A stretch of DNA of 64,000 bases from contig JAMWBK010000003.1 of the NCBI GenBank assembly GCA_029953675.1, positions 1,860,001 through 1,924,000 of the forward strand, given 5' to 3'. Position 1 is the first letter of the stretch; each line of letters opens with the position of its first letter. The notes under the pieces are model-generated. The model saw nothing but the letters and a program-made list of their open reading frames with translations. It ran no database searches and was not told the DNA's origin. Made by a program: the position numbers and the translations under genes. Source of the stretch: Rhodosorus marinus CCMP1338 (lineage: Eukaryota > Plantae > Rhodophyta). Shown here one piece after another: positions 1 through 64,000 of this stretch.

Positions 1-684
1 CTTTTGAGTTCTAGGGTGATTCCAAAGGGAGGGGATGGTTGACTTCGGAGGGAGAGGGAAGCGGAACGAATGTTGCGAAGAACGTGAAGGCTGAGGAAGT
101 TTTAGACCAGGCGTTTGTCTTTTCATTTGCGCTTTTAAGAAGAGCTTTCGGAGGTTTGTTTGGGTTTGTTAGTCTCGAGTACGTGTATCTTGCCAAGATT
201 AGAAAAGTTGCGATAAACAAGTTTGGGGATTAGAAAAGGCGGAAAAGCGACAGCGAGAGCGAGTTTGTGACCAGAAAGCGTTGAAGACTTGTTTGTTTGG
301 GCGGTGCTTGACCAGTTCTAGCTCTCTTAGGTGTTGTGCAGTGACCGAGGTTCCCTTTCAGTCGTGCAAGGCGAAAATCGTTTTACTATTGTTGGCTTGA
401 AGGGATTAACGCAGTGGATATATCAGGTTGGCAAGGGGAAGATGCCCGTTTCCGTGCACGGGAGGTAGGCGGTGAGGGAGCCTTTTTTTCACGTTCAAGT
501 TCGCAGCAGAAGTGAAGGTCATACGGTTTGCTATGGCAGACGTTTCCTGGTGGAGAGCCTGGTGAAAGAGGGTTTTATGGGTGTCAGGAGTTGAGCGAAG
601 GAAAACTGGATAGACGTTTGAGTAGCTAACGGTCCCAGCTAACAGGTCGCTCGATTTCAGTTTTCAGAGGCTCTTTGTCCCAGA

Positions 685-3251
685 ATGGATGCACGAGACT
701 CGGAGTTGTCATCAACATCTCCAGCAGAAAACGGTGGAGATGAATCGGTAATAGCTGTTCGATTTGCTAGCGACACCAAGGAATCGACGGCTTTGTCTAT
801 GGACGAAGATTTTAGCACATGGGTGAAGGAGCCTGGAGCTGGGATGAAATCTATGGTCCTAGAGGCAACAGAACCCAGGCTGAAAATTGAAGTCATCAAT
901 GGAACGGAAGTTAATCGAAGTATCATTGTGTATTTAATTTGCTTCGTTCTTACGTTTGCATTCTCCGTTGCATTTATCGTGCTTGTGAACGTGGCATGGG
1001 GGTTTGACTATGTCCTCGGAGGCGTTACATACTTTTTTTTCAAGTCGCCGGATAGTTTTGAAGTCTTCACCAGGATAATAGAGGCGATCATGTCCGGGAT
1101 GCTTCTGGTTTCAACGTTCCTGTATTTAATTGCAGTTCTCAGAGTGCCAAAGTCGAAGCGTACCCGCGAGATGGTCTTCGTTCTACTACTGGGCCTTAGC
1201 AATGGGCTAGTTCTCCTTCCGCTCCTTCAGGATTCTTATCTACAGCAGTTGGAAGAATATGAAACTATCCCGTGGCCCAGCTATCTCGCCCTGACTACGG
1301 CCACCTCTGTACTTCAGGGATTCCTCGGAACCTGCGGAATCTGCGTATACGTCTGGTCAATGGCCATAGGATTCCGAATGCAACCGGGAGAAAAATTCGG
1401 GAGAACGTACTACTTGAAGATGGCATATTTAGCGATGTACCTGCTCATTCGTATACTTCTCGGTGTTTTTTCCAAGATCTATTTTTCCTGGATCCCATTC
1501 CTATCCCTGGTCACCGGAGCCAGCAAATACGGCAAGTCTGGATCCGACCTCGGACCCTCGCAACTAACTTCCATCATTTTGATGACTGTACTAGAAGTCG
1601 TACTGGTCTCGATGATATCAACAGAGATAGTCCGAACGAATCAACACGTTGACAAGCTGGACTACCTCGAGCGTAGAACCACGAGAATTGCCTTTATGTG
1701 AGCAACTCTGGGCCACACAAAAACCCTTTCTTGAGACGATTTGAAGCGGAAGCAGCTCATGCAAAACAAAATCTTTCCTTCATTGACGGTCATTTGTAGG
1801 CAATTCCAGTACTACACGGGGCTGACCTTCGGGTACACAATCATCGTGTCTACCCTCGTTGTTCTGCTTACGACGAACGACTTGATTCTGTTGGGTGCAA
1901 AGTTCTGGGGGTACTCATTCTTTACTGTACAATACGGTCAGCTTGTCTACGTTCTAGTCATCCCCGCATATGTGATGATACAGCTTTACTTCCTCCTTCC
2001 GGCCAGCGCACCCAAGTTTATGCAGGCGATGCGATGCAAATGCAAGCTGCAAAATGAATCAATGGTACGTGTTCCGTTCTTGTTTGTCCAGTGGGAGTGA
2101 ACCAGTGCAGGGACTCACATTCCGAAATCGGCATTCCGGTATTCTTCTCATGTATAGTTGTCAGATGATCAGTTTTCGCTTCGACCTCTTGAACGGCCGG
2201 GCGACCCAACTTTCCGCAAGACTAGCTTCGTGTTGGAGACGTGCATGATCATGCTGAACCTCAGCTGGTTGCCCTACAGTTATGGGAGGAAGTCCAAGAC
2301 GCCTTTCGCTCCCATTGTGAGGCTTTCGACACTCTTCGCTTGGTAGGATGCTCATTGGCGCGCAGTTTGAACTCAAGAGAAGCCCCCCCTCGCGACTTTT
2401 CATAGGATTTTGACGACGACCGTTTCGTAGTATCAAAGTACGTATTTGACGAGGAAACGGACACGCACGCGCTGATCATCGAGGCGGAGGACAGGATTGT
2501 CATAAGCTTTAAGGGCACACAGTCCCGGCGGAACCTCAAAACTGACCTCACGGCGAGCCTTCTACCGGCATCCGCGATTGCTGCCGAGCCTGGGACAGTG
2601 CTGAAGAATATCCCAGGACGCAGGGCCCTGTTCATGCCAATACCACTGTGCCACTCTGGGTTTGTGTCGGCGTACAGGTCTGTACGGCAAGCCATTCGGA
2701 AGGAAGTTGATCGGTTGCTGCTTGAGCGTCCACGTCCTCTGTTCTTTGGTGGGCATTCTCTTGGAGGTGCATTGGCAACTGTTGCTAGCTACGATCTCCA
2801 AAAGCAGTTGCCAAACACTGCAATGTTCGTTTTCACGTTTGGGAGTCCGCGGGTAGGAAATTTGTTTTTCGCTCAGGAGTACGATGAGCTGGTAGAGCAT
2901 TGCTGGAGGGTGGTTTCCGCGAAGGATCCAATCACGAAGGTTCCGCTGCCACTGTTCTTCTCCCATATCGGCCAGGCGGCGCTGCTTAGTGAGGCTGGAC
3001 TACTATATATAGACCCTGGATTTTTCGAGATGGCCTGGATGCATTCCACCATGGGGCGGTGTACTTGCAAGGAGTTGAACCTGAAGAGGCACAAGAGAGA
3101 TGCCTATATTAACTCATTTAGGAAGTTCTGTTACACCCGCTACGGAGCACTCGCGGATGAACGGCTGAAAATATGGGACTTCAGAGCGGCGGGTCTCAAT
3201 ACCAGCGTGAACTCCTCATTGAACTCTGTCGAGTCAACGGACACTTTCTGA
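685..3251 (+). CDS. Multi-pass (~8 TM) membrane protein fused to a C-terminal class-3 (fungal-type/DAG) lipase, paralog 1; spliced
   Basis: ORFs 685-1701, 1741-2100, 2158-2346 and 2598-3251 join through GT-AG introns (first is 1698-1799). The lipase part has CHSGF, GHSLGG (nucleophile), FTFGSPRVGN, KDPI and HIG motifs. About 8 hydrophobic segments lie N-terminal to it. Confidence 0.9.
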
Positions 3252-3849
3252 GTAACTGGGCACGCAAAAGCATGTCGACTTTGATAAACGTCTGGCCTTG
3301 GAAGCTCGAGAGCCCCGACTGGTATTTTGCTGGTGCGATCGCAAACCAGTACCTGAGACCTTTCTGATCTGGGGGCTTGTCCTTGATTATGATGGAGGGC
3401 GGTATTGCAATTATCGAGGGAAGGATGAACATGATGGGAAGTGCCGGTTGAGATCCAACCCGTAAAAGGGGGTTGGACGTGAAAGCTGCTCTTCAGACCC
3501 AGTCCGAGGTTAGCTTTTTTGCGTAGACGAAAGCGCGCGAATGGCTGATGGGAGTGGTGGACGGGTGATTGGCGCGTTTGAGCCGAAAGGAATGTGGTTG
3601 ATTGTTTCTTTTTCATGAGTGCAACCCATGGGGAAGACAGCTCGAGCACAGATTCTGTGGACGGAGGCGCGAAATTTATTGAGTATCCACACACGCAACG
3701 CAGTATTGTTCTCGGGTAAACAGGCACAGCTATCACATATTTTATTGAAGGTAATCTAATGACCGTCGAGGGTTTACCACAATACAGTTCCACCCCGAGG
3801 CGCAAAACTCCTCAGCCAGGCCACAAACAAAAGCTACCATCCCCATCAT
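3140..3849 (-). other. Possible small unannotated minus-strand gene; structure unresolved
   Basis: 221-codon open frame at 3140-3805. An MMGMVAFV start at 3849 lies in another frame. A branch point plus acceptor (gctaac...gagcag) occurs near 3487, and a G-rich minus-strand tract lies upstream at ~3950-4030 as for other genes. No recognisable homology. Confidence 0.25.
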
Positions 3850-4533
3850 TCTGCTACCTAATTCAACCTCTCAGAACCCATCAACCAGCATACCAGTCTC
3901 GATCAATAAGCCATCCGTCAGGAGAATTCCCAAAATCCATTCAAGGCAGGTCAGTCACCTCCACACCAGCTATCCCTCTCTCTCCACCCCCACCTCTCTG
4001 CCCGTTTCTGTATTCTCCTAGAAAAAGCCCCCTGACACAAGAAAAACTATTAAATAATGAAAACCACGCTGTTCATTTGAGCAGTAAGCAAAAATTCGTA
4101 TCCTAAAATAATATCCTTCTAGGAAAAATAAATAGTAATTTTAGGGGAGAATCTAATTTTAGATAGAGAATATCTGATTTAGAATTACCGGTACGAAATG
4201 TCTGGAAGGAGTAATGAGGGAGCAGATGGAAGGAGATGGAGGAGGGGGAAGAAGAGGCAAGAAGAGGCAAGAAGAGGGAAGGAGAGGGAAGGAGAGGGGA
4301 GGATGGGAAGAGGGAGGGTAGAGGGATGGATGGACTGGAGTAATAGAAGGATTTTTTTGGGCAGGTGGTGGTGAAAGGTTTTTTGGGGTTTAGTTAATTA
4401 GTACTGTCCTGTGGTTGTGGATGAGAGGACTGGTTTTGGAAGTGTTGTTATTTAGATATGAAGTGGACCAGTGCATGGTTTTTGTATGGTGCAGCTTAGA
4501 ATGGTTTTGGTTGTGGTTGGACATTGAGACAGG

Positions 4534-7236
4534 ATGGATGATTTGGAGGAAGGACGTTTCCCTCTGGAGATAACTCCGGAGCATACGAATGAGCAAGGGT
4601 CTATTTCCGTTACTTATGATAGTTTTGGGACATATGGATATTCGATGCCGAATGTTGTGCCGGATCCTCTACTGAAGATTGAAACGTTGCATGCCTCCCA
4701 GCTGACGGGAGTGACAGTTGTGTACGTACTGTCCATGTTTTACATGGTCGCATTTACTGTTGTATTCCTGGCGATGGCGAACACTTCCTGGTTAATCCCA
4801 ATAACGCTCGGGTCGATTACTTACCACGGGGTTATCCCGACTCTGTGGTTTCGGATTTTCGAGTTTGCGGTGGAAGTGCTTGTGAGTCTCGCGCTTATAG
4901 GCATGTTATGCTTCTACCTAGGAGCCGTCTTGGCTACTCCCAAACGGAATCGAACTAGGGAAATGGGCTTTGTCTTTGTCTTGGGCCTCTCCTGCTCGGT
5001 TATCTACATGCCGGTCTTCAACACAGTGTTTCTTCCCCCGGTGATTGTCAACGATCCAAGCTGGCTCCCGATCCTCCGTGTTTCTACGATTCTTTCCTCG
5101 TGCGTAGGCATCACGGGCATAATTTTATATATTTGGTCAACGGCCATTTCGTTCCGAACGAAGAGAAGGTCTTGGTTTCATTGGACTTATTGGCCTAAAA
5201 TGTTCTTTCTAGTCCTCTACTTGATAATCCGGATCCTGGTATCTTTCTTTGCCAACATCAATTTCAACTGGCTCATGTTGTCGTCGCTACCAGTCGGTAT
5301 CCAGATTATGGTTGCTGAACACACGCTATCGCCCGGATTGCTGTTCCTCTTGGTCGCAAACCTGGTGCAAGAGATGATCATTGTAGCGTGTATCGAAAGG
5401 GAAATAAGACTGACCGACACGTACATCCGCTCCCTCGATTACCTCGACTATCGATCGCTCCAAATTGGGTTTAGGTGAGCGCTTTTCTCTTCCACGGGAC
5501 GACTCCAAGCTGCTTGAAAATTTCGTGTCCTAAGTTCTCACGGACGAGTGTGCAAATTGGACAACCGACTGAACAGGCAGTTTAAATACTACTTAGCCAC
5601 AACGTTCATCTTGACGATCATTTTCGGGTTGCTGAATATCATGCTCTCGAGCAACGACTTGATGGTGATTCTGGCGAAGTATCAAGGCGTTTACCAGCTT
5701 CGTCCATCATCAGGAAGGCTGTCCTATTTGACACTCATCCCAGCCTTCGCGCTTCAGCAGCTGTTCTTCATGCTACCCGCATCAGCCCCAAGGTTGGTGG
5801 ACCTCATCAGATGTCGTTACAAGAGTTCGCACAGCGTATGTATTCTCAACAAGCAATGAACGTGAAGCCACTGTTGCAAACAGAACGCTGACTATCTTCA
5901 CATGTCTACCTCGGAACCCCACACAGCCTACTGAAAGCCTGTTTAGGTACAGGGTTTTTGAGCGCAAGGATGACCCGAAGTTCAAGAGCACCAGCTTTGT
6001 CATGGAAACCTGCATCTCGCTTTTCAATCTGGCATGGCTTCCGTACTCCTATGGCAAAGCACAGAAGCAAACTCGGACACCACAGGTGAGAACCGTTACC
6101 CCGCCCAAATTGCGAGCATTTTTTTTTTGCTGAGCTCTCGACCTTCACGGATCTGCTCGTGGTGGGGACACAAGACTGACCTATCTGCGATTCTGAATTT
6201 ATTTCAAATGTAGGATTTCGGAGATCATAAGAACAAGGTGGTGTCGTATGTATGTGATCAAGAGACGGACACACACGCGCTGGTTCTTGAAGCTGAGGAT
6301 CGAATTGTGGTGGCGTTCAGAGGTACTTCTTCCACTAAGAATGTCGGGACTGATTTAAGAACACGACGTGTGCGTGTTGATGTTCTCGATAACGAGATTC
6401 CCGAGAGCAGTGGGCGTTATTGCAGGAGGAGAAACACGTCGCTGGTGCACAAGGGGTTCCTAAACGTGTATGAGACAGTTCGGAAAGAGATTCTGGAGGA
6501 GTTGCAGCGTTTGTATGGAAATAAGCCGCGCCCGATCTTCTTTACCGGCCATTCTTTGGGAGGCGCTTTAGCAACGCTCTGCAGCTACGACGTTTCTAAA
6601 AGAATGCATTATGAAGAAGGAATCTTTGTTTACACCTTCGGAAGTCCGAGGGTCGGAAACCTCCATTTTGTTAACGAGTACAATGCGCTAGTTCCCTGTG
6701 CTTGGAGGTTGGTCAACTCCCACGACCCTGTCGCGAAGATGCCGCCGGCGTTTCTCTTTCACCACGTTGGGCAGAGTGCGCTTGTTACCGCGAACGGAGA
6801 ACTCTTCATTGATCCCACCATGTTCGAAATGACTTTTATGCACTCTTCGTTCCTGTCGCTGGGTCTCAAACACCACACAAACAGTGGATATGCGAAGGCG
6901 CTTACTGCATTTGTCGAGCGGAGACACGGAAACCGTATGGGCTACCGAGGTGTCATATGGAAGGCTAAGCTGCTGGAAACCGGTTCCCATGTCGGGGGGA
7001 CTTCGGGGATCCCGACAGGACTACCGGTCCCCTCGGATGCTTTTCCACTCAGCAGGATACTGGAAGAGAGACCTCCTATGGCACCGGCAAGTTCACCAAT
7101 ATCACCTGCGCTGCGAGTATCGTGCGAAGTTGTCGAGAAAAGCAGTTCACGAATCTCGCCTGCAAGCACTCGGCAAGCATCAACGTCGCAGAATCACAGT
7201 TCAGGGGTCAAGATAAGCTTCCGCAAGATCAACTAG
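4534..7236 (+). CDS. Multi-pass membrane protein-class-3 lipase fusion, paralog 2; spliced
   Basis: Same domain order and apparently the same intron positions as 685-3251 (e.g. GFR|QFKYY vs AFM|QFQYY). Motifs VAFRGT, VHKGF, GHSLGG, TFGSPRVGN, HDPV are present. Confidence 0.9.
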
Positions 7237-7765
7237 ATCCAGGATGCTACATCGAGGCACAGGACTTTGCTTCGCTGTGTTGTATTATATGTATGCGACA
7301 AACCTGTTCAACCCAGACTTGGTCCGGGGTTCTGCTTGGGTTCGTCGAATCAAATCTGTTTACTAACTTTGACTGTATGCGTTATCAAAAATATACTGAT
7401 GTTGTAACAAACAGGAGGCTGTGGGATGGGGCTGCACAAGGTTTTGATGCGCAACAAGTCGATCGGAGCTAGCACGCACCGGAGCCATTAGAAAAATCCA
7501 GCCAGCGGACAGCTGTGGAGTTTCTTATTTTCAGTCAGTCGCCAGCGACGTGACCATGGCCGCTACATCCGCCAGAGTGCTCACTTGCACAGGATGCTTC
7601 AAAAGAGCCGAATCAGCAAACTTTCTGTCCCTAAAGAGGGCTCGCGACTTAGTGCCGGATGGACTTGATTTTACAAAGATAAAACAGTTCAATATTTATT
7701 ATTATTCACATTGAGGAAATTCAGTCATACATAGGAGACGAAGAGGAGATCAACATGCGGGATCG

Positions 7766-10700
7766 CTACCTCTTCAGAAACCTGAAATACTTGAAGCCAA
7801 TTAGACCCACCAGCCGCGAGAAGACTATGAAGGCAATCAAAGCGGCAATGGAGATCCACATATTGTAGTCTGGTACATCCAGCATGGTCAATACTTGATC
7901 CCCGCTGGTGATCGGGCAGAAGACACATTCCGTGCTGTTTGACGGGTTTGTAATGTACTGCTGCGTTGCTGGAATAGTTTCGCAGGAAGGATATTCGTAG
8001 CTTGAGTTGGTTGCTCCTGGATAGGTGAACTCCAGGTACTCATCGGCAGTACAGAAGAATTCTGTGCCGGTGAGTGTGTTCTTCATATTTCCGACCATGA
8101 AGTACGCCGTCGGGTTAATCCAGTATATCCAGATGTACCACGGCGGGATCTCGTTTCGGGTGATAAGGAATCCAGCGAGCAGATTGAGAACCGCGTTCAT
8201 AAGCGGCACCAGGATGAGGCCGATGTCGATGGTCGGAGATATGGCGCCGAACATTGCTCCAGTTGAGATGGCCCAGGTTCCGTACAGAATGACGGAAAGC
8301 AGAAAGTAGCCGTAGCCCGCTGCCTTGAACCCGATCAGGAAGTAGAGGGTCACCGAATAAAGCAGTTGCGAAACCAGGTTGAACGGCTGATCGGTCACGA
8401 GCAGTGGAACGTAATACGCTCCTGGAGTGTAGTATCCTGCAGACGTCTCCCTGTAGAACGCGACACGTCCGTTGATGACCGTTGCCACAGCATTGTTGAT
8501 GGACATGAGCGCCGTGAGACCAGCCATAAAGGTAGCGGCAACCAACAAGTTCGCGCCGTTCTGATCCTTCTGAACCTGGAAGTAGGAAAAGCCGAGGAGG
8601 AGCGCCTGGACAAGAGCGGAGAGGATTCTCGAGTAGTTGTATTCTGGAGTTCTCCAATACACGTTCATCTGTCTCTTCATGTTGACACGGAGCTGAGTCC
8701 AGAAGTTTCTCGCGAATTTATGCTCGAAGTTGATATGTTCAACATCTTCTGGTACAATCCTGGGACGAGCATCAGGGCCTTCAAGGGCATCGATGAGCGC
8801 TTTGTTCTCCGGTGAGTTGTTCCAGATCTCGCCCCAGTCCTGCTCAGCGCGATTTTTGGCTGATACTCCTGCACAGATCTGGTCGAGCATGTAGTCGGCT
8901 GGGTTTGCCTCTGCGTCCATCGGCTCAGCACCGTTTCTAACAAAGTATGAAGTCATGATGCTGCTGCTTTCGCCAAGATCACCAAAGTAGACCGTCTTTC
9001 CACCTTGCTGTAGCAGCAGGAGGCTGTCGAAGCAGTAGAAGACCTCCCTCGAAGGCTGGTGGATAGTGCACAGGACAGAGCAGCCAGTGTCGGCAACTCT
9101 GCGAAGTGCATTGGCGACTTTGAGGGCAGCGCGAGAATCTAAACCGGAGGTGGGTTCATCGAGGAAGAGCACAGACGGCTTCACGACGAGCTCAACCGCA
9201 ATGGTTAGCCTCTTTCTCTGCTCGTCACTCAGCGCTTGGGCCTGCCCGGGCGTACCAATGATGCTGTTCTGAAGCTCACGAAGCTCAAGAAGGTCCAAGG
9301 TCTTCTCAATAAGCTCAGACCGTTCCTCCTCGCTGACGTCGTGTGGCAGGCGAAGGGCAGCAGAGAACTCGATAGCCTCACGAACAGTCGTCTTCGAGAT
9401 GTGAATGTCCATCTGCTCGACGTAGCCAGAGAGTCTGCAGAAAAGCTCATCTTGATCATGTCCGTTGACCTTGACATCTCCTTGGATCGACCCCTTGTTC
9501 TTCCTCTGAGCCAGGACGTCCATGAGGGTAGTCTTTCCAGCTCCAGAAGCCCCCATCAACGCACACAGCTTTCCTGGAACCGCGTATCCGGAGATGTTGT
9601 CGAGGAGTTGCTTGGTCTCCCCCTTTCCCATCGGCACATCGTAGCTAACACCCTTCCACGTAAAGTATGCCCGCTTGATCCCGACGCTAGAGGTTTCATC
9701 TGGAAGCTCAACTGAACTCATATCGTCTTCAATTCCCCTAGAAGCTTTACGAGAAACCAGGGTCTTTCCGCGGAGGCGCTGGCGCCTAGCGAAAATGATG
9801 ACACCCACGAAAAGCAGGAGAATCGTTCCCCAAAGTGTTATAAGGGAGTAGCTAATCCAATCCTGGTCTGCCGGGAAGCTGTATCTGTCGTTGATGTAGT
9901 CGGCTCCCGAGCCCACAGTACAGGTCCTGTCGGAGATCGGTACGTAGGGGTTGGCAGGAATTCGCTCGTCTTCGTCGCAAGTAAACTCCAAGCCGGTGAA
10001 CTCGTTGTACATCAGACCGCGGTAAGCAAACTGCACCGGTGACATCCAGTAGATCCAGATGAACCAGTCCGGAACCGAGGCCAGTGGAATCAGGTACCCA
10101 CTGTAGATGATAAACGAGACGGCAAGCACGCCGATGAGCATGATAGCTCCGTCCGATGTTGGAACAACGACGGTGACGAACCGGGCCATCATTTCCATCG
10201 TAGTGGCGAGGGTCAGGATCATGAAGTAGAAGTAGGCGTAGTGAATGCCTGCATCGCTCAAGTTGAGTCCAACCATGAGATAGATCAGGGTCGAGAACAC
10301 AACGCAGATGATCGCGTTCTTTATGAACGCATCGATAACCCCGGACAAATGGAATGGCGACGCGTGGTAGAATCGAGATTCCCTCTGCTTAAGAAACACA
10401 CAGTTATACTTGTACTTCTTCGCAACACCGCTGACTGCTGATATCGCAAAAATAGTGCAGACCATGAAGAGCAATCCAGTTCGCGTGTATGCCCCACTAG
10501 CTGTCAAGGGGAGCTGCCAGAACATAGTCCCCACGAGAAAAGCGATGAGAATCTTTGTCCCAAAATCGGTCATCACCGTCCTCCGATCCCAGCTCAGTCT
10601 CATCGATCGTCGAAGTAGGTAGCAAAACTGGGACGGGTACGTTTGTAGGCATTCCCTCTTCAGGATCTTCTGATTTGACTTCGGAAGCTCCGATTTAGGT

Positions 10701-12113
10701 ATTGCATCTCCGCAAACACCCTCCTGGAGTTTTTCTAGGACGTCAGCGTAGTGCTCAGAGTGGTGGTACAGTTTTTCAAACTCCTCAACAGTCTTCGGAG
10801 CGCTTCCGAGGCATTCCACTTTCGTTACAGATTTGGAGATTAACGGGTCCGAAACAGACAGCATAAAATCTGCCATAGAGCGCATTGGAGGTCTCTCAAA
10901 GCCGATAGAGTTGAAATATCCTTCCACCTCACCCACTCCACCAAAGTAGATACATTTTCCTGAATCGAGCAGCATGACCTGAAAAAAGACATCGCAACAG
11001 CTCAATTCTTCAGTCAACGCAGAGTGAAGTTGAGGGAATGCTTTGTATCGGGCATCCTTTTTTACCTTATCAAAGAGACGAAAAGCCTCGTTTCCAAGCT
11101 GCTGAAGTGAGCAGAAGACGACGGAGTTGAACTCCTTGGCGTATTTATGGATGCCAGTGCAGATATCCAGAGTTGTTGCCGCGTCCAGGCCTTTCGATAT
11201 GTTGTCGAGGAAAACAACTGAACCCATTGCTCCGCACAGAGTTTCCGCGATACTGACCCTCTTCCGTTCTCCTCCCGATACCCCCCGGAGTGACTCATCT
11301 CCTACAGGCAAGGACAAGACATGATTGATTCCAAGGAATCTTGAGATCAGCTCCACTCGGTGACTTCGAACAACCTCAGCGAACGGCCAAAAATCCGGGA
11401 CTCCACACCGAGCAGCAAACTCAAGAGTCTCCTTCACGGTGAGTTGCGGGAAGTGAAAGTCATCCTGTCTGACCCTCACAATATTGTGATTGTAGAGCTG
11501 TCCAACCCTCTTGTCCCAAATATCGTCTCCGTTGTAGAGCACCTCACCACCAACTTCCTTGTAGGTCTTCGTCGCTCCGGAAAGTAGGTTGAGGAAGGTA
11601 GAGGTTCCAGCCCCTGGTGGTGACTGGATAAGCACCAGATCACCCTCCTTCGCATAGCCAGAGACGAGTGACAAAATTCTTTTGTCCTCGGACTTTTCAA
11701 AATTGCAGGCTGCTACCTTCGAGAGCTTCTTCACAGGCTTTTGAAGTCTTGCACCGACTGTGTCGTGTCCTGATGTCTCGGAGTAGGGCACATCAGCGGT
11801 CAGCTACGGTTTACAACAAAGAACCCGGGAGTCAGAACATCGTGTTGTGGAGGTGGAGAGAAGAACGTCGCTTCAGGTGAAAGATACTCACGTTGTTCCA
11901 AGAGACGGCGAAGCCCCCGTAACCGTTGCCTGTGAAGTCCCTAACAAACTGCTGTGTAACTTCCCGATACGCTTCTTTATCAAACTCCGTCGACCACGGA
12001 TTGTTCCTCGGCTCCTCGTACCACTTCCCATACCTTTGCTCAATCGCATCCTTCTTCTCATACAAGTCATTCGCGTTCTTTCCAGCAACCAATCGTTCCA
12101 ACTTCTCAAACAT
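7766..12113 (-). CDS. Full-size PDR-type ABCG transporter (NBD-TMD-NBD-TMD), copy 1; 2 introns
   Basis: NBD1: PPGAGTST, VSGGERKRVS, FLDNISKGLD. NBD2: GASGAGKTT, LSDEQRKRL, LFLDEPTSGLD, TIHQP. Two TMDs. Introns at 11804-11891 and 10979-11065 (the second is in frame within the 1341-aa ORF). Confidence 0.95.
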
Positions 12114-13254
12114 CTCGCCGTGCTTTCCCACTATTCTACACCCATCTCACTCACTCTCCTCTTGCACCAACTCTTTACTCCTCACTTTCGAACATCTACA
12201 CAGTGCCACTCCCAATCCAGTACATTCACTCCTCTATTATATACACGCAAAAAAACCTCAAAACAGGATAATGTCAGCCCTTCAAGAATCCTATCGATCC
12301 ATTCATTCATTGATTCTTCCAGTAATTTTCGAGATCTATTCTTAACCTCTATCAGTAAGGAACAGTTCACAAAAAATTGCTCACGCTTCCTAAGAGTCTC
12401 ATTTCTTCCCCTCTCAAACCTAATTCGAAAACAAATTTTTAAGAAAACCTAAAAGCTTTCCCCACACTTGCTCTCCCCTCCCCCATCCTCCCTCCCTCTT
12501 CCCCCCACCCGCTCCCGCTAACCGTTTTCCGATGTCCAACCACCAACCACCCGCAAAAAGCTGACACCTTATGTGACATCCATCCAAATTCCTAAAAATA
12601 GAAACCTTCCTTTAGATCAACGATTAAAAGACAAACACATAAAATTAACGATACAACATACGAAAACTCCATGAATAATACCATATCCTTGAATTCATTT
12701 ATTCTTAATTAATTCAACCCTGACCGCTCTTCCGCTTTTTCTTTTGATGAAAACAATTCTAGCATATCCACTTTTTATTTTGTATTTTTTCAGTATTGTA
12801 ATTATGTTCTGGTGCAAATATTTTGGACATATGTGTTTAAATATTACTTAATTCCATATACGAGATCCAATGATAATCGGGATATTTTACCCCCTGACGC
12901 CCGAGATGGATATCATATAATTGGAATGTTTTTGAGAGTAAGTCCCTTATTCAATCAATTTGTATCAATTATAAACGAATAGAAATGGATAGATAGATTA
13001 AAATAGATTGAACTAAGTATTTTTGTCAGTTTATATATATTTGTTTGTAATTTTCTGGGTTTTTATATTATGAAATACAAATATATTTTGACAATGCGAA
13101 GATCTATTAATAGAAGATCTTGTGCTGATCGGAGGTGAATGCTTGTCCGTATATACTGGGCGGGGGGGGCCCCTGGGGGGAACCAGAATAGTCCCGAGTG
13201 GCAAAAACAGACTAGTGAACGCGGATAATATCATGCGCCTCGAACATCGAATAC

Positions 13255-13309
13255 GAATGGTTTAATCGGAGGCTGAAAAAAAAAACCCCGAGGGGAAAAA
13301 AAGACTAAG
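13255..13309. other. ~55-bp conserved non-coding motif, second copy at 31106-31163
   Basis: ggtttaat(c/t)ggagg(c/g)tgaaa...aaaacc(c/t)cga.ggggaaaaaa.gactaa. Confidence 0.75.
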
Positions 13310-13349
13310 CGCGGCGAAGTACTCGAACATCAAAGCGTCGTGTTTATTA

Positions 13350-13700
13350 CGTTAATAGTAAAAAAACCAAAACAAAAATTCGAACGGGTAAAAACGGCGA
13401 GGAGAGCAGATAGGGGCGCTCATGGAACACTTGGCGAAGCCAAAGGGAACCAATTTGACAAGACAAATGTGCATTTATCAGAGGCTAACCACCCTGAGAG
13501 CACTAAGCTACTGGAGACGCATACTGCGCGCGTCAAACAACATGCGGCGTTTATTCGCCATAAAACGAAGCTCAGAGCCGTGCACAGACTGGAAAGAGCA
13601 GCCTGGTTTCACGCGAGCAATAGGGGTCACCCAAACCATCCCGGAAACCCGAACGACTCAATCCATGAACTGTAGTGGCAACCACAGACAACGGCCCTAG
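13350..13700 (-). pseudogene. Degenerate member of the uncharacterised 'WLRxxF...LWR' repeat-protein family
   Basis: Minus-strand pieces read LSSLCTALSFVLWR and IGSLWLRQVFHERPYLLSS. Nucleotide similarity of 13375-13450 (rev) to 23225-23295. Confidence 0.65.
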
Positions 13701-14454
13701 AGAACGCTAATACAAATAGAAAATGTAAGGAGCCCCTTCAGCGTGGTAAGCCAGAACATATCATTTTACAAGGATACCAGGCGGTGGCCTAAAGCTGAAG
13801 CTCGAATCCCGCTGGGTTAGACAAAGTCCGCGCGTATTTCACTTTGTGACGTGCGTAGTGGCAGCAGCAGCCCCAAGGCGCCCTACCGCAGCCGGCGGAT
13901 AATGGCTAGCCTGGGGATTTGGGAACATCGCAGATGACTGTGGGGCACGTATTTTCAGTTGTGAACTACGCGGCCCCTGGGATTAAGTGCAAGGTAGTCG
14001 CTTGGTCCGACTTTGAGTGATAACTTCGACTTGAAAGCAGCTTTGAGACAGCTCATCACTCTCGAGTCGAGTGACTTTTTCCCCCTCGGCCGATTCGCGG
14101 TTAAGTGGAGCCGAACTCCCTGGATTAATTCACGCCTGCGTGGCCTGTTGGTTTCATCTATGCGGTACTTTGCCGGTAAAGGCCTTGTATAAGCATATGC
14201 AAGGATGGGGAAAGCGTGCACGTTGCGGATTCTCGCATTGTACTAAATCCTCCGGGACCGTTCATGACCCCCTACACCATAGCTTTTACAACTGCCCTTC
14301 CAAAGCTTTAACTACGGCCTCGCAACGCCAAATCAGATTTTAGGCTCGAATCAAACTTGGCAGAGGCGAATGATTCTTTACTCCAATAACCCTACAGGTG
14401 CACTCATGTTGCGAGGATCCAACGCAACCCTCTCTGGCCAGACCAAACTCTTCT

Positions 14455-17400
14455 CTAACGACTCAAATACCGAAGGTACCTGAAACCGAGGTAGCCAACT
14501 GTCCATGAGAAAAACGTGAATCCGAGCACAGCTCCTACCGAAATCCATTTGTCATATTCTGGCACTCCGAATTGTTCCAGCACTTGGTCTCCGCTTGTAA
14601 TTGGACAAAACTCACATTCACTGTAGGTGGAGTTAACTACCACAGTCGTATATGCATCTGCGGACGAAACGAAAGTCACATTCAGCAAGCAGTTTTCACA
14701 GATTGTTAGCTTCACTTTGAAGTGTTTCCACGACGTCTTCGTACCCTCAGGGGGGATCGATTCACAATCCGGGAACTCATAGGTATCATCGTTATTTCCA
14801 GGATACGGGAAAGCTTGAAGCTCGTCGGCTGTGCAAACGAACTCCAGTCCAGTGAGGATGGCTTTCAAAACACCGGACAGGTAGTACGCGTTCGGGTTAA
14901 TCCAGTAGATCCAGATGTAGTACCCAGGAATTGAGCTTGCCGGGATCAAGAAACCAGCCAAGAGATTGAGTACGCTGTTCATTAAGGGGACCAGTATCAG
15001 ACCGATCTCCTCCGTAGGGCTAATTGCGCCAAACATGGACCCAGTGGCTACGGCCCACAAAGCGTAGATCAATCCAATGACGAGGAAGTATGGGTATGCA
15101 GATGCTTTGCGGGTACACGAGAATCGAAAACAAATCCGTCAGAACGTTATCAAACGGCCGTTCCTCGAACTACGTTGCAGCGCCCTTGTACATAACGCTT
15201 CTCACTTACTCTGAAAGCCGACCATGAAGAAGAACATAATGCCGAAGACAAAGTTGGTTACCAGCGTGAACGGTGCGTCAGCAATCAGTAGAGGGATGTA
15301 GTACGCAAATGCTGAGTAAGCACCCGCGGCACTTTCTCGATAGAAAGCGATCCTGTCCCCGATGACGTTCCCAACAGCGCTGTTTATGCTCATCAGGGAA
15401 GCCAGAGCCGACATGAAAGCCGCTGAAACCAGTATGAGCTGTCCAGCTTGGGTGTTCGGTACTTGAAAAAATGAAAAGCCGAGGAGCAGAGCTTGGAAGA
15501 CCCCAGTAACAAAGCGAGTGAAGTTATATTCCGGGGTCCTCCAGTAGACAGTGAAAAACCGCTTCAGGTTGGTCACAAACTGCACTCGCCGGCTTGTCGA
15601 GAATATACGGTCAAACTTGATGTTGGGCGCCTCGTCTGGCACTATCGTAGGCTTGCCACCTTCCGTATGCTCGAGGCTCCCCATTAGTTCCTTGTTCTCA
15701 GGGCTTAGTAGCCAGATCTCATGCCAGTCCTTCTGGCCCTCCTGCAACAAGATCAGCGAATCCCAAGAAAACTAGGTGAGCATTGCGTATCTTCAGCAAC
15801 ATCTGAAGGCTTTCTCTCCTTACCCTCACTGTCGTCCCAGCACCAATTTGGTCGAGCATATAGTCCGCGGGGTTCAACTTGGGATTCATTGGATCTCCTC
15901 CGTTCTTCTCGAAGTACGCAATCATTTGCGAAGCCTGTTCTCCAAGATCTCCAAAGTAGACTACTCTGCCACCCCGCTGCAGGAGCAGTAGACTATCAAA
16001 GCAGGAGAACACCTCTTTCGACGGTTGATGAATGGTGCACAAAACCGCAACGCCGGTATCGGAGACCCTCCTCATAGCGTTTGCCACCTGTGTCAAGCCA
16101 CCGGCAATCGCCCCTGCGTTGTCAGGGCCAGCTTTACGAGTTCCTAAACGGGATGACGAAGATCTGCGCTCACCTTCAACGCCGCCCTGGAATCCAATCC
16201 CGAAGTTGGCTCGTCCAGAAACAGTATAGATGGACGGACTACGAGCTCCACAGCGATCGTGAGACGCTTTCGCTGCTCGGAGGTTAGGCCAATTGCAGCC
16301 CCGGGAATACCGACAAGATCATGTTGGATCTCCCGCAGTTCCAGTAAGTCTATGGTTTTCTCAATCTGTTCTTCTCTCTCCTGGTTCGTAGTCTCCTCCG
16401 GCAGCCTCAACCGCGCAGAGAACTCGATCGCCTCCCGAACCGTCGTCTTCGACACGTGAATATCCATCTGCTCCACATACCTAGGCAGAAAGAAAGCCGC
16501 GCAACCATTTTGTAAACATTGTAGTGTCGCGGTCATGCGTCAGCGACAAGCACGCCTTCAAGTCCAAACAATAAACGAAACGAGCTACTGCCCACTCTCT
16601 TACCCCGAAACTCTTCCGAACAGGGAATCCTGAGGATATCCGTTCACTAGGACGTCGCCAGTTATCGTACCCTTTGTTTTGCGCCGTGCAAGGACGTCCA
16701 TGAGCGTCGTTTTGCCGGCTCCCGAAGATCCCATAAGCGCACACAGCCTTCCTGGCAGCGCGTACCCGCACACGTCGTGAAGAAGTTCTTTCCTCTCATT
16801 CCTGCCAATTGGTACCGAATACGTCACGTCCTTCCACGTGAAATGGGCCTCCCGAATGCCTACCTGGGTTTTTTCCTCTGCCAAACTAACGTGGATCCCG
16901 TCGAGATCAGACTTTTGGGGTTTTGCCTTTTGCGATAAGAAGGTCGTTCCGCGGTACCGCATTCGTTTTGCGATAAATATTACACCCAGAAACATGACCA
17001 ACGACAGGCCCCATAAAACCAACAGGGAATACGTGGTCCAGGAGCTGGTTCAAAAAAACACATTTGGTTAGAGCGAACGAGAGTCAAGAAGAAAAAACCG
17101 TCAGGAGCTGTTCATCCGTTTCCCCGTCACTTTTTATGCAACACTTACACTCCAATTGGGTAACCAAATCGACCCAAAATGTAGGTCTCTCCGGTTGATA
17201 TGCCACATACCCTGTCGTCCTCAGGAACGAACTCGTTCTGAGGGACCTCCTCTTCCGGAGTACATTCGAAGACAAGCCCGACAAACTCGTTATATGCTAA
17301 CCCACGGAATGCGTACTGAATCGGTGAAATCCAGCCAATCCAAAAAAGCCAACGCTGAGCGTCGTCGAGCGAAATCAAGTACCCGCTGTAAATGATGAAT

Positions 17401-19588
17401 ACCACCGTGATGACACCGATCAAAATGACGGCTACAGCTGCGTTTGGGGAAGCAACAGTGAACAATCGCCCCAGCATTTCCATGTTGAACGACAAGGTAA
17501 TAACCATGAAATAGAAATACGCAAAATGGATGCCACTAAAAACAAGGAGAAGAGTTATGTTCTCGGTTTAGGTCCAAAGCAAGGTGCGCGCCCAAAGTTT
17601 GAACGCCTCACCTATCGTTCAGATTGAGACCAACAAGCATGTAGAGGGTTATCGAAAATAGCATCGAGATAAGCACGTTAAGAACCAGAGCGTCAATGAT
17701 GCCCGCGATATGGAAAGGAGCAGCGTTATAAAAGTGGGCTGCCCTTTGTTTCAGAAATATCGGGTTTCCGGCAAACTTTTTCGTTACTCCCTGCACGGCA
17801 GCTACGGAACACAACCGAGCGCGGAAAGGGTTAGCTCGTTCTCTAAACTGCTATGAGATTGGCCATGATATAAGACTTACACAGAGCAAAGGCAATAATG
17901 GTCATAAACAGTACGCCGGTCCTCGTATACGCTCCACTCTGAGTAAGCGGAAGGCGGAAAAACAGGGTTCCGACAAGCAGGGCAATGAGCAGCTTGCTCG
18001 CAAACTCGCTAATAACCGTGCTCTTGTCCCAGGTAAGTCTCATGGAACGCTTCAGCAGGATTCCAAACTGTCTATGTTTTGTCTGCAAACATTCGCGCCC
18101 TATGATTTTCTTGGAAATATCATCTGCTTCAGAGTGCCTTCCCGCAGTACCGCGGAGCCCCTCCGCGATCTTCTCGCGGATGTCCGCATGCAGCTCACTG
18201 TTTTTAAAAGCCTCCTCAAATTCGTCCACAGTATTCAGTTCCTTGCCTTCGAAGTTCTTAATCCGAACTGACTCAGAAATATTTGGGTCCGACACGGTCA
18301 GCAAAAAGTCAGCCATCGATCTCACGGGAGGTCTCTCAAACCCGATTTCTCCAAAGTACCCTTCAACCTTCTCTCGCGGACCGTAGTAGATGCATTTTCC
18401 GCTGTCGAGAACACAGATCTGTTTCCGCGAGCAAAACCCCCGTCAGCAAAAGCGTGTCTCACAAGGAGACAGGAGCACGCCAGAACGTGGTGTTGGGAGC
18501 CAGGGCAACTAACCTTGTCGAACTGTTCGAATGTCTCATTTCCAGGCTGCTGTAGGGCCATGAACACGGTCAGATGAAACGCGTTGGCCACCTGTCGGAC
18601 GCCCTTTACGATGTCGAGGGTTGTGGCCGCATCCAGTCCTTTTGAAATATTGTCGAAGAACACAATTGAGCCCATGCTCCCGCACAGCATCTCCGCGATG
18701 GTCACACGCTTTCGCTCTCCTCCAGAAACTCCCCGCAATGACTCGTCACCAACTGCGGTGTCGAGGGTATGGTTGATTCCTAAGAAACGGGTGATCAGCT
18801 CAACACGGTTTCTCCGAATGACTTTCGCGAAGGGTAGAAAGTCAGGAATACCGCATTTAGAGGCGAACTCCAGCGTCTCCCGCACGGTCATCACCGGGTA
18901 ATGTGCGTCCTCCTGACGAACCCTTAGCATGGAGTGGGCGTAGAGCTGCCGGTTGCTTTCTTCCCAGATATCATCACCATTAATAAGCACCTCGCCGCCT
19001 ACGGATTCGTACAAGTTCGTAACTCCGGAGAGGAGGTTCAACATTGTTGTGGTTCCTGCGCCAGGTGGGGCCTGAATGAGGACCATCTCATTCGGTTCGA
19101 TGTAACCCGACACACCGGAAAGAATGCTTTTCGACCTTTTTTCATCTTTCGTGCAGGTCACAGCCTGCTTCGTCTTCAACAACGGTGCTTTCAGCTGCGC
19201 ACCAACTGTGTCGTGTCCGACCTTCTCTGTAAACGGGACGACAGCCTCAATCTGAACAGAACCAACGTTCGAGGAACGCGATCTCAGATCACAAAAGGAA
19301 AATGTAGCAGGTAGGCCACCAGAACTTGTGAAGAAGATGACTTACGTCGTTCCAAGTTATAGAGTATCCGCCAAATTCATGTCCGGTGAACATGGTGAGA
19401 ATATCGTAGAAAATCTTGCGAGATTTCTCAGAGTCAAACTGTGGGTTGAACGGATCATAGATCGGATCCTCATACCACGACCCGAAATGATGCTCTACTG
19501 CCTCCCTTCGTTCACGAAGAATCTCGAAGGTCTTGCCCGCAACAAAGCGGGAAACCCAGTCAAAACGACCACCAGTAAAACAGTCCAT
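14455..19588 (-). CDS. Full-size PDR-type ABCG transporter, copy 2; ~10 introns
   Basis: Exon ORFs from MDCFTGG (19588) to GFRYLRYLSR* (14455) carry the same NBD and TMD motifs as copy 1, separated by GT-AG introns (first is 19252-19345). Confidence 0.93.
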
Positions 19589-21499
19589 GACGAAAACCTC
19601 GCCACCACTGCCCCGGTTCCTCCTTCAATCCCTCTCTGCCCCTCCCTCTTGAAGAAGAAAAAAGAAATTCCTCTATCCACTCTTCCGTGTCCTAAACCCT
19701 CCAAACCTTCCTCCCTATCCCTCCCACGCTCCCCCTCCTCCTCTCCCTCTCCCTCTTCCGCCGCACTCTTACATATAATCTGGCCTCGTCTCCCAGTTGT
19801 TCACCATGAAGCCATGATCACAACCCACGTGGTTTCCCAAAACCCCCCCCCCCCCAAAGAAAATAAACCTCCGTAATCAACATGGGCAAATCCACACATA
19901 AACGACGTCCGCAAATAACGAAACTCGACATCAATTGTCGCTTTTTTCATTGACATTCTCTAATAAACCAAAAAATCTTTAAGCGCAATTACGCCGTATG
20001 TTGAGTCCCAGCGAAAATGAAGGGATCCAGGCTATATTGCCAGGGCCATCCGAATCGGGTAAAACTTGGCTGTTGAAATAATACATTCTCGTAAACAACA
20101 ACGCACCCAATTTTCTCTTCATTGGTGTCAAGAATATTGAATAACAGATTAAATTATTGAGTTTGCTATGAAAAAAAACGCTATCTATTTCCTACTAATA
20201 AACCAATAGCGCAGGAGTTTTTCATAATTAGAAGTCCTGTAATTTTTGGCTCAACTTCGCACACCCCGCACGGCACAGCAAACAAAGGTCGATTTGCGCC
20301 TCGGTGCCTCATACCGTGAATATTTAATAAACGAACGAATATTTTTGCAAGCTTGAGGTTGAAAAGCACTGTATGATCGCGCCTCTAAACGAAGGTATTA
20401 GGAGGTCTAGAGCTGATATGTCAGATCGATTATGCCCCTAACCTATCGACATGTATGATGCGCAAGTATGTATGAAATATACTCAAAAACAAGACTCGGT
20501 CACCATCAAGTACAACGCAGGCGATTTGTGGCTCCAGCTCGAAGCTTCGGGTGAGAGTTATTGTATATACGATAATAGTTTGATTGGTCGGCAGACGTAT
20601 GGTTATTTAGCAAGGTTCCCAAATCAACGCGTCCTTAACACAAAAAAGTTTGGTTAATCCTTGGATTGATCCCATGGCGCACGCCCTCAACTAGTCCTCT
20701 AACAAGTAAACGACAACTGACAGCGGTAAAACGTTGGCGAAGCCCGAACTCTTTTATTTAAAAAAAACGTTTTCATTATTTGGAAGTAAGATCGTCAGGT
20801 TTCATTTTGAGAAGAAATGCCGTGGACAGCCGTCAACAGACCTTCATCTGAAATTCGGAGTTTATTATCTTTTCCTCGCACACCCCGATGAAAATAGTAC
20901 AATCGTAACGATTTTAAAAAAAGCTTATCTTTTTTTCATTTTGACAGGTTTTCGTTTCGAAGGTTTCATTAGGGAGGGTAGAGGGTCGTCCCAAAACTGA
21001 TTTCCAAGTGGTTTTGGTTACAATACTGGGTGCTTTCCGCTTTTGGCTGAAACAAATGAAAAGGGTCACATTTGGGGCCCCACCGCACTTTCGGTTTAGA
21101 AGTTATTGTACGTATTTAATCAATTTTGATTGACATGAGGCGTCTGTCAACTCGTGCAGATAACCCAAACGTGGAATTTAGCCATGGAACAGTTTATTTT
21201 TAGGATGGTCGCTCAGAACCTATAATTTAGAAGCTAACATCCGCTAGAACGCACTTGCGAGCGACCTGGTAACAGCCCTGTCTCTCGAGTGCAGCAAGAC
21301 AAAAGGTTCTAGAACCTAAACGGATTAGGTTTAGGATTGTTGGTATTTGCTCAGCCGGAGAAAAGGGTCAATAAATTCCAGAGATATGCCTTCCATTCTT
21401 GTTTTCTTTTTCCAAAGAATAAGCCTCATTCCTTTGTTTTGCTAGCGCAAACCCCGCAAAACCACCCTGTTGCCAATTTTGCCGTTTAGGGACTGAAAA

Positions 21500-21850
21500 T
21501 ATCGAAAAATCCGACTCGCGTGACTCAAAAGAGCAATAATAGTAAGGGCCATACAGGAACAAACTGCCACCCCGGGCGGGGTGTTATACTTCGCATTTGC
21601 CACACTTTGTACGATATAAAAATTTCCCCTAACCGGGAGGTGGAATTAGCCGCTCACTGCCCACCCCCTCAAAAACGCGTTACCCACCCTCGTTCATTGC
21701 GCGGAATCGACTATGCCATGGAAAACAAACCCTACCTTGGGTAGGACCGGTTTGAAATAGTGAGCAAATGATTGGCTTGTTCATATTTTGACGGCAATGC
21801 ATTGGATAAAACGAAAAAAAGATTAAATTGTACATGTTGGTATATTAAAG
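21500..21850. repeat. ~300-350 bp diverged direct repeat, second copy at ~23660-23990
   Basis: Shared colinear blocks aatagtaagg, atataaa.atttcc, tggaatt, ggaatcgac..ggaaaac, ggaccggttt, aatgattggct, ttggataaa, agatta..ttgtac. Confidence 0.7.
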
Positions 21851-22283
21851 GATATGCTATTTTTATTCTCTACTTAGAAGGATGACTACCAATGATAAAT
21901 ACTTGAAGTTGATAAGGGATTATGAATGGTGAAAATGAGCCGGATGCCTCGCCTATTGGTCATGCAGATTAAATATATTTGTCTTTCTTATTTCAATATG
22001 GTTTGAGTGGTGGGAGTCGATATCATGCTTGCAAATGGGATCGCGGACTGATGGCTATGGTTTGACATGTTCTACTGTAGCAATCACGAGTTCGAAGAGT
22101 AGTAGACAGTATGCTCCGTTCACACAATCTAGTGAATGAATGGTTTAATCAATCTAGTAGAGCTCTAAGATACAGATGGCCAGGAGAAAGGACCGGAAAC
22201 GTTCTTCCGACAAATGAAGACGTTGATGAACTCCTTGTTTCAGATACTTTCTAGAAAGGCATCCGAAGCCTGTGCCACCTGAA

Positions 22284-22365
22284 AAAGACCGCAGCTGAGG
22301 AGTTATGCCATAAAGACCGAAGCTGAGGAGTTGTGCCATAAAGACCGAAGCTGAGGAGTTATGCC
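22284..22365. repeat. 28-bp minisatellite x3
   Basis: aaagaccgaagctgaggagttatgccat units, head to tail, with no spacers. Confidence 0.9.
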
Positions 22366-22399
22366 TTTATTGAGGACCCTGAATAAACCGTTGATAAAT

Positions 22400-23500
22400 A
22401 CCTTCTAGCCAAAGAAACGAACTCCGCAGACCTCTGCATGGAATGAGTGTCCACAAAGACTTGATGTTCACCAGCGAGGACTTGACTGCCTCCGCCTCTA
22501 TTTCATGACTCTCCCTCGGCCTTCCAATGCCTCTAGTGAAAAGAACGATGAACCCACTCCCTGCAAGATATTTAATCATCTGCAATCTTGGGAATGCTCC
22601 CAAGCCCGAGTCGAGCTCAAATAGCTCTTCTACTCATACCCTGTGGATCCCTTGTCCTCTGTTTCACCAGCTCCCCAGAAGTGCTTCCCCACCGGTTTCT
22701 AATCGCCAAAGCTGCCCTCACTGTTGTTCATGGTCTCAAGCGCTCCCCCAAAGTGCGATTCTGGAAATCAAAAACCCACCTATCCTCTGAAAACAGGTGC
22801 ATTTTCCCGTTGCCCACCAAAAACCTGCGAGAGTAATCAAAATTTCATTGCCCACACGCTAAGTGTTACACGGACCCACTGGAAACGCCTATTGCCCACA
22901 CTTATATATTGCGCCCACTTACTGCCCTCCTTTAAACCTCCTGTTTTCGCCGGTTTACCCACTTCTGGGTAGTAAACAGCCAAAAACCCGACGCACTTGG
23001 CACACACCCTAATAAGAACATATTTTTAGTGAACGGTCCCTGGTTTTGGCCTGAGCTGAGACGCGAGCAGAGTCTGCTGGGAAGGATGTTTCTTGTTGAG
23101 CTTGTGCTCTGCGTTCTGACCCAGATGCTTCTAGATAGAATATCAATCAACGAGCGCGAAATCCACGGCACTAGTTCATCGCCTGGTATCGCTGGTCATT
23201 GAATTTTTTGGGTTATGGATTCCGTTGGTTCTCCTTGGCTTCGGGAGTTGCTCCGTGAGCGCCCTGTCCGTCTCTCCTCGTTGTTTACCCGCTCAAGCTT
23301 CTTGCTGTGGCGTATGAGCACTGCTTTGACGCTGGAGGTGGGCGATCTTCGCCGCCATAGTCTTGTTGTCCCCTCCGGTTTTTTTCTTTCAGTCTCCAAT
23401 TAACCGACTCATTCAACTCCATGTGCGACGCCGTGTTTCAGAAGTGCAGCAAACTGCCGGTTTCGTGGACTTGGCTATATGTATAGAATTCCACTGAAGT
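22400..23500 (+). pseudogene. Degenerate member of the 'WLRxxF...LWR' repeat-protein family
   Basis: HRLVSLVIEFF, a frameshift, then MDSVGSPWLRELLRERPVRLSSLFTRSSFLLWRMST (ORF 23215-23403). A weaker unit GLDCLRLYFMTLP lies near 22480. 23400-23500 matches 35690-35790. Confidence 0.65.
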
Positions 23501-24456
23501 AAAAAAAAAGAATAGGTTTGCCGAAAGAATAGGTTTGCCGACAGTTTCCGTCGCGTTTCAACATTGTGAGCGCTGTGTGCTTAGACTGGAGGCAACTCTT
23601 CCTGAATGTCAGCGTCAGGTTCATCTTTCCCTCAAGCGACCAGAAAACATCCACCCGGTCTAATTCTACAGACTCCCGGGTGGCCGCAACTTACCAATAG
23701 TAAGGTTGGGCCCCAGGGGGGAGGGGCGAAGAGGGGGGGATATGTTTCGCAAATCCCCTCGCCGTGTAGAATATAAATATTTCCTTTACTAGGATATGGA
23801 ATTCCCTCGTCACTCCCGACCCCCTCACCTAGTGCGTGGAATCGACCAGACATTGGAAAACACGTCCAACATTAGGTTGGACCGGTTTTGATCTGGAATT
23901 CAATGATTGGCTAACATATGAATTCATAGGTATTAATTGGATAAATTGAGAATAGATTATTTTGTACAAAGCAATAATTGTGCATTAATTGGATAAGCTG
24001 AGAAAAGATTATTTTGTAGAAAGTAATATTTGTGAAGATAGTCTAAATTAATACGTATATTCAAGATGTATATACCAATTATGGGGACGTTCTGTTCCCA
24101 AGGAAACGTGAATGGTGGATCTAGTCGCTAGTCCTCTTCTATTGGTCATAGTTTTTGCAAACCGTTTGTTGTGTATTTCCATATATTTTCTTTTACGTCC
24201 TCCATCAGCTCAACGCACAGCTTTCCAATGTGTGAGTATGTAGGGGGAGGGAGAACTGATTCGGAAAACCAGAGCCCTCAGTCCGCTTTGGATGTAGCCT
24301 GCGAAACAGAATTTGATTAGGCACCAATTCCCAGTCCCGAACCATTGAAAACAAAATTCATTTTCATATTCCCCCGTATCAAGCCGGGGGATAGCGATCA
24401 GTAGCTACTCCCAACGCAACGTCCCAACAGCCCCCTTTTTCCCGAATTCCCCGTTT

Positions 24457-24894
24457 TTGAGTTGCGAAGAATCCTCCGCACTTGGGCTCAACCCTACCAA
24501 CAGGCGGCATCCCGCTGTATTGCAGACCTCCTGGCTTCGGACGCATCTGACAGAGCCTCAGAACATGTCGACCTCGCCGTCAATTGCCCAGTTTCAAGTA
24601 CTTATCTCCGATTTGCTGCCCCAGGGTGGGGTGGACGGGTTGCGGCAGCCGCTATTCTTCGCCCGTCTCCCCTGCGCTGAGGAAAATGCGCAAAGGTTTC
24701 AGCCTTTCCTTGTGGAAAGATTTGCTCATCTAGAAATGTCAAGCCTGGACTGGCTTCGTTTCTCTGCCCACCCCGCCCAGTATTTCGTCGTCCTACGCCG
24801 GTTCAGTGTGGCTTTATGGCGATATTCCACCAGCATGCTAGCCAAGCCTCGCTACCGCCACCTTGGCTTGCACACTTTCGTTCCTCGTTCCTAG
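24457..24894 (+). pseudogene. Open-frame fragment (145 aa) of the 'WLRxxF...LWR' repeat-protein family
   Basis: LDWLRFSAHPAQYFVVLRRFSVALWRYSTSMLAKPRYRHLGLH aligns with LVWLRKCFAELPMEYMELVRCFTVALWRYSSSILAEAGHWRLGLH (34385-34530, minus strand). Confidence 0.7.
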
Positions 24895-25349
24895 CTCGTA
24901 ATGCGCCCCGCGCAAGCGGAGGACCCAATTTTATATGGTACCCTCTTGGGAATAGTTTGCGCAGGTGATTGTCCTCACACCCCAGCTCCCGCCCCTCTAT
25001 CTACGGTGGTTGCTGAGCTTTTCTGAAAGCATTTTGCTCAGCTTATAGCGCTTTAACACCTCTTACACTTTTTTACACTTTCTTACACTTTTTTTACAGT
25101 CCTAGTTTTTTTATCTGGTACCCCTCCAGGTGGGAGCGTAGCTCTTAAGACTATATTAGTGAAACCACCGTTGTAGTCTTACCATTGTATTGCGTTGCCT
25201 ACAGGGCCAAATCAGACTTCAATCTCGAAGAAAACTTGCCAGTGGCGAATATGGTTTAAATCAAATAACTATACGGGTAAACTCATCTTGCGCAGATCCA
25301 CGCAACAAGGGAGGAAGTTGGCCACAGCGATCTATCCACAGACTCCTCC

Positions 25350-28300
25350 CTAACGACTCATGTACCGAAGGTGCTTAAACCCGAGGTAACCAACTATCCA
25401 TGAGAAACACGTGAATCCGACCAGAGCTGCTACCGAAATCCACTTGTCATACTCTGGCACTCCGTACATGTGCAAAAGTTGCTCTCCATTCGTAATTGGA
25501 CAGAACTGACATTCGCTATAGGTAGCGTTAACAGTCACTGTTTGGTATTCACCTGCCCGACGAAATAAAAGTCACATTCAGCGATCAGTTCCCACAAGCT
25601 ACTAGCTTTTGACCTTGAAAGGGTTCCAGCGGCCTATTCGTACTTATAGAGGGAATCGATTCACAATTTGGGAACGGATAGGTCGCGTTATCGTTTCCAG
25701 GAAAAGGGAAAGTATAGAACTCGTTCGGTTCACAGACGAACTCCGTTCCAGTGAAGACGGCTTTCATGATGCCAGACAGGTAGTACCCGATCGGATTAAT
25801 CCAGTAGAGCCAGATATAATACCAAGGGATTGAGGTTGGTGGTATCAAGAAACCAGCGAAAAGGTTGAGCAGGCTATTCGATAAGGGGACCAGCATCAGC
25901 CCAATCTGTTCGGTAGGGCTAATTGCGCCAAACATAGAGCCGGTGGCTATGGCCCATAAAGCATAGATCGATCCAATGACGAGGAAGTATCCGAATGCAG
26001 ATGCTTTGCAGCCAAACGAGAACCACAAGAAGAAAAGTTTAGATCGTTGTCGAAGAAGGCGTCGTAACGAGTTTGCATAGATTGCGTCTCACTTACCTTG
26101 AAAGCCGATCAAGAAGAAGAACAAAACGGCGAAGATACAGTTGATTATAAGCGTGAACGGTGCGTCAGCAATCAGCAGAGGGAGGTAGTACGCTAGGGCT
26201 GAGTAAGCACCTGCGGCACTTTCTCGATAGAAAGTGATCCTATCCCCGATGACGTTTCCGACAGAGCTGCCAATGTTCATCAGGGAAGCCATGCCAGACA
26301 GGAACGCCGCTGCAATGAGGGTGAGGTATCCAGCTTGACTGTTCGGTACCTGAAAGAACGAGAGGCCGAGGAGCATGGCTTGGAAGACCGCAGTAATGAA
26401 GCGCGTGAAGTTATATTCCGGGGCCCTCCAGTAGATGGTTAAAAACCGCTTCAGGTTGGCGACGAACTGCACTCGAAAGCTTGTTGAGAACATATGATCA
26501 AACTTGATCCGGGGCGCCTCGTCCGGCACTATCGCAGGTTTGCCACTTTCCGTCTGTTCTAGCCTCCCCATGAGTTCTTTGCTCTCAGGACTAAGCAACC
26601 AGATCTTGTGCCAGTCCCTCTGCTCCTCCTACAACCAGATGAGCAAATACCAATAAAACTAGGTGAGCACTGCGCATCGTCAGCAACATCTGAATAGCTT
26701 CTCTCCCTACCCTCGCTGTCGTCCCAGCACCAATTTGGTCGAGCATATAGTCCGCCGGGTTCAACTTGGGATCAATTGGATCTCCTCCGTTCTTCTCAAA
26801 GTACGTAATCATTTGCGAAGCGTTTTCCCCCAGATCCCCAAAGTAAGCCACTTTGCCACCATTCTGCAGTAGCATTAGACTGTCAAAGCAGGAGAACACC
26901 TCCTGCGATGGTTGATGAATGGTACACAAAACCGCAACGCCGGTATCGGAGACCCTCCTCATAGCCTTTACCACCTGTGTCAAAGACAACGGCAATCGCC
27001 GGTGCGATGTCAGGGCCAGATGCCGAGTTCGTAAACGTGATTACGACGATCTTCGCTCACCTTCAACGCCCCCCTGGAATCCAATCCCGAAGTTGGCTCG
27101 TCCAGGAACAGTATGGATGGACGGACTACGAGCTCCACAGCGATCGTGAGGCGCTTTCGCTGCTCAGAGGATAGGCCAATTGCAGCCCCGGGAATACCGA
27201 CTATCTCATGTTGGATCTCCCGCAGTTCCAGTACGTCTATGGTTTTCTCGATCAGTTCCTCTCTCTCCTCGTCCCTAGTCTCCTCCGGCAGCCTCAGCCG
27301 CGCAGAGAATCCGATCGCCTCCCGAACTGTCGTCTTCGACATGTGAATGTCCATCTGCTCCACATACCTTTGCAGAAAGAAAGACACGAGCAACCATTTC
27401 GGAACATGGTGGTACGGGGTCGTGCGTCAGCGACAAGCACGCCGTCATTTCGAAACGAGGAACGAAACGAGCTTCTGCTCACTCTCTTACCCCGAAACTC
27501 TTCCGAACAGGGAATCCTGAGGATATCCGTTCACTAGGACTTCGCCAGACATCGTGCCCTTGGTCTTACGCCGTGCAAGGACGTCCATGAGCGTCGTTTT
27601 GCCGGCTCCTGAAGCTCCCATAAGCGCACACAGCCTTCCTGGCAGCGCGTATCCACACACCTGGTGCAGAAGTTCTTTCCTATTATTTCTGCCAATCGGA
27701 ACCGAATATGTCACGTCCTTCCACGTAAAATGGGCCTCCCGAATGCCTACTCGGGTTTCGTCCTCTGCCAAACTAACGTCGATCGCTTCGGCACCCAAGT
27801 CTGTGGGTTTTGCTTTTTGTGATAAGAGGGGCTTTCCGCGGTACCGCGTTCCTCTTGCCAGAAGCACTATCGAGAGCAGCATGGCGAGCGACAGAACCCA
27901 CAAAATCACAAGGGAATACGTGGCCCAGGGTCTATTTCAAAAAAAAAAGCATTTGGCGATCGAACGAGAGTCACAAGCAAGCCGTCAGCAGCTGTTCATC
28001 CGTTTCCCATCACTTTCTATGCAACGCTTACGCTCCAACAGGGTATAAAAATCGATCCCAAATGTACTCGTCTCCGGTCGATATAGTACATATCTTGTAG
28101 GCGTCAGGGATCAACGGGTTCCAGGGGAGCAACTCATCTTCCGTACATACAAAGGTTAGGCCCGCGAACTCATTATAGGCCAATCCACGGAATGCCCACT
28201 GAACCGGTGAAATCCAGCCAATCCAGGAGAGCCAGGGCTGGGCATCCGGGAGCGCGAAGAAGTAGCCGCTGAAAATCATAAATACAACGTTGGTAACACT

Positions 28301-30476
28301 GACCGAGATGATGGCTACAACTGGGTTTGGGCAGGCAACAGAGAACAGTCGCACCAACAATTCCATGGTGAACTGGAACGTTACAATCATGAAATAGAAA
28401 TACCCGAAGCGTATGAAGCTAGAAACGAACGAACAAGCGTTGATTCTTTCAGCTCAGGACCAACATGACGCGCTTCCAGAGTTTGAACACCTCACCTCTC
28501 GTTCATGTTGAAACCAACAAGCACGTAGAGAACAATCGAAAACAGCAACGAGACGAGCACGTTGAGAGCCAGAGCATCAAAAATTCCCGCGAGCTGGAAA
28601 GGAGCAGCGTGGTAAAAGTGGGCCGCCCTTTGCTTCAGGAAGATCGGGTTCCCTGCAAATTTATTCGTTACTCCCTGCGCGGCAGCTACGCAGCACAACC
28701 GAGATCAAAGAGGATTAGCTTGCGGCTTACGCTGTTATTAGATTGGCCGTGAGATAGGACTTACACAAAACAAAGGCAACAACGGCCAGAAACAGTACGC
28801 CGGCCCTTTCATACGCTCCACGCTGAGTAAGTGGAAGGTCGAAAAATACGGTTCCGCCGACCAGTGCAATGAGCAACTTGGTGACAAATTCAGTAATAAC
28901 CGCGCTCTTTGACCAGGTCAGCCTCATGGAACGCTTCAGCAGGATTCCAAACTGTCTAGTCCTTGTCTGCAAACACTCGCGCCCAAAAAACTTCCTCGCA
29001 ATTTCATCTACTTTAGAGTGCTTTCCCGTAGTACCGTGGAGGCCCTCGGCGATCTTCTCGCGAATGTCTGTATAAAGCTCACTGTTTCTAAAAGCCTCCT
29101 CAAATTCGTCCACGGTATTCAGTTCCTTGCCTTCGAAGTTCTTCATGTTAACTGACTCAGAAATATTTGGGTCCGACACGGTCAGCAAAAAGTCTGCCAT
29201 CGATCTCACGGGAGGTCTCTCAAACCCGATTTCTCCAAAGTACCCTTCAACCTTCTCTCGCGGACCGTAGTAGATGCATTTTCCGCTGTCAAGAACACAA
29301 ACCTGTTTCCAAGCGCACCATTCCAGTCAGCAAGAGTGTGGGTCACAAGGGGGACAGGAGCGCGCCAGAACGTGCTGTTGGGGGCCAGGGCAACTAACCT
29401 TGTCGAACTGTTCAAATGTCTCATTTCCAGGCTGCTGTAGGGCCATGAAAACGGTCATATCAAACGCCTTGGCCACCCGTCGGACACCCCTCACGATGTC
29501 AAGGGTTGTGGCCGCATCCAGCCCTTTTGAAATATTATCGAAGAACACGAGTGAGCCCATGCTTCCGCACAGAATCTCTGCGATGGTCACACGCTTTCGC
29601 TCTCCTCCAGAAACTCCTCGCAATGCTGCGTCGCCAACTGCAGTATCGAGGGTATGGTTGATTCCTAAGAAACTGGTGATTAGCTCCACACGGTTTCTCC
29701 GAATGACTTTCGCAAAGGGTAGAAAGTCAGGAATACCGCATTTCGCGGCGAACTCCAGCGTCTCCCGCACAGTCATCACCGGGTAGTGTGCGTCCTCCTG
29801 ACGAACTCTTAGCATGGAGTGTGCGTAGAGCCGTCGGTTGCTTTCTTCCCAGATATCATCACCATTAATAAGCACTTCGCCCTCCACGGATTCGTACAAG
29901 TTCGTAACTCCGGAGAGGAGGTTCAACATTGTCGTCGTTCCTGCGCCAGGTGGCGCCTGAATGAGGACCATTTCATTCGGTTCGAGGTAACCCGACACAC
30001 CGGAAAGAATGCTTTTCGACCTTTTTTCGTCTTTCGTGCAACTTACAGTCTTCCCCGCCATCAAGAACGGTGCTATCAGCCGCTTGCCAACTGTACTGTG
30101 CCCGAATTTCTCGGTAAAAGGGACTTCAGCCCCAATCTATACCAAAAGAAAGGGTTCCGGGAACCGTGTCTCAGATAATATCCTAGAAAAAGTAGCGGAT
30201 AGGCCTCCGCAACATATGAGAAAGATGGGTTACCTCGTTCCAAGTTACACGGTATCCACCCATTTCATGCCCAGTGAACATGGTCAGGATATCGTAGAAC
30301 ATCTGGTGAGACTTCGCAGTGTCAAACTCTGGCTTGCACGGATCATACATCGGTTCCTTGTACCACGAACCGAAATGCTCTTCTACTGCCTCCCTTCGTT
30401 CACGAAGCAGCGCAAAGCTCTTGCCCTCAGCAAAGCGGGCAATTGAGTCGCACCAACCGCCAGCAAGGCAGTCCAT
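25350..30476 (-). CDS. Full-size PDR-type ABCG transporter, copy 3; ~10 introns
   Basis: Exon-for-exon paralog of copy 2, with long near-identical stretches, from MDCLAGG (30476) to GFKHLRYMSR* (25350). Confidence 0.93.
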
Positions 30477-30597
30477 GACAAAAAAAAACCCAACGACCCC
30501 TCCTTCAATCCCTCTGCTAGCCGTTCCTGCTCAAGAAGAAGAAAGATATTCCTCTCTTCCAATTTCGCGTGTCTTAAATCCTCTACACATTCTTCCC

Positions 30598-30662
30598 TAG
30601 TCCCCCTCCCTAATCCCTCCCTAATCCCTCCCTAATCCCTCCTCAAACCCTCCTTAATCCCT
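30598..30662. repeat. (CCCTAATCCCT)n minisatellite; G-quadruplex-like on the minus strand, upstream of ABC copy 3
   Basis: ccctccctaatccctccctaatccctccctaatccctcc. The minus strand reads (GGGATTAGGGA)n. Confidence 0.85.
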
Positions 30663-33199
30663 CTGTCCCACCCAACCATCATTGTCCCTTCCCCAGCGCA
30701 TGGCGCACATATAAATCGCCGCTATATCTCTCAACATCATCCTGCCGCAGCAAAATCCAAGCAGCCGTAAAATTCTCCAACGTCTTCTGCCATAAACTCT
30801 TCCAACAACTATCCATCCAATTACCCCCCCCCCCACCTCGCGCCCTAAAAAAGAAAGAACTGTCAGCAAACGACATGCCCAGAGTAGCTTCCCAGGCACG
30901 TAAGCATAAAAAGGACCCCTGGGAAACAAACGATACAGAGGGAGGATTACCCAAAACGATATTCAACCGAAGAAATTGTAAACTTTTCTCGTCCCGTTTT
31001 CTCGCACGGGATAAAAGCCGGATGGATCCGCTCGGTCAGACACAATCAACGAACTTGGCACGCGCTAATTTCTTCTCCGTTTATTTCCATATAATATTAA
31101 TGAATGAATTGGTTTAATTGGAGGGTGAAAGAAAAAAACCTCGAAGGGGAAAAAATGACTAAAGGGGTCCATTTCCTCTGTCCAAAATATTCGTGTCAGG
31201 TGGCACCGAACAGTATAGGATATTGAGAAATTTCAGTGCTCTCACTGGTGGCTGGATACCAATATATACTAATAACTTGGAAGGTTCATAAAAGATTGAC
31301 ACACCATCGGTACATTTGTACGACGCGCACTGGCGAAGGAGCAGAAGAAGGTCAGCTTGCTTTCCTTGGCTGCTGTAGAGTGTGTTTGGAGGTAGAAAGG
31401 CAAAGCCTGAGCAACCCGGATACTAACCGCGCCAGAAGGTAAGGGGAGAGGTCGTGCGAGTTCCTCCGCCGTTAGAAACTATGCAGTCGATAGTCAGCTA
31501 GGGGTTGACCGCGTAGGAGGCAACCAGGTTGAAGGACGTGGTAGCTGAAGGCAAGTCAGCGAAACTCACTCTCATGCATGCAGATGAGGAACAGTCAGCC
31601 CATCCAGACAAAACATTAGTGCAATATGAGACATAGTCACACACAGTTAGCAACTCCATAGGGGTGGCGGAAAACACGTCAGCAATGCCCACCGCTCCAA
31701 TCCATAAATAAATTCCTTCAATCTATGAATCTGAGGAACGGTCTTACACAACCGACCGGGTAATCATGGTCACAATAGTGCCATATGAGAGCCCGGAGAA
31801 GCCACAATGAGGCGCGATCATCCATGGCCAATCCACCACCGCCATCCCCTTAGACAAGCGAACTGATGATACGCTGATCAAAAAACAAAAGGGGACTTTG
31901 GAGTCGCCAGCGAATTCGTAAATAAAACAATATTTTGACGAGTTCCATTGTAAAGATTTTTTTTGTGCATAACAGGAAAAAACAAGACGATGTGAGCGTT
32001 TAGATCATGAAAAACTGGTTTTTTTGAAGTGATCAAATGCACCGTACACCCCGCCGTCTAGTTGACTTGAAACTCCATTTCCCACCCCCGGGAACTAAAT
32101 CTATAATCATGTCCTAAAGCAAGGAAAAAACAAGAAGATTAGAGCGATCGGTCTAGCGACGAAGGGGGGGGGGGAGCCGTTAAGACCTCTTTTTGGAGTC
32201 AGTAAAGCGTGCGGATTACCACAATCCCCCTATCATCAGAAACCTCAAAAAGCAGTCCCACTGGCTAAAGTGACATCGAATCCAAAACAATCCCTTGAAA
32301 TGGTTTGTAGGGAGCGAGCCGAGCCCGGGGAGGTTAATTTGCCTCTAGGGTAAATAATGAGTGCGGCGAGTTACGCCAGAAGGACGGGAGGGACGGACGC
32401 CGTTAGGAAGCGATGGTTTACTCAACCCCCCGTTAACTTAAATCTCCTGCTGCAAACAACACGTAGTTTGTATCTGACAAGGTTAAGTTCCCATCTGATC
32501 CAAATTGTCTTCAATTATTTCTACTTTTTCCAAAAGATGGGTTAGGTTTTATTTTTTTAAAATGATATGGTACGGACAATCCCCTCCTCATCTGATTAGA
32601 ACAGTACTATTTTCGTTTTTCAATAAGACCCGATACACGAAATTTGAAAAACAAATGAATTTATCTTTATAATTCATTCAAACGAGAAATTGCTTCCTTT
32701 TTTTGGTACTGTTTTCCGGTAAGGGGCCAGCCTACTGAAATCGATTTCCGAAATAAAAACCATGCTTCCGTCCTACTAGAAAATTTGTGCGGTAGGTATC
32801 AAAGACCCCCGAATAAATTATATAATTATAATATAATCTCACCTGCTAGATGCCGGTGAAGAACGTCCCCTGTTGTAGTAGTCGTCTTGCTCTAAGTTCG
32901 ATTATACTTCAAAATCTACTATATATAGACTAGATATATGATAACCCTGAAGCGCGATTCTGTTCACCTCAAGTTTTGTTTTTCCTTTTCTAGGAAAGCA
33001 AATGGACCGACTTCTTTCAAGGTAAATTGTAGATAAGATTTTCATTTGTTTTTAAAATAAGAAGCTAGCAGTCTGCCCCTCTCCAAATGCGTTTTTGGTT
33101 GGCCCAGATCATACTGTCCTGATCTAAAATTTTCGTTTTTCTGTTTTTTCTGTTCACTTCCTTTCAGACATTGATAAAATGCATGCTCACCTTTATTTT

Positions 33200-35200
33200 C
33201 CTCTATTTTTCTGCATAAAATCTATTTGTGTAGGCATCAAAATATATTTTCTTAGTGCACGAGATGTTCTCAAAAGTTTAGTAATTTTCTGTGACGTTGT
33301 AGTTGCACCCACATGCAGATAGGCTTTTTTAAAATATTTAGAAACGCTGTTAGCTGGTAGTAGACTGGTGGATGGGAACTGTCTTGACATGATTGTCCTG
33401 AAGTCAGCAAAAGCACGTTCTAAAGGTTGAGACTTTAATGGTGTATGGAAGCAACGAATGCTCGTTCAGAAATTGCAGAAAAGGCCTGAGGGGAAAACAA
33501 ACTACTGTTTAGGCAAAGATGGCAGCATTCATTTGCTACGACAGATCCTCAAGCGATAATGGGCGCTAAGAAGCGTTCAGAGAGCTCATTGTACGCTCTG
33601 CCCGCTTCGCAAAGCCAAGGGTAACTAGTGGAATCCATGCAGTCAAAACATATTTTGAGCAGGGGTACTAAGCGCTCGGACAAAACCTCGTGCTCGACTA
33701 CATAAGAAAAAAGTGTTCCACTTCTTTGCAACGTCGCACATCGACCGAGGTTGCTCCAAGGCACACCCCGCAGCAGGCAGTTACCAGCCTGCCGCGGGTA
33801 TGGGAGCAGAGCGTAGCAACACATCGAAAAGAACGCTCCGTGCAGGTCACAGACTGCCTCTTCATTAAGCACTGGGATGTCGGCCGACAACCAACTGCAT
33901 TATGTCCGCATACCTAAGTAAAAGTCTCACTGCGATCTCAAAAGCAGTCGCAAAGCCAGCCCGAATCCTAATACCTCGATCGCTTCATAGTCGGAAGTGA
34001 CTTTGCCCTGGCCCCCTCTTGAGGCTTCTCGCGTTTCTATTTTTAGCACCAAGAAATACTCTGCCAGGCACCCTTGAACCTGACTTGCCGTTGTTCTGCA
34101 TGAGCGTCGATAAAAGGAGACTAAGTGCTCTATATGAGTATAGGAGACCGTGTCTGCATATCTGTAACTAAAAGTCTCATCGTGATCGTAAAAGCAGTCG
34201 CATAACCAGGTCGAATCCAGATTCTGCTTTGGCTTTATTGTCCGAGGTGGCCTTCCCGGGTTTCTCTGGACGACTCTCACTTATTCTATTTTTAGCACCC
34301 AGAAATACAGTGCTGAGTAGACTGGTTTTTACGAGCATAGCCTGAAGCACTACGCAAGGCGTGGACTGTAACTAAGAACTAGGGAGAGAAACATGCAAAC
34401 CCAAGCGCCAATGGCCCGCCTCGGCAAGAATGCTGCTAGAATATCGCCACAGGGCGACAGTGAAACAGCGTACGAGTTCCATGTATTCCATGGGAAGCTC
34501 AGCAAAACATTTCCGCAACCACACCAAACCCGACTTATCCACGAGTAGACTTGACCTGAGTTGTTGTTCAGGTGCTTGAGCGCGACAAGGAGACTACGTT
34601 CTCTAGATGATTGGTATGTAGGGGGTTAGGACTACCACAAAAACACAGATAAAAAGATCTCGTGGTGCAGCCACTGGTTCAATGCGACGCCTAAACGAGT
34701 CTCAGTTCGCTGGGGCGATGACTCATCCAACAACTTCGGGACTCTGCGCTGTCTCATCGGTTTCTACCCCTGATATTCGAGGGCTTTGGCCTTTTTAGTC
34801 AGTGTTGCTAGCTTCATGGGGGTTTTCGCAAATATGCCCCCGGCCGTCTTGACAGCCTCCTCACGGAGCTGTGTCTGACTCTCTGGGGCTCGAACGCCTG
34901 GTTGTTGGGCATCATCATTGTCCCTTTCCGCCCCGCAGGTTAGACACGCTCTGAAGAAATTGATCGATAAAAATAACTCCATCTCTGCGGTCCAAAGTGG
35001 CCCTCCCCGGTTTCTCCCATGGTTTCTTTAATATTCTATTTTTAGTACCTGGAAAGAATACACTTTGAACCTGAGTAGTTGTTGTTCGGTGCATGTCCAT
35101 GAGCGCGATGAGGACACTAAGTCCTCTAGAGGATTTGCATAGGGGTTAAGGCACTACCAGTTAACAAACAATACAAAAACAACTGTTACTGATTTGTTGA
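33200..35200 (-). pseudogene. Tandem array of degenerate ~250-bp coding units of the 'WLRxxF...LWR' family
   Basis: Repeated nucleotide blocks at ~33920/34170, ~34035/34285/35035 and ~34075/34550/35065. Peptides include RLVPLLKICFDCMDSTSYPWLCE, LDSTWLCDCF, DSGWLCDCF, DKSGLVWLRKCF and VLKIE. Confidence 0.7.
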
Positions 35201-35259
35201 TGGATTGGGAATGCCAATCTCTATGGGATTCCTAATCCATCAACGCAGTCGTGATTATG

Positions 35260-35800
35260 AAAATTGGGTTATCCAAAGTTCTCAATCGCAACAAGCTGGC
35301 AAGGCATTGGAAGCTGGACCAGCAGCTTCGGCTTGAACTTTGGTGAGTTTCACCGAGATCCCACCCTATCGATCTCCGATCGATGCCGGATTGGTAGTCA
35401 TCGTCATCAGCTATTGTTGGCAGTCCATGTTTGTGGGTTCAGAGTTTGCTTCATATAGCCATTTTGCGCCGCTCCACGCTGATGGTTCACAGTACAGCAT
35501 GAAACTTGGAAACATCAATACTCCAAAAATCCGTTGGCTCTGTTCTCAGTGACCATAGCAAGTAACAACGTAGATAGCTATTGATGTGTCCTCGTTCTGG
35601 CGAGCGGAGAGGCACGCAGGATCCGGTTGAACTTCTGCTCCATGTTGCCGTCTTCCGCAGATATTTTTAGATTGAGTATCAATCAAGCAAGCGCGGACTC
35701 CACATGCATCGCCCTCTTTCGGATATGAAGCTCTAGAAGCAAAGTGCGGTGACATGGCCTTGGCTATTTATGTAGAATTCCACTGAAGCAAAAACGAAAA
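35260..35800 (+). repeat. Probable further degenerate copy of the same family
   Basis: 35690-35790 matches 23400-23500 (cttggctat.t.tagaattccactgaag). The peptide GLVVIVISYCWQSMFVGS resembles RLVSLVI..F..MDSVGS. Confidence 0.45.
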
Positions 35801-35944
35801 CGCTTGCGGGGTTGAACTTCTGGCGGCATGTTCAGCATTATCATCATCACCATCATCCATAGTTTCAGAGTCTATCCACCCTGAGGGGCGTAAAGGGAGA
35901 CACTGATGACGCTCGCCCAACAATATAAAGGGAAGCCGTTAGAG

Positions 35945-36215
35945 GAAAGATCATCATCACCATTGATAAGCACCTCGCCTGCGGATTCTATACAGGTTCT
36001 CAGTTCCTGAGAGCAAATTCAAAATTTTCGTAGCTCCCGCACCAGGCGAGGCCTGAATGAGGGCTCTCTCTCTCATTCGGTTCAATTTAACCCGATACAC
36101 TGGAAAGAACGCATTTCGACTTTTTTCGTCGCTCGTGCATGTCACACTCTCCCTCGTCATTAAGAACGATGCTATCAGCTGCACAGGAACTGTACTGTGT
36201 ATGAATTTCTAGGTA
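35945..36215 (-). pseudogene. Decayed fragment of a fourth PDR/ABCG copy (start of NBD1 exon)
   Basis: Nucleotide match to ~29860-30120. Frameshifted translations give VTCTSDEK / KSKCVLSSVSG / LIQASPGAGATKILNLLSG. Confidence 0.85.
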
Positions 36216-37210
36216 AACGTCTCGTCGCGGTCGCGAAAACAGTCGCGAAGTCAGGTCGAATCCCAAGACTTCGATAGCAAGTGAAACAAATCGGTGTGAC
36301 ACAGCCGTTTGCAGGAAGCTATGCTAGTCAGGGCCTGCTCCTGGTACACAGAGTTGCACTGTTTTTGAGCAGAAGGATAAAAGTCCTAATGAGAATGTGA
36401 AGACCTGTATATTGATTCAACTATGCTTCACACTCCTCCTATGATCGTCCCCCGCTCTTCCGGTTGCTCATATCACTTTGTTCCACGAGAGACCTCCTCA
36501 AAAAAATGCAGCCCTGAGATCTTTGGACTCAGCAAAACAGGAAAGCTTTCTTGCGGAAGTTATGAAACATCTTGAGCGCATAGGTGAGGCCTTGGGTTTG
36601 TTGATGGTAGGAATCAATCGCTCCAACCGCTCAATCGCTCTCTCGGTTAATGCCCATTCGGCTGTCAATGCGGTGGCACGCGATTCGTCTCCAAACGGTA
36701 TTTTTCCCTCAGAATCGAGTTTTCTAACGCGTGTTGAGGGGGCTCTTCGATCGAGTCTGGAAAATATGTCTCTCACAGTTGAATCCAACTCCAACTGTTT
36801 TCCCCTTTACTTGCATTTAAGTTGAACTATCTCCTGAGCTAAATAAAAGCCATCTATTATCCCAAGATCAGCCGTCGACGACGTACGTTGACCTCGCGTT
36901 CCCAGTCCTCAGGCTAGCCCTTATCTGGCGGCTGGTGGGGGAGCGCCGGGATATGAATCAGCAACTATTCGACGTCGCGAAGGAAGTGAAATACGCTGGG
37001 GCTTCGTACTCCCCTGGAATTCGAGCTTCGGCTTTAGCTCATCGTCTGGTGCCCTTCGTAATTCACGTTTTGACTTTATGGATTCCGTTGGATTCCGTTG
37101 GCTTCGCGAATTGTTCCGCGAACGCCTCGACCGGCTCACCTCGTTGTCCACCAGTTGGGAGTTCCCTGTTTTGGCGCATGAAAGCTGGGTTGATATTGGA
37201 GGCCGCGTGA
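36215..37210. pseudogene. Further degenerate copies of the family (minus strand 36215-36310, plus strand 36935-37210)
   Basis: Minus: HRFVSLAIEVLG, frameshift, DST*LRDCFRDRDETF. Plus: HRLVPFVIHVL, frameshift, MDSVGFRWLRELFRERLDRLTSL. Confidence 0.7.
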
Positions 37211-37219
37211 TCTTCGGCT

Positions 37220-37520
37220 TCAGTAGTGCGGACAATCCTCTCACCGCACTACATGATATCTGGTCGGATTCTCGTGGCAATGAACATTAAGAGACCAACC
37301 AATCCTCTGTATGGGGCCTCCTCAGGAACAGTCGCTGGTTGGAAAGTCAACGTGCACGATACATGATATCAGGTCGGCATCTCGTGGCAATGAACATCAG
37401 ACAACCAATCAATCCTCTGTATCGAGCCTCCTCGGGAAAAGTCGCTGTTCGTCTAATGTTCATTGCCGCGAGAACCCGACCTGATTTGTTTGCTTGCGGT
37501 GAGAGGATTGTCCGCACACC
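37220..37520. mobile_element. Ty1/copia reverse-transcriptase fragment present three times (two tandem minus-strand copies, one inverted plus-strand copy)
   Basis: Minus: APYRGLVGLLMFIATRIRPDIM and ARYRGLIGCLMFIATRCRPDIM. Plus: LMFIAARTRPDL. These match the copia RT motif PYRxLxGxLMYLxxxTRPDI. Confidence 0.8.
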
Positions 37521-37723
37521 TCCACGACTATACAGCCCAGGATTGGCGGAGTGCGAAGAACACGCTTCCCCCCGTTTTTCGTTTTTTTCAGTCTCCGAAT
37601 AAACCCATCTATTCAACACCAGCGCTGCCCTGAACCTCTTGTTTCGGGTTTTGGGAATTGGGTTTTTCGGTTTTCCTACGGTCTAACTCAGAAACGCGGG
37701 TTCAACTCAAAAAACCCCGGTAT

Positions 37724-37863
37724 AATACAGAATCGCCTGTTTCCGACTTTAGCTTGTTTTGTTAATATTTTCAAGGTCTCTATTCTAAACCCACCGATTT
37801 AATTACAGAATCGCCTGTTTCCGTCTTACCTTGTTTTGTTGATATTTTCAAGGTCTCTATTCT
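37724..37863. repeat. Tandem duplication, ~78-bp unit x2
   Basis: tacagaatcgcctgtttccg...tattttcaaggtctctattct occurs twice. Confidence 0.9.
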
Positions 37864-37904
37864 TGCATTGCGTACATCTTCCTTCTTGCCCTCTTGGATT
37901 TTGA

Positions 37905-38075
37905 AATAGGGGACACCACTCTATCACCCCTCGACACTATGCTGCATACCACCGGCCTCGAGGAAATTGCTATCCTCCAATTAGCCCTTCAGCCAGCTCC
38001 ACTCCTCCAACAACAAACACCGACGTATCCCTCAGGGACACGTCCTTCACGCAGAAGCCGCCAACGGCACTATGG
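37905..38075. repeat. Dispersed repeat, second copy at ~41225-41385
   Basis: ga.accactctatca...tatgctg.ataccacc...ccaattag.ccttcagcca...caaacacc...acac.tccttcac.cagaag.cg.caacggc.ctatg is shared by both. Confidence 0.85.
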
Positions 38076-38659
38076 TTAGTATCCTGTGACCCAAAGAAGT
38101 GAGTGACTAGGCGGTATGCTCATTGACCTTCGTGCGAGAGGGTGAATGAGCAGTGGAGATCTCAAAACCGACATACTCCGAAGATCTTGTTCTTTCAACT
38201 GACCTCTGGACTTTCACCGAAAGAAAGACTTCGTGTGGGATCTTTTGCGTGAGGAGCATCACCCCGGACACAGCGGCAGCTCGGACCCTCATTCTTTTTG
38301 AGTGTTTTGACGATCATGAGAGCAGTCTTTCCTCTGCAGGATTGTCGGACACGATGGTTAGAGATGATTCCGATCTCCCTGTCAATTGAGCATCGATAGC
38401 TGCTTCATAGTTGCATCGACTGCTCCCATCCGCGAGCCCATCCTCTTTTAAGAATCATATCCTCATCTTCGTGAAAGCAACGTTGCTTCATCTCCATGGA
38501 GAAATCTCATGTTCTCGTCTTCGTTCTTAGGGGCTTGATGCTGATGATGAAACATCTGTTGTCCCGCAAGTGGCGGATTTGGTGATCACTGACCTGGCTC
38601 CTCGCAGGAGTGAGTATCTGGACTTGTGTATTCATGTCCTCGGGCTGCGCGATATCTTC

Positions 38660-39170
38660 CCACGTCTGCCAACGTCGCAGTATTGCCGCCGGTTCAAACG
38701 ACAACTGAACGAAGTGCAGTAAGCTGAGGGAATGACTCATCCAACCATCCGGACTCGGCGCTGTCCCATCCGTTTGTACTGCTGATCATCGAGGGCTTAA
38801 ATGTTTTTAGACAGTGTCGCTTCTCGCTGGCTTCGTCGTGTTTTCCGCAATACCCCCGTCGTCTTGACCTCACGGAGTTGTCTCTGACTCTCTGGCGTTC
38901 GAACGCTGCTTTATTGTTGGACGTGCGTCATCAGCGTCTTCCTTTCCACGCTCCTCAGGGTAGATAGGCTCCGGATCAACTGATTGACGTAGAGAGGAAA
39001 ACCTCGATTCATTTAATTCATTCAAGGTCGGGAATAGCAGGGTTTCTAAAACAGAGATTCCATGACACCTGTCCATTGGATATCCGGACAGATAATGTCC
39101 ACTCTTGTTCAAAAGTAAGAAACATTCTAGAATATCTAATTCAACATTAAGAAACAAATACAGCTAAATA
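38660..39170 (-). repeat. Degenerate copy related to 34640-34930 (same family)
   Basis: Nucleotide similarity to 34680-34930 (gatgactcatccaac, ctcacggag.tgt.tctgactctctgg). Peptide LLLNKSG vs LLVDKSG. Confidence 0.6.
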
Positions 39171-40499
39171 TGTTCAAAGAAAACCTTTATTGGAGGTTTC
39201 GCCAATACCGAAAACCGGTACGAAGCACTGAATTTTAGTGGAAAACCCGAAAATCCCGCGGTTGGTAGAATGCATATGGGCCAGTACTTGGCGACTCTCA
39301 TCTGGTCCCATAAATCCCCATACTAGACTATCTTGACTGATGTATTCATAAAATATAGTACACTATCCCTAAATTTAATGTTTTACTCATATTCATCCTT
39401 CCTTTTTTAGCTCTAAGCCTAAAGTGCTTACCGGCAGCGTAATTCAAGGGAGCCATTAGCTTCCGGATTCTAATTGTTGTCTAGGACTAACAGTTCCGTG
39501 GTTTCTCTCCGCAACCCCCGCCGTTTTGCTGATGAAGCACCACATGTATGGTATATCAGATATATAATATACGATATTCACAATTTCATTAAATTTATCA
39601 ACGATTTTTATGTTCAAATCTAGTTTCTAATTGGTGGAATGAATTTGCCACCAAACGTTTAGCATTTTTCTTCTCATTTGAATGTAGAAGTAGATAAGTT
39701 TTACAAATATACGATAGTTTTGAATCACGAGGTCGATAGGTTGACTCTAGTAGCTGAGTGAGGCAGCCTTGATCGCATCCAACAGAGTTCTCGTCGGTGG
39801 TAGAAGTTTCGTTCTCGTTGTCAGTGAAGAATTTAATGTTCTCCTACATTCTCAATCGCAGCACCGTCGAAAGACTTTGAAAACTGGGCCCATAGCCTGG
39901 CTTGAATTCTTGAGTTTCGCTGGGACTCCCCACCTTGTCGAAATCCGATCGACGCTGGATTGTTGCTCGGTTATGGTGAGTTGGTTGAGAACAGCTTCAG
40001 ATAACCATCTTGAGCCTCTCCCTCTGGTAGGTATAATCTTCAGTACAATATAGAACTGGAAAGACATCGCCTTTCCAAAAGCCCGTTGACTGTTATACAA
40101 ACAAGCTTCTTGTGGGTGACCATAGTAACAACGTATTGTTATGGGTAGGTCCTCGAGGAAGAGCTCCAGCAGCGAGCTGCCGTCGCATGGCGTTGGTATT
40201 TATTGGACTACATGGAGGTAAATAAAAAAAAATAAATAAAAACTCTATGCACTTGTAGTCAATCAAAACTTTATGCGGCACTTTCCGCAGGACTGGTTAA
40301 GCGCGGTCATGCGCCGGAGTCGTCTTCCTGAAAATCGGAGCCAGTTCGATCTAACCCGATGCGTTCAACGCTATCAAGTCCTTCTAATTCTACGGCCGCT
40401 CGTACACGCAGCTGCGCGAACGTACAGAATGTCGACCCCCCAAAGTTCCGAGGTTGATGCAACTCGGCAGAAGGACCGGGATCTCGGACAAGCAGATTC

Positions 40500-41200
40500 G
40501 TTGTTACCAGCTTCCAGGCTTAAGTCAATGCTTTGAAAACTATGCTAGGCAGCAGCCGTGAACGTGTTCTTACAAAGTTCTCTATTGGAGCCATAAAGAG
40601 TGCAGAGGGGATCTATCGTTGCATTACGAAACCCCTAATGGGTTCTGTGAAACCCCGTAGCCTTCATTCCGCAGCTACCTACCGCACTGCAATGCAAACA
40701 ATATCGATGCGCTCTAGACAAACCCGGTGGCAAAGGTCACCAACAACACTCTTGGTGCGCTCGAAACAAACCCAAACCGAAAATGTTGGGGGATCGGCTC
40801 GATCATTCTGGATCGCGGTTGAACCGGCGGTGCGTTGCGCTGCGTTGCGTGCCATTGGACCCGGTTGAACCCTGATTAAGAAGCCGAAGGCTTGGCAAGC
40901 CCTTCCCATCAAAAACATATGCATCCGCCATCTGTTATTAATTTGTCGCTCTTCAGAATCTCCATGTCTGCAGTTGTAGCATGAGCCTCGAACTTAACCA
41001 AGTCACATAGCTCCAGCAGTTTCCCAAAGGTATCCCCGACATTTTCCAACAGTCCAACACAACTTGGCTGTTTGCATGCGATTCAATACAACCGAAGTTT
41101 CTCCTGTCGTCAGCAAATTAAACGCGGAGTGGACGCTCCCTGGCTCGTGCTTGGAATCCTAGTAAAGCTGGGGCAAAACCCCCTCTTCCTTCTTCCAGCC
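40500..41200 (-). mobile_element. Possible hAT-type transposase remnant (stops and frameshifts)
   Basis: IPSALFMAPIENFVRTRSRLLPSIVFKAL resembles the hAT C-terminal dimerisation motif (IP.SS..ER.FS...RSRL.P..V.AL). Weak, by eye. Confidence 0.3.
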
Positions 41201-41479
41201 GTGGATTCTGAAACAGGGGCGCAAGGATACCACTCTATCATCGTTCGATATTATGCTGAATACCACCGTCCTAGAAGAAAATTCTGTCTTCCAATTAGTC
41301 CTTCAGCCAACTACACCCCTCCAAAAACAAACACCAATGAATCCGGACACATCCTTCACACAGAAGTCGGCAACGGCGCTATGAAAACCTGGTGACGACC
41401 TTACCGCCCTTACAACTCAACAAGTTTTGACCTTTACAAGCTTGCGCTACCCACCACTGGCGAACCCACTGCAAAGATT

Positions 41480-41905
41480 GACTAGATCTTTTCGAAGCCA
41501 AGGGAACGACCTGCTCATGGATCTCACATCTCACAGATTTTTTCATCCCACCGATGGTCGATGCACATCGTTTTGTGTGTACATTCCTTTCCAAGGCAAA
41601 AGGAGGGTATGGCGACATATAGTACTTGTTGTTCTTCAGATCAACCCAAATGGATGCTGATGCTCTCCAACATAGGGAATGCTACTGATCGCCAATAATT
41701 CTATCGGTTTCAAAGCCAGGGAACGAACTGCTCACGGATCTCACACCTCACAGATTTTTTCATCACACCGATGGTCGAGCATATCGGGTTGTGTGTACAT
41801 TCCTTTTCCAGGCAGAGGCGGATAGGGCGACCAGCTAGTACTTGTTGTTGTTCAGATCAACTCGAATGGATGCTCTGTAACATAGGGAAGGCTACGGATC
41901 GCCAA
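41480..41905. repeat. Diverged tandem duplication, ~225-bp unit x2
   Basis: aagcc..gggaacga.ctgctca.ggatctcaca.ctcacagattttttcatc...acatagggaa.gctac at ~41485 and ~41712. Confidence 0.9.
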
Positions 41906-42396
41906 AAGCTCTACCCCCGCATCCCACCAAATGACCCCTTCAAAATAACTCAAAAATCAATGCCAGTTCTAGAGAGCAGATATTTCACCGGATGAGATGC
42001 GGAACTTGGTTTCTTAGGACAGGTCAGAACCCTCTTTACGATTGGGATGGTTAGTCATGATAGATTCTATCTACTTCAGTCCTACGGGGATGTATTAACT
42101 ATGAACCTTGCCCATAACCCAAAGAGCTACTAGCAATGAAGGAACATCAACCAAAGACTGTTTTTCCCAACCCGCCTGATCCAAAAAGTTTGATTTTATT
42201 TTTGTTATATTAGAACTCATGCGGATATTTTTCGTATCGATAAGGAATCAGTGGGTGAGAGTGGAATTCGTTTGGTAGGGTTGTTGAGGAAAGGGCTGGT
42301 TAGGGGTGGGAGGGGGGCGGGGAATGTTGAAGGAAGGTGGATAGGGTTTTTGGAGAAGGACAGACATTTAAACTGGTACTTAAAATCAAGGAAAGC

Positions 42397-43914
42397 ATGG
42401 CGACTACTAACCCCGTCTGCTTTGTGAGTGGTGGATTCGGATTGAGTGGTGGGCTTGGGACGGGTTCGAGCTCGCGAGTTTGCAGGAGTCAGAGAGCGGG
42501 ATGGAGCCGATTCTGTTCTGTGAGGATGACTAACGAGCTAAACTCTGGTGAGGGATTTGATGGCGCTCTGGTGAAGTCGGCTAGGGACTCGAAGAGGAAC
42601 ATTTATGAGAGGAGAACAGGTCCCGAGGGAGTTCCCGCCAGTGGCGTTCTAGTAGTTCATGGACACTTAATGCACAGCGGTTGGTTTGGGCCGCTGGCTC
42701 GTGAGCTTTCTACGAGAGCCGAGGCGAAGGTACACGGGATCGACCTACCGTCACATGGAAAATCGGACAACATAGATGGGTGTCGTGGGTACGGGAAGAG
42801 CATGGACGACTTTGTTCTGGAAGTTAAGGCAGCCCTGTATCGTCTTCAAACAACACTTCCAGAGGGCGCTCCGATTTTCGTGCTTGGTGAGTCCTTCGGC
42901 GGATCGCTTGTTCTCATGCTGAACCGGGATCCTGAAGTCGCCAAGCTCCTTAAGGGTGTTATCCTGTGCAGCCCTGTCGTGCGCCTCCCTCCGGTCATGT
43001 CGCCACCTAAGATCCTGCTATTGATCCTCAAGCTGTTGAGCATGCTGCTCCCAACGTTCAAGGTTCCTGGATCATTTCCTGAAGAGACGTGGAAGAAGGG
43101 ATTCCCGGACCCAACTGCTGCAGAGCTGTCCAAAAACGATCCAAATACCGGTTATGGAGAACCCATTCGCATTGGCTTCGCGACAGCGCTTGTAAACGCC
43201 GTCGAGAAGCTTGAGGACGATTTTCCGGAGATGCAAATGAAGAATCTTTTGGTTTTCCACTACGAGGAGGATATGCGCTCGGATATCTCGAATTCGGAAC
43301 TGATCCTGGACAACGTCAAGGTTAAGGGTCGCAAGGAACTCGTCAGAATCCCTGCCGTTGGTCATCAGGTCTTTCAGGATAATCCTCAACGACGGGAAAA
43401 GAGCATAACCAAGGTCGTGAACTTTGTCAAGGCAAATTCGCGGGCAAGCAAACCGAATACCATCAGCATTCCGAAGACAACACCGAAGCTGCACGTCGCG
43501 AAAGTTGAAAACTCCGCAACGACGGACCAGGAAGAAGCTAAGAAGACTGAACCAGCGAAGAAGACTGAACCCTCGAAGAAGACTGAACCAGCTATGGAGG
43601 AACATGCTGCTACAAGCACAGGATCAGGAGGTTTCGACGAGAAGAAAGTGCAGCGCCTTAACTTTGTTTTGAAATCAGGAGATTCCAAGGTGTCGAACGG
43701 AAACAATTTCAAGACGGAGAAGAAGGCTGCTCCGGAGCTCTCCAGACCGAAATCCACTGAAAGAGTCGAAGTCTTCTGGAAGGATGCTTCTGAGAATGAT
43801 GAACAAATCCTAGTCCCATACCCGAGGACAGACCTTGCTCAAGACCTGAAGAAAGCCAAGCCCGTCGACGACAAGATGCTCAACCGCATGAAGTTTGTAC
43901 TGTTTCGTCAGTAA
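42397..43914 (+). CDS. Alpha/beta hydrolase (monoacylglycerol lipase / Hydrolase_4-like), probably plastid-targeted, with a low-complexity C-terminal extension; intronless
   Basis: Ser/Gly/Arg-rich N-terminus with CFVSGG. Motifs VVHG, DLPSHGKS, GESFGG nucleophile elbow, and a distal Asp and His (EEDMRSD, GHQVF). Confidence 0.88.
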   Translation: MATTNPVCFVSGGFGLSGGLGTGSSSRVCRSQRAGWSRFCSVRMTNELNSGEGFDGALVKSARDSKRNIYERRTGPEGVPASGVLVVHGHLMHSGWFGPLARELSTRAEAKVHGIDLPSHGKSDNIDGCRGYGKSMDDFVLEVKAALYRLQTTLPEGAPIFVLGESFGGSLVLMLNRDPEVAKLLKGVILCSPVVRLPPVMSPPKILLLILKLLSMLLPTFKVPGSFPEETWKKGFPDPTAAELSKNDPNTGYGEPIRIGFATALVNAVEKLEDDFPEMQMKNLLVFHYEEDMRSDISNSELILDNVKVKGRKELVRIPAVGHQVFQDNPQRREKSITKVVNFVKANSRASKPNTISIPKTTPKLHVAKVENSATTDQEEAKKTEPAKKTEPSKKTEPAMEEHAATSTGSGGFDEKKVQRLNFVLKSGDSKVSNGNNFKTEKKAAPELSRPKSTERVEVFWKDASENDEQILVPYPRTDLAQDLKKAKPVDDKMLNRMKFVLFRQ

Positions 43915-45615
43915 CCCCCTAAGAACAAAAACCAAGATCGTCGGAGATGATGCTCATCATCAACGACCCTGTACTTTGCAGAAAAAGCCGCTTAACCTCG
44001 GTTAACTACAAGGGTCTCCTAAAATAAGTCAACCGTGCTTGAGTGCAAACGGGGAAAGGCAGTAATCAAAATGCTATAACAGAAAACACATAAAATGGAG
44101 TAAAACTGGACTTCCAGATCCCCCGATCAACATCCTCGACAGTTACTCGGCCTTCTCGGCCAGTTCGAGCGCCAGGGGACAGGTTGTCTCTAGATAGCCA
44201 GACGTTTTTATTGCGATAAGACCGGAAACGGTCATGTGTTGATTCAAGAAAGTTGAACCTAAAAACCATCTTGAACAAGACAAGCAGTCCGCGGATTGAC
44301 AACTGCCGAGGTGGGCTAGGTGGTGCCACATACCTCAGGGCAAGCACAACAAACACGTCTCAATGTCATCGATCTGAGGAGTGCGGCTGTTGGCAACTAC
44401 GGTTTGGGCAAGGCGACATACATAAGACGACATTCAGGAAACCCTTCTGATTGTTTTGAATGGCTCATCATGTGGTTCAGCAATTTGCACTAAGACAGCC
44501 GTCGCATTTGTAAGGCCAAAAAGGAGGCTGGTACTACCAACAAGAAAGATCCAGCGAATATCTATGCGATGACCAATCCCACTTCGCAAACAAAGCCCTT
44601 TGACCAAGTTCGGTCTACACCCTCGACTACGTTTGCGCTAGAACGGGGCGTGCCTCTCGCACTGATGGCGTTCAAGCTCAAAACGTGAAAACCCCTCCAA
44701 ACGTACTCTCACAGGTCAAATATCCACTCTCCCCCCTCAAGTACCCAAGAATCCTTTTGTGTTTACTTCTTGTAATCCAACGTTTTTCAAACAGAAACCC
44801 ACTTTTTGCCTGGGACCGCAGAATACCGCACGATCTTGGTCTATAAATGACTGAATAGAATCCTTATTTTGATTGATAGGTTCAATTTAATACGAATTAA
44901 TATATATGTGGACAGGCTGTGTTGGAGTAATTTTTATTTATTTTTTAGTTAATGTTCTTTGAAGAGGATATTTTATTGTTTTTTCAATTGACTTTTATTT
45001 TGGGTCTGATTTGCGATGGATCTTGTTGGAAGGTTCGGCGGAAGTGGCGTTGGCTCGGTGAGACGTTCACAGGTATTGGATTGCTTATGGCGCGCTGTTT
45101 TCGAAATGTGATCGGCATCGAGCGTAAGGATGATAGAGCCGAAGATTTTTCCGGGAATCTTCTTTTGGTTTGTGGAGGGATATTTTTGGCTGCAGTGCTG
45201 GGTGGTCCCCCCTCCGCGTCTCTAGAAGTCCTAAATTGGCCGGGCATTATTCCTCTGTTTTTGCTGTTGCTGAGCGTTTTGGATGTTTTCTGTAGAGGAC
45301 CCCTGTTGCCTTGGTGAATGTTATCAATAACTACCCCCGCGGTCCTCTCATTTACTATCTATGATACTAACCAAAATATGCTGCTTTGACTATTTCATAC
45401 TACACCTTGCATGAGTGAATACATTTTTGATTGACCCATCACCGTCACATAATGAAAACCTAAGTCATCACGTAGCCGTGGAGGAACGAACTTCGTTGCT
45501 TGTTGAGTATATTGTTTTCCCCGGCTGGCTGGCTGGCTGGCTGGCTCCGCTCTTCGAGCACGTGGGTGAATTGCTCGACACAGGGCCCTGAATCGAAATT
45601 TATGGAGAAACTCCT

Positions 45616-46612
45616 TCATGCGGCTTGCCTCGTCAAACGACTGGCATCAATTTCGATCTTCCTGGTTGATTCGCGGAACGTAAGAGGCGCTCTGCAGTGC
45701 TCGCACTTCACATCTGAAAAGTCCTTAGGGCTATCCCCAACATTGAGAATGGATCCGAAGTACGCACGCACGTCCTCGCCACAGTTGGGACAAGCGCCAA
45801 CAAGAATCAGAGACGGCGAGCTTAGCACCGCATTAGTGAGCACCTGGAAGCAGAAGAATTCGCTTTGCTGAGTAACCCATAAAAGAAGAAAATCGTCACA
45901 AGCCCCAGACGTTGATACGCGACGTGGTACTCACCTTTGAAAACAGCGCGATGAAGGGAAACCCAATAGCAAGGGAGTAGAGATCACTCACACTCTTCAG
46001 ATACGGGATTTCGAAGGACACAGCCGCCCACAATATTGCACCGATTCCCGCAGCGGGAAGGTACGTAACGAACATTCGGGTTGAGTCCGGTGTGGTATCC
46101 GTAGTGCAGATCTTTGTCTCCAAGCTGCACTTTGGCCCACGGGAAACGGCCACCTTGGATCCCTCAAGAACCAACTCCTCTCGAAGCGCGTCAAACTCTT
46201 CATCACCCATAACCGGCTCCTTGCGGTAGTAAGCCCTTGCGGCCTCCAAGAACTTCTTCTCCTTCTCATTGAGCAACAGAATCTGAGATCCTTCCCACAT
46301 CAAGTCGTCCTTCAGCAAATCAAACTGCTCATCAGAAATCACCGGAGAGGAATCAGCTGCCCCGTACGCATACAACGCATCCAAGAACAGATATTCCTTC
46401 TCCTTCAAGTTCAGCTCCCTCCTCCCATGTTCACCATCATCCATATAGAACTTGTTCACCGTCTCATCCTGAACAATCTTCAACGTCTCAGTCTCCTTGC
46501 TCATAGAAACACGCGCACTTCTCCTTCTCTCAACCCTCTCACAAACTCCCCTCCTTCCAGACCCAAAAGACCCACCGGCCTTCACCCCACCTACAACAAA
46601 TCCAAGAGCCAT
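45616..46612 (-). CDS. PGRL1: PGR5-like protein 1 (thylakoid ferredoxin-plastoquinone reductase); one intron at 45844-45934
   Basis: EKEYLFLDAL..Y, SDEQFDLLKDDLMWEGS, GPKCSL, two TM helices, GACPNCGE and KCEHC. MALGFV transit peptide. Confidence 0.93.
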
Positions 46613-47686
46613 CACGTTCAACAACAACAACCAGAAACAATCTTAAAAGCAACCCAAGCTCTCCTAAAGATACACACCTCTCTACACTCCCTCAGACCCT
46701 CTTCCTTCCCTCCCTTCTCATGCCTTCCCTTCCCTTCTCTTCTCTTCTCTTCTCCACCCACCTCCAAACACCAAACGCATCTCCGAGCTTTATCACTAAT
46801 TTTACAAGCATTCTCTTAAAAAAATGAAAAACCCAAATTAAAAACGGTTCCGGCTTCACCACCTGCGTACGGAGAAGGCCAAATAAAAATATCAACACTT
46901 CACACTTCCGTACGGTAACATTAGCCAAAAACCACTCGATCCCGGCCGAGCATAAAAAATCTATAATAAAACACAATCCGCTTCGTAGTCAGTCCTAGAA
47001 TAGAACAGAATATCCCAAAAATTTGCTATTATTGGCAGAATTGCATGTTATTTAGTAAATATCATTTCATAAAATATGAACATGTACCAAAATAAATCGT
47101 TCTCTAAAATAAGAAAAGATACTATCTTAATATAGACCAAATATCTGACAAATATTTTGAATTATCAAAATAGATGTCTTAATTAAGATGATATTTTCTT
47201 GTTTATGAATTCTTCTGGTTTTGGTCATATTTTTGGGCTTTCGCTGTTCAAGGGGAAAAAACCAGGTTGTATATTGAAGAAGATGGCGGCTTGGAGAGCG
47301 GGAAGCGGAAAGCTGTGCGTATGAAGGAAGGAACTTGGTTTGGACTTCTGCTTGGGAGGATTTAAGTGAATGTTTCCGAAGGAGAGAGAGAGAGATAGAC
47401 TTTCTCAAGAGTCAAGTAGGCTAAGGGTTTTTGTGTTGTTTAAGTTTTTGGGAAGGAAGCGTGTTCCTTGACTGTTCTACATTGTAGGAAGTTGACCCGG
47501 TTGTTGGGAGGTTTGTATCTGGATGGGGGTTGTCATCGGATTGGTATGCAGGACGTGACTGAGCGTGGGGATTTCAGATTTTTTTGAATGAGGAACTGAG
47601 GTCTGCTGTGGATGTTAAAGGTTTGGTGGTACATGGCTGGTTGACGGGGACGGTGTTGGGGTGATTTGCTGGAGTTGTCTTGCAAA

Positions 47687-50600
47687 ATGGCGGGGTCTGC
47701 TGTCGATGTCCGACCTGTTTCGGATGGAGTAGGTTCAAAGAGGGGTCGGGAGTCTTCTCCTGGGCTTCGTGAGGAGGATGGGACTTCCGCAAAGGTGTCT
47801 AAGCCGGTGTCGAATATGTGGGCGGAAGGGAGGACTGGTGGAATATATATCCCTCCGCATCGCTTGAGGAAGATGCAGGAGTCGATCGCCGAGGATAAAA
47901 CCAGTAGAGAGTACCAGCGAATGCAGTGGGAGTTGTTGAAAAAGCGTATCAACGGTGTTGTGAACAAGGTCAACGTGAGCAACTTGGCGGAGATCGCTGT
48001 AGCCATGTTTCGGGAGAACCTCATTCGCGGGAAGGGTCTATTTTGTCGAGCAGTTCTGAAGGCTCAGCTCTCCAGTCCAGAGTTTACGAACGTCTACACG
48101 GCGCTCGTTGCGGTTGTGAATAGCAAAATGCCGGAAGTCGGGGAGCTCTTGTTGTCCCGAGTGATAATGCAGTTTCGACGATCATACCGCCGAAACGATA
48201 AGATCACATGCATGAGCGCTACGAAATTCGTCGCTCAGCTTGTCAATCAGCAGGTACGAATATGAGCATCATACTCCCACACAACAGATTCTCTCGATTG
48301 GCCAGATTCGAAAAACTCAGCTTTCTGCTCTAAACGTATCTTCACAGGTTGCACACGAGATTCTAGCCCTGCAACTGGTTACTCTCTTGCTGGAGAAACC
48401 CACGAGCGATTCCGTGGAAGTATCGATAAGTTTTGTCAAAGAGTGCGGTGCCCTCCTTACGGAAGTTTCTCCACAAGGAATCCACGCCGTGTTCGAACGA
48501 CTACGTAGCATTCTCCACGAGGGGGAAATTGATAAGCGAGTGCAGTACATGATAGAGGCGCTTTTTAGTGTCCGCCGGAGCGTAAGCCGTCTCCCTTAAC
48601 CACCGAACCCCAATTTTGCATGTTAAATATTTGGAAAGCATTCCCCAGTGCCAAGCGCTCAGCGCGATGTCGTACTTTAGCAACCGGCTGTCTGCCAAAG
48701 CCGCACTTTTGCATGGAATTGTTTATCGTTAGAGGAGCTTTCCAGAAACTCTATTAACAGCTAGCTCAGACGATCCTTGTTGAATGCAGCTGAATCCTTT
48801 GAGTACGCAACTGACCACCAGCGTTGTTCTTCTTTGTTCGAATTTGTCTGGTCTTAGGGGTTTTCTGAGTATCCAATAGTTTTGGAGGATCTGGACGTGG
48901 TTGAGGACGAAGACAAAATCACCCACGAGCTGTCCCTCGACGATGAGCTCGATCTTGCTACTGGTTTCGACGTGTTCCAATATGATGCGGACTACGAAGA
49001 GAACGAGAAAAAGTACGCGGAGATCCGCAAAGAGATTCTCGGTGATGACGAGAATGCGAGTGGTGATGAGGACGAGGATTCTGAAGAAAGTGGGGACGAT
49101 GCTCGGGAGGGGGGTGACCAAGCCCGAGTTGAAGTGGATGATCAAACCGGAAGAGAGGATGTCGAGTTTCGGCGCAGAATTTACCTGACGATAATGTCAG
49201 CGCTGTCCTATGAGGAATGCGCGCACAAGCTGATGAAGCTGATGAGCGGGAAGGATGGCAAGGAGCCTTCACTGTGTCAGATGCTGCTCGAATGCTGCGG
49301 GCAGGAAAGGAGCTACTTGAGTTTCTACGGACTCCTGGGATGCCGGTTCTGCGCCCTGAACAGACTGTACGTTGCAGCATTTGAAAGCCTCTTCGCGGAA
49401 TACTACGGCGAAGTTCACCGTTTCGAAACAAGTCGAATTCGAAACGTCGCGAAGTTCTTTGCCGCGCTTCTCGCTTCCGGGTCAATGCCCTGGAGCATCT
49501 TCGAGCTGATCTCTATCAACGAGGATGAGACCACCAGTTCCAGCCGTATTTTCCTCAAGGTCATGTTTCAGGAGGTTGTTGCTGAGATGGGGCTTGAATC
49601 TTTCCACAAGCAGTTAGTCGTTGAGGAGATTCAGCCCTACCTTCGCGGGATTTTGCCAAAGGATAGCCCTCAGAACGCCAGATTTGCAATCAATTTCTTC
49701 ACGAGCATTGGACTGGGTGCTATCACTGAGGAATTGCGCGAGCATCTCAAAACGATGCCGAAGATCGTGCCAACGGAACTTCCCAAAGATGAAAGTGACG
49801 ATACATCTTCTTCGTCGTCCTCATCCTCCGGGTCGTCCTCCTCTTCATCGTCTTCGTCTTCGTCGCCCTCTTCTGGTTCCTCTTCTAGTGACTCGTCCAA
49901 GGCCCCGCCCACTCCAATTGAGCCCAAGGCCAATGGTCGGGAGGAGAACAGTCGCGAACCAAGCAGTCGTGAGGCGAACGGCCGTGGTGGGCGTCGAGAT
50001 CGACCCACTGAGAGGTCTAGGTCGCGGTCGCCCCGGCCCGCTGGTGAAGAAAGGAATCAGCATGTGCGGCGCGGTGCTACTGGTCCAAGACGTGATTATC
50101 CACCTATAGAAGGCCGTGGGCGAGGGCGCGGTATGACCAAGCCCGCATGGATGGCTGAAAAGCGTGAGGGAAGGTAATATGGACTATGAAATTCTGTTTT
50201 GGTTCCGCTACGCGTAATCTGAGCACAAACGCCCTGGTTTTTGGTTCTTATCGCCATTTAGAGGACCTCATTCCCCCAGAAGGGACACTCGGCAAAGCCC
50301 GCGCAGACGAGAACCCCACGGCCGTGGACCCGGCAGAGGCCGCTACAACAGAAGGTTTGAGAACCGAAGCAGAAGCCCAGTGGGGAGACGGCGATCGAGG
50401 TCGAGGTCGTTGTCGAGGTCGTTGTCGAGGTCGCTGTCGAGGTCGCTGTCGAGGTCGAGGTCGAGGTCGCTGTCGAGGTCGAGGTCGAGGTCGAGGTCGA
50501 GGTCGAGGTCGAGGTCGAAATCTCCGATTGAGCTTCCTCTTAGAGCCTCGAGAAGGTCTGGCAGACGGGCGCGTCTTTCTCCAGATAGCAGAGACTCGCT

Positions 50601-50760
50601 ATCGCCAAGATCCAGATCAAGGTCAACTTCGAGATCAAGGAGCCCGATTAGGAGACGACCCGGAAGAAGTCCATCGGAGAGCAGATCTCCTAGCCGCTCC
50701 CCAGTACACCCAAGAAAGGCTAGAGAACGCGCGCGTTCTCGAAGCTCGAGCAGCGGCTAG
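47687..50760 (+). CDS. CWC22: Pre-mRNA splicing factor CWC22 (MIF4G + MA3 domains, C-terminal RS tail); introns ~48255-48346, 48582-48857, 50174-50261
   Basis: [72 protein letters not shown]. The last exon encodes RS repeats (frame of ORF 50380-50760). Confidence 0.96.
50398..50518 (+). repeat. (TCGAGG)n-type coding microsatellite encoding the RS dipeptide tract of CWC22
   Basis: Direct sequence; it is in frame with [10 protein letters not shown] in the spliced last exon. Confidence 0.9.
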
Positions 50761-51220
50761 TTCCTCCGGAGGCTGACAAGCAAGGGCATCATCGGCTTTT
50801 TTCCCGGTGAGCGTGAAAGGTGGACATTGGTCTGAAGCATTTGATATGGGTATATGAATATTAGAATCCTGAACTATGTTGATAGGCCCCAGAAGATGAT
50901 GAGACGGAGGGATTGCACAGATGCAGGTTGTTTCAGGTTGTGCTTGTTTTTTTTTTTTTTTTGGTTGGTTCGATGTGTAAAAAGAAGAAACCAGTTTGTT
51001 CGAAGAGGAACGCGGCAACGCGTGAGTATATAAACAAAGGTACAAACAGCAAAAAAGAGCTAAGCGCCCTGGGCTGTTCTCCGCCGCGAAAAGTGAGAAA
51101 AGGTCATGGCGACGGCGTGGTGTTCTTGGCTTCAGCCCAGACATCAAGTAAATTTTGGGCGGGTTCACGATTTCAAGATTGAACGAAAACTAGCCAGCAA
51201 AAGGTCATTAGATTCATCCT

Positions 51221-52276
51221 TTAAAATCTTGGATTCCGCCTGCCGCTCGCCTCATCACGGAAGCGGAGTATATCTTCTCGACGTTGTGCTTGTGCTGCTG
51301 TGGAAGTCTGGATGGTGGTCTTAACAATCAGCACTGAAATCGTGACTAAAAGGAGAAGAATGGAGATCAGAAAGATCTGCCTTCGATGAGTTCGAAAGAA
51401 CCTGCCGCGGTGAGAACAAATAAAAACGGTGAAAATGGCATCCGGATCAGCGGGACAAGGTAGACGAGGGGATCTTCTAACACCGTGAATCCACGTACCT
51501 CATTGAAGACATTAACAGTCTCCTTGCCTTTTCCTGTTGAGCCTTCTGCTGCTTATCGTCTACATCAATCTCGGGCACATCTCCTCTACGTTGTGCTGAT
51601 ACCTTATCTCCATGTGCCCGTTCCTGAATACCAGATATGCCGAAATCAATCGTCACATCTCCTTTGGCATTCGTTGTCGTCCCAATCGGTTCTCCTCGTT
51701 CCGGAGGCGGTTGCCCAATGTTCGGAGCGATTTTCTTGACCCAAGGCAAGTCTTTCAACTTGGACCTTAGGTGGCTAGCTATCGAATTCTTATCTGTGGA
51801 TGAAGGAATCATGCTTGTCTGTGGTCAAGTTTGACAGTTGAGGTTTCAGCTTTCAAACCTATGAAATCTGGTTAAATTCAGGACTTTGCAGGTAACTGTA
51901 CCTCACAATGGGGACATTGACCATCTTCAGGAGGTTTGTTAGCAAGACAAGAATCCTCAACGATGGCTGAGAGTCCAAAAGTTGGACAAGAAACAAAGGT
52001 TTTTAGGTCAAAATCCATCTTCTTCGGAAACGGCGTGTACTGTTTCTCACCAAGACAAAAGAGCCGAGAGACTCCATCATCGGAAACCAGTTCCTCCGAG
52101 CAGATCACGCACTTTGGAGGCCATGGGTATGAGCTATCATTGACCCAATCCCGGTACGCCCCAACATGACAACGGGCATGACCTGGAGCGTCCACCAAGC
52201 AATCCACACACACAAACTCCTGGTGAACGTGACAGAAGTTCTGTGTCTGATTTCTACATGCAACACATCGACCCAT
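51221..52276 (-). CDS. ZFPL1: Zinc finger protein-like 1 (B-box-like Zn finger + RING-like domain + C-terminal TM anchor); 3 introns
   Basis: MGRCVAC..NFCHVHQEFVC.DCLV..H..C.VG.YRDW..DSSY..P.C.IC, LPW, and a spliced last exon QIFLISILLLLVTISVLIV...RNPRF*. Confidence 0.85.
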
Positions 52277-53313
52277 ATTCTAATACCTTAAAAGTCTCTC
52301 CAAGCGCTAAAAGATCTACTTCTACCAAACAAAGTTCCTCCCACGCACGGCGTACACTCCCGTCCCTATAAAACCCTAATCCTGAACACACCGATGTACA
52401 GGGCGTACCGCCACTGGCTACGTTGGCCTAAACTCAAGGGTGTACCTACGCATCACCAAGCAACTGTTTGGTAGGATTCATCTTCCAGAAAGGGATATAA
52501 AGACTCGAGATAATCGATAATCTCAGTGTTCGTTCCATTCCTATCCATCTTCAACAACCTCATCCCTCAAACATCCTTCCTTTCCTAACTTTCTTTATGA
52601 GCGAGGGCCGGGGGGTGGTGGGGAGTAGGGAGAGCAGTTTTCCCGTAGTATTCCGCGGTGATAGTCGTGGTCTTTCAAAAAACTCTAACTCATAAGTATT
52701 AGTCTACCTAGCATCTCCATAGCACAGCAGAACAGCCAGAGTAGGCATACCTGACCAAAATCCCAACCCACTCACAGTTAAAAATCAATCAATAAACAAA
52801 TCAATCAAAATCAACAATATCAGTATCTCGCACAATTTTTCCAACTAGATGAAAACCCCGACAAAAATTGCCTGTCCGCCTGACAGCACGTATGCTGTCG
52901 GAAGGATGACGCGGAGGGGGAGCCTCTGCTCGGTTATCACAGGGATACATATTAAAAACACGATAACTGTCACAAGATAGCAGTCAATTATAAACTAGAT
53001 TGAATATAATTTGCATTTTAAGATAAAGAAATCTCATACTAGATCTTAATATGTTCTTGTTTAGACGATAATGGAAGGTGACAGTTATCAAGTTTTTACG
53101 AAGCCCATATCATGGGTTTCCATGCGGTGTGGATGGGAAAACGGGAATTTGGATCCTATAAGGAGTGAGGGTGGTGGTTGGTGAGACTGTTGTAGAGGGT
53201 GGGAGAGTAGATGAGAAGTAGGTATGAAAAGAGGAGAGAGAACTGTTCTTCGGTTTTTTTTGTTGGTTTTTGCTGTATGTGATGAAGAGTTTTAGATTAC
53301 TATAGATAGTATT

Positions 53314-54795
53314 ATGGGAAAAGTGGGTGAGTATTTAGGAGGGTCGGTGATCTTGAGGACGGGATTGTTAGTTTGTGGAGCTTGGTTTATCTGGTTTTTT
53401 GTACTTAGAGGGGCATCTACAGGGACTCAGGTGATAGAGAGGAGGATTGAGGAGGAGTATTGCGAAAACGAAATGGGTGATGCGGAGTTGGTAAAGAACG
53501 TGAACAGGTTTGGGAGCGAGGTCTTCAAGCCTTTGGTTAGCTCCAATCCAGGTGAGAATGTGTTTTTTTCACCGGTGAGCATCGCTGCGGCGATGTCCAT
53601 GGTGAGGATGGGGGCTACACCGAGTTCGAGTGCAGAGAAGGAACTGGACAGGTACTTACCTTGTGCGGGAAGCCTGCTGAGAAAACTGGCAGACGAGCTC
53701 GAAATGGAAACTGACGACGTGCAGACCAAGTTCGCCAATTCTTTGTGGATGTCTGAGAACCTCAATCCTTCATACAAGGAACAGATACAGCAACTCAATG
53801 CGTTCACAGAACACCTGCCGGAAACTCCTGAGCCGATCAATAAATGGGTAAAGGCTTGAATCTGCTCCAGATAATGAGGAGCCCTTCCAACTAGCTAACT
53901 TATGCTTGACGATGTTTCGCGCCGAATCAGGTAGAGGCGCAGACCAACGGCTTGATCAAGGACTTATTGGACAAAATCCACCCGGACACGATTGCGATCC
54001 TTGTTAACGCGGTGTATTTCAGGGGCTTATGGGCTTTGCAGTTTTCACCAGAGGATACAACAGATCACCCGTTCGACCTCGCGAATGGGAAGAAAGAGAA
54101 CTGTAGGATGATGTCCCTCGTGAAAAATGTCATGTACCGCGAGTTGCCCAGTGGAGCAAAGAGCGTCAAGCTTTCATACGGTAAGATCGCATGCTATTTG
54201 GCGCATGAAAAAGACGAACTCATGTGGAAAGGTATTTTCCGGTCGCCCTTATCAGGCAAGAACCGGGAGTTTTATGCTGTACTGACCCTCCCACCGAAGG
54301 GGAAGGAGCCGAACCCGTATGAGGAAAATTCCAGTACAGAGTTTGAGATGAGGAAGGTCAGCGTAAAGATGCCCCGCTTCAAGGTCGAGTTTCAGAGCAG
54401 CGTGAAGGAGACCCTTCGTACTATCGGAATCGATGCTGTCTTTACCCAATTGGGGATGCTGAAGGGGATCTGCACGCGAGAGGATGCTTTCATCGGGGAC
54501 GTTGTCCACAAGGCTGTTGTGGAGGTACGCAGGCTACAAGGCCCGTACCGCAAGAGCCAAATAGCAAAAGAGCACTAGAGAGAGGCACTTACCTATATCT
54601 TCGTTTGCACTTTCCCAGGTCGACGAGTACGGCACCAAGGCTGCTGCAGCTACAGCGGTACTCATGATGACAACTAGCTTTGACCCCAGAGAACCCATAG
54701 AGTTTCTCGTTGATCGCCCCTTTGCGATTACGATCATGCACAAGTCCGGAATGGTGCTATTTTCCGGGGCTATCAATAATCCAGAATTTTACTGA
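53314..54795 (+). CDS. Serpin with an N-terminal transmembrane/signal-anchor segment; 3 introns
   Basis: NVFFSPVSI, INKW|V...TNGLIK, LVNAVYFRGLW...F....T, MPRFKVE, VVHKAVVE|VDEYGTKAAAAT hinge, F.VDRPF, LFSG.I.NP. Confidence 0.93.
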
Positions 54796-54995
54796 TTATC
54801 CTGCCGTTCACGTTCGTGAAACATAGTACAGACGTTCACCGTCATCTTAAAATATATCAATGTTCAAAGGATCCGCAGTTGGTGTTCCCAGTCGTGGTCA
54901 TTGGGTGAGCGAAGTCGAATAATTCGAGACAGACCTCCATTCGCTTGATTGGAATAGCGAGTGACATTCTAGCTCCATGAGAACACCAGGTAGCG

Positions 54996-55688
54996 TCAAA
55001 ACTCATCGGTCCTAATGTTGTCTATCCTTTCAGCTGCCAATGCTGATTTCGCAGCTGACAGTTCCAACTCCATCGCACTTATCTTCGCCTCACTGATCTC
55101 CATTTCATGACTACGAGATCTCAAAAGTTCCTCCAAATCCTTAACTCCAAGCTTGCTTGCACTGGACTCCTCCCGCGGTGTGTCTACATCGCCTCCTGTG
55201 TAGAAACCGTCCCCAGGCCCAGCGGCGTTAAGACTCAGATCAATCGCAATCGAGCTTTCGTAGTCCTGGAGCCTCCTAGACTGATCCTGAAGGCATTCGT
55301 TGGCATCTCTAAGTAGACCAACCAGAGAATCCATCGTACTGGTCGTCCGTGACCTTTCGTTCTCCATTCGTCTGAGTTTCTCCTCCGCTTGGACTCTCAA
55401 AGCACGCTCCCGACCATACATTTCTTTCAAGCTAACAACCTCTTTCAAAACCCTCCTTACCTTTCGCTTCTGTACCTTCAACTGCTCCACAAGCTCCTCC
55501 TTCTCCGCCTCCTCCACACCAACGCTCGACACATCATCAGCAAAGTAGTCCTCTAGAGCATCCTCGGCTCCGTACCCAGACGATTCACCCTCAATTACTC
55601 CCTTACTACTCCTATTTGGAACCGTCAATACCTTCCTAGTTGCCGCAAGAGCCTCCAGAGACTCCAATAGATCATCTACTTCATCCAT
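54996..55688 (-). CDS. Orphan acidic coiled-coil protein (230 aa)
   Basis: Stop-free ORF with an ATG start and E/K/L heptad-like composition. A G-rich tract lies upstream on the minus strand. No family recognised. Confidence 0.7.
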   Translation of the reverse strand: MDEVDDLLESLEALAATRKVLTVPNRSSKGVIEGESSGYGAEDALEDYFADDVSSVGVEEAEKEELVEQLKVQKRKVRRVLKEVVSLKEMYGRERALRVQAEEKLRRMENERSRTTSTMDSLVGLLRDANECLQDQSRRLQDYESSIAIDLSLNAAGPGDGFYTGGDVDTPREESSASKLGVKDLEELLRSRSHEMEISEAKISAMELELSAAKSALAAERIDNIRTDEF

Positions 55689-56069
55689 TCCTCGCCGTTA
55701 ACGCATAGTTCCTCATCTGCCTCTCCCCAATCCCATTCTCCCCAAACCCGCTCTCATTGCAGCTCACATGAAATCTCCTCTCTCTCTGTGTTCATTTCTA
55801 TGAGACCAGACAGCCTGTTGACTCGAGTATTCTTTTCGGACAGCTTGTCTGGGCGGAGGATCCTGAACAATGTTGGAATTTTGTCTCCATTCATATTGGC
55901 AATACATAGCAGAGGGAGGGGAGGGAGGGGAGGGAGGGGGGGGGGGGTGGGGTGGGTGGGGTTTTCGAAACATTCTCGGCTGCTTCCTTGGTCAGCGCAG
56001 CAGAGAAACTGATCCCTGTAGGAGAGGAAAATCAGTCGCCCCTGTACTAACTCGCCAGTGTGGTATACC

Positions 56070-56127
56070 ACTCTCATAGCCAACTATGAAGTACTCTTTG
56101 TGGACTTCCGTAGTTGGCTATGAGAGT
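56070..56127. other. Inverted repeat / hairpin (17-bp perfect stem extendable to ~23 bp)
   Basis: actctcatagccaacta ... tagttggctatgagagt. Confidence 0.85.
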
Positions 56128-59100
56128 TTGGCTAGGTGCTGTCCGCCGTTGTGAGCTGGGCCTATTCTCGGAAGACCTTGATTAGGGACAGAACCGTGAC
56201 AATTGCCGAATCCCATATCGCTTTCGTTGTATTGGACAGTCGAACTAGAATTTTCACGAACCAGCGAGCTCACAAGCCCAAAGCCTCATAGGTCACGATC
56301 ATTGGGAACAAGACTGCTAATCGAGTTTCTCAATACTCAGGACTAGTCTGCTCCGAAAAGGTGAGAACTTTGTTCAATTGACGCACCCCATGCGATATAG
56401 AAGCCACGTGGGCTAGCTCTTCGGAACCTGTTCCGACTACAACGCATACATCCGCACAACGCAGGCAAGCCTGTCCCGGTTCTATATGTCTTGACCGCCT
56501 GTCACTTTGGAAATGCACTCAAAGAATCGCACCGCGGAAAAGGATGGTAGTGCGATCTTATGCAGTCTCATCATTCACTCAACCCAGACAAGCCCAGCTA
56601 GGAACCATACGTTTTCCCAGTTTGTCGGGACAATCGTCGCTGCTGTTCCCGTCGGGTGATGTTCAGTTGAAAAAGTGTGGCAAGGCAGAATCTGAGCTTT
56701 CTAGGTTCCTAGTTGACGAAGCCCTTGTCGACCGACCTTGAATCCAGACAGTGAATTTCTCCGACCTTTGGAGTACGAGGTGAGGACCACGGGAGTCTGT
56801 TGTGGCCACGAAAAGCCTAATTATGAAAGACTCACTCGCTCTGTTACGTAGTAGGTTGCAAATTGAAAGATGAATAACCCTGCATACGTGTTTGCACTCT
56901 CGGAATTTGGTCACGAACGTCTTTCGGAGGAAGGGGGCCCCGTTTGAGATATATTCTGTGTCCGATGATGGTTGGCTCGGTCAAAAGTTCCTAGTCAAGG
57001 TTTTCCTTTTCTTTTCACTACCTTATACGTAAAGCTTCTCCAACCTTGTCGCGAGCTTGTACTATTTTATGTAAACCAACCCGATCCCCCATGGGGTTCT
57101 GAGAACGGACGGAGTGAATCGACAGAGTGGAAGCCCAGGCATCTGCTCCGGACTTATAGCGTGGTGCAGTCACAAGGGAAAGAACCAAATTCGTGTTCAT
57201 TTCAGAGACAATGAAGGCTGAGTTTTACAGGCTCGCCTCTCTGTTTTGATGCTCATTGGTACCTTGAAGACTGAACCTGTTGGAAGCCAGCTGGCTGCTT
57301 GGGACAAGAGATGCGCTATACGGTCATGCGCATACATACTATGCTTAAAGCGTAGTTCAAGAAGATACCAATGAAGCATGAGTGGGTCAGTACCGAGTTC
57401 TCAAGTCAAGGAAATTTCGACTCTATCTATTTTAAGTACACGTGTGCTGAGAATACCTATCCGTTTTTGACAACCACAACAACAGCCGAGGACCACGACC
57501 GGCCATCAAGAGAAATAAACAACGTGGGGGCTTCGTGAATGAGAGGTGAACAATGTGGCAACCGTGGGGATGAAAGCCATATCTGTCAACCCTTGAGACG
57601 CTGACTCGACGTGAACTAACTGCATCAACACAAGATCTTGTTGTTTGTTTTCAATGTCCGAGCCAATCAATCACAATAAGTGCCCCTTGACTTGCCCCTT
57701 AATGCCCTTTACCTCGTACTCTAGAGAATGAAATGAAACGTTCGCGCGTTAGAGCGTTCCCCTCAGCCAGAAGACGTGTTTTGTTCTGTAGTTCCCCTTC
57801 ACCTACCCAATCCAAACCCAGTGGACCACGAGCACAACCCGAGGATAGCAATACCAATTGACATAATATGCTCACATCCGAAGTAGTACGCTACTGTACA
57901 TGAGACGACCCATTCAAAATGGTATATTATTTATACTTTTTCCAATATATTTCCTCGTCTCCCGACTTTTGTTTCGAAACGGCTAATAATCATATTGAAA
58001 TGAAAGATGTCACACGATCTCTTCAAAAATTATCGTTAAAAATTGGATAATGGCTTTTTCGTGTATTTACGTAAAATTATATCGTAGTATTTTAGTAATA
58101 CTCTTTCGTAAATTAACCAATCCGTTTCGATAAAAACGCACCGAACCGTCGGTTCTGATTAGTGGGATTGTTTTTTGTGTAAATAATGCAATTGTCTAAG
58201 TATAGTTGAAATAAAATACCGTATCGAACTATCTTTATAATGATTTCCTGAAAACACGTAATTTGTTTGAATTTTGATGTTTTTCGATGCACTAAATTGA
58301 TTTGAAGCGACTCGATTCTATTTTATTATAAGGACAGAAAAAAGGGTTTTGGGACATGAAGAGCTCTGACATTTGGGACAAATAATATCCAGATATAGAA
58401 ATATTTTCCTCACAAGCTTCCCATTCATACAATAGGTGTACATATTTGCGCACTACTCTGAGAATTAGGTTGATCAAGGCTTGTATTCACCCTAGTCTAG
58501 GATTTGTTGTCGTGACTTATGGGCGGCATGACACCGGATCACATTATCGAAAATCCTTAAAAATGAGTACATTTTCCAAACAGAACTTCCGCACTGAATA
58601 CCATCATCCACCCCTTTACCCCCACCCCAAAACTCCACCGAACTGGAAGATCAAAACCGTCAGTACACGTTAGTTTTTCCAGCAGAAAACAGAAAACTAT
58701 AAACTTCTTAAAGTCCAATACAAGAGTTCTCGAAATCTTTTGCGGGCAGAAAAACTAAAAATATGTACAAAACCCCAAGCTCGGTAGGGGGGAGAGGCGG
58801 ACGGCGGGTGTTAACCAGTTTATCCAAAACAATTCCAGCCTCCCGCTCACCCATCACCTTTTTCCATACAATCTGCGATGAAAAAAACATAAAACCAAAA
58901 ACCTTTGGTTTTTTGGTTGCCTGATCACTCGACATTTTTAGAACGATTTACCCATAAAAATTTCTTTCATTAAAAGTTCTATTCCTACCCCCAAACCGTC
59001 CGCTTACCCACGTATTGCTAAAGCCCGTTCAGAGATCAACTCTGGATAAAAAGTTTATCTTTACATATAAATCATGGATATCATAATATGAAAAATATTT

Positions 59101-59251
59101 TTGCTCAGGTATAGAAAGTGCTACTCATTGATTATCGAATAAATTTATGGGGAAACGGAATTGAAACCGTTTTTTTTGTGGAAAACTGCTTATCACGCGC
59201 CTCATCCAACTTACTCTCGTAATATGTCCTAACACTTGACATAGGGGCAGG

Positions 59252-59306
59252 CGGTGGGAGGGGGTGGGGTGGGGTGGGGGGGGGGGTGTGTGTGTGTGTG
59301 TGTGCG
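59252..59306. repeat. G-run / (GT)n microsatellite
   Basis: ggggtggggtggggtgggggggggg followed by (gt)9. Confidence 0.9.
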
Positions 59307-60139
59307 CCGGAGGGGTTATTGAGAATCGTCAGTATGAGATATATAATGAAAATTATCTGAATATCTCAATAGTTTAGGTTTTTATGACATAAGGGCGACC
59401 CTCTCCTCTCTTTGTTCTAAGTTGACTATCATCAGCGGCAGTGAATGGATTCAGCTCGCGAAGAGGGGAGAGAGGGTGATAGGCAAATTCTGAGCAGCTC
59501 TGCGACCATAACCGTTCTATCTAGATCGAGAAATTTATCAGATTTATCGTTTAGGGGTGGTGGCTTTTCTGTGTTGGGTGAGTTCGTATCGACAATTAAG
59601 CGTGCTCGAGGGCTGTCTAGGAGTTTTACGTGTACTCTATCCAACGACCCAACCCCCCGGTGGCAGCTTCATCCCGCAACACGCTCGGGAGAGAGTAGGG
59701 GGGTTGTGTCAGCAAATTGTGGAAGGGTAATTGGCTGCTACTCTGAAAAGCGATTGAGGTACCAGGGCAGGTGGCCGTTAAGCCATACATTTTGGTGCAT
59801 TCGATCAGAAATGAGAGTAAAACTTAATAACGTGCTAATAGTTGATGTTCTTTGGAGCAGAACTAGCTCTCCCGTCTTGTATCTAATGCTGTCATGGGGT
59901 ACTTGGAGAACATTCTTTCGACGCGAGTGGGTGTCCGTAGCCTTTAAGATCATATAATATCTTAAAGGTGAGTTATTACTCACATTAAGTTTACTCGTCG
60001 GGGACTTGAGGGCTGTACAGGTGAAGGGAGAAGGGATTGCAGAGGACTGACGAAGAGGGTGAGGAGGTAGCGAGATCTGAACTCTGGTCTGGGAAGCTCT
60101 GGAGGTGGGAAGTTGCCACTGTCTATTTTCTCAAGACAA

Positions 60140-61351
60140 ATGAGGTTTGCATGGGTATTTCTTGCGTTCCTTCTTTGGACCACCCTGGTATCGTCCAAGA
60201 AGACTTGGCTGAAATGCGACGAGGATCTGAACAAGCAGATTCAGAAGGCAAGTCATGGTGATGTGCTTAAGGCGAACCCGACCTGCATGTATACTGTGGA
60301 CAAAGCGATAAAGATTCAGAAAAAGCTGAAACTCAGAAACATACGGGCGAAGCTGAAGGATGGAGTTGGGTTAACAGCAATTTTCAAGGTGCTCGCTGAA
60401 GGCGTTGTCATCCAAGATTTCGTTCTCTATGGCAACAAGAAGACGGTCTCCCAGCCAGATCGGATGTCTCTCATCTTGGTCTTTAGGAGCAAGTGTATCA
60501 TCAGGAGGGGTGTGTTCGTTGGTGCCACTCAGAACGGTGTGCTCGTCAGGCCCAGTGAGAACGGAAAAGAAATCGTTGGTGGACGATTGGAAGACCTCGT
60601 CGGGCGAGGCTGTATGCGTGATGTCGTATCAATCAGTACAAGGGACGCAGGTAAGTTGAAAACCAGAAGGATCGTTGTGAAAAACATCAAGGCCTACAAT
60701 AGTCCCAAAAAAGGCGCGGTGGAAGTCAGCGACGGAGCAAAGAACATTCGGGTGGAAAACATCTACGCCGAAGACTGCGTCTACGCTATAGATATCCAGG
60801 ACCACAACAAGGGCGCACTGGAGAAAAACAGTAGAATAAGGATATCAAATGTGCACGCAAAGAACAGCAAGTATGCGATTCATTCTCAGACATCGGATAT
60901 CGGACATAGCGATATCGTGATCTCCAACGTGAGGGCAGAGAACTGCAACCAAGCCATCTACTTGAAGAATATCGGAAAGTTGTCGATCGACGGTCTTGAT
61001 AGTATTGGTGGAAAGGGACAAGGCAACGGAGTTGAGCTGGACAACTGCAACGACCTGACTCTGAAGCACGTCAAGTTCGGATCAAAACAGGGCTCAAGTG
61101 CGGTCCTTTTGAAAAACTCGAGCAAGATCACTATCAACGATGTGGTGCTCAACAATGGATCCGGATTCAACTACGGTATAACCTTTATCGCGACCAAGTC
61201 CAAAAACTACCGAGGATTGACCATCGAAGATACTGATGTAACCGCGGCGAGGACGATTGGATTGAGAATCCTTGAGTTGGCTCCAAAGACTGAGCTCGGA
61301 GGTATTAAACTCAGCAACCTCCGGGGGACAATCATACCTGCCATCATCTAG
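60140..61351 (+). CDS. Secreted right-handed parallel beta-helix (pectin-lyase-like fold) protein; intronless
   Basis: Signal peptide MRFAWVFLAFLLWTTLVSS, followed by repeated I/V-x-I/V-x-N-I/V strands (NIRVENIYAEDC, RIRISNVHAKNS, DIVISNVRAENC, KITINDVVLNN). Confidence 0.85.
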   Translation: MRFAWVFLAFLLWTTLVSSKKTWLKCDEDLNKQIQKASHGDVLKANPTCMYTVDKAIKIQKKLKLRNIRAKLKDGVGLTAIFKVLAEGVVIQDFVLYGNKKTVSQPDRMSLILVFRSKCIIRRGVFVGATQNGVLVRPSENGKEIVGGRLEDLVGRGCMRDVVSISTRDAGKLKTRRIVVKNIKAYNSPKKGAVEVSDGAKNIRVENIYAEDCVYAIDIQDHNKGALEKNSRIRISNVHAKNSKYAIHSQTSDIGHSDIVISNVRAENCNQAIYLKNIGKLSIDGLDSIGGKGQGNGVELDNCNDLTLKHVKFGSKQGSSAVLLKNSSKITINDVVLNNGSGFNYGITFIATKSKNYRGLTIEDTDVTAARTIGLRILELAPKTELGGIKLSNLRGTIIPAII

Positions 61352-64000
61352 CAGGTTTGACGATGTCCCTCGAACTGAGAAGGGTCTTCGGGAAGGATCC
61401 GGAGTATTAATTAGATCAAACTTCCCAAAAAGCTGGGAAAGATCCGGTGTAATTCTAGTATATTCATGTTGTACTATATATAGCCCCGCCCTCATGTGAG
61501 GGAGGTGCGATGTGTTTCTGCTTGTGGTCGTTGAGGGAGTGTGTGTGTGTCCTGATCATCGTTAGTAATCTCACCACGCGGAGACAAACAAGGTATTAAG
61601 GAGACTTTGTTTTGTCCCTCGAACTGAGAAGTGGTAAACGACGGATCCAGATTTCTTGCTTTGTAATTTGAGAATAAAGCTAGAAGAGAAAGGGGTTGCG
61701 CTCACCAATCAAAGTCGTTCCATCATCATCTTCTCTGACTGAAGAGCCTCTTACAGCAAGGCGTCCGTCCAGTCCCAGGAAAACAGGTCAGAACCTTCCT
61801 CGTCCGCTTTCAACCTCTGCAATCACAGGAACCCACATGCTCGATCACAAGGAGTCGTAGCCTGGCTAGCCCGCTAGCTCTCCTCCGTAAAACCTTGAGT
61901 GAGATATGGATGGTTGAAAACGACGGCTTTTTTCTATCAAAGGCTTCTCAAACTCCCTTATTGCAAGACATCAAGTCCTCCTCCACTGTCACAACATTCC
62001 CACACACACCCCCCCCACCTGCGGAGTCGCAGCTTTCTCAAATCTCCCCGACGGTAACTAGTTCACCTTTTTTCATTATTTGTAACCAATTATTTGACCA
62101 TACCAGTAACAAAACTATTCACAACACAGAAATAACATTATTAATAATTTATATCGATAAATACCATATTATCGTTTCCACGGTAAAGATCCATCCATCG
62201 TACCAAAAAGGTGTTTATTGTGTACAGTAATTATTTATATTTATGAAAATACTAATCTGGTATTTTATGTTATATTCATATCTTTAGTCGTAGAAACTAT
62301 GTGTTATGGCGATATGAAGTGGATTTTCAGTTGGGCATGGATTCGTTTTCCCCCGGCGAGGGGGCATTTGGTGCTGATCGCAGCGGTAGGACCTGGATGG
62401 AGATATGAACTGCAACATGAATTCTAGGTCAGTCAAGGACGTAGCGATTCGCGAGTAATGAGCTAGGGGGAGGAGCGCAGTTCTTGTCTTCTCGGGAGAA
62501 GACGTGCCATGAAACCCGAAGCGGTCCTTTTTCTGTCAATCTTTTCGTCTTCTTTTCGTTCTTGAAGACTCGCGAACGGAAGCAATGCCCAGAAAGCACA
62601 AGTGATTTGTTCAGAGAGTGATTCGTTTTCTTCTCGTGAAGGATGATGCTGGAAGATGAGAACGGGCTGGATCCGCTCGAAATAGTAGAACGAGGATGGC
62701 AGAACCCTCGCTTCTCGGGACTAGTGCACAGTTCAGCGAATGCTTGAATTGTAGTAAGAATTGTCTTTTAGGAGTTCCCAATGTCGATTTAGGGGAATAT
62801 GCTAACATTTTATGAATTCGCTTTCGGTAAGAGTGATGATCGAACCCTACCCTCAAAAGCTCCGACTTTGCAGGGAGCATGTACCGAATGGGACCACGAT
62901 TTGGGTACCGAGCGATGAACGATTAGCATATGTGTCAAATTCCGTGCTTGGGCGCAAACAAGGAAGCGTAATCCGGCTCGAACGTCCTCATGGTGCTTTA
63001 GACCTGTCCTTGTTGGTATTTGGAAATAAGATTTTTCCAAGCACAGGGAGCTTCGACACTGCTGGTAGAAGATGAGCAAGGAACCACGTATGACCAAGAA
63101 GTAGATCCGTAGATATGACCCCACAACTCCTGGTCTATATGGTTCAGGCATTCACCTAAAATCAAAAACCTTCATTGACAAGGATTCCAGGTCGGACTCA
63201 AGGAGTTGCGACACAATGGTATGTTCTCAGTAGTAATGTGAATACACGGGGACAAGCTGACCTCTGCATGATGCCCTAGGGCGCAAATCATGACCTCAAA
63301 CCTGTTGTACCCAACTGAATGCAGTACGGCATCCACGAGATTTGGAGCACTACTTTTTGTTTGAAGAACCCATCATAGTCATCACTGGAATTCCCTTGAA
63401 ATTTTCCATGCTGTAGAAATCGTGTTGCAACGAATAACACACTTTCACCAAAATGCCGAAAAATACCACTAAAACTTGAGAGCTTCCGTGTTGATATTGA
63501 AAAAACTTTGCTGCGCTTGTGCTGCGGTATGGAGAGAGAAACAGAATTCGAAAACGAAGATTGCAGGCAGAAATCCTCACCTCCAACTATTTGGACGCAA
63601 TTCATTCGTCCGTCACTGGGAAAACATTTTCAGTACACTACCTAACTGTTCATGAAAACACAAGCTTTACTTAGTACCCGAGCTCGTATATACCTACCAC
63701 GTGGCTCACCACTCCAGAAGACGCGCACAGGCCGAGAGTTGAAGCCCTTACACTATTCACAAGGTTCATCCATTGGTTGTTGTTTCTACGAAGTTCCTCA
63801 GACCTCAGAGCTCTTGACCCTTGACGGGATAGAATCAAGTCCGGAATTGATTTTGTATATGTCTTCGACCTGTTTTCTAAACACGAGCAAGGGCTCAGAA
63901 CTCTGTTGTCCCAGAAACCGATCTTCACACACTTCATACACATCCTACTCTATACTGGATCATATTACACCCATTTCATCAAACAAGGAACCCACCCACC

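Follow-up and report, generated by a model that had tools for sequence, protein, structure and literature searches.

The ABC-transporter cluster and its intergenic DNA

We analysed a 64,000-nucleotide stretch of the Rhodosorus marinus CCMP1338 genome on contig JAMWBK010000003.1 (the window, to which all positions refer). Its genes, which include a lipase_3, an alpha/beta hydrolase, an MA3 gene and a serpin, mark it as eukaryotic, and three full-size ABCG/PDR-type transporter genes lie on its minus strand. In each ABC gene, exon 1 ends in ..ITWND and is followed by an intron of ~100 bp and by an exon 2 that starts with ..VPFTEKVGHDTVG. An original prediction, made from the letters of the window, had noticed that the DNA between these genes encodes the same peptide again and again, on both strands, and every locus that it listed does hold a real copy.

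On its two strands, the intergenic DNA of the cluster carries ~12 copies of a single unit, and with them four derived fragments (E1-E4). This count comes from DNA HMMs (nhmmer) that were trained solely on copies from other R. marinus contigs (external copies) and then run on the window, where they match twelve stretches with E-values from 1.5e-63 to 6e-4. The copies belong to three DNA subfamilies: A (at 13.3-13.9, 23.2, 33.5-33.8 and 36.9-37.2 kb), B (34.7-35.0 and 38.5-39.0 kb) and C (24.5-24.9 and 34.3-34.6 kb). In the following list, nhmmer matches are to the HMM of the fragment's own type unless stated otherwise, and 'LINE' denotes the probable assignment that is argued for below.

7766 to ~12100, minus: ABC1, an intact 1341-aa ORF with two ABC_tran and two ABC2_membrane domains
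13250..13508, minus: A-type LINE 3′ fragment, unit plus 3′UTR, 5′-truncated (tblastn; nhmmer 13258-13453, E 1e-22; 3′ end aligned with external copies)
13520..13952, minus: A-type LINE fragment, ORF residues ~206-305, head-to-tail with and upstream of the preceding copy (tblastn; nhmmer 13751-13924, E 9e-24, and 13474-13575, E 6e-4; LB 13470-13590, E 1e-6)
14327-19758, minus: ABC2
23150..23415, plus: A-type LINE 3′ fragment, example u1 of the original prediction (MDSVGSPWLRELL...), ~80% identical to copies on contig JAMWBK010000013, with its 3′ end ...CCGACTCATTCA at 23415 (tblastn; blastn; nhmmer 23165-23415, E 2.5e-59)
24498..24945, plus: C-type LINE 3′ fragment that extends, with a frameshift, into the endonuclease core (RCIADLLASD..HVDLAV) (tblastn; hmmsearch; nhmmer 24507-24898, E 4e-53)
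25206-30644, minus: ABC3, 82% identical to ABC2, with a duplication period of 10,885 bp
31101..31167, minus: A-type 3′UTR stub of ~65 bp (nhmmer E 3e-4 and, for 31101-31167, 2e-6; blastn)
33477..33810, minus: A-type LINE 3′ fragment (MDSTSYPWLCEAG...) (tblastn; nhmmer 33522-33810, E 5e-14)
33839..34074, minus: E1, in which a diverged LINE piece (..AIEVLGFG / SGWLCDCF) is fused to ~70 bp from the beginning of ABC exon 2 (repeat search D10, D12; alignment; translation)
34151..34322, minus: E2, a local duplicate of E1 (73%), directly abutting the 3′ end of the C-type copy
34323..34619, minus: C-type LINE 3′ fragment, example u3 of the original prediction (VDKSGLVWLRKCF...), 80-81% identical to external copies, with its 3′ end ...GCTCGTAAAAACCA at 34323 (tblastn; hmmsearch E 1e-22; nhmmer 34346-34562, E 1e-51)
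34655..34970, plus: B-type LINE 3′ fragment, in the opposite orientation to its neighbours (tblastn; nhmmer 34660-34968, E 7e-27; 3′ end alignment)
34969..35184, minus: E4, an incomplete E-type fragment that meets the B copy tail-to-tail (E HMM E 1e-20; C HMM 35058-35139, E 1e-3)
35852..35927, minus: B-type 3′-end stub of ~75 bp (nhmmer E 7e-11 and, for 35852-35923, 1e-8; blastn)
35948..36219, minus: ABC transporter pseudogene fragment that covers ~270 bp from the start of exon 2 and shares 76% identity with ABC2 and ABC3, with LINE pieces on either side (blastn; repeat search D11, D13, D15; translation)
36196..36330, minus: E3, a LINE piece (AVSHRFVSLAIEVLGFD / ST*LRDCFRDRDE) directly 5′ of the ABC fragment (translation; C-terminal HMM)
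36866..37226, plus: A-type LINE fragment, ORF residues ~194-306, with a foldback/110-bp repeat in place of the 3′UTR (tblastn; nhmmer 36870-37218, E 1.5e-63)
38453..38999, plus: B-type LINE 3′ fragment, the longest copy in the window, spanning residues ~16-183 of the C-terminal ORF (tblastn; hmmsearch; nhmmer 38560-38987, E 3e-48)

The gapless peptide alignment of u1 and u3, for which 15 of 46 identities had been reported, gave exactly that number on recounting. Its Smith-Waterman score of 70 is far above that of shuffled sequences (24 ± 4.6), and none of 2000 shuffles attains it. Comparison of the spacers with themselves also revealed a network of DNA segments on both strands that are 64-80% identical, and this network includes all of the originally listed loci. 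The low nucleotide similarity that had been claimed for the units is a property of comparisons between subfamilies (43% for A versus C, in register), whereas identity within a subfamily is 64-80%. The A and B DNA HMMs find each other; C is joined to A and B at the protein level only.

The units at 33.2-35.2 kb had been described as tandem, with a spacing of ~250 bp. The minus-strand copies and fragments in this region begin at about 35184, 34619, 34322, 34074 and 33810, which corresponds to spacings of ~565, 297, 248 and 264 bp, and the first gap is taken up by a B copy in inverted orientation (34655-34970, plus strand). The region is no regular tandem array, and TRF detects none in it, but a pile of fragments spaced roughly 250-300 bp apart, with one copy inverted.

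The unit is the C-terminal end of a longer ORF

The unit had been thought to be a ~70-85-aa repeat of a protein of its own. Instead, it comprises the last ~55-60 codons of a long ORF and ~60-75 nt of 3′UTR, ~250 bp in total. It sets in just past the last endonuclease strand (..PLIIExFG), follows the pattern xDSxGxxWLRxxFxExPxxLxxLxxxLSxxLWRxNAxxLxEAR, and is succeeded by a stop codon and a 3′UTR without poly(A).

When 1.84 billion representative proteins were searched exhaustively with an HMM of the unit, 16 matches were obtained, with E-values down to 5e-17. Thirteen of these are true relatives, in most of which the unit is located at or near the C-terminal end. All seven relatives with a named source are from R. 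marinus, and consist of MMETSP transcripts and the NCBI 'hypothetical proteins' NDN08_000222-224, whose gene models are pieces of these elements inside a nest. A word-index protein search with the unit alignment yielded no match, and Pfam matched neither ten unit ORFs nor the complete C-terminal ORFs. The Rfam and tRNA scans of the window were likewise empty, and we rejected the idea of the unit as a SINE or non-coding RNA on these grounds.

In two AlphaFold2 runs the unit was modelled as two confident helices (pLDDT 84-92), while overall pLDDT was 58 and 66 and the endonuclease core was unstructured or all-helical at ~40-65. The two-helix tail may pack onto the endonuclease.

Reverse transcriptase and endonuclease domains

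Upstream of the unit, R. marinus copies outside the window encode a reverse transcriptase (RT). In one locus (L002), an RVT_1 domain (E 3e-9) precedes a LALPLRLGG region and then an ORF that ends in the unit, all three lying on one strand. Another R. marinus contig carries a nest of these elements (L001), in which the A- and B-type RT ORFs match RVT_1 with E-values of 2e-11 and 3e-12, respectively; the best PDB matches of the A-type RT ORF are LINE-1 ORF2p (4e-10) and R2 (5e-9). After each RT ORF of this nest comes a C-terminal ORF with, in order, CCHC, RRH, E, (A)D, D, K..KY, ..PLIIECFG, the unit FMDSVGSRWLRELFRERPDRLQSLFTRLSFLLWRMNAALMLEARVLRRA and a stop codon. The CCHC motif, which reads CPLCx11Hx4C in the A type and CALCx11Hx4C in the B type and is also present in the relative P0024, aligns with the CCHC of R2.

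A scan of metagenomes with the RT recovered distant RT-bearing ORFs (23-41% identity) and no full-length R. marinus copy. The C-termini of these environmental relatives match the R. marinus C-terminal profile with E-values of 5e-5 to 1e-2, and show the canonical RHN / PD / D / K..KY / ExFG pattern with a comparable tail behind it. Within ~490-690 residues N-terminal to their RT, no Exo_endo_phos domain was found at E<=0.01. The R. marinus loci that we have seen contain neither an N-terminal ZF/Myb region nor a full-length copy.

A search of the PDB with one C-terminal ORF, or with a profile of R. marinus sequences only, gave no meaningful match, and R2 surfaced only once the RT-linked environmental relatives had joined the profile. 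This combined profile matches the CCHC/RLE (restriction-like endonuclease) region of the solved R2 proteins 9nl2 (8e-7), 9nl3 (6e-5), 9dou (8e-5) and 8gh6 (5e-3). In the R2 element of Bombyx mori (R2Bm), the RLE motifs are CCHC, RH in helix 1, PD, D/E, K..KY in helix 2, and RG.W after strand 4 (PMC4838377). Our alignment places RRH, E, ADL (PD in the environmental relatives), VDL, KKIKY/VKERRY and ExFG in this domain, with RG.W merely approximated by FG....W. The profile and the motifs together support the prediction of a PD-(D/E)xK restriction-like endonuclease. Since the alignments to 9nl3 and 9dou extend into the start of the unit, we regard the unit as a tail after the last endonuclease strand.

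The original prediction had found no known family that the unit resembles. That novelty is removed by the RVT_1 domain upstream in the same ORF and by the match of the C-terminal domain to the CCHC/RLE region of R2.

The window copies as probable 5′-truncated insertions

Within each subfamily, the copies in the window and elsewhere have one common 3′ end without poly(A) (A, ..CAGCCTCCGATTAAACCATTCA; B, ..TAGCCTCTGAATAAACGGATC; C, ..GGCTATGCTAATAAAACCA), whereas their 5′ ends vary, and the shared sequence continues past the stop codon into the 3′UTR. The window fragments are 65-545 bp long and all are anchored at the 3′ end of their subfamily, and tblastn detected no RT fragment in the window. 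The common 3′ ends, the variable 5′ ends and the absence of RT from the window are a hallmark of 5′-truncated LINE insertions. Sequences that flank the 3′ ends are not conserved. The original prediction had proposed that the flanks of copies be checked for terminal repeats and target-site duplications; a repeat search of the window found no LTRs or TIRs at the copies, and neither a target-site duplication nor a conserved target is visible at the younger copies. Head-to-tail or adjacent copies are found at 13250-13952 and 34151-34619, as well as in L001 and L002.

We therefore consider it very probable that the units are the 3′ ends of an R. marinus family of non-LTR (LINE-type) retrotransposons with an R2-like architecture. 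The original prediction was essentially right in offering, as one possibility, the ORF of an unrecognised mobile element, except that the ORF is no 'cargo' but the element's own RT-endonuclease. This ORF is predicted to encode, in order, the RT, a linker with LP.RLGG, the CCHC knuckle, the PD-(D/E)xK RLE and the two-helix C-terminal tail. By analogy with the mechanism established for R2 and other LINEs, reverse transcription would begin at the 3′ end of the element RNA and would often halt early; most insertions would therefore be 5′-truncated and retain only the end of the ORF and the 3′UTR.

An element of some other class (LTR/copia, DIRS or Penelope) could be imagined in place of an RLE-type LINE, since the relative P0019 couples a copia-type RVT_2 segment to unit-bearing sequence. 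However, P0019 is chimeric, and its RVT_2 segment ends abruptly at the onset of the LINE C-terminal sequence. In both L001 and L002, the RT contiguous with the unit belongs to RVT_1 and has its nearest solved relatives in LINE-1 and R2; the CCHC/RLE of R2 is also what the C-terminal domain matches. As the copies moreover lack LTRs and TIRs, we judge membership in another class to be highly improbable.

Selection on the coding sequence, followed by decay

We counted the differences between copies at codon positions 1/2/3. Intact external copies of different subfamilies have a third-position excess, with 54/34/91 differences for A-B (p 8e-7), 72/50/92 for A-C and 63/50/94 for B-C, and a comparison of C with a diverged external C copy gives 12/12/38. 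Close external copies have flat distributions (6/6/6 and 5/6/10). Pairs of window copies are flat or not significant (3/6/11, 9/8/8 and 27/23/29), and the excess of u1/u3 similarity in frame 0 comes mostly from two W-W matches and from the lack of stops. The proposal that the units stem from coding sequence, whose lineages diverged under protein-level selection, is thus borne out by the external copies, and the proposed later decay by the window copies, which have no frame preference. In the LINE reading, A, B and C diverged while selection for a working protein still acted on their active master copies, and each inserted copy decayed neutrally afterwards. The conserved W/L/R/P/G positions are due to the selection on master elements, and the stops and frameshifts that interrupt the window copies to the neutral decay.

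These patterns also bear on the first interpretation originally offered, in which the units would belong to a fast-evolving, birth-and-death host family of small helical or helical-repeat proteins, perhaps immune-like, encoded between the ABC genes. The two confidently modelled helices would fit such a family, as would the open frames of 66-181 codons that some window copies retain and the transcriptome sequences related to the unit (P0002, P0004 and P0024). However, open frames of 100-136 codons are present in every frame of this intergenic DNA, and the window copies lack the third-position excess. Furthermore, in every longer relative the unit ends an RT/endonuclease ORF or a piece of one, no repeat exists within the protein, the sequence shared among copies runs on past the stop codon, and NDN08_000222-224 are element fragments in a nest. 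We give this explanation almost no weight, and regard the window copies as 5′-truncated, decayed remains of transposons instead of a new family of host proteins.

ABC-transporter sequence in the E-type fragments

E1-E4, all on the minus strand, are local duplicates of one another (62-73% identity). E1-E3 each consist of a diverged LINE piece that passes straight into the start of ABC exon 2; E4 has retained the 5′ part of the unit only. These fragments can be tied weakly to the LINE family: a frameshift-corrected E3 peptide, the correction being post hoc, matches the C-terminal HMM with an E-value of 0.002, and the external DNA HMMs miss the E-type fragments (E 0.67). ABC-derived pieces occur in the spacers only at 35948-36219 and 33839-33908. 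At 35852-36330, the order is a LINE piece, 272 bp of ABC exon 2 and a B-type 3′ stub. Such a mosaic could have arisen by DNA-level rearrangement of a fourth, lost ABC copy, or by template switching during reverse transcription.

We also considered, and rejected, the ABC exon 1/intron 1/exon 2 junction or the beginning of the membrane domain as the source of the units; only the E-type fragments carry ABC sequence. That the units are relics of former transporter copies (5′ exon, intron and membrane-domain start) left by unequal crossing-over can be dismissed as exceedingly unlikely: although a true exon-2 fragment at 35948-36219 and the bits at 33839-33908 are fused to E-type units, and u1 has weak blastp matches to ABC1 residues 383-412 (E 0.2-0.8), hhalign finds no significant profile-profile similarity between the units and ABC1 (probability 0.3%), units are present on contigs without ABC genes, and they are continuous with an RT/RLE ORF. 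A denser nest of the same fragments is found in L001, on a contig that has no ABC gene. The tie between the units and the ABC cluster is incidental.

Relation to known LINEs

Like R2 (for example, R2Bm and the solved proteins listed above), the R. marinus family has a single ORF with RT, CCHC and a C-terminal PD-(D/E)xK RLE, lacks a poly(A) tail and leaves 5′-truncated copies. The motifs RH, E, (P)D, D and K..KY and a G behind strand 4 likewise follow one another in both (PMC4838377). On the other hand, R2 sits in 28S rDNA, whereas the R. marinus copies occupy ordinary spacers of protein-coding genes (the window is free of rRNA according to Rfam), so that the family falls outside the R2 clade in the strict sense, which is defined by site-specific insertion into 28S rRNA genes. 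Further differences are an A-D in the R. marinus copies where R2 has P-D, a sequence identity so low that the profile alone reaches R2 (E 8e-7), and a post-endonuclease tail (WLR...LWR) that is conserved within the R. marinus family.

LINE-1 ORF2p provides the best solved match of the RT domain (E 4e-10), but LINE-1 has an N-terminal AP-type endonuclease, a poly(A) tail and no C-terminal RLE. LINE-1 inserts itself through target-primed reverse transcription and is often truncated at the 5′ end. Other clades of LINEs that encode an RLE are NeSL/Utopia, CRE, R4, HERO and Dualen. All of these share with the R. marinus family an RT followed by CCHC and RLE, and Dualen also has an APE domain, which the R. 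marinus family may conceivably possess as well. RLE-encoding LINE clades are described as early-branching and as often targeting repeats (PMC4640811).

The kind of element is therefore known, and the family itself seems undescribed. The paper on the R. marinus assembly GCA_029953675.1 gives no account of nuclear transposons (PMC10250338), and neither that paper nor our full-text literature searches turned up a description of the family. It is conceivable, though we think it rather unlikely, that the family and its distant environmental relatives constitute a so far undescribed RLE-type LINE clade of red algae and other protists, marked by the two-helix tail and by head-to-tail insertion at or next to older 3′ ends. 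If so, the chimeras at 35852-36330 could record template switching of the RT onto host mRNA, that is, the capture of gene fragments.

For the annotation of R. marinus, the 'uncharacterised repeat-protein family' is a false lead, and the 'hypothetical proteins' NDN08_000222-224 are likewise fragments of elements. The three subfamily 3′ ends and the C-terminal profile provide a handle for repeat masking of the genome. The function of the ABC transporters is unaffected, the spacers of their cluster having merely absorbed insertions and gene fragments. For the biology of the organism, the finding means that an R2-like, RLE-encoding LINE family is, very probably, abundant and transcribed in a stylonematophycean red alga.

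ABC-transporter genes and other genes of the window

Three full-size ABCG/PDR-type transporter genes (ABC1, ABC2 and ABC3) lie on the minus strand within positions 7766-30644 of the window. ABC2 and ABC3 are repeated with a period of 10,885 bp and are 82% identical, and their proteins share ~55-63% identity with that of ABC1, whose ORF of 1341 aa is intact. The reading of ABC2 and ABC3 is spread over several frames, which could reflect short introns or decay. Each of the three genes has a conserved upstream exon (..FGSWYEDP...GGYSITWND), which is closed by a GTAAGT donor and followed by a ~100-bp intron. Because this exon and intron precede it, the ABC1 start in the bacterial-style ORF list is too late.

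14327-19758, minus strand: ABC2, ABCG/PDR-type transporter, tandem duplicate with ABC3
25206-30644, minus strand: ABC3, ABCG/PDR-type transporter, tandem duplicate with ABC2
11790-12100, 19235-19560 and 30120-30450, minus strand: conserved upstream ABC exons

Elsewhere in the window, a serpin gene (53314-54578, plus strand) is split: Pfam Serpin positions 2-133 lie in one ORF and positions 139-318 in a second, and a short intron at ~53860-53950 presumably separates the two. Two diverged paralogous segments (2438-3046 and 6246-6845, plus strand; 59% nucleotide identity) were also observed, the second falling within a lipase_3 ORF (6238-7236), as was a hexanucleotide repeat, (TCGAGG)x20, at 50395-50518 within ORF 50186-50776.

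Duplications and a foldback-like element in the spacers

The window has further local spacer duplications, of 63-83% identity. They are not of LINE origin, and neither L001 nor L002, two other R. marinus loci with RT-containing LINE copies, contains a match to them. These duplications suggest that the spacer DNA has been segmentally duplicated repeatedly. In the A-type LINE copy at 36866-37226, the 3′UTR is replaced by a foldback-like element, whose 64-nt inverted arms are 84% complementary and whose 110-bp unit is present in 1.8 copies; L001 and L002 contain no match to this element either.

21578-21834 and 23734-23968: local spacer duplication
35268-35539 and 39838-40091: local spacer duplication
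37877-38074 and 41184-41383: local spacer duplication
41490-41913: local spacer duplication
37226-37517: foldback-like element, inverted arms and repeated unit

LINE nests at other loci

P0019, a protein of 235 aa from a JGI contig that is matched by the unit profile, is a chimeric gene model, in which a copia-type RVT_2 segment (E 1e-15) is followed directly by C-type LINE C-terminal sequence. Ty1/copia elements are therefore also present in the R. marinus genome, where they nest with LINEs.

In L001 (JAMWBK010000013.1:822265-843642) and L002, fragments of the A, B and C subfamilies are densely nested, with ~30 HMM matches in 21 kb. L001 also contains a long perfect tandem repeat (19160-19977), one strand of which encodes (AEPAAFVTG)n, with long ORFs in several frames. 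Many LINE fragments of the nest are in head-to-tail order, one B-type 3′ end adjoins a (TGA)n microsatellite, and in some copies the last ~85-145 bp of the LINE are tandemly duplicated:

L001 ~380-500: tandemly duplicated LINE end
L002 3368-3594 and 3623-3765: tandemly duplicated LINE end

This pattern may hint that copies inserted beside 3′ ends already present, or that template jumping took place.
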